Shown in pieces: positions 1-64,000 of a stretch of 64,000 bases of DNA (the first letter of the stretch is position 1; the number at the start of each line of letters is the position of its first letter). Both the position numbers and the translations under genes were made by a program. The stretch spans positions 4,403,992-4,467,991 of the forward strand of contig MU053561.1 in NCBI GenBank assembly GCA_013239625.1, given 5' to 3'. The DNA is from Lama guanicoe (taxonomy: Eukaryota). The notes under the pieces are model-generated. The model ran no database searches. It worked only from the letters and a program-made list of their open reading frames with translations, and had not been told where the DNA came from.

Positions 1-1920
1 ATACATTGTATAACCTTTTATCATTGTCTTTTTTCTTCAGCATAATTCCCTAGTGATTGATCCAAGTTGTTGTATACATCAACAGATCACTTATTTTCAT
101 TGCTGAGTAGTAGTCTATGGGAATAGTTATGGGAGTACCACAGATTAAATATTCACCCGTGGAAGGACTCACGGGTTAATTCTATTTTCTACTATTGCGA
201 ATAAAGTTGCTATGAGCACTCGTGTACAGATTTATGTGTGAACGTGTTTTCGTTACTCTGGGGTAAGTGCCCAAAAGTATAATTTCTAGTTTTATGATAT
301 TTGTATATTTTATTTCATAAGAAACTGCCAAACTTTTCCAGAATAACTGTACAACTTTACATTTCTACTCACAATGTATGAGTGATGCAGTTTCTCTGCA
401 TCTTTGCCAGAATTTGATGTTGTTACTATTTTTAATTTTAGTCTTTCTGATAGATGTGTAGTGATATTTTGTGGTTTTCATTTGCATTTCCCTGGTAGCT
501 AATCATATTGTACATCTTTTCACATGCTTATTTGCCATCTGTATATCCTCTTTGGAGAAATGTCTGCTCATGTCTTTTCCTCATTTTCTAATTGGATTGT
601 TTATCTTTTTACTGTTGAGTTTTGAGGGTTGTTTACATATTCTAGATACTACTCTTTTGTTGCATATGTGGTTTGCAAATATTTTTCCTAATCTGTAATG
701 TGTCTTTGCATACTCTTTATAGGGTCTTTTGCAGAGCAAAAGTTTTTAATTTTGATGAAGTCTAATTTATCAATTTATCCTTTTAAGGATTGTACTTATA
801 GTGTTAAATCTAAGAACTCTTCACCTAGCTCTAGATCCCAAAGAATTTCTCCTATGTATTTTTCTGAAAGTTCCATATTTTAAGTTTTACATTTAGATCT
901 AGGATTCACTTTTAGTTAATATGTTTATAAGATATGAAGTTTAAGTAAAGGGTTTTTTGTTTTTTGTTTTTGTCTATGGATGTTCAGTTGCTCCAGTAAT
1001 ATTTGTTGAAAAAGTGATCCTTCCTCTGTTGAATATCTTTTGCACTTTGTCAAAATTCAGTTGGGCATAGCTGGGTGAGTCTGTTTCTGGGTTCTCTATT
1101 CTGTCTGTTGATTTATGCGTCTTACCTCTCCACCACTACTGTACCATGCTGTTTTGGTTGCTATCGAGAAAGGCTTAATGTTGAGTGGAGGGATTCTTCC
1201 CACTTTATCCTTCTTTGTCAAGATTGTTTTAGTTATTCTGGAACCTATGCTTTTTCATTTAAATTTTAAAATACGTTTGTCTATTTCTACCAAAAAAATT
1301 GCTGGGATTTTTATAAAAATTGTATTAAATCTATTGATCAGTTTGAGAAGAACTGACACTTGTACTACATTGAGTTTTCAAATCCATGGTGTATCTCTCC
1401 ATTTATTTAGGTGGTCTTTGAGTTCTTTCATCATAAATTTCAGCATACAAATCCTGTACATCTTTTGTTAAGTAAATAAACTGAGTACTTCATTTTCTCT
1501 GGAGTGATTGTAATGGCACTGTTTTTAATTTTAGTTACTTCATATTCATTGTTGGTATATAGAAATGTGACTGCATGTTTCTGTTCATCTTGTATCTTGA
1601 AACCTTGCTGAACTTACTTATTAGTTCTAAAGTGATTTTTCTATTCCTTGAAATTCTCTATGTAGACAGTCATCATCTGCAAGTATAAATAGTTTTATTT
1701 ATTCCTTTCTCACCTGTATGCCTTTATTTCTTTTTCTTGACTTTTTACAATGGCTAGAACTTCAAGTACTATGTTCAGTAAGAATGGTGAGAGCAGACAT
1801 CCTTACCTTTCTCCTAATCTTAGGGAGAAAGCATTTAGTTTTTCACTATTAAGTGTGATGTTAGCTAAGATTTTTATAGCTGTCCTTTACCAAGTTGAGG
1901 TAATTCTCCTCTATTCCTAA
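1..1920 (-). mobile_element. Old LINE-1 (L1M-type) ORF2 3' part/3'UTR fragment
   Basis: Typical antisense L1 text (gtggttttcatttgcatttccctg, tttggagaaatgtctg, cttagggagaaagcatt); short antisense ORFs 471-1471. Confidence 0.85.
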
Positions 1921-1974
1921 GTAAACTACTATATGAGTGAATTTTATTTTCATATAATTCTGATGCTATATGGG

Positions 1975-3960
1975 GAGAAGAGAAAGATAAGAAGTGAGGT
2001 AACCAGTAAGGTGATTATAATAGTACTCCAGGAAAGAGATGATGGTAGCTAAGACTAGGATGATGGTAGTGATATGGACTAGGAGATAAGTGGGCAGATT
2101 CAAGATGTATTTTGCTGTATAAACTGTAGGATTTGCTGATGGATTGGATGGTTGGCATCAGAAATTGCATTTGGCTACAAATAACAGAAAACTCTACTAC
2201 AATGACTTAATCAGAGGGTTTTCCCTTCATACAAAAGTAACTCTGAATGTAAGCAGTTTTATTAGATGTCATCAGTGTCTCAAAATCCTTCTATTCCTTG
2301 CTCTCCCATCATTAACATATTACTTTGAACTATAGGGTCACAAAATGGATGTTGTACTTCCAGGTACCACAGATGAGTCCCAGTAAGAAAGATAGAAGGA
2401 GAGTTGCAAAGATTTTCTTTTAGTGAGACTTTATTCAGAAAGTTAAGCGCCTCCAGAGACATTCACTTACATCTCCTTAATCAAAACTGTATCACTGGCC
2501 ACTCAGCTGCAAGGGAAGCTAGGAAATGAATATTTTATTTTCCAGTCTCTAAAGTAGAGAAAAGCAGGGAGAAGTTTATTGCAATGGGTGCTAAGTGAGC
2601 CAATCCATAGTACCTGCCACATTAGGGATCATGGATTACGCCCATGTTTCTGGTTGATGTATTATATTACAGTTTACTAGGATGTAGAAGAGTGGAAGAG
2701 ACCTGGATTTTTAAGGGAAAGTGATAATTCAACTTTGGACATATTGAGATTAAAATGTTTGTAAAGCATTTAGAATGCAGAGAATTTGATTTGTGAGGCT
2801 GGAATTTAGAGAAGTCAGTGCTAGAAGTAACAATCTGAAAGTTTTCAGGATATTGATGGTATTTAAAGTTGTTGAACTATGTAAGATCACCTAGGAAGAC
2901 AAAAGTAGCAGAGCATAGCCTTGAGGAATTCTAATATTTAAGTATTTCTTTGGGGAACTTGAACAAGCGAAATATATTGAGTAGCTAAAAAGGTAAGAGA
3001 AAAGCCAAGAAAGGCATCAAAGAAATAAAGGGAGATATATGTTTCATAGAGAAGGTATTCTATATTATAGAATGCTACTGAAAACGCATATAAGATAAAG
3101 AAAGAAAAATTTCCAATGAACTTATCAACATGAAAGTAACTGATGATTGAATTAATTTCAGAGTTAAGAAACAAACAAAAAATCCACTTAAACCCAAATA
3201 AGAACCTGCCATTTTTTTCTACACAACAAAAAGTCTGGATGTAGGCAGCTAAAGGCATTAGTTGGGAGCCAATTGTCAGAGCCTGCTTCTCTGTGATTCC
3301 CTTGAACTTTCCCTTAGGGCTGTAAAGTGGGTATCATTGCTCTGGACTCAAGTACAAGGCAGAAAAAAGAAAGAAAGAAAAAGAAAGGTGTGGTGCCAGC
3401 AACATATGTCCCTTTATTAAGAATAGAAAAACTGTTCTTATCCTCAGAATTACTTTGCATCTCATTAGTCAGAACTATGTAACACAGCCATCCTGAACTG
3501 CAAGGGAAACTCTGGGAAGGTGAGAAGTTAAATTTTCTAGGCTCTACAGTGAAAATGAACAAGAAGAAGGGGGACTGAGAATGGATGGTTTAAGCAATCA
3601 AAAGTGCCTGCCATGATGACCTTGACAACAACAGCTTTAACAGTGTGATGAGACTAAAACCAGATTACAGAGGATTGAAGAGTGAATGGGAATTGACATA
3701 ACATTGTAAACTGACTATAACTCAATTTTTAAAAATTTAAGTTAATTTAAAATTTTTATTTAAGGAATGAATGGAAGATGAGGTAGTAAAACACCATGGG
3801 GAGAAACATTTTCTATTTATTTGGCCAGAAGTTTAGCTGTGAAGAGGAGCAGAGAAGTGAGATGGTATCTAGACTGGGTTGTAAAGTCCAGGGAGATTTT
3901 TTGTTTTATTGTTGTTGTTGTTTTTAACATGAAGTAGTAGACTTTGTTTGTAAGATGATG
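1975..3960 (+). mobile_element. LINE-2 fragments interrupted by MaLR (MLT1-like) LTR pieces at about 2150-2620 and 3150-3615
   Basis: Purine-rich L2-like text (gatggtagctaagactagg, aactttggacatattgag, aaccagattacagaggattgaagagtgaatggg) and MLT-like motifs (gctgcaagggaagctaggaaatg); boundaries approximate. Confidence 0.55.
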
Positions 3961-4539
3961 AGAGTGATCATAGTGATGAGAGGAGAGACTAATGATCCAG
4001 GGAGGGAAGAGAATGAAAAGGAAGACTCCAGAAAACTCGTCCCCATGGGTTCTGGTCTGCTTGTGATTTTTCCCTTCCTAATCACCTGCCTATATAGACT
4101 TTGGACTTGCTTAGCCAGCCTCCACAATCATGTCAACGAACTCCCTGTAATAAATCCCTTAATCTATGAAAAAAGAGAGGAGGTATGCTTGGCCTGGGGA
4201 AATGAGTGAAGACTTCTGGAGTGAGATTTCACTTAAGCTGAGTCTTAGAGAGTTATTAAAAATTAGTAAGGCAAGGCAGGAGTGGAAGCAGTGGTGAGTT
4301 AGTGAAATAGCTCACTAGAAACAAACAAACAAATTTAATTTGTAGCGTTTGATAACGCTGTTGTATATGCTCCCAGCATGGCCAATTTTAAGCTATCAAC
4401 ATGATGCCACAGAAAACTTGGAAAATTGTCACACCCTCATTAGTCTGGGATCAAATTTTTGAGAATCATTGTAGTAAGATGAAAATATCCTCTTGGTTTT
4501 GAAGGAATTCAAAAGACAGTCTTTAACTCATATATCTAT

Positions 4540-5835
4540 GGTACATATCCAAAAGAACTGAAAACAGCTACTCTAATAAATACACATGCCAATACCATTC
4601 AGTGGGAACAGAATACTCTCTTCAATTAATAGTGCTGGAACAACTCGTTATCTACCTGCAAAAGTATGAAGTTAGATCCCTACCGCATACCATACTAAAA
4701 AAATTAGCTCAAAATGGGTCCATAACCTAAATATCAGAGCTAAACCATAAAACTCTTAGGAGGAAACACAGGAGTAAACTGTCATGATCTTGAATTTGGA
4801 AATGGCTTCTTAGATATGACACCAAAAATATGAATAACAAAAGAAAATATAGATAAACTGAACTTCATAAAAGTTAACTTTGTGTATCAAAGAACATTAC
4901 CAACAAGGCGAAAAAAATCTATGGAATGGAGAAAACATTCGAAAATCATATATCTGATGAAGGTCTAGAACCTAAAATATATAAAGAACTCTTATAAATC
5001 AAAAACAAAAAGAAAACAACTCAATTTAAAAATAGACAAAGGACTTGATTAGACATTTCCCAAAAGAAGATATACAAATGGCAAAAAAAAATGCATAAAA
5101 AGATGCTGAACTTCATTAGCCACTATGGAAATGCAAATCAAAACCATAATGAGGTACTACGTCATAACGCCTAGGATAGCTATAACAATTTAAACAACAG
5201 AAAATAAGTGTTGGCAAGTGTGTAGAGGAACTAGGACCCTTGTATATTGCTGATGGGAATGTAAAATGATGCAGTTTGTGGAAATCATTTGGTGATTCCT
5301 CAAAAAGTTAAACATAGAATTACTACATGACCAAGTAGCACATACCCAAAAGAACTGAAAACAGGTACTCTAATAAATACAGGTTCATAGCAGCACTATT
5401 CATTTTAGCCAAAAAATGGAAACAATATAAACATCCATCAATAGATGAATGGATCAACAAATTGTGGTATAAAAATACAATGAAATATTAAACCATAAAA
5501 AGGAATGAAATACTGATGTATGCTACAATGTGAGTGAACCTCAAAAACATTATCAAGTGAACAAAAGTAAACACAAAAGGTCACATTCTGAAATATCCAG
5601 AATAGGTAAGTCCATAGAGACAGAATACATATTGGTGGTTGCCAGGATCTAGGAGTGGGATGAATGGGGAGAAATAGCTTAGTGTATATGGGCTTCCCTT
5701 TTGGGGTGATGAAATGCTCTGGAACTAGATAGAGGTGGTAGTTGTACAACACTGAGTGTACTATACCACTGAAATGTTCACTTTAAAATGGTTAATTTTA
5801 TGTTATATGAATCTCACCTCAATTTCAAAATAAGA
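4540..5835 (+). mobile_element. LINE-1 (L1MB-like) ORF2 end and 3'UTR
   Basis: aaatgcaaatcaaaaccataatgag, catcaatagatgaatggat, ends ttatatgaatctcacctcaatt plus A-rich tail. Confidence 0.85.
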
Positions 5836-8800
5836 AAATCCTGACTCTATAGTTGATGTACATATTAGGCAAACAAAAAGAATGTCTCTTAAAGTTGCAC
5901 TGATTTTTGTTTTCTGTTAAGATCAAGTGATTCCATTTTGTGTTTTGGACCTGTTTCATTGAATTTGAAAAGTAAACTAGATGTGGCTTTCAATTCTAAA
6001 CAAAGTTAAAATAAGGTTATAAGAGAGATGGTTTGGTTGGTTTTTTCATCAAGTGTTTTAAAACATTTTTGAGGTTTTTAATAGTAAAAGGAAATCATAT
6101 TTAGTACAGCTGGATCATTTCTACATAATTGGCTTTTCATTCTTGATCTGGTTTTGAACTTTTTACCCCACTTCAGTAATTAACTATTATCAGCTTCATT
6201 AATGAAACAGAAACCACCTCCTCTAACCATTTATAAATTGCTTGTCAAACAACTTTTAAACAAAGAATAGGATCTGGGCAAAGTAACATCTCTTTAAAAG
6301 CTACTGCAACTAATTATAGGAGTGTTCAAAGTTATTTTGTTGTTGTTTTCCATTTATTATGAAAGAATCCTAAAGACCTACAGCATTTTTCTTGGCAGTC
6401 ATGTGAATTCTTTTATACAAGAGTAATTATTTTAACAATACTTTTCACTGATATGAAAAGCAGAGTTTTCAGCTACTTATTTATGTCTATAAACTATAAG
6501 AATCAGATTCCTATTTAATCAAGCCACCTTTAGAGATATTATTTCCTATTCTACTTAATTTTTAGTTGATTGAGTAAAAAAGAGCATGGGAGACAGTTTA
6601 AGACATACTTCTTAGTTTATGATATGCTTATAGATTGCACAAGGAAAATTATCAGTTTTTGTATCCAAAAACAAAAGATTAGATTTAAATATTCAATTCT
6701 AAAAGGTTGTTCTATTGGAATTCAATGAGAATGCCACAAAGTTTTAAGCGATTTATGGGAAAATTTTGTAATCCTGTAAAAAGTGTGTTCCACTCTTATA
6801 ATCCTTTCTCCTGATTTCATATTTTACGGAGTTGAGAATGTTAGAAAAATAAGGCAAAAAACTAGAATGCTAATTCAAAATATGAGAGATAATGATGAAT
6901 TTCAAGCTTTATATGCATAAATGATGCTAATGGCTGATCACTAGTTGAGCATGTTCTTTGTGCTTCTATTCTAAGTTCACCACTGCACTTTGTTGGCTAC
7001 GGGGGTCAGTCTGTAGCTATGGAGCAGGAAAGGTTCTTAGGGTGATTCAGTCCATGATCTTTTTTCATCACTATTCCATTAGACTCTGGGTCTGTGACTA
7101 CCTTCTTCACTGTTGTGTTTCCAGTGCCCATCACAGGTCCTGGCTCATAATAGATGCTCAATAAGTATTTCTTGATTGACTGACTAAATAAATAAATAAA
7201 TGAAAAATGAATGGCTGCTATGGTAACTAACTGAGCTAACTATCCAGGCAGTAAAAGTAAAGATGTAATAAAGTAATGCCTCTGGCATTCAAGAAAGTCA
7301 AAATACTAATTAAGGACTTCATTATCTTACACTTTCTGTTTTGAATTCAAGACGTATTTATTCTCGTTTTGAAGGAGAAAATCTGAACACCAGTAGTTGA
7401 CACTTTGTTTATGTATCTATTAGTGCTTTCTCTTCCTGGGCTATAATTGTTTTTACTCATATATCTCTAATAAATTAATCATATATACCTTATAAACAGA
7501 GACCATATTTATTTTTATTTCCTTTGTGCTTAATACAGTGATTTGCACATAAGAGCTACTCAACAAATGTTTATTGAACCTAAAGTTGACACTTTCTCTA
7601 TAATATTTACCTCTTCACTTTTTGTTGTTTCTAATATATTAATGTAGTACAGACCTTTCAGAATGCAGAAACTATAGATAATGACAAGGACATTCCTATC
7701 TATTTATAACTTATACTTAATATTTTTTAAAAATCTTACTGATTAGCACTAGTTTATGAAGAAACACCTTCAAAAATATATGGCTTCTAATTAACATTAA
7801 ATAATATTTTACAAAGTTTCTTCAGCTTTTGCAGACTATTACACATTTTAAAAAATCATATTAATAAAATAACCAATGAAGAAATTAAATCTTATAATAA
7901 TCTCAATTTCAAGGGCAAGAAAGGCTTCTAAAGTGTTTACTTACAATTTTCTTATCTAGAGAATTTGTAAAATAATACTGCCAAATATTTTCTCATAATA
8001 CTAGTGAAAATCTGCCGGGAGAAATTATTTCTTTTTCTCCAAAGTGGCAGAGTTATAGAAGCACCAGTTAAGAGGCTTTATTTTGAGAAAAACAAAATAG
8101 CCTAGTTTAAATAGCAGGCGTATCTCCTTTATATGAATTAGAGAAGTAAATTATATCAGAGAGTCACTATTTATGTCACTGACAGTTTTTACCTGCGAAT
8201 TTCACCACTGGTTTTAGACTGTCACATATTTTATATAAATGCACCTTAAAATAGAGAATTAAATCTTCTAAGGCTTCTTTTCATTATACTTCCCCTTTTC
8301 CTTAATCAATATCATGTTTGGCATAATGTATAGAAATGCACAGGATTTGTGCATACGGTTTTTGGCCTTATCCGATTGTTTTTGTTTAATGGGGCATTGA
8401 CAGATCAGCTCAGGCTCTAATTGTAAGGATAAATATTATTCACATTTTTAATGTGGTGTTTATGACTACTTGGCACTTTCCTTTACATTAAAGCTAGAGT
8501 TAGAATGGGTACTTTTAAGATATCTGTGGAGGAGGATAGTTGCTCTTTCTTGTTCTTTAAATCAAGTGACTCTTCTTTAGCAGCTCTTCTGAGTCCTGCC
8601 AGAATGAATTTGTATCATTTTGACAAGATGCAGAAGTGCCCCTAATAGTTACTAAAAGCATTAAAACATTAACATTTAGCAACCTCATTTTTCACTTGGT
8701 ACCCTCATTTAAGTATTTTATCAAGCTGAAGTTAAACACTAAACATTAGAGTGAACAGCTAAATCTATTCTCTTCAGCCTAAAAAGAATACCTATAACAG

Positions 8801-9364
8801 AAAGTGAAGGCATTAAAGGAAGAGATGGTATAAATAGTTGTTTTAGTGTTAATTAACACAATTCTAATTATTTATGAGTGGTGAAACTAAAATCTCAGAG
8901 AGGGAATCATTCTGGAAATATTCACCATAATTATCGCTGAATATGCAGAATTTCAAAATTATAGATTTGATAGTATCAGGGCTTGGTTTACTAAAACCTA
9001 CATGAGAACTCTAGATTAAAGAATTTTCAGATCAGAATATTTTAGAGAGTAGCCTCTCTAATCACAAATTTGAGTTCAGTTTACAGTAATTCACAGCACA
9101 CCTCAATAGGAAGTTCTCAACAAATACTAACAACTGCGCCAAATCTCTGGTCTCCTGACTGTAAACTAAGCACTTCACTGGCTATTCAAGCAGAGCAAAT
9201 ATAAATAAAACAGAATTCCTTTCTAGGTAGGGAGTAGGGCATGTGTACATGTAACTACTACACAGGGTAAAACATGATAACTGCTAGGCAGACAAAGTAC
9301 TATGAGGACACAGCCGAGGAAGAAATAATTAGCATAGCCCACCATAAGCATTTGTAAACGACAT

Positions 9365-9890
9365 TTACCATTCTTTCTAGCCACCTGGCATCTGAGACTT
9401 TTTACTATGTTTGTAAACGTCCCTTTCCTTATGATTCTTGGTAAGGCAGAGCCCAGCTTTCACCATGGAAACTAAAAATGTGGCATCCTCCCTTGCAGCT
9501 AGAACACGGGCCTGTGACTTAAGCTCGGCTGCCTAGATATCACCCTTCCCGCCCAACTCTTCCCAATAGCAAAGACTGCACAGAACTCGCCCTGTAGTAG
9601 TGGCTGCAATTGCAAATAAATTCCTGGAGCAACTACAGTAGAGATACTTGAAAACTCTCTGCAGAGCAAGCTGAAGCATCTAGGGATAAGGATAGTGGTG
9701 TAATGTTCTTACTAGACAAGTTCTGCAAACATGATTTTGAACATCGTTCCTGGTTGCACAACTGTGAACTGGATTTTCCAGTCTTCCTAGTGGATCTGTA
9801 CACAACCTAATATCTTTAAAATAAATGATTCTCCATTCAAACCAACCAGATTTGTTTTTATAGCTAGCATCTAAAAAAGCTGGTGGACAC
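9365..9890 (+). mobile_element. ERVL-type solo LTR (LTR16/LTR33-like)
   Basis: cctcccttgcagctag motif, AATAAA near 9820, ends in ACA; family assignment from memory. Confidence 0.45.
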
Positions 9891-10499
9891 AGTATTTAAT
9901 AAATGATAGCATGCTTTTCTTCTGTCATGTTTCCACCTGCTGACCCAGTCCAGGATGTTAAACAGGACCTTCTAGCATATGTAATGCAATGGTCCCCACA
10001 TCTGGCTAACCATCAGAACCAAACTGAGGAGCTTTCAAATTCAAACTAAGGGAACTTGATCAAAAGAATCTGATGGCTTTATTCATGGTTTCACAATATT
10101 TATTGAATATGTACATTTTTCAGGCACTCTGCAGGTGCTAGGGGCCAATGGTAACGAAAACAAACATTTCTCTACTCTTGTGGACTTTAATGTCTCCTGG
10201 GGAAACAAAATAATCTCATAATCATATGGATGAACACATCATTATAAATGAAATAAATTTGTGAAAGAACACAATTTTATGATGGTATGTAATAAAAGAA
10301 CCTAACCAAAACTGAGAGGTTTCAGAAAGCTTCCCAGGTGAAGGACTGAGTTGAGATCTGAAGAATTAAAGCCATTTGATTTAGGCCTGGAAGGATCTTA
10401 GGCAATAGATGCAAGAATGAAAGTGCCAGTGACAAGATTAGATAGCATAACTCCTGGAACTATGAGAGAGTTGAAGACCAAGAGAGACCAGCCATCTCT

Positions 10500-11544
10500 C
10501 TCTCTCTCTCTCTTTTTTTTTTTTTTTGGTTCTTTTTGTTGTTGTTGTTGTTGTTGTTGTTGTTTTCATTGAGATATATTGATATACAACACTATGTCAG
10601 TTTTAGGTGTACAATATAACTGGAAGTTTGTATCCTATGACCACGTTTACCCATTTCACTCATACCCAACGCCCACCTCTGGCAACCACCAATTTGCTCT
10701 CAATATGTATAATTTCAGGTTTGGGTTTTGGGGAGGTTTTTTTTATATTTCACATACCTCTCTATCTGACTTATTTCACTTAGCATAATGCCCTCAGGGT
10801 CCATCTATGTTGTCACAAATGACAGAATTTCCTTCTTTTTATGGCTGGATAATATTCCATCGTATATGTGTATGTGTGTATATATATCTATCTCACACCT
10901 TCTTTATCTATTCATCCATTATTTGGCATATAGGTTGTTTCCATGTCTTGGCTATGGTAAATAATGCTTCAGTGAATATGGGGATGCAGATTTCTTTTTG
11001 AGTTAGTGTTTTAGTTTCCTTCTGACAAATGTCCAGAAGTGGAATTACTGGATCATATGGTAGTTTTATTTTTAATATTTTGAGGAACCTCCATACTGTT
11101 TTCCATAGTAGCTGAACATTCCCCCAAGCAGTGCATACGTGTTCCCCCTCTCCACATCCTTGCCAACACTTGTTATTTCTTGTCTTTTTGATAATAGCCA
11201 TTCCAACAAATGTGAGGTGATATCTCGTTGTGGTTTTGATTTGCATTTCCCTGATGATTAATGTTGAGCACTTTTTCATGGACATGTTGGCCATCTGTAT
11301 GTCTTTGGAAAAAGCTCTATTCTGATCCTCTGCCCATTTTCTAATCAGATTTTTTTTTTTGCTATTGAGCTGTATGAGTTCTTTGTGTTTTGGATATTAA
11401 CCCCTTATCAGATACATGATTTGCAAATATTTTCCCTCATTCAATAGGTTGACTTTTCATTTTGTTGATGGTTTCCTTTGCTGTGCAGAAGATTTTTAGT
11501 TTGATGTAGTCCCATTTGTTTATTTTTGCTTTTGTTGCTTTTAG
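10500..11544 (-). mobile_element. LINE-1 3' fragment (L1MA-like) with (CT)n/(T)n/(GTT)n tail
   Basis: ORF 10908-11294(-) is recognisable L1 ORF2 C-terminus ([16 protein letters not shown]...[12 protein letters not shown]); near-perfect TSD CAGCCA[T/C]CTCT at 10489-10499 and 11545-11555. Confidence 0.9.
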
Positions 11545-11559
11545 CAGCCACCTCTTTAA

Positions 11560-12320
11560 AAAAAAAGTAATTATGTATAATTGACATATAACATTATATT
11601 GGTTTCAGATGTACAACATGATGATTTGATTTTTGTACATATTGTGAAATGAGCACCACAAAATCACCATAAGTCTAGTTAACATCTATCACTATACATT
11701 GTTACAAAATTTTTTTCTTGTGATGAAAACTTTAAAGATTTACCCTTGGCGATTTTCAAATATGTGATACAATATTATTAACTGTAGTCACCATGCTGTA
11801 CATTACATCTCCTTGATTTATTTATTTTATTGCTGAAACTTTGTACCTTCTGATCCCCTTCACCCATTTCCTCCACTCCTCCACCCACCACCTCTGGGAA
11901 CCACCAATCTGTTCTCTGTATCTATGAGCTTGGGAGATTTTGTATGTTTGTTTGTTTTTAGATTCCACATATAAACGAGATCTTTTTCTGTCAGACATTT
12001 CATTTAGCATAGTGCCTCAAGGTCCATCCATGTTGTTGCAAAAATGATTTCATTCTTTTTTATGGCTGAATAATTACTTGTCCATTGTATACATATACCA
12101 CATTTTTTATCCATTCATATGTCAATGAACACTAAAGTAGTTCCCAGATCTTGGCTATTGTAAGTATTATAAATATTGTAATGAACATGAGGCTGCAGAT
12201 ATCCCTTTGAGTTAGTGTTTTCATTTTCTTCAGATAAATACCCAGAAATGGAATTGCTGGATCATATAATTCTATTTTTAATTTTTTTGAGGAATTTCCA
12301 TGTTATTTTTCATAATTACT
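11560..12320 (-). mobile_element. Second LINE-1 3' fragment directly adjacent, same orientation
   Basis: Antisense L1 3'UTR text (ctgtagtcaccatgctgtacatt, cccagaaatggaattgctggatcatat). Confidence 0.85.
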
Positions 12321-13142
12321 GGCAACAAGCTCTTGAGAGAGTTCCAAGGGACTAATATTATCAAGGGAAAGTCAAGCTTCAAGAAAGGGAGGGAATTGGA
12401 AAATATGTCTGAAGAACTCAGGTGGCCAAAGAATTTATTCACAAGAGAAAGAATGTTCCTGAGGGCACGGTCTCTAAACTAGGGTACCAATATCCCTGGA
12501 AATGCATGAAAACATTCCAACATCATTGAAGGATGTTTCTGAGAAATCAATTTCAAGAACCTCAAGAAGCCTTTTTTACAACTGATCTGTGTAAAAATGA
12601 GTCTGTGTTCATAGTAATAATTATTTTACTTTACAAAAGAAGTACATATTCCTTATCCAACCCAAATCTTAACCATGATACTTTTCCATGGATTATATTT
12701 CTAGAGAATCAAACAAAAGCATAAATGATAAGTTTGGGAGAACTCTCCCTTAACAATAAATCAAAGCACACTAACCCATAGGGCTTCCCATCTTTCTTAG
12801 TAAGACTTAACATTAGATATTGGGTATTTTGACCCGCATATAGGATATTCTGAATTCAGAATAGATTAATCAGTCTAAATTAGCATTATTCTTTTAAATA
12901 TAAATGGAATACATATTTAATGTGTGTTGTATATTTAGGTATAACATATATAAATGGAATATCTGTGAGACTCCCAAATTTTTTGAGATACACTGACTAA
13001 AACATATAGATAAATGATGCGCTTTATTCCAGTATTAAAACCAAATTTATGAACTCATATAATTAAATATTCCAGTTAGTCAATTCTCATCTTATAAATG
13101 TTTACTATTTCCTAGATAATTTTATCAAAAAATAAGTGTATT

Positions 13143-13355
13143 CAGATACAGAGAACAAACTAGTGGTTATGGGGTGGGGCAGGGAGTAGGGGTGGAGGAG
13201 AGGAAGGAAGAAACCATTGGGGTAAGATAGGCTACAAGGATGTATTGCACAATACAGGGAATAAGAGCCAATATTTTGTAAGAATTGTAAATGGAATGTA
13301 ACTTTTAAAAGTTGTATAAGAAATTTTAAAAATTAATAAAACATGCAAAAAACTC
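13143..13355 (+). mobile_element. Short 5'-truncated LINE-1 3' end
   Basis: L1 3'UTR text with A-rich end; perfect 19-bp TSD ATCAAAAAATAAGTGTATT at 13124-13142 and 13356-13374. Confidence 0.85.
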
Positions 13356-13753
13356 ATCAAAAAATAAGTGTATTTATATTTATGGTGAAAAATCATGGAC
13401 AAAAACTTTAAAGTGTAAGTAGGTCAATATTTTTTCAAAATTCTTGTAGAGAATACACTAACGCAAATGTGTAAGGAAAAGGTTGCACTCATCTCTGAGT
13501 GAATGTGAGCAGAGACCATAGTTTCATTTGGCAAGCATTATACTTTGAAATTTTATTAATCTGAATGTCTTTAGGTAGGGTTGTGAGAGGAAGCATGCTC
13601 TCTTGAATTCTTCACCATAGAGCCCTCCACTCCCTATTATTAGCACTTAGCTCAGTTAACTTATTTACACTTCCTGAGTGGCCCCTCTTGGGCTTTGAGT
13701 TTACAACTCCTATAAAGGAACAGTATGTAATTGAAATAATACCAGGAGGTTGT

Positions 13754-14110
13754 TGTTGAGAGACAATTCTCCAAGAGTCTCTCACATTTCTGCACATCTT
13801 GCAACTGATGCACTTACCTCCCTGTATTTATACTTTCTTTTCAAGGATGTTTGAATAGGAAACAACCTTTAAGATAAGATAGTGTCTCCCTCCAGACCAA
13901 AAGGGAGGTGTGCTTACTTTCCTTTATAAAAGATTCATGTTCCTAAGCTCCAGGTTCTCCTACCACAACCCAGCACACGTGTAAGTGCCGTCCTGCCCTC
14001 TTTACATCACTCTGTGGGACTGGGGAACCAACATAGGAGTGCTGATGCTCTCACGACTGCTGTTGCAGAGAGCAATAAACTGCCCTCCATCTCTGACCCA
14101 GGAATTTTGA
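13754..14110 (+). mobile_element. ERV solo LTR (LTR47-like)
   Basis: Starts TGTTGAGAGACAATTCTCC, has TATAAAA near 13925 and AATAAA near 14074 followed by ctctgacccagga; family name from memory. Confidence 0.55.
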
Positions 14111-14631
14111 GCATGATTCCCTTTCATCTTTCTGGTGATTCTTTCCCCATCCTCGGACAGTTTCCTAATATTCTTGTGCTAATCAGTACTTGATTAAAGA
14201 ATTTAGAGGGACATTCTGCAGATCCTGGAACTACGGTGAGGCAAGAGAGATGTCCAGGGCACAAAATTTAAGGAGGCCCTCACTCTCAGGCTGAAGCAAG
14301 CACTAAGAGTGAGTGCCTCTGAAGTCTGCAGTCTGGGCATCTCTCTTCCTGGGCATCTCTCTTCCTTCCCAGCCATGCCCAGACCTCCAGCACACTCTCA
14401 TTCTGTCCCTGCACCGTCTCTCTCTCTCTGTCTTCCTCTCCCAGGCTTCTTTCTCTCCAGTATTCTACACTAAGACCTCTGGGATGTTGTGAAGAGAAAA
14501 TGCACTAATATCTGTAAATGTTTATTACATGCCTAAAACATAGAAAGTGCTCAGTAAATGTTTATTATTGTTAAGCCTATTATTATTAAAAGATTTTTTT
14601 GTGCATTTTGGTGGATACATTTGACTTACAT

Positions 14632-14815
14632 TTTTTTTCTAATTTTTTAATTTCTTTTTTCTTTTCTTTTTTTGGGAGGGGGAGATAATTAGGTTTATTT
14701 ATTTATTTATTTTTATACTTTACTATTATTATTTTTTTAACAAAGGTACTGGGGATTGAACCCAGGACCTCATGCATTCTAAATACATGCTCTATCATGG
14801 AGCTATACCCTCCCC
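14632..14815 (-). mobile_element. tRNA-derived SINE, camelid Vic-1 type
   Basis: Reverse strand reads GGGGAGGGTATAGCTC...GGTCCTGGGTTCAATCCCCAGTACC (A/B boxes), then TAAATAAACCTAATTA.CTCCCC and an A tail. Confidence 0.8.
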
Positions 14816-15780
14816 ACCTGGTTTAAGTTTTGTTGTTACTTTTTTTCTATCTAACAAAGATATTCCATTAAATCAAATGACCAAAGTATCTCTGAAGCAC
14901 TTTTTAAAGGGAAAAAAAATCTAATGACATCTGAAAAATGTTCACATTGTTTAAGAATTACATATTATGATCCCAAACCTTTATTAAAAGCATATATAAT
15001 CTTATAATTGGAAAAGCTGAAACTTTGGTATCAGTCCAATGGAGGAAGCCAACAACATACTTACTACTAACCCATTTGGGAGTAACAAAGCTAAAGTTAT
15101 AACCCTGCCAGTACTCCCCACACATACATATACCACTCATAAGTAGAAAAAAAGAAATAAAGAAATAAAGCAAGCATGCTTACTTAATCCAACTTTCCAA
15201 TTCATTAAAAATTGAAGCCACTGTCTTCTTGGGAATTGTGGTTTATACTGTGTATGAAATTTAAAACTTAATGTTTCACTGACTTTGCCTCCACTTGTGC
15301 TCCCAAGACTCCTACCTTCCAGCAAAATTTACACTCATATTTATGGGTCCTAAAAAAATGCATTACATGTGATAACAGACAGGACCAGTCAAAGGCTATC
15401 TGGAATCCATGTTGTTTTGCCCCTTCTGTCCACTAAAAGTAATAATCTCTACTAGGTGTTTTCTACTGGATGGTTCTGCCTCTATCAAGCACCACTACGA
15501 CCTCAGTTGGGTATCAGTCCATCTATCAGGTACTATGTCCTTGGTCCACTGCCTTCTACTTCAGCTGGGCCTCATTACTGATTCCCAAAGACCTCACTCT
15601 ATTCCATTGCTAGTACTACAGTTTGTCTCTAAGAAGCTGAACTATGCTACAGAGAATTGTAAAATCATGGAGACTGTGCCACCACAAAAGTATAATTTCT
15701 AATTTTATAGTCAGACTCCTAACATGTCTCATTTATCTTTAACCACTAGTACCTCTCCTATGAGAGACTGCAAATCTTCC

Positions 15781-16223
15781 ACGGTAGATTGTGAAAATGG
15801 GCACACATTCCTTCCCTCCCATAAAGAAGTGGAGTCTATTTCTCCACCCCTTGAAGGTGGGTTGGCCACATGATTTGCTTCAGCCAGTGACTCACTGCAG
15901 CATACACGAGTAAGCAGAGATGAAAAAAATACTTGCAAGTCTGGGCTTGTCCCATAGGTACGTGAACAAGCCATGGTTATGTTACTACAGGATGAGAGAC
16001 AGATGACCCCCATCATTCCAGCTGACAACTGGCCTACCACCAGACATGTGAGTGAGTACATCCAGGACCAGCTAGCCCCCTGCCAGCCAATCAGTTCTAA
16101 CCAAAATCAGCTGAGCTGAACCCAGACCAGAAGGACTACCCAGCAGGCTCATGAACAAAGTAAATGATTGTTGTTTTAAGCCACTAAGTTCTGGGGTAGT
16201 TTTTTATGCAGAAATTAATTAAT
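15781..16223 (+). mobile_element. MaLR LTR (MLT1 family)
   Basis: gaagtggagtctatttctccaccccttgaa ... tgttgttttaagccactaagttctggggtagttttttatgca, typical MLT1 termini. Confidence 0.75.
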
Positions 16224-17900
16224 ACCCTTTGATTCACTTCAGTAATTACCTTATTCCAAGCCTTTGCACCATTTAATGACCACCCCCACTACCATTCTCA
16301 GCAGCTGACTTTACCTCTTTTTCCAAAGAGAGACACAGAGGTACTTAACTCCCCACCCTGCCCTAATGCCACACTACAGCATAGTGGTAAAAAGTACTGA
16401 TTCTGAAGCCAGATTCCCAACTCTTATCTTGGCCCTCGAAGGTATAAGCAGTAAAAGACGTAGACAAAATTGCATGTTCCTTCCCTGTTAAAGTAGGAAT
16501 AATGATAATGCCTACCTCATAGGGTTGCTGTGAGAATTATAACTTAAAGCTTTTAGATCATTTCATTGCACATAGTAAAGGTTCTAAAAATATAAGCTAC
16601 TATTATTTTTATTGTGTACTGGCCAGTAATCCAGAGCTTGATTTTTTAACAGCTTTATTCACATACCATATTTATTCATATTCATATATAAAATTAATGC
16701 ATTTAAAGTGTACATTTCAGTGTTTTTTTAGTATATTCAGAGTAGTGCAACCATCACCATAATCTAATTTTAGAATATTTTAATCATCCCAAAACAAAGC
16801 TTGATTTTCAAGACCTGAAATACTAAGGTGGCTCTGAGCCAAATCTTTGAGGAAAGGCCAAGAGTCCAACAGGGAAGACCAAGTATTGATGACAGTCCAA
16901 TGAGCAGGAGCAGAAGTGTAAACAAGAAGTGAAGCCAAGAGTCAGAGTCAGAGAGACACAGGAATGGAGAGGAAATGAGACTGAGTGCTTAGACACAAAC
17001 AGCACTACACTGCCTCCAGCTAACACTATCACGCATGCCAGACTGGCTTGAAGGTATAGCGTTAGGGGAAGCTTCTCACCCCCTACATTCAGACCTACCC
17101 TGTCAAGGCTGGCAAAGCCAGGGCTTGCCCCAGATTTCTGCCTTCTGACATATCCTGATAAGCTTTAGTCAAGGTTCTCTGAGTTACAAGTATAAACTCA
17201 AATGTCCCCAACTTCTCCAGAATTGAGGTGATCACCTTTCTCTTTAATGTCCAGCTAACATAGTCTAAGCCCTCATCCTACGTGACCTCAGCGACTTTTG
17301 TCCACTCCCCAAGTATTTCTAAGATTCCTTGGGAAATGCTTACATGTTCCACAAATATATCCTTATTTCTTGCCATCTCTTACTCCAGACTACTGCCCTG
17401 TGTTTCTCAAAAGATCTCTTCTTACTATCTGAAAATCATTTCAACATCCTGCCAGGGGTATCCCCTCATCACTTTGCCCCAAGTGTAGATATAGGGGCCT
17501 CCCTAAAATCCCTAAGTACAGCTAACCTGAGGCTTTATTGTTTATAAATGTAACTGCTGACTCAAAGATAAAAGGGACTGTAATGTGGGAAAAGATGATT
17601 ATTTAAAACAAAATGTTAGTTATCATTGCCCTAGAATCTGCTGGTAGTACTTTAATCCCAGAGGGTTTCCTACCAGTGATCTTTCTCCTTATCCTTCAGT
17701 TGGCCACAGTGTTGTAGAATGATGGCTCTCCTCCCAAAGTCAAGGGTCACTTTAACATTATCTTTTCCTTCCCAAGGCATGAGCTCTCATTCTTTTTCTC
17801 AGACCCAGAGAAAAGGCTGGCCTCTACTCCAGGGCCACATTTCCTCCTCAAGGATTACTGATGGTAGGAACAAGCGCTGAATTCAAGAAAGATCTCCTAT

Positions 17901-18192
17901 GCTTCCATATCTTGGCAATTATAAATAATGTTGCTATCAATAGTGGGGTGTATGTATATTTTTTGATTAATTCTTATTTTGTGGTTGGCTTTATTCCTTT
18001 GATAACTATGCAAGTTTAAAAAACTAAAGCTCCAAACATTCTTAGAAATGATGAACAATACATATATGTAAAATTTTTTAATGTGCAGTATATTGTGTAT
18101 ATGTACTTACATGCACTGTATTGTATATGTGCAGTCAAATTAGAACAATTCTACCTAATGAAACTGAAAAATGAAAAAAAAAAAAAAAAAAA
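17901..18192 (+). mobile_element. Young LINE-1 insertion with 5' inversion and long poly(A)
   Basis: TSD AAGAAAG[A/G]TCTCCTAT at 17885-17900 and 18193-18208; first 70 bp or so antisense L1 text; about 21-nt poly(A). Confidence 0.7.
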
Positions 18193-18989
18193 AAGAAAGG
18201 TCTCCTATTTCCTGCCATCCAAAGTATGATATGGACCCTGGCTCTGGGAAGCCAATCCATAATTGACCATATAGTTTCCAAAGTCTGACTTATTCAACCT
18301 TGACTAGAACCACATGTGGTTCACTGACTGACACTGACTGAGAGTGTTCTACTCAGACACTGCCAAATCAGACCCAGTCCAGTTCCTCTTCACACACTTT
18401 CTTCCAAGTTATAATGAAAAGAATTTTGAACGTTCATGTTCCTCTTGAAACCATTCTCCCAATCACTTATAAACAAATATTTATACCAAAGATATGAACA
18501 ATCCCAAAGAAAAATAATGCTTATATTCTGTCATAGAGTGGCCTAAGTCTGGAAATATGAAGAAAACAATTAACTGTATGCTGCCAGTTTTATAAAAAAT
18601 GCAATTATGTATAAAAGATGCACATAATTCATACTATTAAATTAAACATTTATCATCTCAAAATGAAGAATATAATTAATTTGGGTTTTTTTCACCTGGT
18701 CAGGACTCTCTCCAAAATGACAAGTATTATTACCCATTACTCAACATCCTCAAGAGTAAAAGGGATTGCAAAAAAACCTGTAGAACAATTATAAGCTTCA
18801 TTACACAATGTAGATACTGTCTACTGTCCTTAAAATGAAATTATTTCCAGCTCACATGATTAGGTCATGTCTAGTTTGATCAGCTGTGATCAGGGGCAGG
18901 ATCATAAGAGCCCACAACCCCTTAAATTCTCATCTAAAATCCAAAAATTTCTGAAATTTTTTTTTAATGCTAAACATTTTACCTTTTAC

Positions 18990-19810
18990 TGTGTATTTTA
19001 TTTTTATTGAAATAACATCGATTTATAACATTATATGAGTTTCATGTGTACATTTTATTTTTACTTCTGTGTATCCTACAATATGCTCATCACCAAAAAT
19101 TTATTTTCCATCCATCACCATACAGTTGATCTTCATTACCCATTTTGTCCTCCCCCACCCTCTTCTTCCCTCTACCACTACTCTGTTCTCTGTATCTACA
19201 TGTTTGTTTTTGTTTGGTTTGTTCATTTGGTTTTGTTTGTTCATTAATTTTCCACATACGAGTGAAACCATATGGTATTTGTCTTTCTCCATCTGACTTA
19301 TTTCACTTGGCATATAACCCTCAAGGATGATCCATATTGTTTCAAATGGCAAGATTTCATCTTTTTATGGCTGAATAGTATTCCATTGTATACATGTACC
19401 ACATCTTCTTTATCCATTCATTCACTGATGGGCACAGGCAACCAAATTAAAAATAGGTAATTTGGACCACACCAATATTAAAAAAATTTTTGTGCTTCAA
19501 AAAGTACCATCAAGAAAGTGAAAAGACAACTACAAAATGAGAGAAAATATTTGCAAATTATATATTTGGTAAGGGTCTTAAATGCAGAATATACAAATAA
19601 TTATTATAATTCAGCAAAAAGATTAATAACCCAACTTTCAAATGATCAAAAAGTTTGTATAGACACTTCTCCAAAGAAGACACACCAATGGCCAATAAGT
19701 ACATGAAAAGATGCTCAGCATCATTAGTCATTTAAAGGGGTGAAATCTATCACACATGAATTATATCTCAATAAAGTTAGTACTAAAAAATAACAAAACA
19801 AAACAAAAAA
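18990..19810. mobile_element. LINE-1 fragments: minus-strand 3' end (about 18990-19435) joined to plus-strand ORF2/3' pieces (19436-19810)
   Basis: ORF 19101-19352(-) resembles L1 ORF2 end (EISQMEKDKYHMVSL); plus strand catcaagaaagtgaaaagacaac and catgaaaagatgctcagcatcattagtcatt. Confidence 0.8.
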
Positions 19811-20174
19811 CCTGACCTGAGTTTTTTTGGTGGCCTAAACCAAGTGAGGTTATATATAGTCTTCTATATCCATAATAAATGAATATTCACATGTTTGTTG
19901 CAGAAATCTGTGTTTAATTATGAGTACTTCCCCAGCCCTTGCCAGGAGTGTTATATAATATATACTACATAGATCTTATTACTTTTCTTAAGTCTTAATT
20001 TTCTGAATCTCAGAGCATACCATGCCTTAAGGTTTTGAATAATGAATTCTGGACTTGTATAATAAAAATATAACTTAAGGAAAATGGTCAATATCAGAAA
20101 AGTTTGAACTAGATAGAGTATACTAAAGCTCTCTAATGCATAAGGCATTGCTTGGAGAAAATTTAAGAATCTAA

Positions 20175-20272
20175 CCCATAGGGTAATTGTGAGGATTAAA
20201 TAATTTAATTACTATAAAGTCCTTAGAACAGTGACAGGCACAGAGTAAGCACTTAATAAATATCAGTATTGC
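20175..20272 (+). mobile_element. MIR SINE 3' part
   Basis: catagggtaattgtgaggattaaat...cttagaacagtgacaggcacagagtaagcacttaataaat matches the MIR core/3' end. Confidence 0.8.
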
Positions 20273-20279
20273 CATCATT

Positions 20280-22400
20280 CTGGCTGAAATGGGAGTTTGG
20301 TTCCAATGACATCTCTTCCGGACCTACCCCTTTCCATCAAACCAGTGTTATGGGATGGTTATGGTGCCATAGAACTAGTATATCATCCACTGTAAACTTC
20401 AGCTTCTCGTGTCAAATAAAGGGGGGCAGGGACAGGACTTAGGCCTCCAGAGGCACAGCAGAGAATAGTAGTAAGAAAAGTCCACAGGGTAGCATAATAA
20501 GAGGTAGAATTCAATAGAGTTGATTACTTCCGTGGCTTTTGAATGGACCTAAAAAGTTTTCCAGATTTCAATAGGAACAGACTTATGAGTATATAGTAAG
20601 AAGAGAATTAGATAGAGAATTCCACTAGCTTGTCTCTCCTATAGGCCAGTGCCTGTTGTGTATATTTAGTGCTTCTCCTTTCATAATGTAGATACCCTGG
20701 AGGGTTGTGGTTCAGATGGTGTGGGGAAGTGTAGGAGAGCAATAATTGCATGGAATTGTGGTTTTAGTAGAAGAGTATATTAAAACATTGCTTGCTAATT
20801 CTGCAATGGTGAGGTAGGTGGGCCAGCAGTGTTGTCAATAGGAGATGTGGTAGGGAGATTCTCTTCCAGAATCTGATTGACATAATCTGTTTGGCAAATG
20901 ATTCTTTAAGTGATTGGCAGGGGACATACAGACACATAGATAAAGGGCTTTGATGCGATTACCAGAGTCATAATAAATCAGTAGGATATTTCTGGAGATA
21001 ACTCTGAAAAACAGTGGAGATGACTACATCAATCAAAAATCTAGAATATAAGCCTTTGGTTAAGGACCATTTCCACTATCAAAATACGGAGGTTGGGGGC
21101 AAACAAAAACAGTCTATTAAACATTCCAACTAGGGCTGAACAGCTATAGAGTGTTCAAGGAAGACACTTTCTCAGGGAGTCTAAGCTGTTTTTGTCAAGC
21201 TTATACACAACTATACATTCACCAGTTCTGGCTACATTTATAACATGAAAGTTAAAACTTGAATAAAATTGCCCATCTCATCTGGTTCAGGCTAAGCATT
21301 CTCATTTTTTTCTTAGTTGTTCTGAGCCAAGGTGGTTAAAATTTATCATCTCAGGGTGCCAGACTCTTTCCAAATAATTCTGAAGATGGCTTACTGTCTT
21401 ATAATTCCCAGTTTCCTGGTTTGCCACAACCAATGCTAGCTTCCTTGTGAAGGCATGATAGTGACTTGTAGAGTAGATCTTTAACATCCTGAGTGATGAA
21501 TCCTGATACCTATATGATATTCCAAATTTGAAAAGATGACTCTAGCATATAATTTTCCCTGCAAAATGAGTACAAATCACACAGGCAACAATAAAACAAG
21601 GCCCATGCAGATGTTCTATAAGCCAACTGACTAGCTAAGCAAAAATCCTACACACTAGTTTGTAGCAGCCAAATTACCATATGTCATGAACTGTCACAAT
21701 CATTTGAGAATATTCAGAGCATGAATGCTAAATCTTCAAAATGCAAGAATCTACCATCATGTGCTTCTCCATACAATGGAAGGGGACCTGTCACATTGTT
21801 GGATGTATGTTTCCCTAATGTAGGGACACAGCGAATCAGCCAGGATCAGGTAAAAGTGGCAAAATTTTTGAATTTTCAGAACTCAGTGCCCACCCATTTA
21901 GGTGGGTCCATGTTACATAATGAGCCATTTACAATCTTATCCATGTTTTGTTGAATATTCAGGAGACTTTGGAGCCAGCGTGGCATTTCACTTTGACTCT
22001 TAACAAAAGGTGGGACTCTATATATACTGGGATTCGTATCCCACTTAGCTCAGTGTTTCTGCTGACAAATAACTCCATAACTTCGTAATGCTTAAAAATA
22101 CTATCTCTGATTTTTTTATATCAGTCAACTGGTCTCTCTTTCTTTTCACTTTACAATTCCAGAAAAGGAAGGAGAACACTGTGGGAGTTATACAGGCCTG
22201 AGGGGAAGTAGAAGAGGAGATTAGGGTAGATTGTGGGGAAAAAAAAATACAGGGAAGACATATATAGATCCTGACCACTTTTCTCTAAACTGAAGTCCCA
22301 GATTAAAGTCCAGAAAAGAAAGATATTTTGTCCTGCTTTTGAGACTCTGTGCAGATGTAAAGTATTCCATGCCCCTATTATTATTTCTTCTAGTTAAATT
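20280..22400 (-). mobile_element. Decayed Ty3/Gypsy (chromovirus, sushi-like) pol: RT - RNase H - integrase - GPF - chromodomain
   Basis: Minus-strand translation across frameshifts: AFTRKL...NYLERVWHPEMINFNH (21302-21487); RMLSLNQMRWAILF/FNFHV (about 21236-21302); QTDYVNQILEENL (20855-20893); WPTYLTIAELASNVLIYSSTKTT (20757-20825); FLGPFK/TEVINSIEFYL (20495-20555); FTVDDIL...LV*WKGVGPEEMSLEP (20286-20396). Order matches Ty3/Gypsy pol. Confidence 0.85.
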
Positions 22401-22504
22401 TGAACTCCTCAGGTCTGTTCTCTCATACAATGCTAATTAAAGAAATTCCAGACCCGAGCCTTTTAAATGCAAGTTTACTTAACTAACATGTACTTGCAAA
22501 AAGC

Positions 22505-22620
22505 AATCTCAGAAAGAGCCAGAGATGCTGCTAAACATCCTACCATTCACAGAATAGCCCCTACAGCAAGGAATTATCTAGTCCAAACAGTCATTAGTGC
22601 AGAGGTTGAGAAACCCTGCT
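22505..22620. mobile_element. MER20-like hAT DNA transposon fragment
   Basis: gccagagatgctgctaaacatcctac...agtgcagaggttgagaaaccctg resembles the MER20 terminus. Confidence 0.7.
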
Positions 22621-22814
22621 TTCACCTCTAAAAATCATCTATATGACAGGGAATATATGGGAACTCACAGTACTTACCCCTCAATTTTGCTGTGAACTTA
22701 AAACTACTCTGAAAAATAAAGTTTATTAATTTAAAAAAATCATCAATATCTCTGAGTGATTGTTTGGTGATAACATTGTATTTGCCATAGTAAGAATGTT
22801 ATAATTATCATTCA

Positions 22815-23648
22815 TGAAAAGCACTGCAGAATTTCCTTTTCAAATCAAAACAGGACCATGGGCTCTTCCTTCTTCTCCCATATGCATGGGGAAAAAAAAA
22901 CTCATGACTTGGCTAGACTTCTTTTTAAACAAAGAGTTTGCTAATCTGTGTCTCATTCTAATTAAGAGGACGACTCCTTGCCAGCTGCTCCCCCACACCA
23001 ACCACTGCTGCTGCAGCCATAGAGAAGAAGGAATGGTAATTACAACATGGAAGACACCCAGAAGTTCCCACAGGCCTCTAAGAAGATAAGAATAGTAGCT
23101 AAGTATTTGACTAGGGAGCTTACCAGAGGAGTTCACTGCAGAATCAAGAGGTACCAAAGTTATCCCATAGCTCAGGACTCTAAGGAGCACTGGCTGAGCC
23201 AGGGACCAAATGGGAGGTACAGCCCTAGGGAGATACTAGTTCTGTAAACCCCTCCCCACCACACCACGTGGTCAGAGAGGACTACCAGGTCCTAAATGAA
23301 CCTGGAGAGGGTAAATTAGACTTGCTGAGAGATGGAGCCAGACCAACTACCCCTGCCACAAGGTTGTCGGTGAGGGAAGGGCACTCTTTGCCTTAACACC
23401 AAATACCCATACTCCATCGTGGATCAGAGTGGCGAGGGGGAAGGAAATCTGAAAGACTGAATTATACGTAAGAATCTGACTTATTTAAAGAAATTACTTA
23501 ACTAGACTCAAGTAAAAGCCAGGTTTTCCCCCCTATCATCTAATGGAGTAGGTATGGGGACTCACAAGAAAATGCAGACTATAGAAAATAAGCTACAGTT
23601 TCTTACACATCTATATAGTAAATGTAAATTTGTGACTCCACTGAACAC
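22815..23648 (+). mobile_element. Old solo LTR, MamGypLTR-like
   Basis: 3' end aaaataagctacagtttcttacacatc...gtaaatttgtgactcc...aca resembles recalled MamGypLTR 3' ends; 5' boundary uncertain. Confidence 0.45.
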
Positions 23649-24143
23649 ATTTTTACATATTGACCAAAATTTGTCAGCATACTTGACAACAATTTGGAGC
23701 CCAAAAGAACAATTGGAGTGAATGAAGAAATATTTTTAAAATAAGCAAATAGCCAGTTCCATTAAAATAAAAGTACAATTACCTACCCTTTGGTCCCACA
23801 TTTACTCCATCACCTTTAATAGGACTTTGGGGCTGCATTTACCTATCTTCCCACTCTGCCCAGTAAGCAGCTTCAGCATCCCATGTCTAAGCCAGCAGGA
23901 GGTACTTTGGATTTCATAACTACAACCCCCCATCTTGTTGTCTCCCCCAACATTTTGATAATACCAAAAATTTCTGTTTTTTGGATTCTCTCTTACTAAT
24001 CTGAATGAGATTAAGCCTTTTGTTTACTTAAAAAAATCCACCGGTCACAGCTTTTGTTTATTTGTTTTTCATCTCCATACGTGAAAAAGAGAATAGTACC
24101 AATGATGTGCTTCTCATTTCATTAAAAAAAAAAACTATATGTG

Positions 24144-24625
24144 TGTATCAGTGTCCTAGGGTTGTCATAAGAAATTACCACTGGGTGGCTTAAAACAACA
24201 GAAACGTAATCTGTCACAATTGTGGAGGGCAGAAGTCTGAAATCAAGGTGTCAGTAGGTCTGACACCCTTTGGAGGCTCTGAGGGAATCCATTCCATCCC
24301 TCTCTCCTAGCTTCTGGTGGCTGTAAGCAATTCTTGGCATTCCTTGGCTTGTAGAAACATCACTCCAATCTCTGCTTCCATCTTCCCATGACCTTCTTCC
24401 CTATGTGTCTCTGTTTGTCTTCTCCTCTTCTGTCACTTTTAAGGACATATGTCATTGGACTTAGGGTTTACCATAACCCAGGGTGATCTCATCTCAAGAT
24501 CCTTTTTGTAATTACAAGTGCAAAGATTCTTTTTCCAAATAAGGTCACATCTACAGGTACTGGGAGTGAGGGCTTGGAAATATCTTTTTTTTTTTTTTGG
24601 AGGGGGACACAATTCAACCCACTAC
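24144..24625 (-). mobile_element. MaLR LTR (MLT1A-D-like)
   Basis: tgtatcagtgtcctagggttg...ctgggtggcttaaaacaacagaaa...gggggacacaattcaacccactaca. Confidence 0.85.
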
Positions 24626-26399
24626 AAAGTATATTTAAACCTTTAGATAATAGAGATGTCAATTTAAATATTATTACCATGGCAATAAATTATTAAGACA
24701 ATCAGTCAAAATGACAGACTTTTTAGATGTTAAAGATTAATTTCATAGGCCACAGCAATAATCTGAATTCAGGGTATCTCAATTAGAATTAACATTTACG
24801 AGGAGAGTTTCATGATACAAGCTACTATCTGCTTTTCTAACTTTCTAGAAGACTAAACATTTCTTCTTATCTGGTTGAGATTTCTTTCACCATAATTATG
24901 AGGGTCTGTGGTTTTTCAAGGCCAACCTAGAAAGCCATTAGTTAGCAGCAACAGGGGAAAAAAAATAGGTCTTAGAACTCAAAACTTACCAACAACAGAG
25001 AAAAGGACAAAGGAGCAAAATAGGGTACTTAATAAATACAGTATGTGACATCTAATGCTTTACATCTATGCTTCCTAACCACAGAGTCTAGGTGTCTATA
25101 AAGCTTTACAATGTAAATTATTGGCAAATTTTTTCAGAGGTATCAAAGGGGTGGCATCAATAAGGTATAGCATAGATGTGTGGACAATGACTCAAGGATG
25201 CTGAGAGGGCCCTCAGGGTTAAGTATAGTTGAGTATCTCTGCCCTTGCCTCTGTTGTGGGCCACTGGGACCCTGTACTCTCACAATTCTAGGCAGGGTTT
25301 CTCAGATTCAGGGACAAGAATAAACCTGCTACCCTGTCTGTGTAATATGGCTACAGCAATGAGTATGGTACTAGAAGAGGTAGCAATAAAATTTCCCAGT
25401 CCTTCCCTCACTAGAGTTCATGTAAGTGTGGCAGGAATTTTGCCCTGTGGTCAGATTTAGATCATCAGATGATCACTGAGATAAGGTATATACTCTGAGA
25501 GAGGCAGAAGTAGAATAGCTGATAGGTCAGTCTAAGAGCTGAGATAAGGTAGGGAGACCCCAAATCACTTCCTGGCCCAAAAAGTAAGAGTGGAATGATA
25601 AGGAAGAAATGGAGTCAAGAAACAGAAGCCAGACAGAAATTAGATCAGAATAGAAATGAGTCAGAACCAGCAAAACAGATCTTGGACAAAATTTGTGAAA
25701 TTTCAGTGACCAACACCTAAGGTGCCTGAGCTTATTTTATTGGTTTGTTGATGGGTGGAATGTGGAAGTATTGAGATGGCTTGAAGATCAGAACTCGCTC
25801 CCACTTCTTCCCCCATCTAGAATCCATATTTTTATCTAGCCTTTTTTATTTTCCTTCCAACTAAGAAGAGTGAAATGTCTCTTATTCTAGTCAAGTCCAG
25901 CAGCTTTGCCTGTGTTCTTAACCTTATGTCTATCATCCCAAACAATAGTCAACAAAAATTTAAGCAGCTACTATGTCCCTTCTCCTGATTCTCCCTTCTG
26001 CAAATGTTCCCTTACTGTCTTGCATTTCTTTCTCCTTAACCTATAAAGCCTATAAACATGCTCAAGCATTGTTCACAAAAACAGGGGGGAAAAAAAACTC
26101 TGCCTTATTTCTGTATCCCCTTTTAATCATTACTAGAATCAAAAGATTAGCCAAGGGTTGGAGTTAACTGCTTGCATATGGCCTAAAAAGAGCAGTACAA
26201 AAGAATTAAGGGTGCTAGAGAGACAACAGTTCAAAGCACCAACCACAAGAGTCCAGTCTGGTCAGGGAAAAAAAATTATACCACAGGGAAAAAGTTTCAT
26301 AGATAGGGAGAATAAGTACACATTCAGAAATAGAAGAGCTGGACGAGGTCATAGACTGTCACAGAAGAAAATTTTGCTAGAACTGGATAGACTAAAACA

Positions 26400-27540
26400 A
26401 AGGTTGCAGTCAAAGAGTTAGACATTAAAGCTTAAAATATCTGATGAGGAACAATTTTTGGTTAATCATTAAGGGTGTGGCCATGGGTGGTCAAATAAAA
26501 TGAATGTCTCCAGAACTGAGGAGGCCAAGGAAGGATAGAACATTAGATGAATTGTCCACATGAACATGAAAGTCACCCAAGAGGAGGGCAAAATATGGAA
26601 TAATCAAAAAGATTGTAAGCCGACTCCTCAAATCTATGAATAAAGGAAAACACCTAAGTAGAAGGTCATTAATTGACAGCAATATGGAGAGACAGAAGAT
26701 TCTTCAGCTGGATGACTCAAATAAAGTGGAGGTTTTACACAAGCAAGTAAGAGTAATTGCTTGACAGTGTCACTGGGGAATTAGAATGACCAGCCTTGTT
26801 CTCAGCCCTAAATTGGGTGGGGCATAGAAGAATAACTACCCACCACTGAAAAGGCACTAAGAAGTTGTGGTGTCCTTGAGGGAAAGCTATTAAAGGAGAT
26901 GACTTGAGGTTGGGAGAAGACTGGTTGGAAGACTGTTGCTTTATCTGGGTGAGAAAGGATGAGAGCCCAGCCTACCCAGTAGCAGTGTGAATACAAAGAA
27001 GGAAAAATGTTTTAAAAATATAAAAGAGATAGATTGCTTTGATAATTCATTACATTTGAAGAATAAGTAGGAAAAATAAAGGATGACTTTCAGAATTCTG
27101 TTTTGGGCAAATGGGTATACGAATGTACTCTTCACTGAAACAAGAAAAGGAGCAGGTTTAGAAGCAAACAAGTTTATACTGTAGAGCACAGGGAAATATA
27201 TTCAATATCTTGTAGTAACCTATGGTGAAAAAGAAAATGAAAACGAATATATGTATGTTCCTATATGACTGAAATATTGTGTTGTACACCAGAAATTGAC
27301 ACAACATTGTAAGCTGACTGTACTTCAATTTTAAAAAAAAGATAATGAGACAGGTTTTAAACCATGTTACGTCTGTGGTTCCTGTAGGTTGTCCCTGTGG
27401 AAACATTCCATCAGCAAGCAAATATAAATATCCTAGGCTCATAAAAGAGATTTGGGATACACAGGTAGATTTGAGAACTACCATCATTGAATTGAAATTA
27501 AAGGCAAGTAAGTGAAAGAGATCACTTAAGGAGTCTTTTT
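26400..27540 (+). mobile_element. LINE-2 fragment with nested younger L1 3' end (about 27165-27340)
   Basis: ORF 26491-26682(-) has L2 endonuclease-like LLGDFHVHVDNSSN; nested L1 tail gtacaccagaaattgacacaacattgtaa...tacttcaattttaaaaaaaa. Confidence 0.65.
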
Positions 27541-28084
27541 GCTTTGTTTTAATCAATGAATGAAATTTCTTTACCTCTGTGTCTCTGCATTCTTTTTTTT
27601 CCTGTTGGTCAATGGTTCTGATTCTTTATTTTTGTCAAACTTTTTCCCCATCTCCCCATCTTGACAGTTATTGAATGTCTCCATGTGCCAGCTGCTGGGA
27701 ATACAAAGGTAAAAAGCCCAGTTCTCCTCCCCATCCCCTTCTCTGAGTTCTCACTACTGCTGTGACACTCTTGCCCCTTTCACCATGTTCCTAATCCTGT
27801 CACTACCTTCAATGATTTCTAAAAGTATGAACTCTTTCCCCTATTACAGTATAAACTCCCTAAGGGTGGCAACCTTGTGTCATTCTCTGCTGTAGTCTCA
27901 GATACTAAACAGTGCCTGATACAAAGAAGGCTCTCCGAAAGTATTTATTAAAGTTATTAATGGAAAAGAACAAAGTTTGACGTACAAGCTTGACAAGGTA
28001 AACTCACAAGCCAATATAACAGCACAAAAGTCATTGCTATTCTGGTTAAATTTGTTTTCAATTAATAATTGAATTAAAATAGAA

Positions 28085-28925
28085 AAAAAATAGGCAAGCA
28101 GAAAATAACCACTCCATCTCACACCTATTACAATGGCTATTTAAAAAACCCGACAGAATAGCAAATGTCTGCAAGAACATGAAGAAACTGGATGTAGAGA
28201 AATTACACACTGCTGGTGAAAATGTAAAATGGTGCAGCCACTGTGGAAAACAGTTTGGTTATTCCTCAAAATTTTTTAAAATGGAATTACCACACACCTC
28301 AGTAATTCCACTTCTGGGTATATACTCAAAAATAAATTTAAAGGAGGAACAAAAACATATTTATACATGTGTTCACTGCAGCATTATTCACAACAGCCCA
28401 AAATGGAAGCAACCCAAGGATCTATCAAAGGATAAATTGATAAACAAAATGTGGAATATATATGTATATGTGGGTGTGTGCATGTGTATGTGTATACATA
28501 TGTGTGTGTGTGTGTGTGTGTGTATAATTCAGCCTAAGAAAGGAAGGAAATTATGTACATGGATGAACCTTGAGGACAGTATGCCAAATGAAATAAGCCA
28601 GTCACAGAAATGACAACTATGATTTATATGATTCCACTTATATGGGGTATCCAAAGTAGTCAAATTCATAGAGACAGAAAGCAGAATAGAGGTTGCCAGG
28701 GGCCGAAGGGGAGGAAGGTAGAAAAGGGAGTTAAAGTTTAATGGGTACAGAGTTACAATTTTGCAAGATTAAAAAAGTTCTAGAGAGAAATGGTGGTGAT
28801 GGTTGCACAATATGAATGCACTTAATACATTAATACTGAACTGTCCTTTAAAAAATGATTAACATTGTAAACTTTGTGTATTTTACCACAATTTTTTTAA
28901 ATTAAAAAAAAATTTTTAAAAAAAA
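28085..28925 (+). mobile_element. LINE-1 (L1MB-like) 3' end with internal (TG)n
   Basis: ORF 28179-28613 resembles L1 ORF2 C-terminus (HTAGENVKWCSHCGKQ...KWKQPK); (TG)n at about 28501-28523. Confidence 0.85.
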
Positions 28926-28979
28926 CATAAAAACAACGATGACAAAGTAACAATCCACATCAGTCAAAACCAGTAAGGA

Positions 28980-29660
28980 AAGGAGAAACTCGGAGCAGCC
29001 CAGCCATAACTCAACTTGACCACCGGGCCATGGGAACAGGAAACCAAGGGCGTGGCAAGGGCAAGACTCTTGGGCTTTCGCAGGGCGAGGCTGCAAGGCA
29101 AGCCGCAGGTTAAAGCGAGTCACTGCCGGCTAGGCTGCCACTGCGCAAGCGCACATCGCAGCTCCCACCGAGGCGCCTTTTAAACGCACCCGGAAATGAC
29201 GTCTGTAACACTGAGCCCGGCTCAGGGAGGAGCTGACTGGTTCGCACAGGTGAGCGGTGCTGCGGCTCTGGTCCTGCGGCTGCAATGAGCTGCACCATCG
29301 AGAAGATTCTAACAGACGCTAAGACGCTGCTGGAGAGGCTGCGGGAGCACGATGCGGCCGCCGAGTCGCTGGTGGATCAGTCGGCGGCGCTGCACCGAAG
29401 GGTGGCCGCTATGCGGGAGGCGGGGACAGCGCTTCCGGACCAGGTCAGGCAGAGGGTAGGGGCCCGTGCCCTCAGGTTCTGGGCACTTGACGGGTGGAGG
29501 GTGAGATAAAGTGGGAACTCGGCCCGGAATTTTTCCTTGCTCTTAGAGGGAGGCGGTGAGACCTTTCAGCGGGGTCGGGGCTGAGAAAGCTTCCCTGGAG
29601 CTCTGCCTCCTACCTCTTCAGTTGCACCTGCGGCTGTTTTGTTTACGGCGCGATTAGTCT
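28980..29660 (+). promoter_or_regulatory. SIKE1: SIKE1 CpG-island promoter with NRF1-like site (29142-29153) and ETS/CRE overlap (29190-29203)
   Basis: CpG-rich stretch spanning exon 1; TGCGCAAGCGCA; CCGGAAATGACGTC. Confidence 0.75.
29285..29443 (+). CDS. SIKE1: SIKE1 exon 1 coding part (alternative donor extends to 29455, adding VRQR)
   Basis: ATG at 29285; donors CAG|GTCAGG and AGG|GTAGGG. Confidence 0.95.
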
Positions 29661-32600
29661 GTCTCTGTTTGTCCAGTATCAAGAGGATGCATCCGATATA
29701 AAGGACATGTCCAAATACAAACCTCACATTCTGCTGTCCCAAGAGAATACACAGATTAGAGACTTGCAGCAGGAAAACAGAGGTTAGTCAGGCCTTTTTG
29801 TGTAGTTATGATTTTCTACTATCCAGTAATATTTCAGAAGTTCTTACAAACTGTTCACAAAAGCGCACATGCTATATGTTATTTCCAGGTCAGTACTTTT
29901 AACAGGAACGTTATCTTGTGCTGGCCCAGTAAATAACAGTTTGTTACATTACCCTTTTGAAGGTCATCTGACTGGTTTTGTATAGGCAGCTTATCAAAGA
30001 GGTGCTTAGTAGAGTTCAATTACTGCATGACTTATCTAGGTGTCTCCAGATGGAGGCTTGCATAACAAAAGAATTAATGTCTTTCAGGGCTTAAATTCTA
30101 GTGTTTAAATATTAACTGAAATAAACATTAAAACTAAGATTGAAGGTTTTTTAATGTTCTTGTACAGGGTGGAAGAGCTAAGTTTTATTATCAGGTGTAT
30201 TTTCTTGGGCTTGATGAATACATTATTATTGACAGCGTGAATAGTTACTTGTATATGGGTTTACAGAGGGCTTTCACGTATATCATCCCATTATATTCCT
30301 ATGTCTTCATTTTGGTGTAGATAAGCCAGGTATTTATTATGACAAGGCAGATGAGAAATGGGCTCAGAAAAGTTAAATGATTTGCTGAAGGGTAGTAAGA
30401 CCGTAACTCAGAGAACTGAACTTAAATTCATGTCTTCTGATGCCACATCCCATGTTATTTCTACCAGACTATACTGCCTCTGCCTAGAAAGTTATTTTTC
30501 ACATAGCCCGTAACTATAAAGTTTTGTGGATTTACAACTTTGGATTCATAATATCTCATGGAGTGTCACGAAGTTCCAGTTGTTTACATTTGGATTTCGG
30601 AGCTCTCTCTCAGATATCACTGCCAAGTTATTTTATTTTTTTGATAGAGCTATGGGTTTCCTTGGAGGAACACCAGGATGCTTTGGAACTCATCATGAGC
30701 AAATACCGGAAACAGATGTTACAATTAATGGTTGCTAAAAAAGCAGTGGATGCTGAACCAGTCTTGAAAGCCCACCAGTCTCACTCTGCAGTAAGAATCT
30801 TTAATGAATAACTTCGAAATGAACTGAATTAAAATCTTGAAATTGTTTTAGATTCTGTGCATGCTTTTGAAGAAAAGTCAGCTTGTTTTCCTTTCATGTT
30901 TATCACATTTGCTGTTGGTTTTTATATAGCTTTGTGAAAATAGGAATAGAAAGAAGTGGGTAAGGGACTTCTTAGGGCTTTTTGTTTGAGTAAGTCTGAA
31001 GTTCCTCTCTCACCAAGATCTCTTTTCAAGATGTTAATGAATACTTAGTTCTTCCACCAAACAGCATGCCAATTAGTGTTTAAGGTACAGTAAATACTTG
31101 GGTGATTATTATCATACATTTCACTAAATTGTAAGCTCCTTGGTTGTAAAGAGCATGAATTCATCTTTAATCCCTAACATAGTACCTAGTACATAGCAGG
31201 CTGTCTCTAACCTTTATTAAACTGAACTACATAGCATCATACTGTGTTGTTAGGAGAGAGAGGTATAGTTAAAAAAAAAATACATGACATAGTTTCTAAG
31301 TTTTGGTTGCTTATGATTTAATTTGGGAGACCCAGTAATTGTTCTTAAGTTTGTAGAGTGCTTCACAGTTGTCATTGTGCATTTACATGTACTATATCAT
31401 TTAATCCTGGATTAATAGATTGACACCTCACTATTTGCTACAGTAGAACTTATGAAAGATAAGTTTCATTTTAGCTTCCATTGAAAACATTTTACTGACT
31501 TTAACTAAAGTCATAGGGTACAGGATATTTCAAATATGTGAATGGCTTTCATCTGGATGAGAAACTTTATTATCTGTAGTCTGGAGGAGAAAATTTGAAC
31601 CTTGAAGGAGACAGTTTAGCTCATGTGAGAAACTTGCTAAGAGATATGTCCAAAGATTGAATAAGGTACCTTAGAATGTGGTAAGCTTCCTACCAATGAA
31701 AGTATTCAAATTTAAATTCAACTGCCATTTAGATATTGTCTGGGTGAAAACCAGGAATCCTAACTGCTAGACCATGTTGGGGAGGACTAGAGATACTATC
31801 CAACATCCAATGGGTGGCTATATTTTTTGAAAACAAATTACCCATGAATATCACAAGATAACTTTATTATGGCTTTACATCTGAGGACTTAGATTACAGT
31901 GAAACTCCTGTGTAACCTCGGTAGCATAAACAAAATGAACTTATAACATCGTAATGCACATGTTCTCATGAACTTCCTATCTGTAAAAAAAAAAAAAAAC
32001 TTTTCACCTATCTTCACAGGAAATTGAGAGTCAGATTGACAGAATCTGTGAAATGGGAGAAGTGATGAGGAAAGCTGTTCAGATGGATGATGACCAGTTT
32101 TGTAAGATTCAAGAAAAACTAGCTCAGTTAGAGGTAAGATTGTTTCTATTTTAGGTTCACAATATCTTAGGAAGTTTTCATAGAGTCTGAAAGGTACGCC
32201 ATTGCTATCCTATCACTGCAATATATTGATGTTTTCTGTGTGCTCTAATTTAAAATTAAAACACATCCTCCATGCCCTTTTCAAGAAAGGAAATGTAATC
32301 AGCAGCAAACAGTGAAAATGTGAACTATGTATTGGCTAGAAATTGAGGTATTATATCAAGAGGGTAGAGAGGGTGGAAGGGACAGATTACATGTGAGCTA
32401 AAATCCTCATCTGCCATAAAAGAAACTCAAATAGATAATGTCTAAACTTGATGATCAGGAAATAGCAGTGCAGGGCACATTATTTAGAATTATGGAAATA
32501 CCAAAAGAAATAGATAAAAATATTAAAAGTGGTTGCCTTTAGGAAACAAAGCCAAGAGACTGCTAATTTATAAACCTTACAGTCTTGATTTTTTAAAAGC

Positions 32601-33861
32601 TATTTTCATGTAATATTTTGATTAAAATGGGAATAATTTACAAAGAAAGGCCTAGGGTGTTAGTGTGCCCCTACAATTATTAAGGAAAACCATTACAGTA
32701 GATGATTTGAATGTTCCTTATTACAAGATGCTGTCGTGGGCCATTTGAGAAATACCAGAGAGAAAGAGATAGGGCCCCTCCTCAGAGTCTAGTGAAAGGA
32801 ATAAGACTAGTACGTTTTTGGTATCAAATGGTATATAAGTGCTAGGAGAGAGATACAGAGTATTAAGGGAAGCACTTTATATGACACAGATATAATGACC
32901 ATGGGCTCTAACTCTTGGTGGAGTTAATACTGAAAATACTCTGGTTTACCAGAATTTCCTGCAGAGAGGATAAACAGTGCAAGCTGCCCTGTGTGGAAAT
33001 CAAAAGGAGTGGCAAATCAAGTAGGATTTTGGAGTTAGTTAAAATGATAGAATGACATTGTCAACACCACCCCTAATTTACCTCAGTTACAGAAACAGCC
33101 CAAAAGACATGCAGGACAAAGTTTACTTAATAGTTTAAGTGGAAGAAACCTGGGCATCAGATTGAGACCCTAGCATTACCACATCCAAGTTGTCTGAGTT
33201 TGGACAAGTTTTTGGACTTTTGTGAGCCCCAGTGTCCTCATCTCAGTGTCCACATCTCAGTGTCCAGTGTCCTCACTGGAGAGTATGGATGTAGGCAAGG
33301 GTACCTACCCTACACATGGTTATGAGATAAGATATGGAAGACAGCCACGTGGTACCTGGCTGTGTGTCCAGTAATTCTTCCCTTTCCTTCCTTTCTCCAA
33401 CTGTAGGACATTGGAGAGAATATTGAGGAGAGTGAAACTATTATTAGGAATTTGAAAGATAGAAGAAACAGTAGTAAAACTTGTGGGAACCATGAAGAGT
33501 TTGACAAGAAGTGAAATTTCTCAAGTGGAGAGGGACCTTGTTTTTTGCTTTGTAGACCTAATCTACGGCATATAGAAATTACTCAGTAAATGCTTCTTAA
33601 ATGAATAACTAAGTATTTTAGGAAATTCTCAGTTCTTCTGTTTCCTTAAGCCTTTTAAAATTAAAATAATATGCTTTCTGTTTCTGGCCCAAAACAATGT
33701 GTTCTGATGCAATTTGACAGTCAAAATAACTGAAATGAACATATACTTTTTTTTTCCAGCTTGAAAATAAGGAACTTCGAGAATTATTGTCCATCAGCAG
33801 TGAGTCTCTTCACATTAGGAAGGAAAACTCAGTGGACACAGCTTCCCAAGCCATCAAATAA
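29285..33861 (+). CDS. SIKE1: Suppressor of IKBKE 1; join(29285..29443,29677..29782,30648..30790,32020..32133,33760..33861), 207 aa
   Basis: Exons sum to 624 nt in frame with GT-AG junctions; protein [32 protein letters not shown]...[12 protein letters not shown] is recognisably SIKE1. Confidence 0.97.
29677..29782 (+). CDS. SIKE1: SIKE1 exon 2
   Basis: gtccag|TATCAAGAG...AGAG|gttagt; [35 protein letters not shown]. Confidence 0.95.
30648..30790 (+). CDS. SIKE1: SIKE1 exon 3
   Basis: gatag|AGCTATGG...GCA|gtaaga; [48 protein letters not shown]. Confidence 0.95.
31740..31783 (-). pseudogene. tRNA-Glu(TTC) 5'-half retrocopy
   Basis: Reverse strand CCAACATGGTCTAGCAGTTAGGATTCCTGGTTTTCACCCAG matches the 5' half of tRNA-Glu-TTC through the anticodon arm; 3' half absent. 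Confidence 0.8.
32020..32133 (+). CDS. SIKE1: SIKE1 exon 4
   Basis: cacag|GAAATTGAG...TTAGAG|gtaaga; [38 protein letters not shown]. Confidence 0.95.
33760..33861 (+). CDS. SIKE1: SIKE1 exon 5 coding part
   Basis: ttccag|CTTGAAAAT...[42 protein letters not shown]. Confidence 0.95.
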
Positions 33862-35850
33862 TTCAACTTCTGAATGACCACTGGAGATTGCTTATCAAGG
33901 AAGGAACTTACCTCTCTATTCAAATATCATCCATTTACTCTCTTGCCTCACACTTGATTTAGTGTTGATTAAATGTATCAAGTGGTAGGTTAGAATTCTC
34001 AGTCAAAAGTAGCTGTCCACAAAAGCAGTTTTTGGGTGTGTTTGTGAAAATACAGAATTTCACCATTCCTTTCTCTAAGAGACTATTTTTAATTTTCATT
34101 TCTGGGACCTCGGTTTATATAAACTGTTTTCAATTCATTTTTGTCCTTTCATATCTCTGAAACTTAAGAGCATTTTATTATAAGTCAGCAATTTTATTTT
34201 ATATAGGCTTGTAAATTGCAATTCTAAAAAATTTTAAAAAGATATTAGCTTTTAAAATCTATTTGGCATAAACTTGGATTGTTTTTTTTTTTTCTATTTG
34301 AGAAAAATAATACAATTCCACAGAAGGAGATTGGCAGATTCTCTAACTTGTCATGTCATTCACCTTTTATGAAGTTTTAAGTCTCTCTGGTGCTAAGAGT
34401 TGGCACTTTATGGCCTAGTGTCTTTACTCTTAATTTGAGAGAACCTATTGCTAGTCCCCAGGAAGCATACTTGAAAATAAGTCAACTGTTTTTTTCCAGT
34501 GGTAGTGTAATCATTGTATTGTTCAAAGAATGCTGAGAAATTTGTTCTGTGTGTGTATGTGTACACGTGCTATTAGTTCAGATGCTAGAAGTAGCTTTTA
34601 TTTATTCTATTTGATATTAGTAGTCCATTTTTTCAGTTTTGTCCTACTAGGAAATCTTCAACGTGGGTAGTTTATCCAGTGTGAAGTACATATAATGGGT
34701 TTATTCACATCATAGTTCTTAGGTACTACATTCTATAATTTAACTTATACATAACTTCTGTTTTATAATTAAGAACCATCACTTACTTGGATGTCTTTCA
34801 TTACTAGTACTAGTAGTTGGCTTTCTTTTTAGGTCCAATTTTCACCAGGAAGCAAAGTTTTATCACCTGATTAGAGTTATTACAGTCAGTGCTGTGTAGA
34901 CAACAAAACAATGTTGAGATTCAAATTCTAAATGGTCAGCTAGGCTCGCTTATGAACTCATTCCCCCATCTCAGTTTACTCACATTTCAAATTTACAAAT
35001 TACTTCATGTAATACTATCAATCTAGGTTTGCCCAGAAGTAATTGAAATAATGAATGCTAAATCTGTCAGTGTTTTCCAATAACACCAAGTACTACTCTG
35101 CATGGGAGAGACGAATTGTTAGAGTTTTTTGTTGGTGCCTTGTGTGGTGTAAACTTCCTTTTGTACTGCCATAAAGAACTCCAGTCAAAACAACAAAATG
35201 TGTCCAAGATATCCTAAAAGCATCTGATCCCAGTGAAACTAGTGGACTTTGCCTGAATTAATTGGTATATGTCATTTTAGAATTTGTCAAATTTCTATTC
35301 AAAGCTCTGCAAAATACTTCCACCCACATGTGGGCATTTTTTTTAATCTCACTTCCCAAGAGTAAGTAAACTTTTAGTCTAGCCATTTGCCTTGACGTAT
35401 ATAACCTAAGTGCCACTGTATGTCCCACAATTCCATTCAGGAGGCAGGTACCCTATGCCATTTGTCAGCTGCCATGGTCAGTTTTCAGTGAAAATGATAA
35501 AGTAATCAGATGGCCCACTAAAGTGTAACATATGTCTCTTTCTCTACTTTATGTTCTTTCAGAGTTGTTTGTAAAGTTCTTTACATTTCAGGTATCAGGA
35601 TAAATCTGTATGTTGACTTTTCTCCCTGGCAAATCAAGAGCTCTCAGCACCCTACATAATATAAATTCTAGCTGGTGTTAATGCTATGAAAATAGTATGT
35701 AGTTAGAAGACAGAAGAGAAGAAGGAATGTTCTTGACTTTGAGTGGGTATTAAAGTTTCTTTTGCAGTGGATGATGGAACCTGACTGGTTTGCAAAATTT
35801 TAATACAAACTTATTTTTTTAATAAAAATCTCATTTTGAGAATATCAGCT
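33862..35850 (+). other. SIKE1: SIKE1 3'UTR up to a candidate poly(A) signal AATAAA at 35821-35826 (true end uncertain)
   Basis: Repeat-poor AT-rich sequence after the stop; further AATAAA at about 36726, 37134 and 37755. Confidence 0.5.
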
Positions 35851-37284
35851 AATTTTACTCAGTAATGAGTCTAATTACTAGGAAGTGCAAAGGTTTATTT
35901 TTCACTTATATGGCAACCTGTTAAGTAGACAAGGGTTTTCATAAATACTTTGTAATTAGCACAATGTAGTCAGTAGTATAACTCTACAAGTAGTTGTTCC
36001 TGAAATGGCTTTAGAGATTTCCTCATGATTAGAAGTCATTAATTATATGATTATAAGCCAAATTATGAAATTAAAAGTTTAGAAGTATCTTAGAAAAATG
36101 CTTAAATATTATCAATATTTATCTTTATTACTTTATATTAATACATTATGAATAATTTGATTCAGACATTGAAGGTCTATTTCAGTGTTCCTCGAATGTG
36201 GCTCGCTGTCCTACTGAAATAGAAATTTGGGAATGGAACCTAGGAATTTGTATTTTAATAATCATCGTAGATAACTTCTAAGGACACATTTGGAATTACA
36301 AATTTAAAAAAGGAGGGGGAGACCTTGACTGTTCTTGAAGAAAAATCTGGTAGAGGAGGCAAATAATGTGGTAAATTCAATACAAGGATGTATAGAGTAG
36401 AGGAGGGACTATTACAACTTGAGAATCCAGTAGAGACAAAAATGGGTAGGTGAACTAGAAAGCGTGGTGCTTTCTAGTTATTATATAACCCCTATTTCAA
36501 CTGTACCTCATTTTACAGATACTCAGGTGCAAGGAGGTTATGTTATTTTTCCAAACTGAAACCAAGTTTTAAACCCAGGTAGACTTTTAAACATTCTTAA
36601 CCATTGAGATTCCTTTAAATGCCAAATACTGTTCAGAGCTTAGGTGGTTCTTGATTAGCAAAATCTATTTATGAATAGTGCAAAAGAAATGCTGCAGCCC
36701 ATATATTAGAAAATACCATGAATTTAATAAATGGAGTCTTAACTAATGAGACCGAATTGTCATCTGTTTTCTGGAATGGTGTAGCTGAGAGTATGTATGC
36801 ATGTAACTGAAAGGAACAATACTTAATCAGTGGTCCTTACTATGTACAGGAAAGGGTGCAGTTCTGCCTTTCAAATCTGCCTTCTTAGCATGTTCTTCAT
36901 CCTTCATGCTATTTTCTTGTGGTTGTAAGAAGGCTGCTGCTGTGCCAGATGATGAAGCAGGAAAAAAAAGGGGGGAGAAGGGTAGGGAATGGCCTATGTC
37001 AGCTACATGTATTCCCTTTTATGAGGAAAAGCAAAGCTTTCCCATAAATTCCAGATTTCTCCTTGTCCTATTTGCCTGACCTGTTAAATGGTCACTTCTA
37101 GCAGCAAAGGAGGTAGGGTATATAGTTGCCCCAAATAAAATCAGTATTCTATTAGCAAAGAGGAGAGAGTATTGAGAAAGCAACTAACAATGTCTGACAC
37201 AAGTCTTCTTGCATTGCATAGTTTTTAACAAGAGTAAGCATTAGCTGAAGGAGTGTGTTGATACTGAGTGGCCAAGGAAGGGGC

Positions 37285-37815
37285 TGTGGAAGACATTCCG
37301 CATCTGCCATTTCATTGCTTCTTGGCTGCCCGTTATTCTAGCTCCTACCCTATATTTAGGGAATCCCTCACCTAATGAGACAGAGCCTTTCTCCCTCCTA
37401 AAAAAAAAATCTGAAAGTGTAAGATACTTGTTTTCCCAGCCTCCTTTGCAGCCAGGAAAGCTACCTCTGACTTAAACCTAAAAGTCAGTGATACAAAGAA
37501 GCAGGGAACTGCAGAATTCTTTGAGTAAAGGCCATGACACAACACTGGCAACTACATCTAGCTCCACAGAAGAGCAGCAAAAGTGGCTTAATGACAACAC
37601 TGCATCCAGTGTCAGGTGAAAGCTGCAGTGTTTGCCCAACAGTGGACACAGTGGAATCTTCACTGAAGCAATTATCTGAAATGATTAGAGGCTTTGTAGC
37701 CTCTTCTGGTTTTGTGTCTGTCCTGAAGATCCTGAGGATTACTTATTAGCCTTTAATAAAATCACTTTTTGTTAAATTAACCTGAATGGCCTATAATTAA
37801 GAACACTTATTGATA
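37285..37815 (+). mobile_element. ERVL-type solo LTR (LTR33-like)
   Basis: ttcccagcctcctttgcagccagg motif and aataaaatcactttttgttaaattaacc 3' segment. Confidence 0.5.
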
Positions 37816-38637
37816 AAATAAGCATCATTTAAAAAGCAACCATACAAATTTTGTCTACATTTTATGCATAATTTGGCACATATTTTAATTAATTTTTGAC
37901 ACAAAGGATAAATGTGATGTGCAAGTAAGTTATCAAGCATAATAATTATTCATCACCTAATTTAAGAATCAGAACATTACCCATACTTCACATTTATGTA
38001 TTTGAGCTCCTCTCCTCTCTCCCTACCCCTCTGCTCTCTCTTTTTCATAGTTTTATCACATGTAAAAAGGCCTAAAATATGTATATAACCCTAAAGGGAC
38101 ATTTTTTAGTTTTGTTCCTTTTTGAGCTCTATGAAAATGGTATCAGACTGTAAAGTAGTCTCTTGGGATTTGATTTTTTCCTGCTCGTTATGTTTCTGAG
38201 ATTGATTTTGTTGTATATAGTTGTCATTTGTTTTCATTATACAAGATTTCATCTTGTGACTACAATATATAGTTAAAGGATACATACATATAAAATGATA
38301 AAAATATACATTTTAAAAAATCCTTGCTAATATCTGACTTAATTTTTAATTCTCCCTCCATCTACCTCATTGATATTAGAAATATTTCACTGTAAGCAGT
38401 CATATTTCATATTCTGCTGTTTGCAGTTGTCTCATGGCAACTTTCAGAGTGAATTAAGGAGTATTATCTGCTAATCTTCATAGTGGGAAGCAGGTGATGC
38501 TTTTTCTTTTGTCACTCCAAAAATGCTAAAGAGGCGGTAGAACCTTCAGGGTTTCAATGAACTACAATTCACTCAACATTTCATCTAGCCTCCTAGAAAT
38601 GGAATTCTGTATGTTATTGATCCTAAGATTCATTTTT

Positions 38638-38864
38638 TTAATTGACATATAGTCAATTTACAATATTGCGTTAATTTCTGGTATACAACACAGTGATTCA
38701 GTTATACATATATATAGTCCTTTTCCTATTGTTTTTCAAAGCATTGAATATAGTTCCCCATGCTAAACAGTAGGACCTTGTTGTTTATCAATTCTATATA
38801 TAGTAGTTAGTATCTGCAAATCCTGAACTCGTGATTTATCCCTCCCCACCCCCTTTCTCCCCTG
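38638..38864 (-). mobile_element. Short LINE-1 3' end
   Basis: Antisense L1 tail; perfect 15-bp TSD CTAAGATTCATTTTT at 38623-38637 and 38865-38879. Confidence 0.85.
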
Positions 38865-39134
38865 CTAAGATTCATTTTTATTTCATATTTCAACGTCTCT
38901 GAAATTGGGATACGTCTTACACATCTAGGGGTTGTGGTGTGGGTGATTCCAAGCATAAGCAAAATAGATTTGCATTCCTGGTGGCATGACTGGACAAAGG
39001 CAAGCTCCCGATATTTTGGTCAACAAGCTAAAGACTATCTGAGAAAGGAATGGGGGCTTAGCAGTTTTCTATGAACTTTCCATTAACACTTCTTACAAAA
39101 TCAAACGTGCCAGCCTAAGAACTTAGAGTATGGC

Positions 39135-39575
39135 TGTATTAATTTCCTGTTGCAAATCACCACAAATTCAGCAGTTTAAAGTAACACCTCCACTTACTAT
39201 CTTTATGGTTCTATGGTTCTGTAAGTCAGAAGTCCATGCAGGGCTTAACTGGGTTCTCTGCTGAGGATTTCACAGGCTGAAATCAAAGTGTCACCTGAAG
39301 CTAGCATTTCATCTAAGGCTCTGGGCCTTCTCCCAAGCCCATGTGGTTGCTGACACAATTCATTTCCTTGCCAAGTGTAGAACTCATAGGCCTTCAAGGC
39401 CTGTTTTCAAGGCCAACAGGAGATCATCTCTTTCACTTCCCATGTCTCCCACCTCTAGACTCCCTTTTAAGAGCTCACCTGACTAAGTTAGGCCCACACA
39501 GAATAAGCTCCCTCTTGATTAACCCAACTGATTAAATATCTTATTTACATCTGCAGTGATCCCTGTTGCCATAAA
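39135..39575 (-). mobile_element. MaLR LTR (MLT1-like), followed by an old L1 3' piece to about 39940
   Basis: tgtattaatttcctgttgc...caggctgaaatcaaagtgtca...ttacatctgca. Confidence 0.65.
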
Positions 39576-41355
39576 GGGAAACAGATAAAACCAAATTGAG
39601 GGATGTTTGCAAAATAACTGACCAATATCGTTTCAAAGCATCTAGTTATGAAAGACAAGGAACAACTAAGGAACTGTCATAGAATGGAAGAGACTAAGGA
39701 GACATAATTAAATGTATGGTAGGATCCTGGATTTGATGCTTGGATGGCAAACGAATATATTAGAGGAAAAAAACCGATGAAACCCAAATTAATTTTGTGG
39801 TTATTATTATCACATCAAGATTAATTTCCTAGTTTTGAAATTTGTTCTATGGTGTGGTAAGATTAACATAATGGAAAACTGGGTGAAGGATGTATAGGAA
39901 CTATATTTCTAATTTTGTAAGTCTAAAATTATCTCAAAACAAATATGCATTCTCCTGATTTCTAATAAGGCTGAACATAATTTCAATGTTTATTTGCCTG
40001 TACAGGGCTTTTTAAAAATATAAACACTCAAGTCTTTCCTCCATTTTCCTTTGATTTTTTCTTATCAATTGATATGTATTAATTTATTATATATTTATGA
40101 TACAAATACATTGTCAGTTTTATATTTTGCAAATATATATTCTCCTAATCTGTTGATTTATTTTTCTATGCTGCCTCTTGATGTGTGGCATTTTTAAAAT
40201 ATGTTCAAACTTATTACTAAAAAGAGAATCAGAAGAGTTGGACTTTGTAAAGAAGTTTTAGGAATATCTTAATCAATTTACTTTGCTTATGTATTTTTTT
40301 AACTTTATATACACATAAGAGTGACACATGATTTAAAAAAAATAGGTAAATAAGTTTTAAAGAGCTCTTTTCATAAATATAAAATTCTAAGTAATAAAAG
40401 TAGTCATAGTGAAAATGGCAACATATTTTCTTCTTGCTGGTACATAAATGATGATGTATCACACAATCAGTATTGCCTTCGATTTAATTAAATAACTGTA
40501 ATCCATTCATTCAATGATCATTCATTAAGTACTTACTGTCCTAGGTTTAGGGGGTACAATGATGAACCAAACTGAGAACTGAAGCTTATGTTACTGTTCA
40601 GGAAACAAGGTAATAAACAATTAAATTCATAAATGTGTTAATTTGGGATAGCAATACATGTTATAAAGACAATAAACAAGCTAATATTATTATGGAGAGT
40701 AATGGTGATAGTAGGTACTTTTACTTCAGAAAAGATCTTTGTGAGGTGATAATATTTGGGCTGAAACATAAATGATGAGAAAGTGCCAAATATGTGATGA
40801 TTTGGGGAAAGAGCATTCCAGGCAGAGGCATGAGTCAAGGCAAGGATTCCGAAGTAGGAGCAAATTTGCCATGTTGGAGGAACCAAAATGGCAGTAGAAA
40901 TGAATCATGGTGAACCAGGGGTTAGAGGCTTAGTGGGGACTAGGTCATTTAGGGTCTTGTAGGTCACTCACTATAAAAGTGTTAGATTTTATTCTGAGTG
41001 CAGCTGGTTTTATTTTTAATTAAATTTAAAATAGGCTTTTGTTCCACGATTCCCTCTGGTGATTCCCAGAGCTAAAAATGTTATGCTGATTACTCTTAGT
41101 GCAGCAGCTTAGCACGTCCACGTAATTCTTCCATTAAGTGCAATGCTGACATTTTAAAGGGAAGCATTATATAAAGCTTTTGCCTTATTCTTATTTAAAG
41201 AGTATTCTAATATTTTATTACATAATTGTTATTCTTATATATTATTGTCATTTAAACAATCATTTTAACTGTTTGGGGTTGTTAATGAATAAAAAGTTTT
41301 GGATTGTAAAGTTCTAGGAATCTTATTTACATTCTTTTGTAAGTAATTATTCTTT

Positions 41356-41548
41356 TTTTTTTTAAAGTCATTCCTTTTTTTTTCTTTACATTTTCTAGGT
41401 GACTTTATTTATTTAGGGTTTTTCTGGGGGGGGGTTAGGTTTATTTATCTATTTATTTATTTTTGGAGGCAGTACTGGGGCTTGAACCGAGGACCTTGTG
41501 CATGCTAAGCACACGCTCTACCAATTGAGCTATACTCTCCCTCCTTGG
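41356..41548 (-). mobile_element. tRNA-derived SINE, camelid Vic-1 type
   Basis: Reverse strand GGGAGAGTATAGCTCAATTGGTAGAGCGTGTGCTTAGCATGCACAAGGTCCTCGGTTCAAGCCCCAGTAC; perfect TSD AAGTAATTATTCTTT at 41341-41355 and 41549-41563. Confidence 0.85.
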
Positions 41549-43869
41549 AAGTAATTATTCTTTATGAAAGTTTTTGCTCTAAATTGTATTTTCCTGTTCT
41601 GAAATCTTAACCATCCGCAATTATCATAATTTTATAAAAGAAGTTCCCATTAACTTCCCAGGATAGGAAGGATAAAATGACAGAATAAAAAGTCCTTAAA
41701 TCTTGTAGCCTTACTTAAAAAAAAATCTCTACATTGAACTAATTTTTATCATTCACAGAGAACTGACAAAAATCTCATCCATCGCTGCTCAAGAAAACCT
41801 TATAAATGCATAAAGGATACTTACTCTTGATTCTCAAGTAGACTCCACAGAAATGTGCTTATGATAATTCAGAGAAAAAAACACACAACCATAATCAATC
41901 TTATTGTCTATTTAAGCGTCTCAGAAAGAAAAATCAGAATGATAAACAACCAAAAATAATTTATGCAATTTTAAATTCTGATGATTATTCCTTAGTAGAC
42001 TAAATATCTTCCCCAAACTCATGACTAGCTATTGTATAGGAAATGGTTCCCCAAGTGACTTGACAAGTTTCTACTTTAATTAATTTTGGTTTAAAGAAAT
42101 AAGCATAAAAGATACTTACATTCTTTTGTTTTTTTAATTTGATTTCAGAATTAATCTAAAAAGTATTATTGCCTTAAAATGTGACCTTCTTAAAATGAAT
42201 TCTACTTCTGTGGGTGGTACTTGTAGAAAGAATAAATCATTTAAATCAAATTACTCCATCTTTTACTTTCTTAAATGCATTAGAGCTAAAATGTATGCTT
42301 CTGGGTTTACACATATTTGCATTTTGTGTTGAATATAGATTGATACTAATTATGGATCAAGAAGGAATTTAAAGGCAATTGAGACATATCAGAATGAGGA
42401 TGATGAAACAGTTATAGTTTAAGAAGGTCTTTAGAAGTTATGTGTGATGGTAGAAATAGAGACTTTATTCTTATTAATAGGAATTGTATTTATAGAATTT
42501 AGTGAGACCATTATTTTTTACATTTCCTATTGCTGTGATATTTGAGAATGCGTGCTCTTAGACCTAATTCTACTTTTAGCCCAGCTTCACATGACCTTGT
42601 TTCTACTGCAAGAGCCCAGAGCAGTTTCTCTGTAACATTAGAATATCCAAACTAGATCCGTTGCTGGGGAGAAGAAATTTCAGATTTAAGAACTGGACAG
42701 AGGAAACAAAACAGCTAGTTTGATGTATCTACATTCTGTACTTCCCAACAGAACATTTTACTTTCTAACAGCTTCTCACACTGTTGTTCAGTGGTATTCA
42801 TTCAACAAGCTTTTGACAGTTGTCTATGCCAGGCACTGTCAGGAACCAGCGATGCAAAGATGAATGTCACGGGCCCTGTTCTAAAGTATCACTAATCAGT
42901 ATAAGCTAGTAATTACAACAGAGTGAGCTATGAAAGCACTGAAAATGAAGCACATATCTGTGCCTGGGAAAGCATGGGAAGGCATTAGAGGCAGCTTGGA
43001 GGTGGTACGGAATTAAACCAACAGCAACAGAGGTGGAGAGAAAAATCTCTAAACATCAGAAGTAGGATACTGCCTCCTCCTATAATTCAAGATGATTTGC
43101 TCAGAAGTGAAGGTTATACACTCTCATAACACTGTGCACCTTTCCTTCATTGCATTTATTTCAATGTTTATGTTTAGATTTTGGTTTTTGTGATTACTGA
43201 ATGATGCTAGACTGAAAGTTCTTTGAGGACAGAACCATGTCCATTTGTCGTTACTACTATATACACCCCAGCGATGACTTACACAAGATGTCGGACAAAT
43301 ATGTTGAAAGGGAAAATGAAGTGGGTGGGAGAGTGCTTAGGAGAGTGGCTGGTTGTTTTTCATCCAAAATTGTCAAGTGAAAGAGCCACAGAATCTGTGA
43401 AAAGCTTTCCTCTCACCAGAGGGGGCTGCTCTATTGTTTGGCAAGGGATAATTCAGTGAACTTTTCTGTGGCTCGAATTAACCATTTTCCTGTTTCCCTC
43501 CTTTTCCCGTTGGATGAATCATCCATTTGCCCTGATTTCAACCTTTTGGTTATTGATTCATCCTCTTTGATTACCTGATACACTATGAACTGGTAACTAG
43601 AAAGGTCAGGTGAAGGAGTTTGTTTTTTGATGATTATGCCGCCTTGCTCACTCTTGTGAGCAATATAGCTTGTGGGAGATAAAGCTCTCACTTAAGGCAT
43701 CCAAATTATCTTGCTAAAAACCTAACTCTATGCTAATGAAAATTCCATTGTAACGTAGTAGACAAGAGAAAGAAACCTTGCACTGTTTGTAAAGAGAAAC
43801 TGGAGTTGGGAGCTTCTGGATTATCGCTGGGAAGAGAATTCCTTTCTATGACATTCCTGATATGCCCTC

Positions 43870-44930
43870 CAAATTGCTCGCCTTGAAGGTTTACCCCGGT
43901 CTCGCTGCCTAAAGCGTATTCAGATTGGCAAAGATCAGAGACGCCGAAAGTCACACGCCACCCCGCCCCTTGCGTCCCAACAGAGTCAGTAAACACCGAG
44001 ATCGTTTCCCGCAGTTTACGGGGCAGGGAATATAGGAAAACGCATACACCATCTTGGTTGAGGTTAAGCGAAGCGCACTGGCTGGCGTCACTCAACACTC
44101 GTGCGCAGGCGTATTAGGGATACGCTCCACCCCACCCCCTCCCGCCTGTGCACGCGCTCGGAGCCCGCAACTCTCGCGAGAGAAGCGAGATTTATTCCTA
44201 CGTACCGGGCCGTGCTGCTTATGGCGGCGCTGGAGAGGGGGCGCTGAGCTGTTGGGGTGAGTACGACCTCAGGGTCCAACTAGGGGTAGCAAGAAGCCAG
44301 GCTAAGGGCAGATGAGAAGACCAAGACAAACGAGAGAGGCTTCTGAGTTAGGGTGGGCACTCCTAGAGCTCCGGGTAAGGAAGGTCTCACCGTGAGTTCC
44401 TACCCTGGGCTTTTCCACGAGGCGCCGGTTCAGCTGTCTAGGCCTCACGTCAGGCTGCAGAGCCGAAGCGAAGAGTCGAGGCCAGGCGGCCACGCGTGGT
44501 GGTGGTAGAGGTGACTGAAGTGGGGGGAGGGAGCGAAAATGGAGGCTCCGACCGCAGCCAAGATGGAGGTAGGGGTGCGGGGCTTGGGCGCGGAGGCTGC
44601 TGGGAGTTGTAGTCTGGCTCCTTCCTCCTCTGCGGCTTGGTGGGGGAAACGGGAACTACAAGTCCCGGCGGGCGGGGCGAGGGGGGTGGTGGTGCGGTCC
44701 TTTGTGTGAGACTGGAAGAGCCTGAGGGAGAGGAGACGGGCCTACTTTTACTCTGGACCCGATAGTTTCTTAGCCGTCCCCTACTTGAGGACCTGACTAC
44801 GAGTACCAGAGCGCAGTGCGGTAGTGGCGCCTCCTTTGTGTATGTGCTGAGACCCCGCTCCGTCTAAGTGCCTAGAGACACCTCTTTTCTTCGGCCACAT
44901 CTTGCACAGTAGCGCGGCCGAATTGTCATC
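43870..44930 (+). promoter_or_regulatory. CSDE1: CSDE1 CpG-island promoter; TCTCGCGAGA element (44172-44181), YY1-like ATGGCGGC (44221), paired ACTACAnnTCCC sites (44602-44613, 44655-44666)
   Basis: High CpG density and the listed motifs read directly. Confidence 0.8.
44165..44256 (+). other. CSDE1: CSDE1 exon 1 (non-coding; start approximate)
   Basis: Ends CTGTTGGG|gtgagt, a strong donor inside the CpG island; resembles the recalled CSDE1 mRNA leader. Confidence 0.8.
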
Positions 44931-47165
44931 CTTCCATTCACCTACAGCTGTCTATCTTGGGTCTCGACACCCAGCCTTCCTCTAAATCTTCCCTTCGGTT
45001 TCTTGAGAAAAGGAACCAGCTCCCTAAATGAACTTAGGCTCATGGCTTTACCCTCTCTGTCCTGGGATTAGGGCGAACTCTGTTATGTGAGAACCCAGTG
45101 GCGTTCTCCTGACCACCTCCTCCGATTCTTAATGGTGCAAGAGCCTGGCCCACATTGTGCAATGAACGGCTTGGCTTCGTCATTCTATATAGAATTAGTT
45201 TTTTAGAGCCCTGGTCGGAGACACTTTCGAGGTTTTTACTATCCGGTATTCCATCAGTACGAAATCTTAATTCCACGATTCTTTTTGCTTTTAAAATTTT
45301 CCTCTAGAAGCACCCAGATGTCTCCTTTATTGCTTGACTCACAAGTGAGGCAGGGAACACTCTCTAAAACAGCCTTCAGTCTGCAAATACAAAAATCTGA
45401 ACGTTGTTATGCGAGGTAATTTCCTTGTTTTGCACCTAAAATGAGCGAAAGAGTGTGATCGTCTTTAAACAGTTGGGAGACAGGGTGGAGAGGGAGGGAG
45501 GATGCCCAAAGGCACTGTGATAGGCAAATCTTTAAATCTATATATATCCTGTAAAAGATTTAGTTTTTTATCAGAATGGTACAAACTGACAGTTCTTGTC
45601 CTGAGCTACCAACCTATAAAAATGTAGGAACCAAACTGTAGTCCACTATTATAAGTTATTCTATATCAAAACGCTGAGTAATTTTCGAGTTTCCAGAAGG
45701 TAAGCATTTTCAATACTACGTTGAGGGGCGATATAATACCTTGATGCCCTTTTGGTACTAACCAATATTGGGTATTCTTGATGTGGGTGAGGAGGGGTTT
45801 TATATACTTGAATAGGCATATATGCCTGAGTCATAAAATCTTGATAAATTTTCAGCCTTGTTTCTTTTTTCCTTTTAGCCATAGGCCCAAAATAAAAGAG
45901 ATGGTAGTGGTTTGAGTGATTTTGCAGCTGCTTTGGATGTTTACCATCTAGATGAGTATTTATAGCAGCTGAGTTGAAAACTAAAGTATTTGAGGCACAG
46001 AAGATAGGTTTCCTCTTTTTGTAAATAAGTTCTGACTTAACAAGTATGACCTTTAGAGTATGGTTGAAAATTCTGGTAAATTCCTAACAAATCAAAAATG
46101 AGAATGTGAAAGCTGACATGTAGTCCTGCTTTATCCCACTCCTGTTTTCCTCTCCCTCCATCTGAAGACACAATGCAGGGCCATACAGCATTTTAAAATA
46201 CATATTTTCTTTTAAATTGTGGTAAAATATACATAACGAAATTTTCTGTCTTAACCTTCTTTTGAAGTGTACAGTTCAGTAACATTAAGTTCATTCACAT
46301 TGTTGTAAGGATCATACTTCTCACAAGGTAGTTGAAACAGATGGCCATGTGGACAGATTTTTAAGGAGTTGAATTTGAGGACTGCATTACAAAATAAAAA
46401 TTTTGAGATCTTGTTAAATAAATACATTGATTTGCCTTCTTGGTTTAGTCTTTTCAAAAAACAGAGAGGAAACTACTTTGAGATCTTTGACCCAGACTGT
46501 CTCATGGAGAGCTGTAAAACTTGTAGGATTTTTCATAATAATTACAGCTAGAAGAATTGTAACTATTTTTTAAGACTTAATAGCTAAAATGTCTTCAGTG
46601 TTGAAACTACTGTGGTGAGAGTGACTTGTTTTCTTGAGTCCCATCATTTCTTGCTGTTAAATGCTTTCTGTCAAATCAGGATTTTAAAAAATTCTGTTGT
46701 CTTTGTATTAGACTGTTTTCCACTTGCATGTGTGAGTACCTAGTTAAAAAGCAAAGTAAATCATAACTTTTTTTCGGTATGTACTGCCAAGCCTGAGGAA
46801 TTCTGACATGTTTCTGTTGTGCTACATTCTTTTATTAGGGGTATTAAGCTGAATATGGTACACTGAATGATTATTTTTAGAGCATTCTTATATGTTCTTT
46901 TATGCTGAAGTAATACATTAGTGTGTAGTTGAAAATAAAATAACCAGCAATTTATTTACATTGAACCAGTAGGCCCTCCATTGATTGGTACTTACAGCTG
47001 GTACATAGCCAGTTATTTGCACTTCTGCTTCTCAGATGTAGTAAGTACAAACTCCTGCTATGGTCAGGTTTGCTAGATACTGCCTCCTTGAGTGAAAGTC
47101 TTTGCCCAGGGGCCTTACATACACTGTTGCTTTATTGGGCAAGCCAGTGCCACCATCAGTCTGTA

Positions 47166-47491
47166 CCTGCTCTGGTCAATGTGATAGCCACCAGCCTTGT
47201 GTGATCATTCTGCACTTGAACTGTGCACAATTCTGAATTGAGGCGTGGCGTTGGTGGTATAGTGGTTAGCATAGCTGCCTTCCAATTCTGAATTGAAAAT
47301 GTTGAGGATTTTGAGGAATTAAAAAAAAAGTCAGTTAACCTGTGAGAAGTGATGACATTTTGAATTTACTTGGTTAAATAAGATACTTAATTAAAATTAG
47401 TTTTGCCTGTTTCTTTCAACATTACTATCATTACTAGAAAATTTTAAATTACAGATATGGCTTGCACTGTTTTTTCTGTTAAACAGTGCTG
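47166..47491. mobile_element. MER3-like hAT element, host of the tRNA-Gly half insertion
   Basis: ctgctctggtcaatgtgatagccaccagcc...cacttgaa and ttttaaattacagatatggct...aacagtgctg termini. Confidence 0.6.
47248..47285 (+). pseudogene. tRNA-Gly(TCC) 5'-half tailless retropseudogene
   Basis: GCGTTGGTGGTATAGTGGTTAGCATAGCTGCCTTCCAA = first 38 nt of tRNA-Gly-TCC; 14-bp TSD CAATTCTGAATTGA at 47228-47241 and 47283-47296. Confidence 0.92.
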
Positions 47492-50400
47492 ATCTATACT
47501 ATTCTCTGGTTTGTGTGTCTGTAACATTTCTTTAGTTTCCTCCTGCCCTGGCATTTGTCCTGTTTCAAAGTACTAGTATACGTAAAAGCAGTTAAGTGAT
47601 GAGTGGGTATATAATTTTCAATATCTTAGTAATTAACAACTCAGTACAATTGTTATTACTAAAGTAAACATATACAAAAAAGATAGTTGCAACAATTTCC
47701 ACTCAACATGGTGATGACTTAAACTCTTTTAAGGTGGTTAATTGTCCAAACTGTATCATTTTCCTTATATCCCAAAGTAAAAGTGAATTAAAACCTATTA
47801 GGCACTTAAGTTACACAGGTTAGAGAAAAGTATGATATGTCTTGATTTAATACATCAAGAGATATGAACTGGGAAATTAAGGCAAGAATGAATATTATCC
47901 ATAAAAATTACCAGTAGAGAGCCTTTTCAGTCCCATGCTACCTATTTAGGTCTTTTCTCAAAGGAAGAAGTACTCGGAAGAAAGTGGGTTAGGTGGAGAC
48001 TTTTATAGACTGGTTTAACATTTCATTAACATTCTTCCCAAGTGAATGCTGTACAGACTTTGAGAATAATTTGTCAAAATGATAAACTGGGTTATATGAT
48101 ACATTTTAGATGAATTAACACCATATAATTGTATTAGTTCAACATGTATTAATTTAATGCCTACTGTGTGCCTGGCTTATGCAAGGCCTTTAAGATAAAG
48201 CAGCGAACTGGAGGAAACAGTAAATAACAAAACAGGTGATCATAATTTTAGGACAGGTGAAATGGAGCATGACTGTTTGGATTATCAGTTCAAGTAAAAG
48301 GAATTAGGCTTTAACTCCTAAAACAGCATGACATAATAGTTGATAATTAACTTACGGTGATAGTGTTCACCTACTGAGCAAAGGGAAAAGGAGTTGATTA
48401 TTAAGCAATCGGGGAGAATCTCAGATCCACATTTAAATTGATCGTTAGTTTTTTGATTAGTACTTTGTAGTTCATGTGACTTAAGAAGTGTCTAGCTTTT
48501 GTAGGGGATGTAGGGGATGCACTTAAGTTCAGAAGGTTAAAGCAAAAGAATTTGTCAGTATTACCCATGAATGTTAATTTTGGCATGAGTGGATAGCCAA
48601 TTTATTAATATGCCCAGTGGGTATTTTTTAAAAGAAGAGGTTACTTCTTGATTGGATAATTAAGACTTTATACAGTTAACCAAAACTTTTTAACATTGGT
48701 AGAACTGTTTGCCAACTTGAATTGTGTCTTTTACCTATTACAGATTAATTATCTTTTTGCTATATTAGTTTCTGCTGTGGTTAAGTTTAGCAATACTGGG
48801 TTAGGTATTAAAGGGGGCTGTGATAAACGAATAAACTTGAGTTTGTCTTTCAGAAATTTGAAATATAATTGAAAGAACAAGATACATAAACATGAAGTAA
48901 GTAAAGTACAGAAATGATTTGGTACCAAAAAGAATGATGCAGACAGTGGGAATTAATGCTTTCCATGGTGAAAATTAAGATATTAAATCTGTGCTGAAAT
49001 GCTCAGGAAAGGCTTTTGGGGGGGGTCACATTGAAGATGGCAGAATATATCTTTGTGGACAGATGCATATGCACAAAGACTAGAATTCAGGAATCTCCCA
49101 AAATTTGTGTTTAAGAGTTAGGAAAATGCACCTATCTAGAAGAACTGGACAGCAGTAGAAGATAAAGTTGGAAAGGTAGAATAGAGACATCTTGAATGGT
49201 GATTGTTTAACACTGACTGCAAGTCAGAAACACCTTGGGGTGGGGTAGAGGGAGAAAATATACCAATGCCTGGGACTTATTCCCAGTTAGATTAGAATCT
49301 CAGGGTGGGATCCAGGCTTTGTTTTTGTTTTGTTTTGTTTTTCGTTTTTTTTCATTTGCCCAGGTGGATAGGATGTGCAGCCAGGATTAGGAACTTCCCA
49401 TTTAGAGTGCTGGAAAAATCACTGAGGATTTTGGACAAGGATTGAGATGAATGAGATGAAATTGGAATTTTAGATAAATCAGTCTGGTAGTGTTATGTGA
49501 CAGAAAATGGAAAGGGCTGACACTAGAAATTAGGTGTGTCAGACACCTGGTCCAAAATTTGATGTCATTTAGGACCAAAGATATCTTGAAATGTTGATAA
49601 GACTTGCAACATCGAGTGTGGAGGTGGAGAGGGAGGACTCAGAGACCATTACAGAAGTGACCCGACATCAGGCAGGTTAAATTACTCTTTGGGGAGTGGG
49701 TATAGGTATTTCTTAAAGCTTCCCAAGTGATTGGAGATCCACTGCTCTGAGTATCTAGTCTGGGTAATAGAATGATCCAAATAAAAGATCTGACAAATGT
49801 CACATTTGATATTTGAAATAACAGTATAAAGTCATGGAATGTTAGATAAAACCAATGGCTACAGATCAGCTGTTAATAAAATAAGTTTTCGTTTTGCATA
49901 GGAGAAACTGAAACTCAGGGAGATTAAATATAACTTGTTTGTGGCATTTTACTGATAAGCGTCAGTGTGATTAGAATTGAGCTCTCCTACTCTTAAGTCA
50001 TTTCATCAGCTCTGAGTAATCATTTTTTATAGCTAATACAAAGCACAATTCTGAGGTTTTGTTTATAAATATATTTCATTTCTCTTCCCTTCTCATCTTA
50101 ATTGTTTCTCTTCTATAGACATTTCTCATCTGTTTATGGCAATAGCTCGAATGAGATGTCTGTTTCCTTCACTAAGTCATCTCTCATAGGATTTCAAGAC
50201 TTAATACCCTTTCATCAAGAACTAGGTTCTCTGTTTCCTGTTATATCAAGTTGAAGTGCTTCATAATCTGGCTCTGCTGCACCTGTCACACTATATATCT
50301 CATTTCACTTTAACCCAGCCCTAGCTAGTCTATTGATTCCTCTGAAACAGCAAGCCATACTTGTTGCCACAGTCACTCATGCAGTAAAGCTCCCTTGGTT

Positions 50401-51104
50401 CTAGGCATAGAAAATCATATACATGATCTCTGCTCTGAAGGAACTTAGAATCTAGTTGCATACTCTGGCTTGGTTTATGTGATAATTTCATGCCTGGACT
50501 GCTCAGCTGTTTTCTTTCTCTGAAAAATCTGCCTTTCTCCAAATTAATACTCCACCTCTTATTAAAAGCCTTCTCTGATCATACTTGCCATGTTGCTTTG
50601 AGGCACAGACAGTGGTGAATAAATAATAAGTAATGTATGTAGTATAGTGTGTGACACAGTACATACCCAGATATTAGTTGAGCAGGTTAATTTTTGGCAT
50701 TTTATCCTATGTTCTGTTTTTTCCTCCTTGTATAACTCTTCTCAACAAGAATGCAGACTGATGGCAGGAACTTCTTCTATATTCTCCACAGTACCTAACA
50801 GAGTGCTAGATAGTTGCAAAACTCTTATACTAAATTGACTATTATGCTGTGTAACTTAGAGCTTATTTAGGGGAAGGGGTGTCAGTAAGGACTATGAAAT
50901 GATTTCTGGTATTGAGTGTGTAGTACCAAAGGAAATACCTGTTAGCAGTTGAGAGATTGCTCAAATAACATCAAATGTGTGTGCTTCCAAGTTTCCTGTA
51001 GTGCTTGATTCTAAGTTAATGAAATGAGCTTACCCCCCCACCTGCCGTCTGTCCCTGATTCTTTTATGTAAGTTGTAGTTAATATCTTTGTTTTTTATCT
51101 CTAG

Positions 51105-51501
51105 TATGAAGTGTAACAGAACATACTTTACCACCTGAAACTGCTGCTTCAAGTTCAGATCAGGCAAGGAACAAACCTCGAAACAACCAAGACCAAAGAA
51201 GAGTACACTTAAGTTGAAGACACAACACTTGATCTGAAACAAGAAGTTTGTGCCTACTCAACAGCTTTCAAAGAGCACTTCCCGACGCTGCTAGTAGTCT
51301 TTGTTTTCTTCAGTGCTGTGCTGTGAGATTGCCCGGTGCAGCAGCAGTTGTATTCTTTATTAGCTTCATAGATCATTTTCTCTCGCTCTCTCTCTCTTTT
51401 TTTTTTTTTAATACTAGCAACTTTCATTCTTTGAAACGTGTGCTGAAAAAGAAGAATCAGCAAATACTACTGAAAGTGCAATATTTGATTATCACTGCGA
51501 G
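51105..51501 (+). other. CSDE1: CSDE1 exon 2 (non-coding 5'UTR; UNR IRES region)
   Basis: ctctag|TATGAAGTG...CACTGCGAG|gtaggt; internal CT-repeat/poly-T tract at about 51376-51409. Confidence 0.85.
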
Positions 51502-54500
51502 GTAGGTCTATAGTTTCCTGTTGTCAAGAATCAGTTTATAATTCTGGATTTTCTGATTTCTTGGTTAAATATAAAATTTAAATTTGTTCTCTTCTAAAGG
51601 TATTCTGAAAATGATGTATATTCTCAACTATTAGTCTAAAAATATCAACACTAGATTATTTAATTATTGCTTCTTGTTAGATGAGGACAGTATTTATGGC
51701 CAGAACTGGGATTTTTCACCCAATATTGTGTTTATTAATACATACAGATCTCTTGATTCGTTGATCTTTTAGAAAAACTCCATTTGTACTATTTAGAAGT
51801 TAGAGTTTCAGATAGGAGTGCCTTTTACAATCTTGTTAGAGGTAACCTTGAGTAAAGAAAGCCTACAAGAAAGGGATATTTGAAGGTGAGTAGTACTGTT
51901 TAAAGGGAGAGGAGTCTTTGGTGGAGGTATAGAGCTAACAGAATTAGCAGATTCAAGGAAGTCTGAAAACACATGGTATATATTGAGTAGTCCATTATGA
52001 ACAGTTGAGAGTACACTTTTGTGGGACAGAGAGAGTAACTGGAAAGGGAGGCTTACTGGAGGCAGGTTCTTAAGGGCCCACTTTATTTGGCATTATTTTT
52101 TAGGAAGGTCACCAGATGTTTATAAGCAAGGGCTTAATGAATTTTGTATTTCAAATCTGAGATAATTTATTGCTTCAGATTTTGAGGTTACACATTCAGA
52201 AGTATATCTTTAAAAGACAAGTAGTGCCACTTTTAAGGAATGGGCTAAGGATGGGATGCCCATTAAGACCAGTGGACAGAGTGTAAGAAAGATAAAGTTA
52301 GGGTAAAGGCAGAGAGAAGAGGTAGACACTAGGTGTTTTAATAGTAGAAGTGGTAGAACTATTGACCTATTGCATATGAAGATGAGGCTGGAGGGAATTG
52401 ATTTAGTCTATCCAGTTGTCCAAGTTAGAAACTTTTTTTCGTAGAAATAGGGAAGTTCAGGTAGGGACTTATGGAAATCTGTTGTGTTTATTAGATAGTA
52501 ATCCGAAGTTGAGAAAATATTCTAGTTTGGAATGTTAAAACAGTGGCTGTTTGGGAGAGGTAAGATTGTGGTGGGCAGTGTTCCTTTTTCATCTTTAGTT
52601 CTTAGATTTTTTTAAGATCAGCAGAAATAAAGGTTTGAAATTCAAAAAGGAGTCATCACTTTATAGGTAATAAATGAAGAAGTGCCAAAGAAGAGAATGC
52701 TCAAAGGGATAGAGGTAGTCAGGAAGGAATGTCAAGGAAGATAATTTCAAGAAGTTGATAAACATTTTGTAAAATGCTGCATTGATCAAATAAAATGGGG
52801 AATGAAAACAGGTCATTCCTAGGTGGTTATCTTAAAAGCTTCATCACCATTTCAAGAAGCACTTGAGCCTTTATCTCCAATTTATTTAAAGATTGAGAGC
52901 TTACTGTGGTATTTTATTTGTTCCTTTCTACTTCTCTTTAAAAATAATTTTTGACTGTCATCGATTGTGCTGGATTGGTAAAATAATGGAGATTGAAATT
53001 GTACTGTTTTATCTTTACTATTCAAAGAGTAAAAGACTGGATGCTAAAGCTTTCATTGACATGACTTATACAAATGGATTAAAAGCAGAAGGGCTTTTTG
53101 TTCAGCCTAATTTTTGTCTTCTTCTGAGTGTTAATTTATTACATGAACATTTTAAAATGTATAAATAAACCCACATGCTCCCATAGCTGTCAGAAGTTAG
53201 GTTGTATATGTTAATTCATGTATTTATAAACATAACAGTTGGGGTGAGAGATATTAACAGTAAAACATGTTCTTCTTGTACAGTTGTGAATTATTCCAAT
53301 TAAAAAGAGTACAGTTAAGGAAACAGATTTGGTAATGCATTAGAACACCAGATTTTTAGAGACTTCTGGAAAAAACAGTAAAAGTAGTACATAATTAGGA
53401 GTGAATAAATATCGAGGAGTGGGATTGGCCCTAAAAATATCAAGGAAGAATAAGGCTTATAAGAAGTTTGGTTGGCATGTAAAGACAGACATGATTGCTT
53501 TGGTGAGAATTTTGATCAAGACAGTTTAAGGTGACAGAAGAAAGCAAAGATAGGAACATTAAAAGAAAACTGAAGCCCCAGGTAAATGAGAAGATAACAG
53601 GGTAACTTGCTATAATTGTGGAAATAGCTGATGGAGACTTGTGACCAGAATCTTGATTGTTTTTTCAGAGTTAGGTATGGGAACTTCAGATCTTGCTCTC
53701 TATCCCTAGCAAAAGTCCAGGAGCAAACAGGTAAAAAAAAAAAAAAAAGATTTCTAAAAGGCCATTTGACAGTATCTCATGATAGTATAATGATTAGTTT
53801 GGAGAAATACAGATTGGGTAATAAACATTCAAAGGCTTTGACTAATGGACTGATTTTTCAGAGAATTCTCTGGGTATGTGCTGCCAGATTCTATCCTTGC
53901 CCTACTTTTAAAAAATATTTAGTAATAAGTAGTTATGTGTGTACTTAGGTACTATGCACTTCAGGTTTTTGTATGAAGTAACCCTAACCATCCCAGCAAC
54001 CCTGTGAGGTAGGTATTAAGGAAGGACATAGAATGCTTAAAAGATAGCTTACAAAGGCTAATAATTAAAATTATCCCTATAAGTTGGAACTCCAGGTTAA
54101 CCAACAAAAGAAATTTAAAAGCATTAGATTAGTTTTTTCTTTCTTAGCAAATGATCAGTTCTAGAAGAATTAAAAGGAGAAAACCTGATTTTACTAATTT
54201 ATTAAGAAATGATCTGGAGAGTTTTTTTTTTTTAAGTTATACAAAGTTTCTAAAGACTAAGCATAATCATTCACTACTCTCTATATATTGGTCAGGATAC
54301 AATAAGAATAATAGTGAAATATGCTTTAGTGAATAATTGTTTAGAACATACCCAGAAGACAGCAATTAGTATGCAAAACGGTTGCATTCAGAAAACTGAA
54401 AGGAACAAGAAGTTAAGGGAAATTATATGTAGGTTAAGAATGCAAAGTCATTTTTTAAAACTCTTATAGTGAATTAGGTTGCCTTTTCTAAACTAATTCC

Positions 54501-55725
54501 TTTTCAGTGTGAGGCAAGCAGAGTAGGTTAGAAAGGGGCAGGGGCGGGGGCAACTCAGTGATGTTACAAGAAGAAATTACAAATCATAGAATTTTGATTT
54601 TTCCCCCCCCCAGGGAATTCAAAAATCACTTAGGCCATCGGTTTTCATATGAGGAAACAATCCCAGAGAAGTTAAAAGTGTGGGAAACAAGACTAAGTTC
54701 TATATTCTTCAAGGAAATTTAGTTGATTTCTTGAACTAGAAGTGAATTAAATTTAACTTAAAGGTCTTTACAAATTTTTTTTTAAGGGGATTAACGTTAT
54801 TGGGATGGGGACTTTTCTCTCCTCTGTTCACTATTATAGAAGTAGAACCTAGAACAGTACTGATGTATTGTAGGCACTCAGGTTCTGGTTTAATGTATAA
54901 GGCAGTGGTTAAGAATTCCAGCCATGGAGCCAGTACTGGATTCTGTTCCCATTTACCATTTTTACCTCTGTGCACTTAAAATGCCATCTAAGTGTTTTCT
55001 CATCTTTGAGCATTAAATTAGATTTTCCTGGTCTTTCCTTTTTTAAATACAGTTGAAGTCATACTATGTGAGTTATATTATTTTTTGTCATATAAATTAC
55101 TGTGACTTCTTGAACCAGTGTTAAGACTTCAGATTATTTCCAGGAATTTGTTACTAAAACATTTCAGTGACACGTTTTTGTGTATAAGTTTGTCCACATT
55201 TCACACTTCCCCAGGATAGGTTTCCTGCAGTGGAATTAATAACGAAAACACCTCCACATTTTGGTACATGTTGCTAGACTATTTAGAAAGGTTGTACCAG
55301 TTTACCACCGTAAAAGTATATGAGCACGTTCTTAACCTACTTTCTCAGTATCTTTTATGTTTGGTAGTTTTATCTTTTAATTTTTTTATCTTTTAATCTT
55401 TTATCTTTGGTTTGATAAATGAATAATTTGTTTTATCAAAACTTTTGCTTGCCAAAATTGAAGTTTATATGTTGTGTAGTTAGTGATATTTTAAGACTAT
55501 TTGTCTTAATGTCTTTCTGTAATTAAACAGATGAGTGCCTGCATTTTGCCAAGCACTGTCTAACACTGGGGATTAGCCTTGAACAAAAAGTTCCTACTCT
55601 CATGGAGCTTATGTTCTAATAGTTTCTAATTCTTACTGATTTGTTTAAATTCTTTAAGATACACCCATATATTTACATTTGCATTTGTTCTCTTTAGATG
55701 TGAATATAAAAGCTTGTACTTTTTA

Positions 55726-55862
55726 AAGTTTTTTATTTTATTTTTTAAATTTATTTGGGGGGAGTGTAATTAGGTTTATTTATTTATTTATTTTAATGGA
55801 GGTGCTGGGGATTGCATGCTAAGCTAACCTAAGCACACTGCCATTGAGCTATCCCCTCCCCG
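55726..55862 (-). mobile_element. tRNA-derived SINE, Vic-1 type, with internal deletion in the B box
   Basis: Same taattaggtttatttattt tail and GGGGAGGGGATAGCTCAATG head; degenerate TSD AGCTT..ACTTTTTA at 55711 and 55864. Confidence 0.7.
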
Positions 55863-57960
55863 CAGCTTACACTTTTTATATAATCAAATATTGACCCTTT
55901 GCATTTTTTCTGTTGATTTCAAAGCTAGAAAGTCCTCTTTCCAAAAACTACATGCATTTTAAATTAATGTTTGTTAAGGTGTTTAATGAATATTTTTTGT
56001 ATGTTGTGAGATGAGCAACTAAATTGATTTTTTCCCCCTATTTAAAAAAAGCCAAATAACTTTTACATGTTGGTCCATTCCTTCTGCACACCCTTTCCCC
56101 TTTTTTTCTGGTGTTGTCTTTATCTTTTTATAAACAAAGATCTGTTGTTGAGAGATCTACTTTTTCCATTGCACTTTTTACGTAATCATGTGGTGGTTTT
56201 GTTTGTTTTCAGTGAGCATCCGTTTTGTTTAATGGTACTTCTTTAGTCTTAATGGTGCTGGTTAAGAAAAATTTAGAAATTCTTTTAAGGGAACAGTGTT
56301 AGCATATTGTCTTATCTAAAGTTGCTTGAGTAGTATATAGTATATGGTTTCCCCTTTTAAAAAAGTCCCCCAAATGGATAAAAGCTAGAGTAAAAAACTT
56401 AAGTCAGTAAAGATGCTAGGAGAAAGGAAAAATTCTTTTTCAATTCTGTTTTGATGTGCTCGTCTAGAAGTGAGATATGATTCAGGTAATACAGCCCAAA
56501 TTCCAGTACCCTCATTAGGGAACCCTTAGAAGGAAATGATAGCTCAGATCCCTTCTGATTCTGATTCATTTTCCCTTAGGTTGAGAAAAACAGGAGTCTT
56601 ATCTCCTATCTACAGATAGGGCTAGTAGGACTGAGGACTTGAGAATGTAGTTTTTGCACCTTCCTGGCCTGTATATTACAGATCATATCATTGCATTCTT
56701 ATTTGTATGGTGATAAGAACTACAGTTTAAACCTGAAAAAGCACAGCTTGAAAGTCATCACCTAAGTCAATGATGTGGAATAGTGCTCTTCAGTATTAAT
56801 TTGATAATACTGTTTAGCAAGGAAAGCATGTATAGTCAATATTTACATGTGTAGATATTTATAAATTGTGTGATTATATTACTACATTTGCACTGTAAAG
56901 CAGTGCGTCAAAGAAAGAGGAGAAATACTATAAAAATAGCTTACCTGTTAACAGTGCAGAAACTTTCCAACCTCACCAGAAATATTATGTATGTCTGGAT
57001 GTGTAGTTTATAAGTGCTTAATTTAAAAACTTTATATTATCATGAATTAATATACGAAGAACAGTATGCATTTGTGTGTTTTATTACTATTAGTATACGT
57101 CTGTATCGTAGTCTTAATCTGTAATGTTTTGGCAGATTTGTCAGATGTTATTAAATGGTCATTTATTTCACAATGTGGAGGTTAAAAGAACTAGTACTAG
57201 AATTAGAGGTGTCTCCTCCCAGTATTCTTGCCTGTGATTGCTTTATTAACGTTATCTTCTAAGATTCTTCTATGGAAATCTTTTTCAACAGTTTGTCTAT
57301 TTGTGAGGGTAGTTTAGTTAATCTGGATAGCTAAATGTACACTTAATGGGGGAAATGTAAACTGTCATATGCTGAAAGTAAATGAGTGAGGGCTTCACTA
57401 TTGATCTCTTGTTGGGGTCTTCACTCTTACCTCAGAATACATGAGTAATATGTGACACCTGATGTGATCTGACATACCAACTCAGCAAGGCCTCTCTTGT
57501 GAATACATAGTAACTACTTATATAAGCTAATTTTTATCTCTGGGCAAAAAATGTGTCCTACTGTTTTCTTTCCACATCCCATTGGATTATCCTGTGTGTA
57601 CCCTACTTTAGGGAGACAGGTGATTGAAAATATTGGATTCTGTGTAAAGTTGTGGGACATTGAAAAGTTGGTATGAATTGTTTCACTGTAGCAACCACCA
57701 GAGTCCTTACGGCATTTTAAAAATTGTAAATGTTATGGACTAGGAGGTTGTATAAGGGCTTTAAAAAATAAATTTCAGTTTGACCTTTTAATGTTAATGC
57801 TATAATTTTTTATCGAAAGAAATCTGATTAAATGAATTATATTTTGCTAAAGTAACCTAATAGTAAATCTTTAAAGATAAACAGGTTAACTGTAAAATGT
57901 GTTAAATTTGTTTTTGATCATAGTTCTAAACATTGTGCTATGTTGTCACAGCTGTTTGAG

Positions 57961-58098
57961 ATGGAGAACGTTTTTACTGTGTCATCAGATCCTCATCCCC
58001 CTCCTGCAGCCCCTCCTTCACTTTCTTTACCTTTATCTTCATCTTCTACCTCATCTGGGACTAAAAAACAAAAGAGGACCCCCACGTATCAGAGATCT
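57961..58098 (+). CDS. CSDE1: CSDE1 optional exon (exon 57952-58098) encoding a 46-aa N-terminal extension
   Basis: cacag|CTGTTTGAG ATG GAG AAC...AGA TCT|gtaagt; MENVFTVSSDPHPPPAAPPSLSLPLSSSSTSSGTKKQKRTPTYQRS, phase 0, in frame with MSFDPN. Confidence 0.88.
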
Positions 58099-59742
58099 GT
58101 AAGTCAGGGAAGCAGTCATCCAAGCTTATTTTTCTTTGTGTTAAGAGCATGGCTGAGAAGAGTCACTCAGTTTGATTGAAATACCCTGCAAACTCTCTAA
58201 CTTTTCTAAAAATTTCCTTCACCTTGAATCTTGAAAGACAAGTTTAGTAGTTTAGGGCCTTGCTACTCAAAGTATGTCCAAGAATCAGAAGCCTTGGTAT
58301 CAATGCTTGGAACCTTGTTAGAAATGGAGAGTCGCAAACTCCTGCTCCCGCTGAATCAGATTTCCTATTTTACTCAGATCACCAGGTAACTTTAAGTTTG
58401 AGAAGCCCTAGTTGAGAATCCATATTGTAGAGGTAGCTCTTCTTGATTTGAATCCTCTGTCATTTGACTTTGGCAAGTGATTCAGTATCAATGTCTTGTT
58501 TCCTCATTGGTAAAATGGGGACATAACTTTCTCATGGGCTTTTATAAAAATTAAATGAGTTAATAGATGTACAACACAGAACAGTGTCTAGCATGAAAGA
58601 ACTAGAACTTAACCACTTACAGATAGCTTTGATTTGCATGATTTGGCCATCCCACGTAGTGTTTAACTACTAACAACTTCGGTTTATCTTTCTAGAATTT
58701 CAGTCATCTTTTTTCTAATGAAAAATGATTTTATTAATGTTCAACATCACACTGAAATGAAAATGCTTATAAGTCAAATTTTCAATGAAACTGTCTAAAA
58801 CTAGTTGTAAGGATGTGGATATGTTGCTGTAGTAAATCAGTTACAGACCTCACGTTTCCTAGGGATTTTTCTCCTCTATCTGATGCTTCACTTAAATGAA
58901 GTGAAATATTCAATGTGATAGATAGTATCTGGTGATTAAACAGGCCCAGTGCATTGTATTTAAATATCACTAAAGAATGTTTTATTTGCTTAGCTGATCA
59001 TGGAAACAAATGACAGTATTTAGAGATTTCATTGGTGTCTGAAATAGGTGAAAAGATTTCTTTAATTGTACCTGTGAAGTGATTGAACATATTTAGAATT
59101 GAGGGAGCTTTTGTTGTCTTGGAGTTGTGCCTGAAAACTTGTTTTCTAACTCGTTTTGAGTTATATTCTATTAATGGACCTGAGCATGCATTCATTTTCT
59201 AGTTTGAAAAAAGTATTGCATAGAAAGTTTTGTTGTTTTAGTCTCTACTAACTTAAATAATTAGTTTCAAGATGCATAGGTTACCAAGCAGTGTCAAGGT
59301 TTCTGTTTACATTTCAACGTAAGTGTTAATAAATTTCTTAAGGAAATATTCTGGTAGTTTGTGTTTCCGTCTCTTGAATATTAATTACCTTTGTTCTGAT
59401 ATGTTTGTTTTAATCATTTAAAGGTAGTATAAAGACAGCTTTTACTTATGTAGTTGCTTTGTCTTAATATTTAAACTCCAGAAATTGTATTTGTCTGGTA
59501 AGTGAAAATTCTACCATAAATTGGGATGGTTCCTCCAAATAATTTGATAAACTTCTTCTGAAATGTATTAGCTAAATTAACATTTCAGTAATCAAAGCAC
59601 ATGATCTTCCTTTTACCTGTTTTACCTTTATTTTCTTTGCCTTTTTATGTTAAAAATTCAGGGTTTTGTTAATCAGACTTAGTGTGCTATGGAGATAATG
59701 TACAAATCTGTATATATTGAGTTATTCTTCTTTTTAAAACAG

Positions 59743-59941
59743 ATGAGCTTTGATCCAAACCTTCTCCACAACAATGGACACAATGGGTACCCCAATGGTA
59801 CTTCAGCAGCACTGCGTGAAACTGGGGTTATTGAAAAACTGCTAACCTCTTACGGATTTATTCAGTGTTCAGAACGTCAAGCTAGACTTTTCTTCCACTG
59901 TTCACAGTATAATGGCAACCTACAGGACTTAAAAGTAGGAG
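59743..59941 (+). CDS. CSDE1: CSDE1 first canonical coding exon
   Basis: aaacag|ATGAGCTTT...GTAGGAG|gtaatc, 199 nt. Confidence 0.95.
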
Positions 59942-62265
59942 GTAATCTGTCAGTTCTCCTTTTTATAAAATTAATCACAAATTTCCCTTGTCAGCTTACT
60001 CATGAGAATGTTCTACGTTTGGCCTTTTAATCGTACCAGTTACCAAGGTTTGTGTAAACTTAGCAGAATCCTGATACCTATTTTGGTGGTGGTCTTTTTG
60101 AGGGTTGAAAGGGTAATTGACTAAAAGATATCTTTGGATAGTTTTTAAATAGACACTTGGTAGATATAGTTGTTATTCCCCTAATAATGACTGTTTAGCT
60201 ACATATTAGATTTTAAGCCAGTGAAAATATTGAACTTATCATGTTTTAATTATTCCACCAGGTACTAGTTTGGGTAGTACCTGAAAAAACTTAACTTACA
60301 ATGTCATCACTTGGACTATGTAGAAATTCATTTTGACTGACACCATAGAAATCCCCTTCACATGTGAAAATGTATGGCTTATTAAAGGACTGACATTACA
60401 AGGTCTCAGTGTGTGTTTTTTAAAATATCTTTAAGAAAAAAGTCAGAACAATAGTTAACATGAATATTTGGCATACCAAATAGTCTAAACTGTACAAGAG
60501 TGTTACTGTGTTATTTTGGTTAATCCTCATTTTACAGCTGAAGAAACTGAGGTATAGGGAGATTTTTCAGGGTTCTGGGGAAGCCAAACCTCATGGTCAT
60601 TATATTGCATCCTTTGCAGTATGTGAGAATGCCATGAAAACTAAGATATAGCTACCTTGGTCAAAACAGTTGTTCTGAAAGATTAGTATGTATCAGAATT
60701 ACCTACATGACTTGTTAAAATACAGATTGCTGTACCTGATGCCCAGTTTGTTTTTGAGTAGGTCTGGAGTGGGACCTGGGAATTTGCATTTCTGCTATGC
60801 TCCAGGTGATGCTGCTGCTGCTGCCGGTTCAAGGACCACACTTTGAGAATCACCAGTCTAAGGAAACTCAAATGCTGCATTAAGTTTAGCTTGAAAGTGA
60901 GATACCATTTTACCAAAATTAGTCCAACAAACACAACACTCTGTTTATTTTAGATGATGTTGAATTCGAAGTATCATCTGACCGGCGGACTGGGAAACCC
61001 ATTGCTATTAAACTGGTGAAGATAAAACAAGAAATCCTCCCTGAAGAACGAATTAATGGACAAGTTAGTGACTTTGATGCTTTACGTTTTCTTAGGGCCC
61101 TGCATTTGCATATCTTTCACATTAGAAAAGGAAGATTCTTCCCCATCTCCTCAGTTTGCACGCAAGAGAGCTATAGTATATAAAAGTTACCATTTTAAAA
61201 TTATATCAGAAGCACTGGCATTCCTTGACCTGAAATAAATATATGGTCAAGACTCAATTTGGGTTTTTACATATAACCCTAAGTCTATGCTTACAGTCAG
61301 TTTATGTACTGTAAGTGAAACTTGGCAGCATGACATCCTCTTGTGGATCATACTAAAATGCATCCCTATGTATAGTATAGAGGATATTAAAATTCAGTTT
61401 ATATTGCACAGTGCTGCTCCTGAAATGATTAGCAATGGAAATTTTTTTTTTTTTGACTGGTAGGTTGTGTGCGCTGTTCCTCACAACTTAGAGAGTAAAT
61501 CTCCAGCTGCCCCGGGTCAGAGTCCAACAGGGAGTGTATGCTACGAACGTAATGGGGTAAACTTGTGTATTTTTCTTAAACCTTTGCCTGATCCACCATG
61601 TGATCTATAAGCGTACTTTAAAATTCAAAATAGAAAACGTAAGCTGCAGTTGATAAAATCAGTTTTAAATTTGGTTTCAAAGAGGCTTCAAGTGCAGCAT
61701 AATCAAAAAATTTAAAAAAATAATAGGACTTCCAAGTGTCTTAGCTTGCCCAAGTGTGACCTTAGTTAGAACATTAAGGTAAAATGCTTCTTTTACTCAC
61801 TTTTTTGGGGGTTGTGGGAGGGGATCTTTTTTCTGGTTCCTTTTAAGCACTAACTCCAGCTTTTTTTGTTTGGAACACCTTATATAAAAGTTGTTTTTTT
61901 TGAATTGTAACTACAACCTCTGGGCAAATGCTTCCGTGTGTAAGCTTTTTGAAGTTGGATTGCTGCTCAGCTGTGGACTCGCAGAAGTCATCAGCACTAT
62001 GGTGGGGAATTGTGTTTATATGAATAAACTATGTACTTGTCAAAAGGCATTTAATTTTAAGAAATTGGCTTAAAATGCCAGTTTAAGAAGTATTTAACAA
62101 AGTAAATCACAATATGCAGAGAATATGCATCCTGCCAATATAGTAATAATAACTTCTTAATTCACAGGAAGTGTTTTATCTGACTTACACCCCTGAAGAT
62201 GTCGAAGGGAACATTCAGCTGGAAACTGGAGATAAAATAAACTTTGTAATTGATAACAATAAACA
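59743..62265 (+). CDS. CSDE1: Cold shock domain-containing E1 (UNR), 3'-partial; join(59743..59941,60954..61063,61464..61556,62168..62265), continues beyond window
   Basis: MSFDPNLLHNNGHNGYPNGTSAALRETGVIEKLLTSYGFIQCSERQARLFFHCSQY (cold-shock domain with RNP-like GFI and FFH motifs); exon phases consistent. Confidence 0.97.
60690..60856. mobile_element. MER5A-like hAT MITE (similar copies at about 49205-49395 and 58262-58410)
   Basis: atcagaattacct...gtaggtctggagtgggacctgggaatttgcatttct...gaccacactttgagaatcac. Confidence 0.75.
60954..61063 (+). CDS. CSDE1: CSDE1 coding exon
   Basis: ttttag|ATGATGTT...GGACAA|gttagt; DDVEFEVSSDRRTGKPIAIKLVKIKQEILPEERINGQ. Confidence 0.95.
61464..61556 (+). CDS. 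CSDE1: CSDE1 93-nt cassette exon (31 aa)
   Basis: ggtag|GTTGTGTGC...AATGGG|gtaaac; VVCAVPHNLESKSPAAPGQSPTGSVCYERNG; phase 0/0. Confidence 0.93.
62168..62265 (+). CDS. CSDE1: CSDE1 coding exon
   Basis: cacag|GAAGTGTTT...AAACA|gtaagt; EVFYLTYTPEDVEGNIQLETGDKINFVIDNNK. Confidence 0.95.
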
Positions 62266-64000
62266 GTAAGTTTTTTCCCCCACCTTTTTTTTCTTTTTAC
62301 AATAAATTTGAAGCAAGGTAAAACCTAACTTGTAAATCTAGATAATTTTCATAATCTTTTAAACTTTATTCATCAGCTAAGCATTTGAGGGGCAGTTCTA
62401 TGACAGGCACTGTGCAGGGTGTCAGAAATAGGAAGATAATTAAAGCATGGTCAGAGCTTTCAAGAGCTGTTCTAGAATTAGTGAAGGTTTTGCCAAAACA
62501 GCAGTGCTTGTGGTAAGTTTTGAGAGTAGGGTGTGAAGTCACTAGGAAGATGAGAAAAACATCTGGGTAGAGGAAGTATCATTTGGGGGAAATGGCCAAA
62601 AGATTGTGTTGTTTGAATTGACTGGATCATTAGAAAGATGAAGTTTGAGCTTGATTCGTTAGTCATGGGAATCTTTGAAGGACTTTAAATGGAGGAGTAT
62701 GATTGATTGTGCTTGTTGGAAGTGGTGGAGATGGTAGGCTTTCGGAGAGTAAGGATGCTCTAGATTAGAGGCAGTGGTATGAGAGTTAATATGAAAGATG
62801 AGGGTCTAATACAGATAGGCTATGGGTGGTTGAGTGTAGAAGTCAAGTCATGTCACACTGAAAAGATAAAATCACCAAATTTTAATCATTTTTTAGATAG
62901 AGGTTTGTGTCTCTACTAAGGGAAGGGGAGTCATAAATGCCATTTTTCTGGCTTAGGCTGCTTGCGGTTACCATTAACTGGACTAAGGAGACAAAGCAGA
63001 GTATTAAGGGTGAAAGAAGAATGATACTAATTGGCATTTTGAGTTTGAGATGTGTGTGGATGAAGATACTGAATATGCATTTGCGTGTATAGATCAGAAC
63101 AAGCTAGTGATGGGCATGAGATAGAGCTGTTGAATTCACTGACATAAGCAGTTAAGGAAGGTGTACTTAAGAAAGCACAGTGGTGATTATTTTTACTTTG
63201 GAGTGGGAGAAAGTACAGAAGGAAGTTAAAAATAGGAAGTTGGAGAGAGTGCTAGGAATGGGCTTTCAATGGTTGTTCGGATGGAAAAGTCCCAAGAGCA
63301 TGGGCCGGATTATTAGCCTTGAACCTTACCTCTTGTAAGACTAGAAGGAATCAGATTGAGTTGTGGGTATGGATATTTGTAGTTCTAGTCTGAGGCCTCC
63401 CTTTAATCTCAAATAGGAAACTAGGGAATAGGGCTTGAGTTTGGGAGGCGTGGGGAGCCAATGAAAGGGTTTCGTTTAACCTTTACTAAGTTCTTGAATG
63501 TGCTAAGCACTTGTACTGAATATTTTATGTACAGTTGTTAATCCTCAGAACAGCCTCACGTGATGAGTTTCATCTGTAAAATGAAGTACATTCTCATAAA
63601 GTAACTTGCCTAAAGTCATACAGCTTTTATATTGACATTTGAATCCCAATCTGGCTCTAAATAAAGCCTTTTCACTGTAGTAAATTGCGGAGGCAAGTAG
63701 GATTTTTTTCCAGCGTCTTTGTTAGTCTTTTACATTTTTGAAATAAAAAGCACAATTTGGCTATAGTTTGTTCATGAGGAGTTAAGGGAAGTAATTGCTT
63801 GGTCTGCAGATCTTAAAAACAACCACACCAACAAATACTATTGAATCTTATATAGTCTATGCCATCTTTAAAAAGAAATCAGATTTACGTTGTTGCTGCT
63901 CAAAGATGGGGACAGTATAGCAACATGTGATGTCTCTCTTGTCAGTGGAGGTAAATGTTATTATTTAAATCATAGGAAATTTCTCCTTTAATCACTGTGT

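Follow-up and report, generated by a model that had tools for sequence, protein, structure and literature searches.

A decayed Ty3/Gypsy chromovirus pol relic, very probably, upstream of SIKE1 in a mammalian genome

Detection of the relic

The minus strand between positions 21,450 and 20,280 of the window (the whole 64,000-nucleotide stretch of DNA analysed here) very probably carries a relic of a dead Ty3/Gypsy chromovirus pol gene, approximately 1.2 kb in length. The sequence was scored with a purpose-written local aligner, built on a neutral-decay model of codons and tolerant of frame breaks, against a frameshift-aware main profile of 116 intact Gypsy Pols. A chain at 21,380–20,280 on the minus strand reached 88.7 bits, against a mean of 19.8 ± 2.2 bits and a maximum of 29.9 bits for 1,000 dinucleotide shuffles. 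This bears out the central claim of the initial annotation, namely a non-domesticated, internally deleted chromovirus pol running from RNase H to a chromodomain; all 15 peptide strings quoted in its favor are present across the three minus-strand frames in the order given there. For control tiles, the top score was 27.8 bits among 100 reversed or complemented ones and, in a set of 126 real tiles, 25.8 bits among those outside the locus. A Gumbel extrapolation gives a genome-wide expectation of ~1e-12 for the chain, to be read as an order of magnitude, with both profile and settings tuned on this locus.

The reference proteins were collected using the RTL1 open reading frame (ORF) of this genome (L019), which recovered 150 relatives, and a snake element among those, which recovered ~115 more. 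A smaller profile of 23 proteins ranked the locus first among 82 tiles (40 bits versus a median of 19). An early scheme that scored against a genomic background ranked CpG islands at the top and was abandoned for this reason; every score quoted here comes from a composition-neutral scheme.

The signal was also visible with single proteins. A tblastn search of the 150 Pols against the whole window placed its top matches on 20,757–20,893 (E 0.004), and five of the nine matches with E <0.05 fell within the kilobase holding this segment. The best of 253 single proteins, P0198 of Xenopus tropicalis, which carries RVT_1, RT_RNaseH, H2C2, rve, SH3_Tf2-1, and Chromo domains, aligned continuously over 20,949–20,283 with 52 bits and 66 identical codons out of 216. 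Searches of other kinds were silent: Pfam recognized no Gypsy domain in the six whole frames or in 12 sub-pieces with stops written as X, phmmer against the PDB returned a single unrelated match (E 1.2), a word-indexed homologue search yielded 590 candidates with none at E 10, and tblastn with the RTL1 and PEG10 of this genome missed the locus. The collinear homology anticipated by the initial annotation was significant with the frameshift-aware Pol profile and went undetected by the Pfam models. DNA searches of the same genome recovered no second copy of the relic, a result that does not establish rarity.

Domain content and missing parts

The recognizable blocks follow the correct pol order on the minus strand, RNase H, integrase C-terminal half, GPY/F, and chromodomain; their coordinates are collected in Table 1 together with those of other relics found in this genome.

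Table 1. Coordinates of the relic's segments in the window and of other Gypsy-type relics elsewhere in the genome.
Feature	Location	Strand	Evidence
Stretch without a detected domain; RT-like words plausibly ordered, all at chance level	21451..22400	-	no second copy in genome search
RNase H remnant, C-terminal two thirds, 2–3 frame breaks	21224..21450	-	35.9 bits, 0/300 shuffles
~270 nt in place of ~245 reference residues (linker, H2C2 zinc finger, integrase core N-half)	20953..21223	-	flanking anchors
Integrase core, C-terminal half	20757..20952	-	56.7 bits, 0/300 shuffles
Helical linker after integrase core, ~22 codons short	20627..20756	-	position inside P0198 alignment
GPY/F (Tf2-type SH3-like) segment	20453..20626	-	end-to-end 3/400 shuffles; local 30/500
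Chromodomain remnant, 2 stops	20280..20430	-	33.6 bits, 0/300 shuffles
Old multi-copy interspersed repeat piece, abutting the chromodomain end	20162..20270	-	73–90% identity to 39 other places (40 of 45 candidates scored)
Integrase core relic	L058 1317-2065	-	profile score vs shuffles
Integrase C-half to chromodomain relic	L059 1504-2147	+	profile score vs shuffles
GPY/F segment relic	L054 1507-1711	-	profile score vs shuffles
Chromodomain relic	L061 1423-2224	+	profile score vs shuffles
Broken RNase H remnant, non-chromovirus Gypsy look	L065 1472-1679	+	
Broken RNase H remnant, non-chromovirus Gypsy look	L066 1423-1674	+	
Broken RNase H remnant, non-chromovirus Gypsy look	L067 2281-2458	-	
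Broken RNase H remnant, non-chromovirus Gypsy look	L071 2104-2360	-	

The RNase H block held up in an end-to-end alignment (34.9 bits, 0/400 shuffles as high) and in pairwise comparison with six intact Pols (29–36 bits, 0/200 shuffles for each). Between it and the integrase C-terminal half, a net ~460 nt has been lost. The chromodomain named in the initial annotation proved sound, and its integrase held in the C-terminal half; the motifs quoted for the N-terminal half were equalled by 77 of 500 and 38 of 400 shuffles. The GPY/F assignment stood when aligned end to end and was weaker in local alignment, and the segment lies within the continuous alignment to P0198.

Upstream of the RNase H block, the reverse transcriptase (RT) traces at 21,450–22,400 found no support under testing, and with them went the outer boundary of 22,400, leaving 20,280–21,450 as the supported span. 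In the block test the traces scored 14.8 bits, with 294 of 300 shuffles as high; further tests gave 225/300 and 90/300, then 84/400, 227/400, and 226/400, and finally 48/200. Chaining the traces to RNase H brought no gain (214–400 of 400 shuffles as high). RT, thumb, H2C2, and the integrase N-terminal half were tried in local and end-to-end modes, in narrowed intervals, as far upstream as 29,200, and in a chain with RNase H, and none rose above shuffles in any mode, RT having undergone nine tests. Since these parts went undetected, only a portion of pol vouches for the relic. A whole RT is absent, because left-out references decayed by 0.3–0.45 substitutions per site still scored 82–134 bits in this domain, with none of 40 falling to 20 bits or less at either level; shreds of RT may remain. 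Intact domains between RNase H and the integrase C-terminal half would score 41–59 bits at the decay of the relic. The loss of the zinc finger and of the core N-terminal half from detection also means that the usefulness of this copy for reconstructing an ancestral integrase had been overstated.

A gag-protease profile of 45 proteins, which gave 282–346 bits on PEG10, RTL1, and another SIRH locus, gave 15–17 bits on six minus-strand tiles covering 19,501–30,000, where the median level is 17; gag and protease were lost or never retained. No long direct repeat that could represent a pair of long terminal repeats (LTRs) was present in 14,000–29,500, and no purine run of at least 11, as expected of a polypurine tract, within 1.1 kb downstream. 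For LTRs, polypurine tract, and target-site duplication alike, erasure is expected at the age of the relic.

The repeat piece abutting the chromodomain end is presumably MIR-like, and the relic could not be traced past it. A possible resumption of the chromodomain tail beyond it was not significant (18 of 400 shuffles and 77 of 1,278 tiles as high), and the repeat therefore provides no firm relative date.

Genomic setting

The assembly searched is mammalian and 2.05 Gb in size. The neighboring gene named in the initial annotation was confirmed as SIKE1 by Pfam SIKE matches at 29,237 and 30,488; it starts at ~29,280 on the plus strand of the window, ~7.8 kb from the relic, and is followed by a cold-shock-domain gene that we take to be CSDE1. 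On the other side, a gene for an FXR-type nuclear receptor, presumably NR1H5/FXR-beta, has zf-C4 exons on the minus strand, ~11.5 kb ahead of the start of the window and ~32 kb from the relic. The relic thus sits between SIKE1 and the FXR-type gene, in CpG-depleted DNA with an observed/expected ratio of 0.11, like bulk DNA. The relic stretch is present in 20 sequencing runs, which come from 11 studies and carry several organism labels, and it is therefore not an assembly artefact.

Several minor features of the surroundings were recorded. Two zf-C4 exons of the receptor gene, at ~6,600–6,780 and 8,420–8,540 of locus L021 (minus strand), are open where read, and the gene is oriented away from SIKE1, so that its 5' region may fall within the opening part of the window. 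Rfam tRNA matches of 43–46 bits at 14741–14812 and 41467–41539, both on the minus strand, are probably heads of a tRNA-derived SINE. A slightly GC-richer stretch of ~1 kb upstream of the relic, at 22760–23800, showed no gag or RT signal, and the genome search gave no second copy of it.

Decay, age, and likely history

The relic contains 18, 21, and 22 stops in its three frames, with a longest open run of 64 codons, and the chain crosses 11 frame breaks spread throughout its length; on these counts it is non-coding. The ORF expected of a domesticated SIRH/RTL gene is absent. Judged by its sequence, the relic yields no protein and is most likely without function.

Block scores equalled those of left-out references decayed by 0.3–0.45 substitutions per site, under a model that omits CpG decay. 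In 186 confident codons, three stops were observed versus ~6 expected at 0.3, a shortfall that may reflect alignment bias or a decay below the estimate. Slow placental lineages have accumulated ~0.15–0.25 substitutions per site since their common ancestor, and the larger value of the relic would thus put the insertion before the placental radiation. Taken together, decay and lineage rates suggest an insertion older than that radiation and far younger than the Paleozoic, since a neutral copy of Paleozoic age should be unreadable.

The domain order suggests that an active element whose pol encoded RT, RNase H, integrase, and chromodomain would have inserted between SIKE1 and the FXR-type gene. 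Such an ancestor, a single insertion of a vertebrate chromovirus, would have copied itself by means of its RT, RNase H, and integrase, and the chromodomains of chromoviruses presumably direct integration through chromatin marks. Gag, most or all of RT, the N-terminal part of integrase, and the LTRs, none of which leaves a signal, would then have been removed by deletion or decay. The remainder would have drifted, presumably neutrally, to an estimated ~0.3–0.45 substitutions per site, and an old SINE appears to have landed at the 3' end of the relic.

Phylogenetic placement

In trees built from 181 residues, with a long branch and mostly chromovirus references, the relic always grouped with the vertebrate references, with a support of 96–97. 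Its placement relative to RTL1, for which the initial annotation had proposed a tree, depended on the taxa included: with RTL1 present the two joined at a support of 93 (LG+G4) or 80 (mixture model), a grouping that carries a long-branch warning, and with RTL1 removed the relic moved to the Xenopus clade. RTL1 without the relic left the vertebrate group. The RNase H block alone joined RTL1 at 0.85, against 1 of 56 decayed controls that joined it; in pairwise comparison, RTL1 matched this block with 18–22 bits versus 29–36 bits for intact elements, and no match between the relic and RTL1 was found at the DNA level. Most of 22 decayed full-length controls were misplaced in trees. A FastTree topology that placed RTL1 with every mammalian relic (0.68) was discarded as an effect of long-branch attraction. 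Kinship between the relic and RTL1 is thus a hint only, and probably not a true relationship.

The description "sushi-like" was too strong in its narrow sense. The best match is a Xenopus element, and in none of the trees did the relic enter the fish clade of Hemibagrus and Prochilodus, sushi-ichi itself being absent from the references; fish proteins do give a good match to the RNase H block (34 bits).

Alternative explanations

Chance assembly of motifs drawn from three frames has in its favor that no standard search detects the relic, and for the RT words it does hold. Over 20,280–21,450 it is refuted by three separately significant blocks that stand in the correct order and join into the 88.7-bit chain, and we regard it as having a practically negligible probability. 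Very unlikely too, and already largely refuted, is a decayed endogenous retrovirus pol that came by chance to lie beside a fragment of a host chromodomain retrocopy. Retrovirus-type loci, which we take to be such from their motifs, do score on the integrase (up to 63 bits) and RNase H (up to 41 bits) of the profile, so that these scores alone are no proof of Gypsy origin, and host chromodomain ORFs match the chromodomain block of the relic at 27–31 bits. However, the ORFs of 27 retrovirus-type loci aligned to the relic with only 15–24 bits (one with 28), close to the 17–25 bits of shuffles, while Gypsy Pols reached 52; none of 28 retrovirus-type loci of this genome had a chromodomain score above 17; and integrase, GPY/F, and chromodomain align continuously to P0198 with the spacing of a single protein.

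The remaining alternative accepts the same origin and differs on fate: the copy would have been kept as a regulatory element, an enhancer or a non-coding exon, of SIKE1 or of the divergently oriented FXR-type gene, in which case its decay may greatly understate its age. Its position ~7.8 kb from the start of SIKE1 and on the same strand as the zf-C4 exons ~32 kb away is compatible with such a role, and constrained ancient Gypsy fossils are reported (PMC9004415). Two RNA-labelled runs contain 8% and 16% of the words of the relic, shares too small to count as evidence. Against this, the CpG ratio resembles that of bulk DNA, the breaks run throughout, and the decay fits a plain neutral simulation; we consider retention for regulation improbable and prefer a presumably neutrally decayed chromovirus pol.

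Comparison with known elements

Intact vertebrate chromoviruses (P0198 of X. tropicalis, P0158 of Podarcis, P0160 and P0164 of Anolis, and P0170 of Gekko) share the RNase H/integrase/GPY/F/chromodomain order of the relic and its clade in every tree, and 64 of 182 confident residues are identical between the relic and P0198. In contrast to them, the relic is mammalian, non-coding, and without detectable gag, RT, H2C2, integrase N-terminal half, or LTRs. RTL1, whose RNase H block groups with the relic in some trees, is an open, selected gene of gag-PR-RT-RNase H without integrase or chromodomain, whereas the relic is dead and represents the complementary 3' part. The SIRH/RTL genes including RTL1/PEG11 have a chromovirus origin (PMC3670739), and the proxy ancestor of RTL1 is the only proxy with a chromodomain (PMC11011659).

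Mammalian Gypsy fossils are known as a class, which the relic illustrates well without adding a new kind. MamGypsy2-I is presumably one mammalian Gypsy internal relic family. PMC3670739 describes only "rare, highly fragmented" Metaviridae remains as persisting in mammals, and PMC5753468 lists MamGyp-int and X1_LR–X4_LR of Repbase as Gypsy internal relics in human. Frith (2022) reported 83 pre-amniote Gypsy fossils in human from a frameshift-aware search, 99.7% of the human fossils being already in RepeatMasker, so that prior annotation of an orthologue of the relic is quite possible (PMC9004415). These fossils and X1–X4_LR are, like the relic, non-coding mammalian fragments of Gypsy Pol (PMC9004415, PMC5753468). 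The table rows of PMC9004415 used for comparison span 159–328 nt and are conserved to reptiles or amphibians, whereas the relic is 1.2 kb long, multi-domain, and apparently neutral in its decay. A search of the supplement of PMC9004415 for the locus found no match, and the literature search found no paper on the locus of the relic upstream of SIKE1.

The possibility raised initially, that the relic is already covered by MamGyp-int, is probably misplaced, going by published descriptions. This mammalian Gypsy internal relic family is tied to PNMA2 and the PNMA lineage (PMC9934673), whose proxy is described without a chromodomain in PMC11011659, a survey of capsids and not of pol relics; lineage and lack of a chromodomain would set the family apart from the relic.

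PEG10 and RTL1 are essential placental genes derived from chromoviruses that are now extinct in mammals, and a relic that retains several domains and seems to have decayed neutrally can serve as a dated marker of their lineage; its presence or absence at orthologous mammalian sites would bracket the last chromovirus insertions. The importance of this copy is modest, such fossils being catalogued in bulk and the copy too decayed for firm placement. A more far-reaching and rather unlikely reading is that the relic and the four other chromovirus-type relics described below represent an uncatalogued chromovirus lineage, sister to the source of RTL1, that was still producing insertions in early mammals around the period of RTL1 capture. 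Were it true, this would be the only place where the lost integrase and chromodomain of RTL1 are still readable, the timing could be tested across placental and marsupial genomes, and the extinction of chromoviruses in the mammal line would be later than in the end-Permian scenario set out in PMC3670739.

Related loci in the same genome

A shallow search for the integrase-chromodomain region listed 18 places, of which eight non-host ones were examined: four are chromovirus-type relics (51–91 bits against shuffle maxima of 25–28) and four look retroviral. The initial annotation had thus overstated the rarity of such copies. DNA similarity to the window relic is faint, in register for L058 (E 0.002–0.003) and at E 0.2–1 for the others. 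L018 was not counted as a relic (26 bits versus a shuffle maximum of 25), and L060, L062–L064, L068–L070, and L051 look retroviral and were left out of the count.

A search for RNase H listed 149 places; among seven that were fetched, four look like other Gypsy lineages. Two of these, L065 and L066, share a contig, on which 48 kb separates them, and match at 66% identity across 209 nt. Neither search recovered the window copy itself, and more relics therefore surely exist; among those examined, only the window copy has RNase H, integrase, and chromodomain all above the shuffle level.

RTL-type loci were also encountered. L019 contains, at 303–4694, an RTL1-like ORF of 1,463 uninterrupted codons with a long, acidic, Asp-rich repeat at its end. 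Five DUF4939 matches with identical scores (L003–L007), which we take to be RTL8-like, lie at G000:C9319:99211-132410 and C53092:745-1080; four of them fall within 33 kb in alternating orientation, forming an expanded and possibly homogenised cluster.
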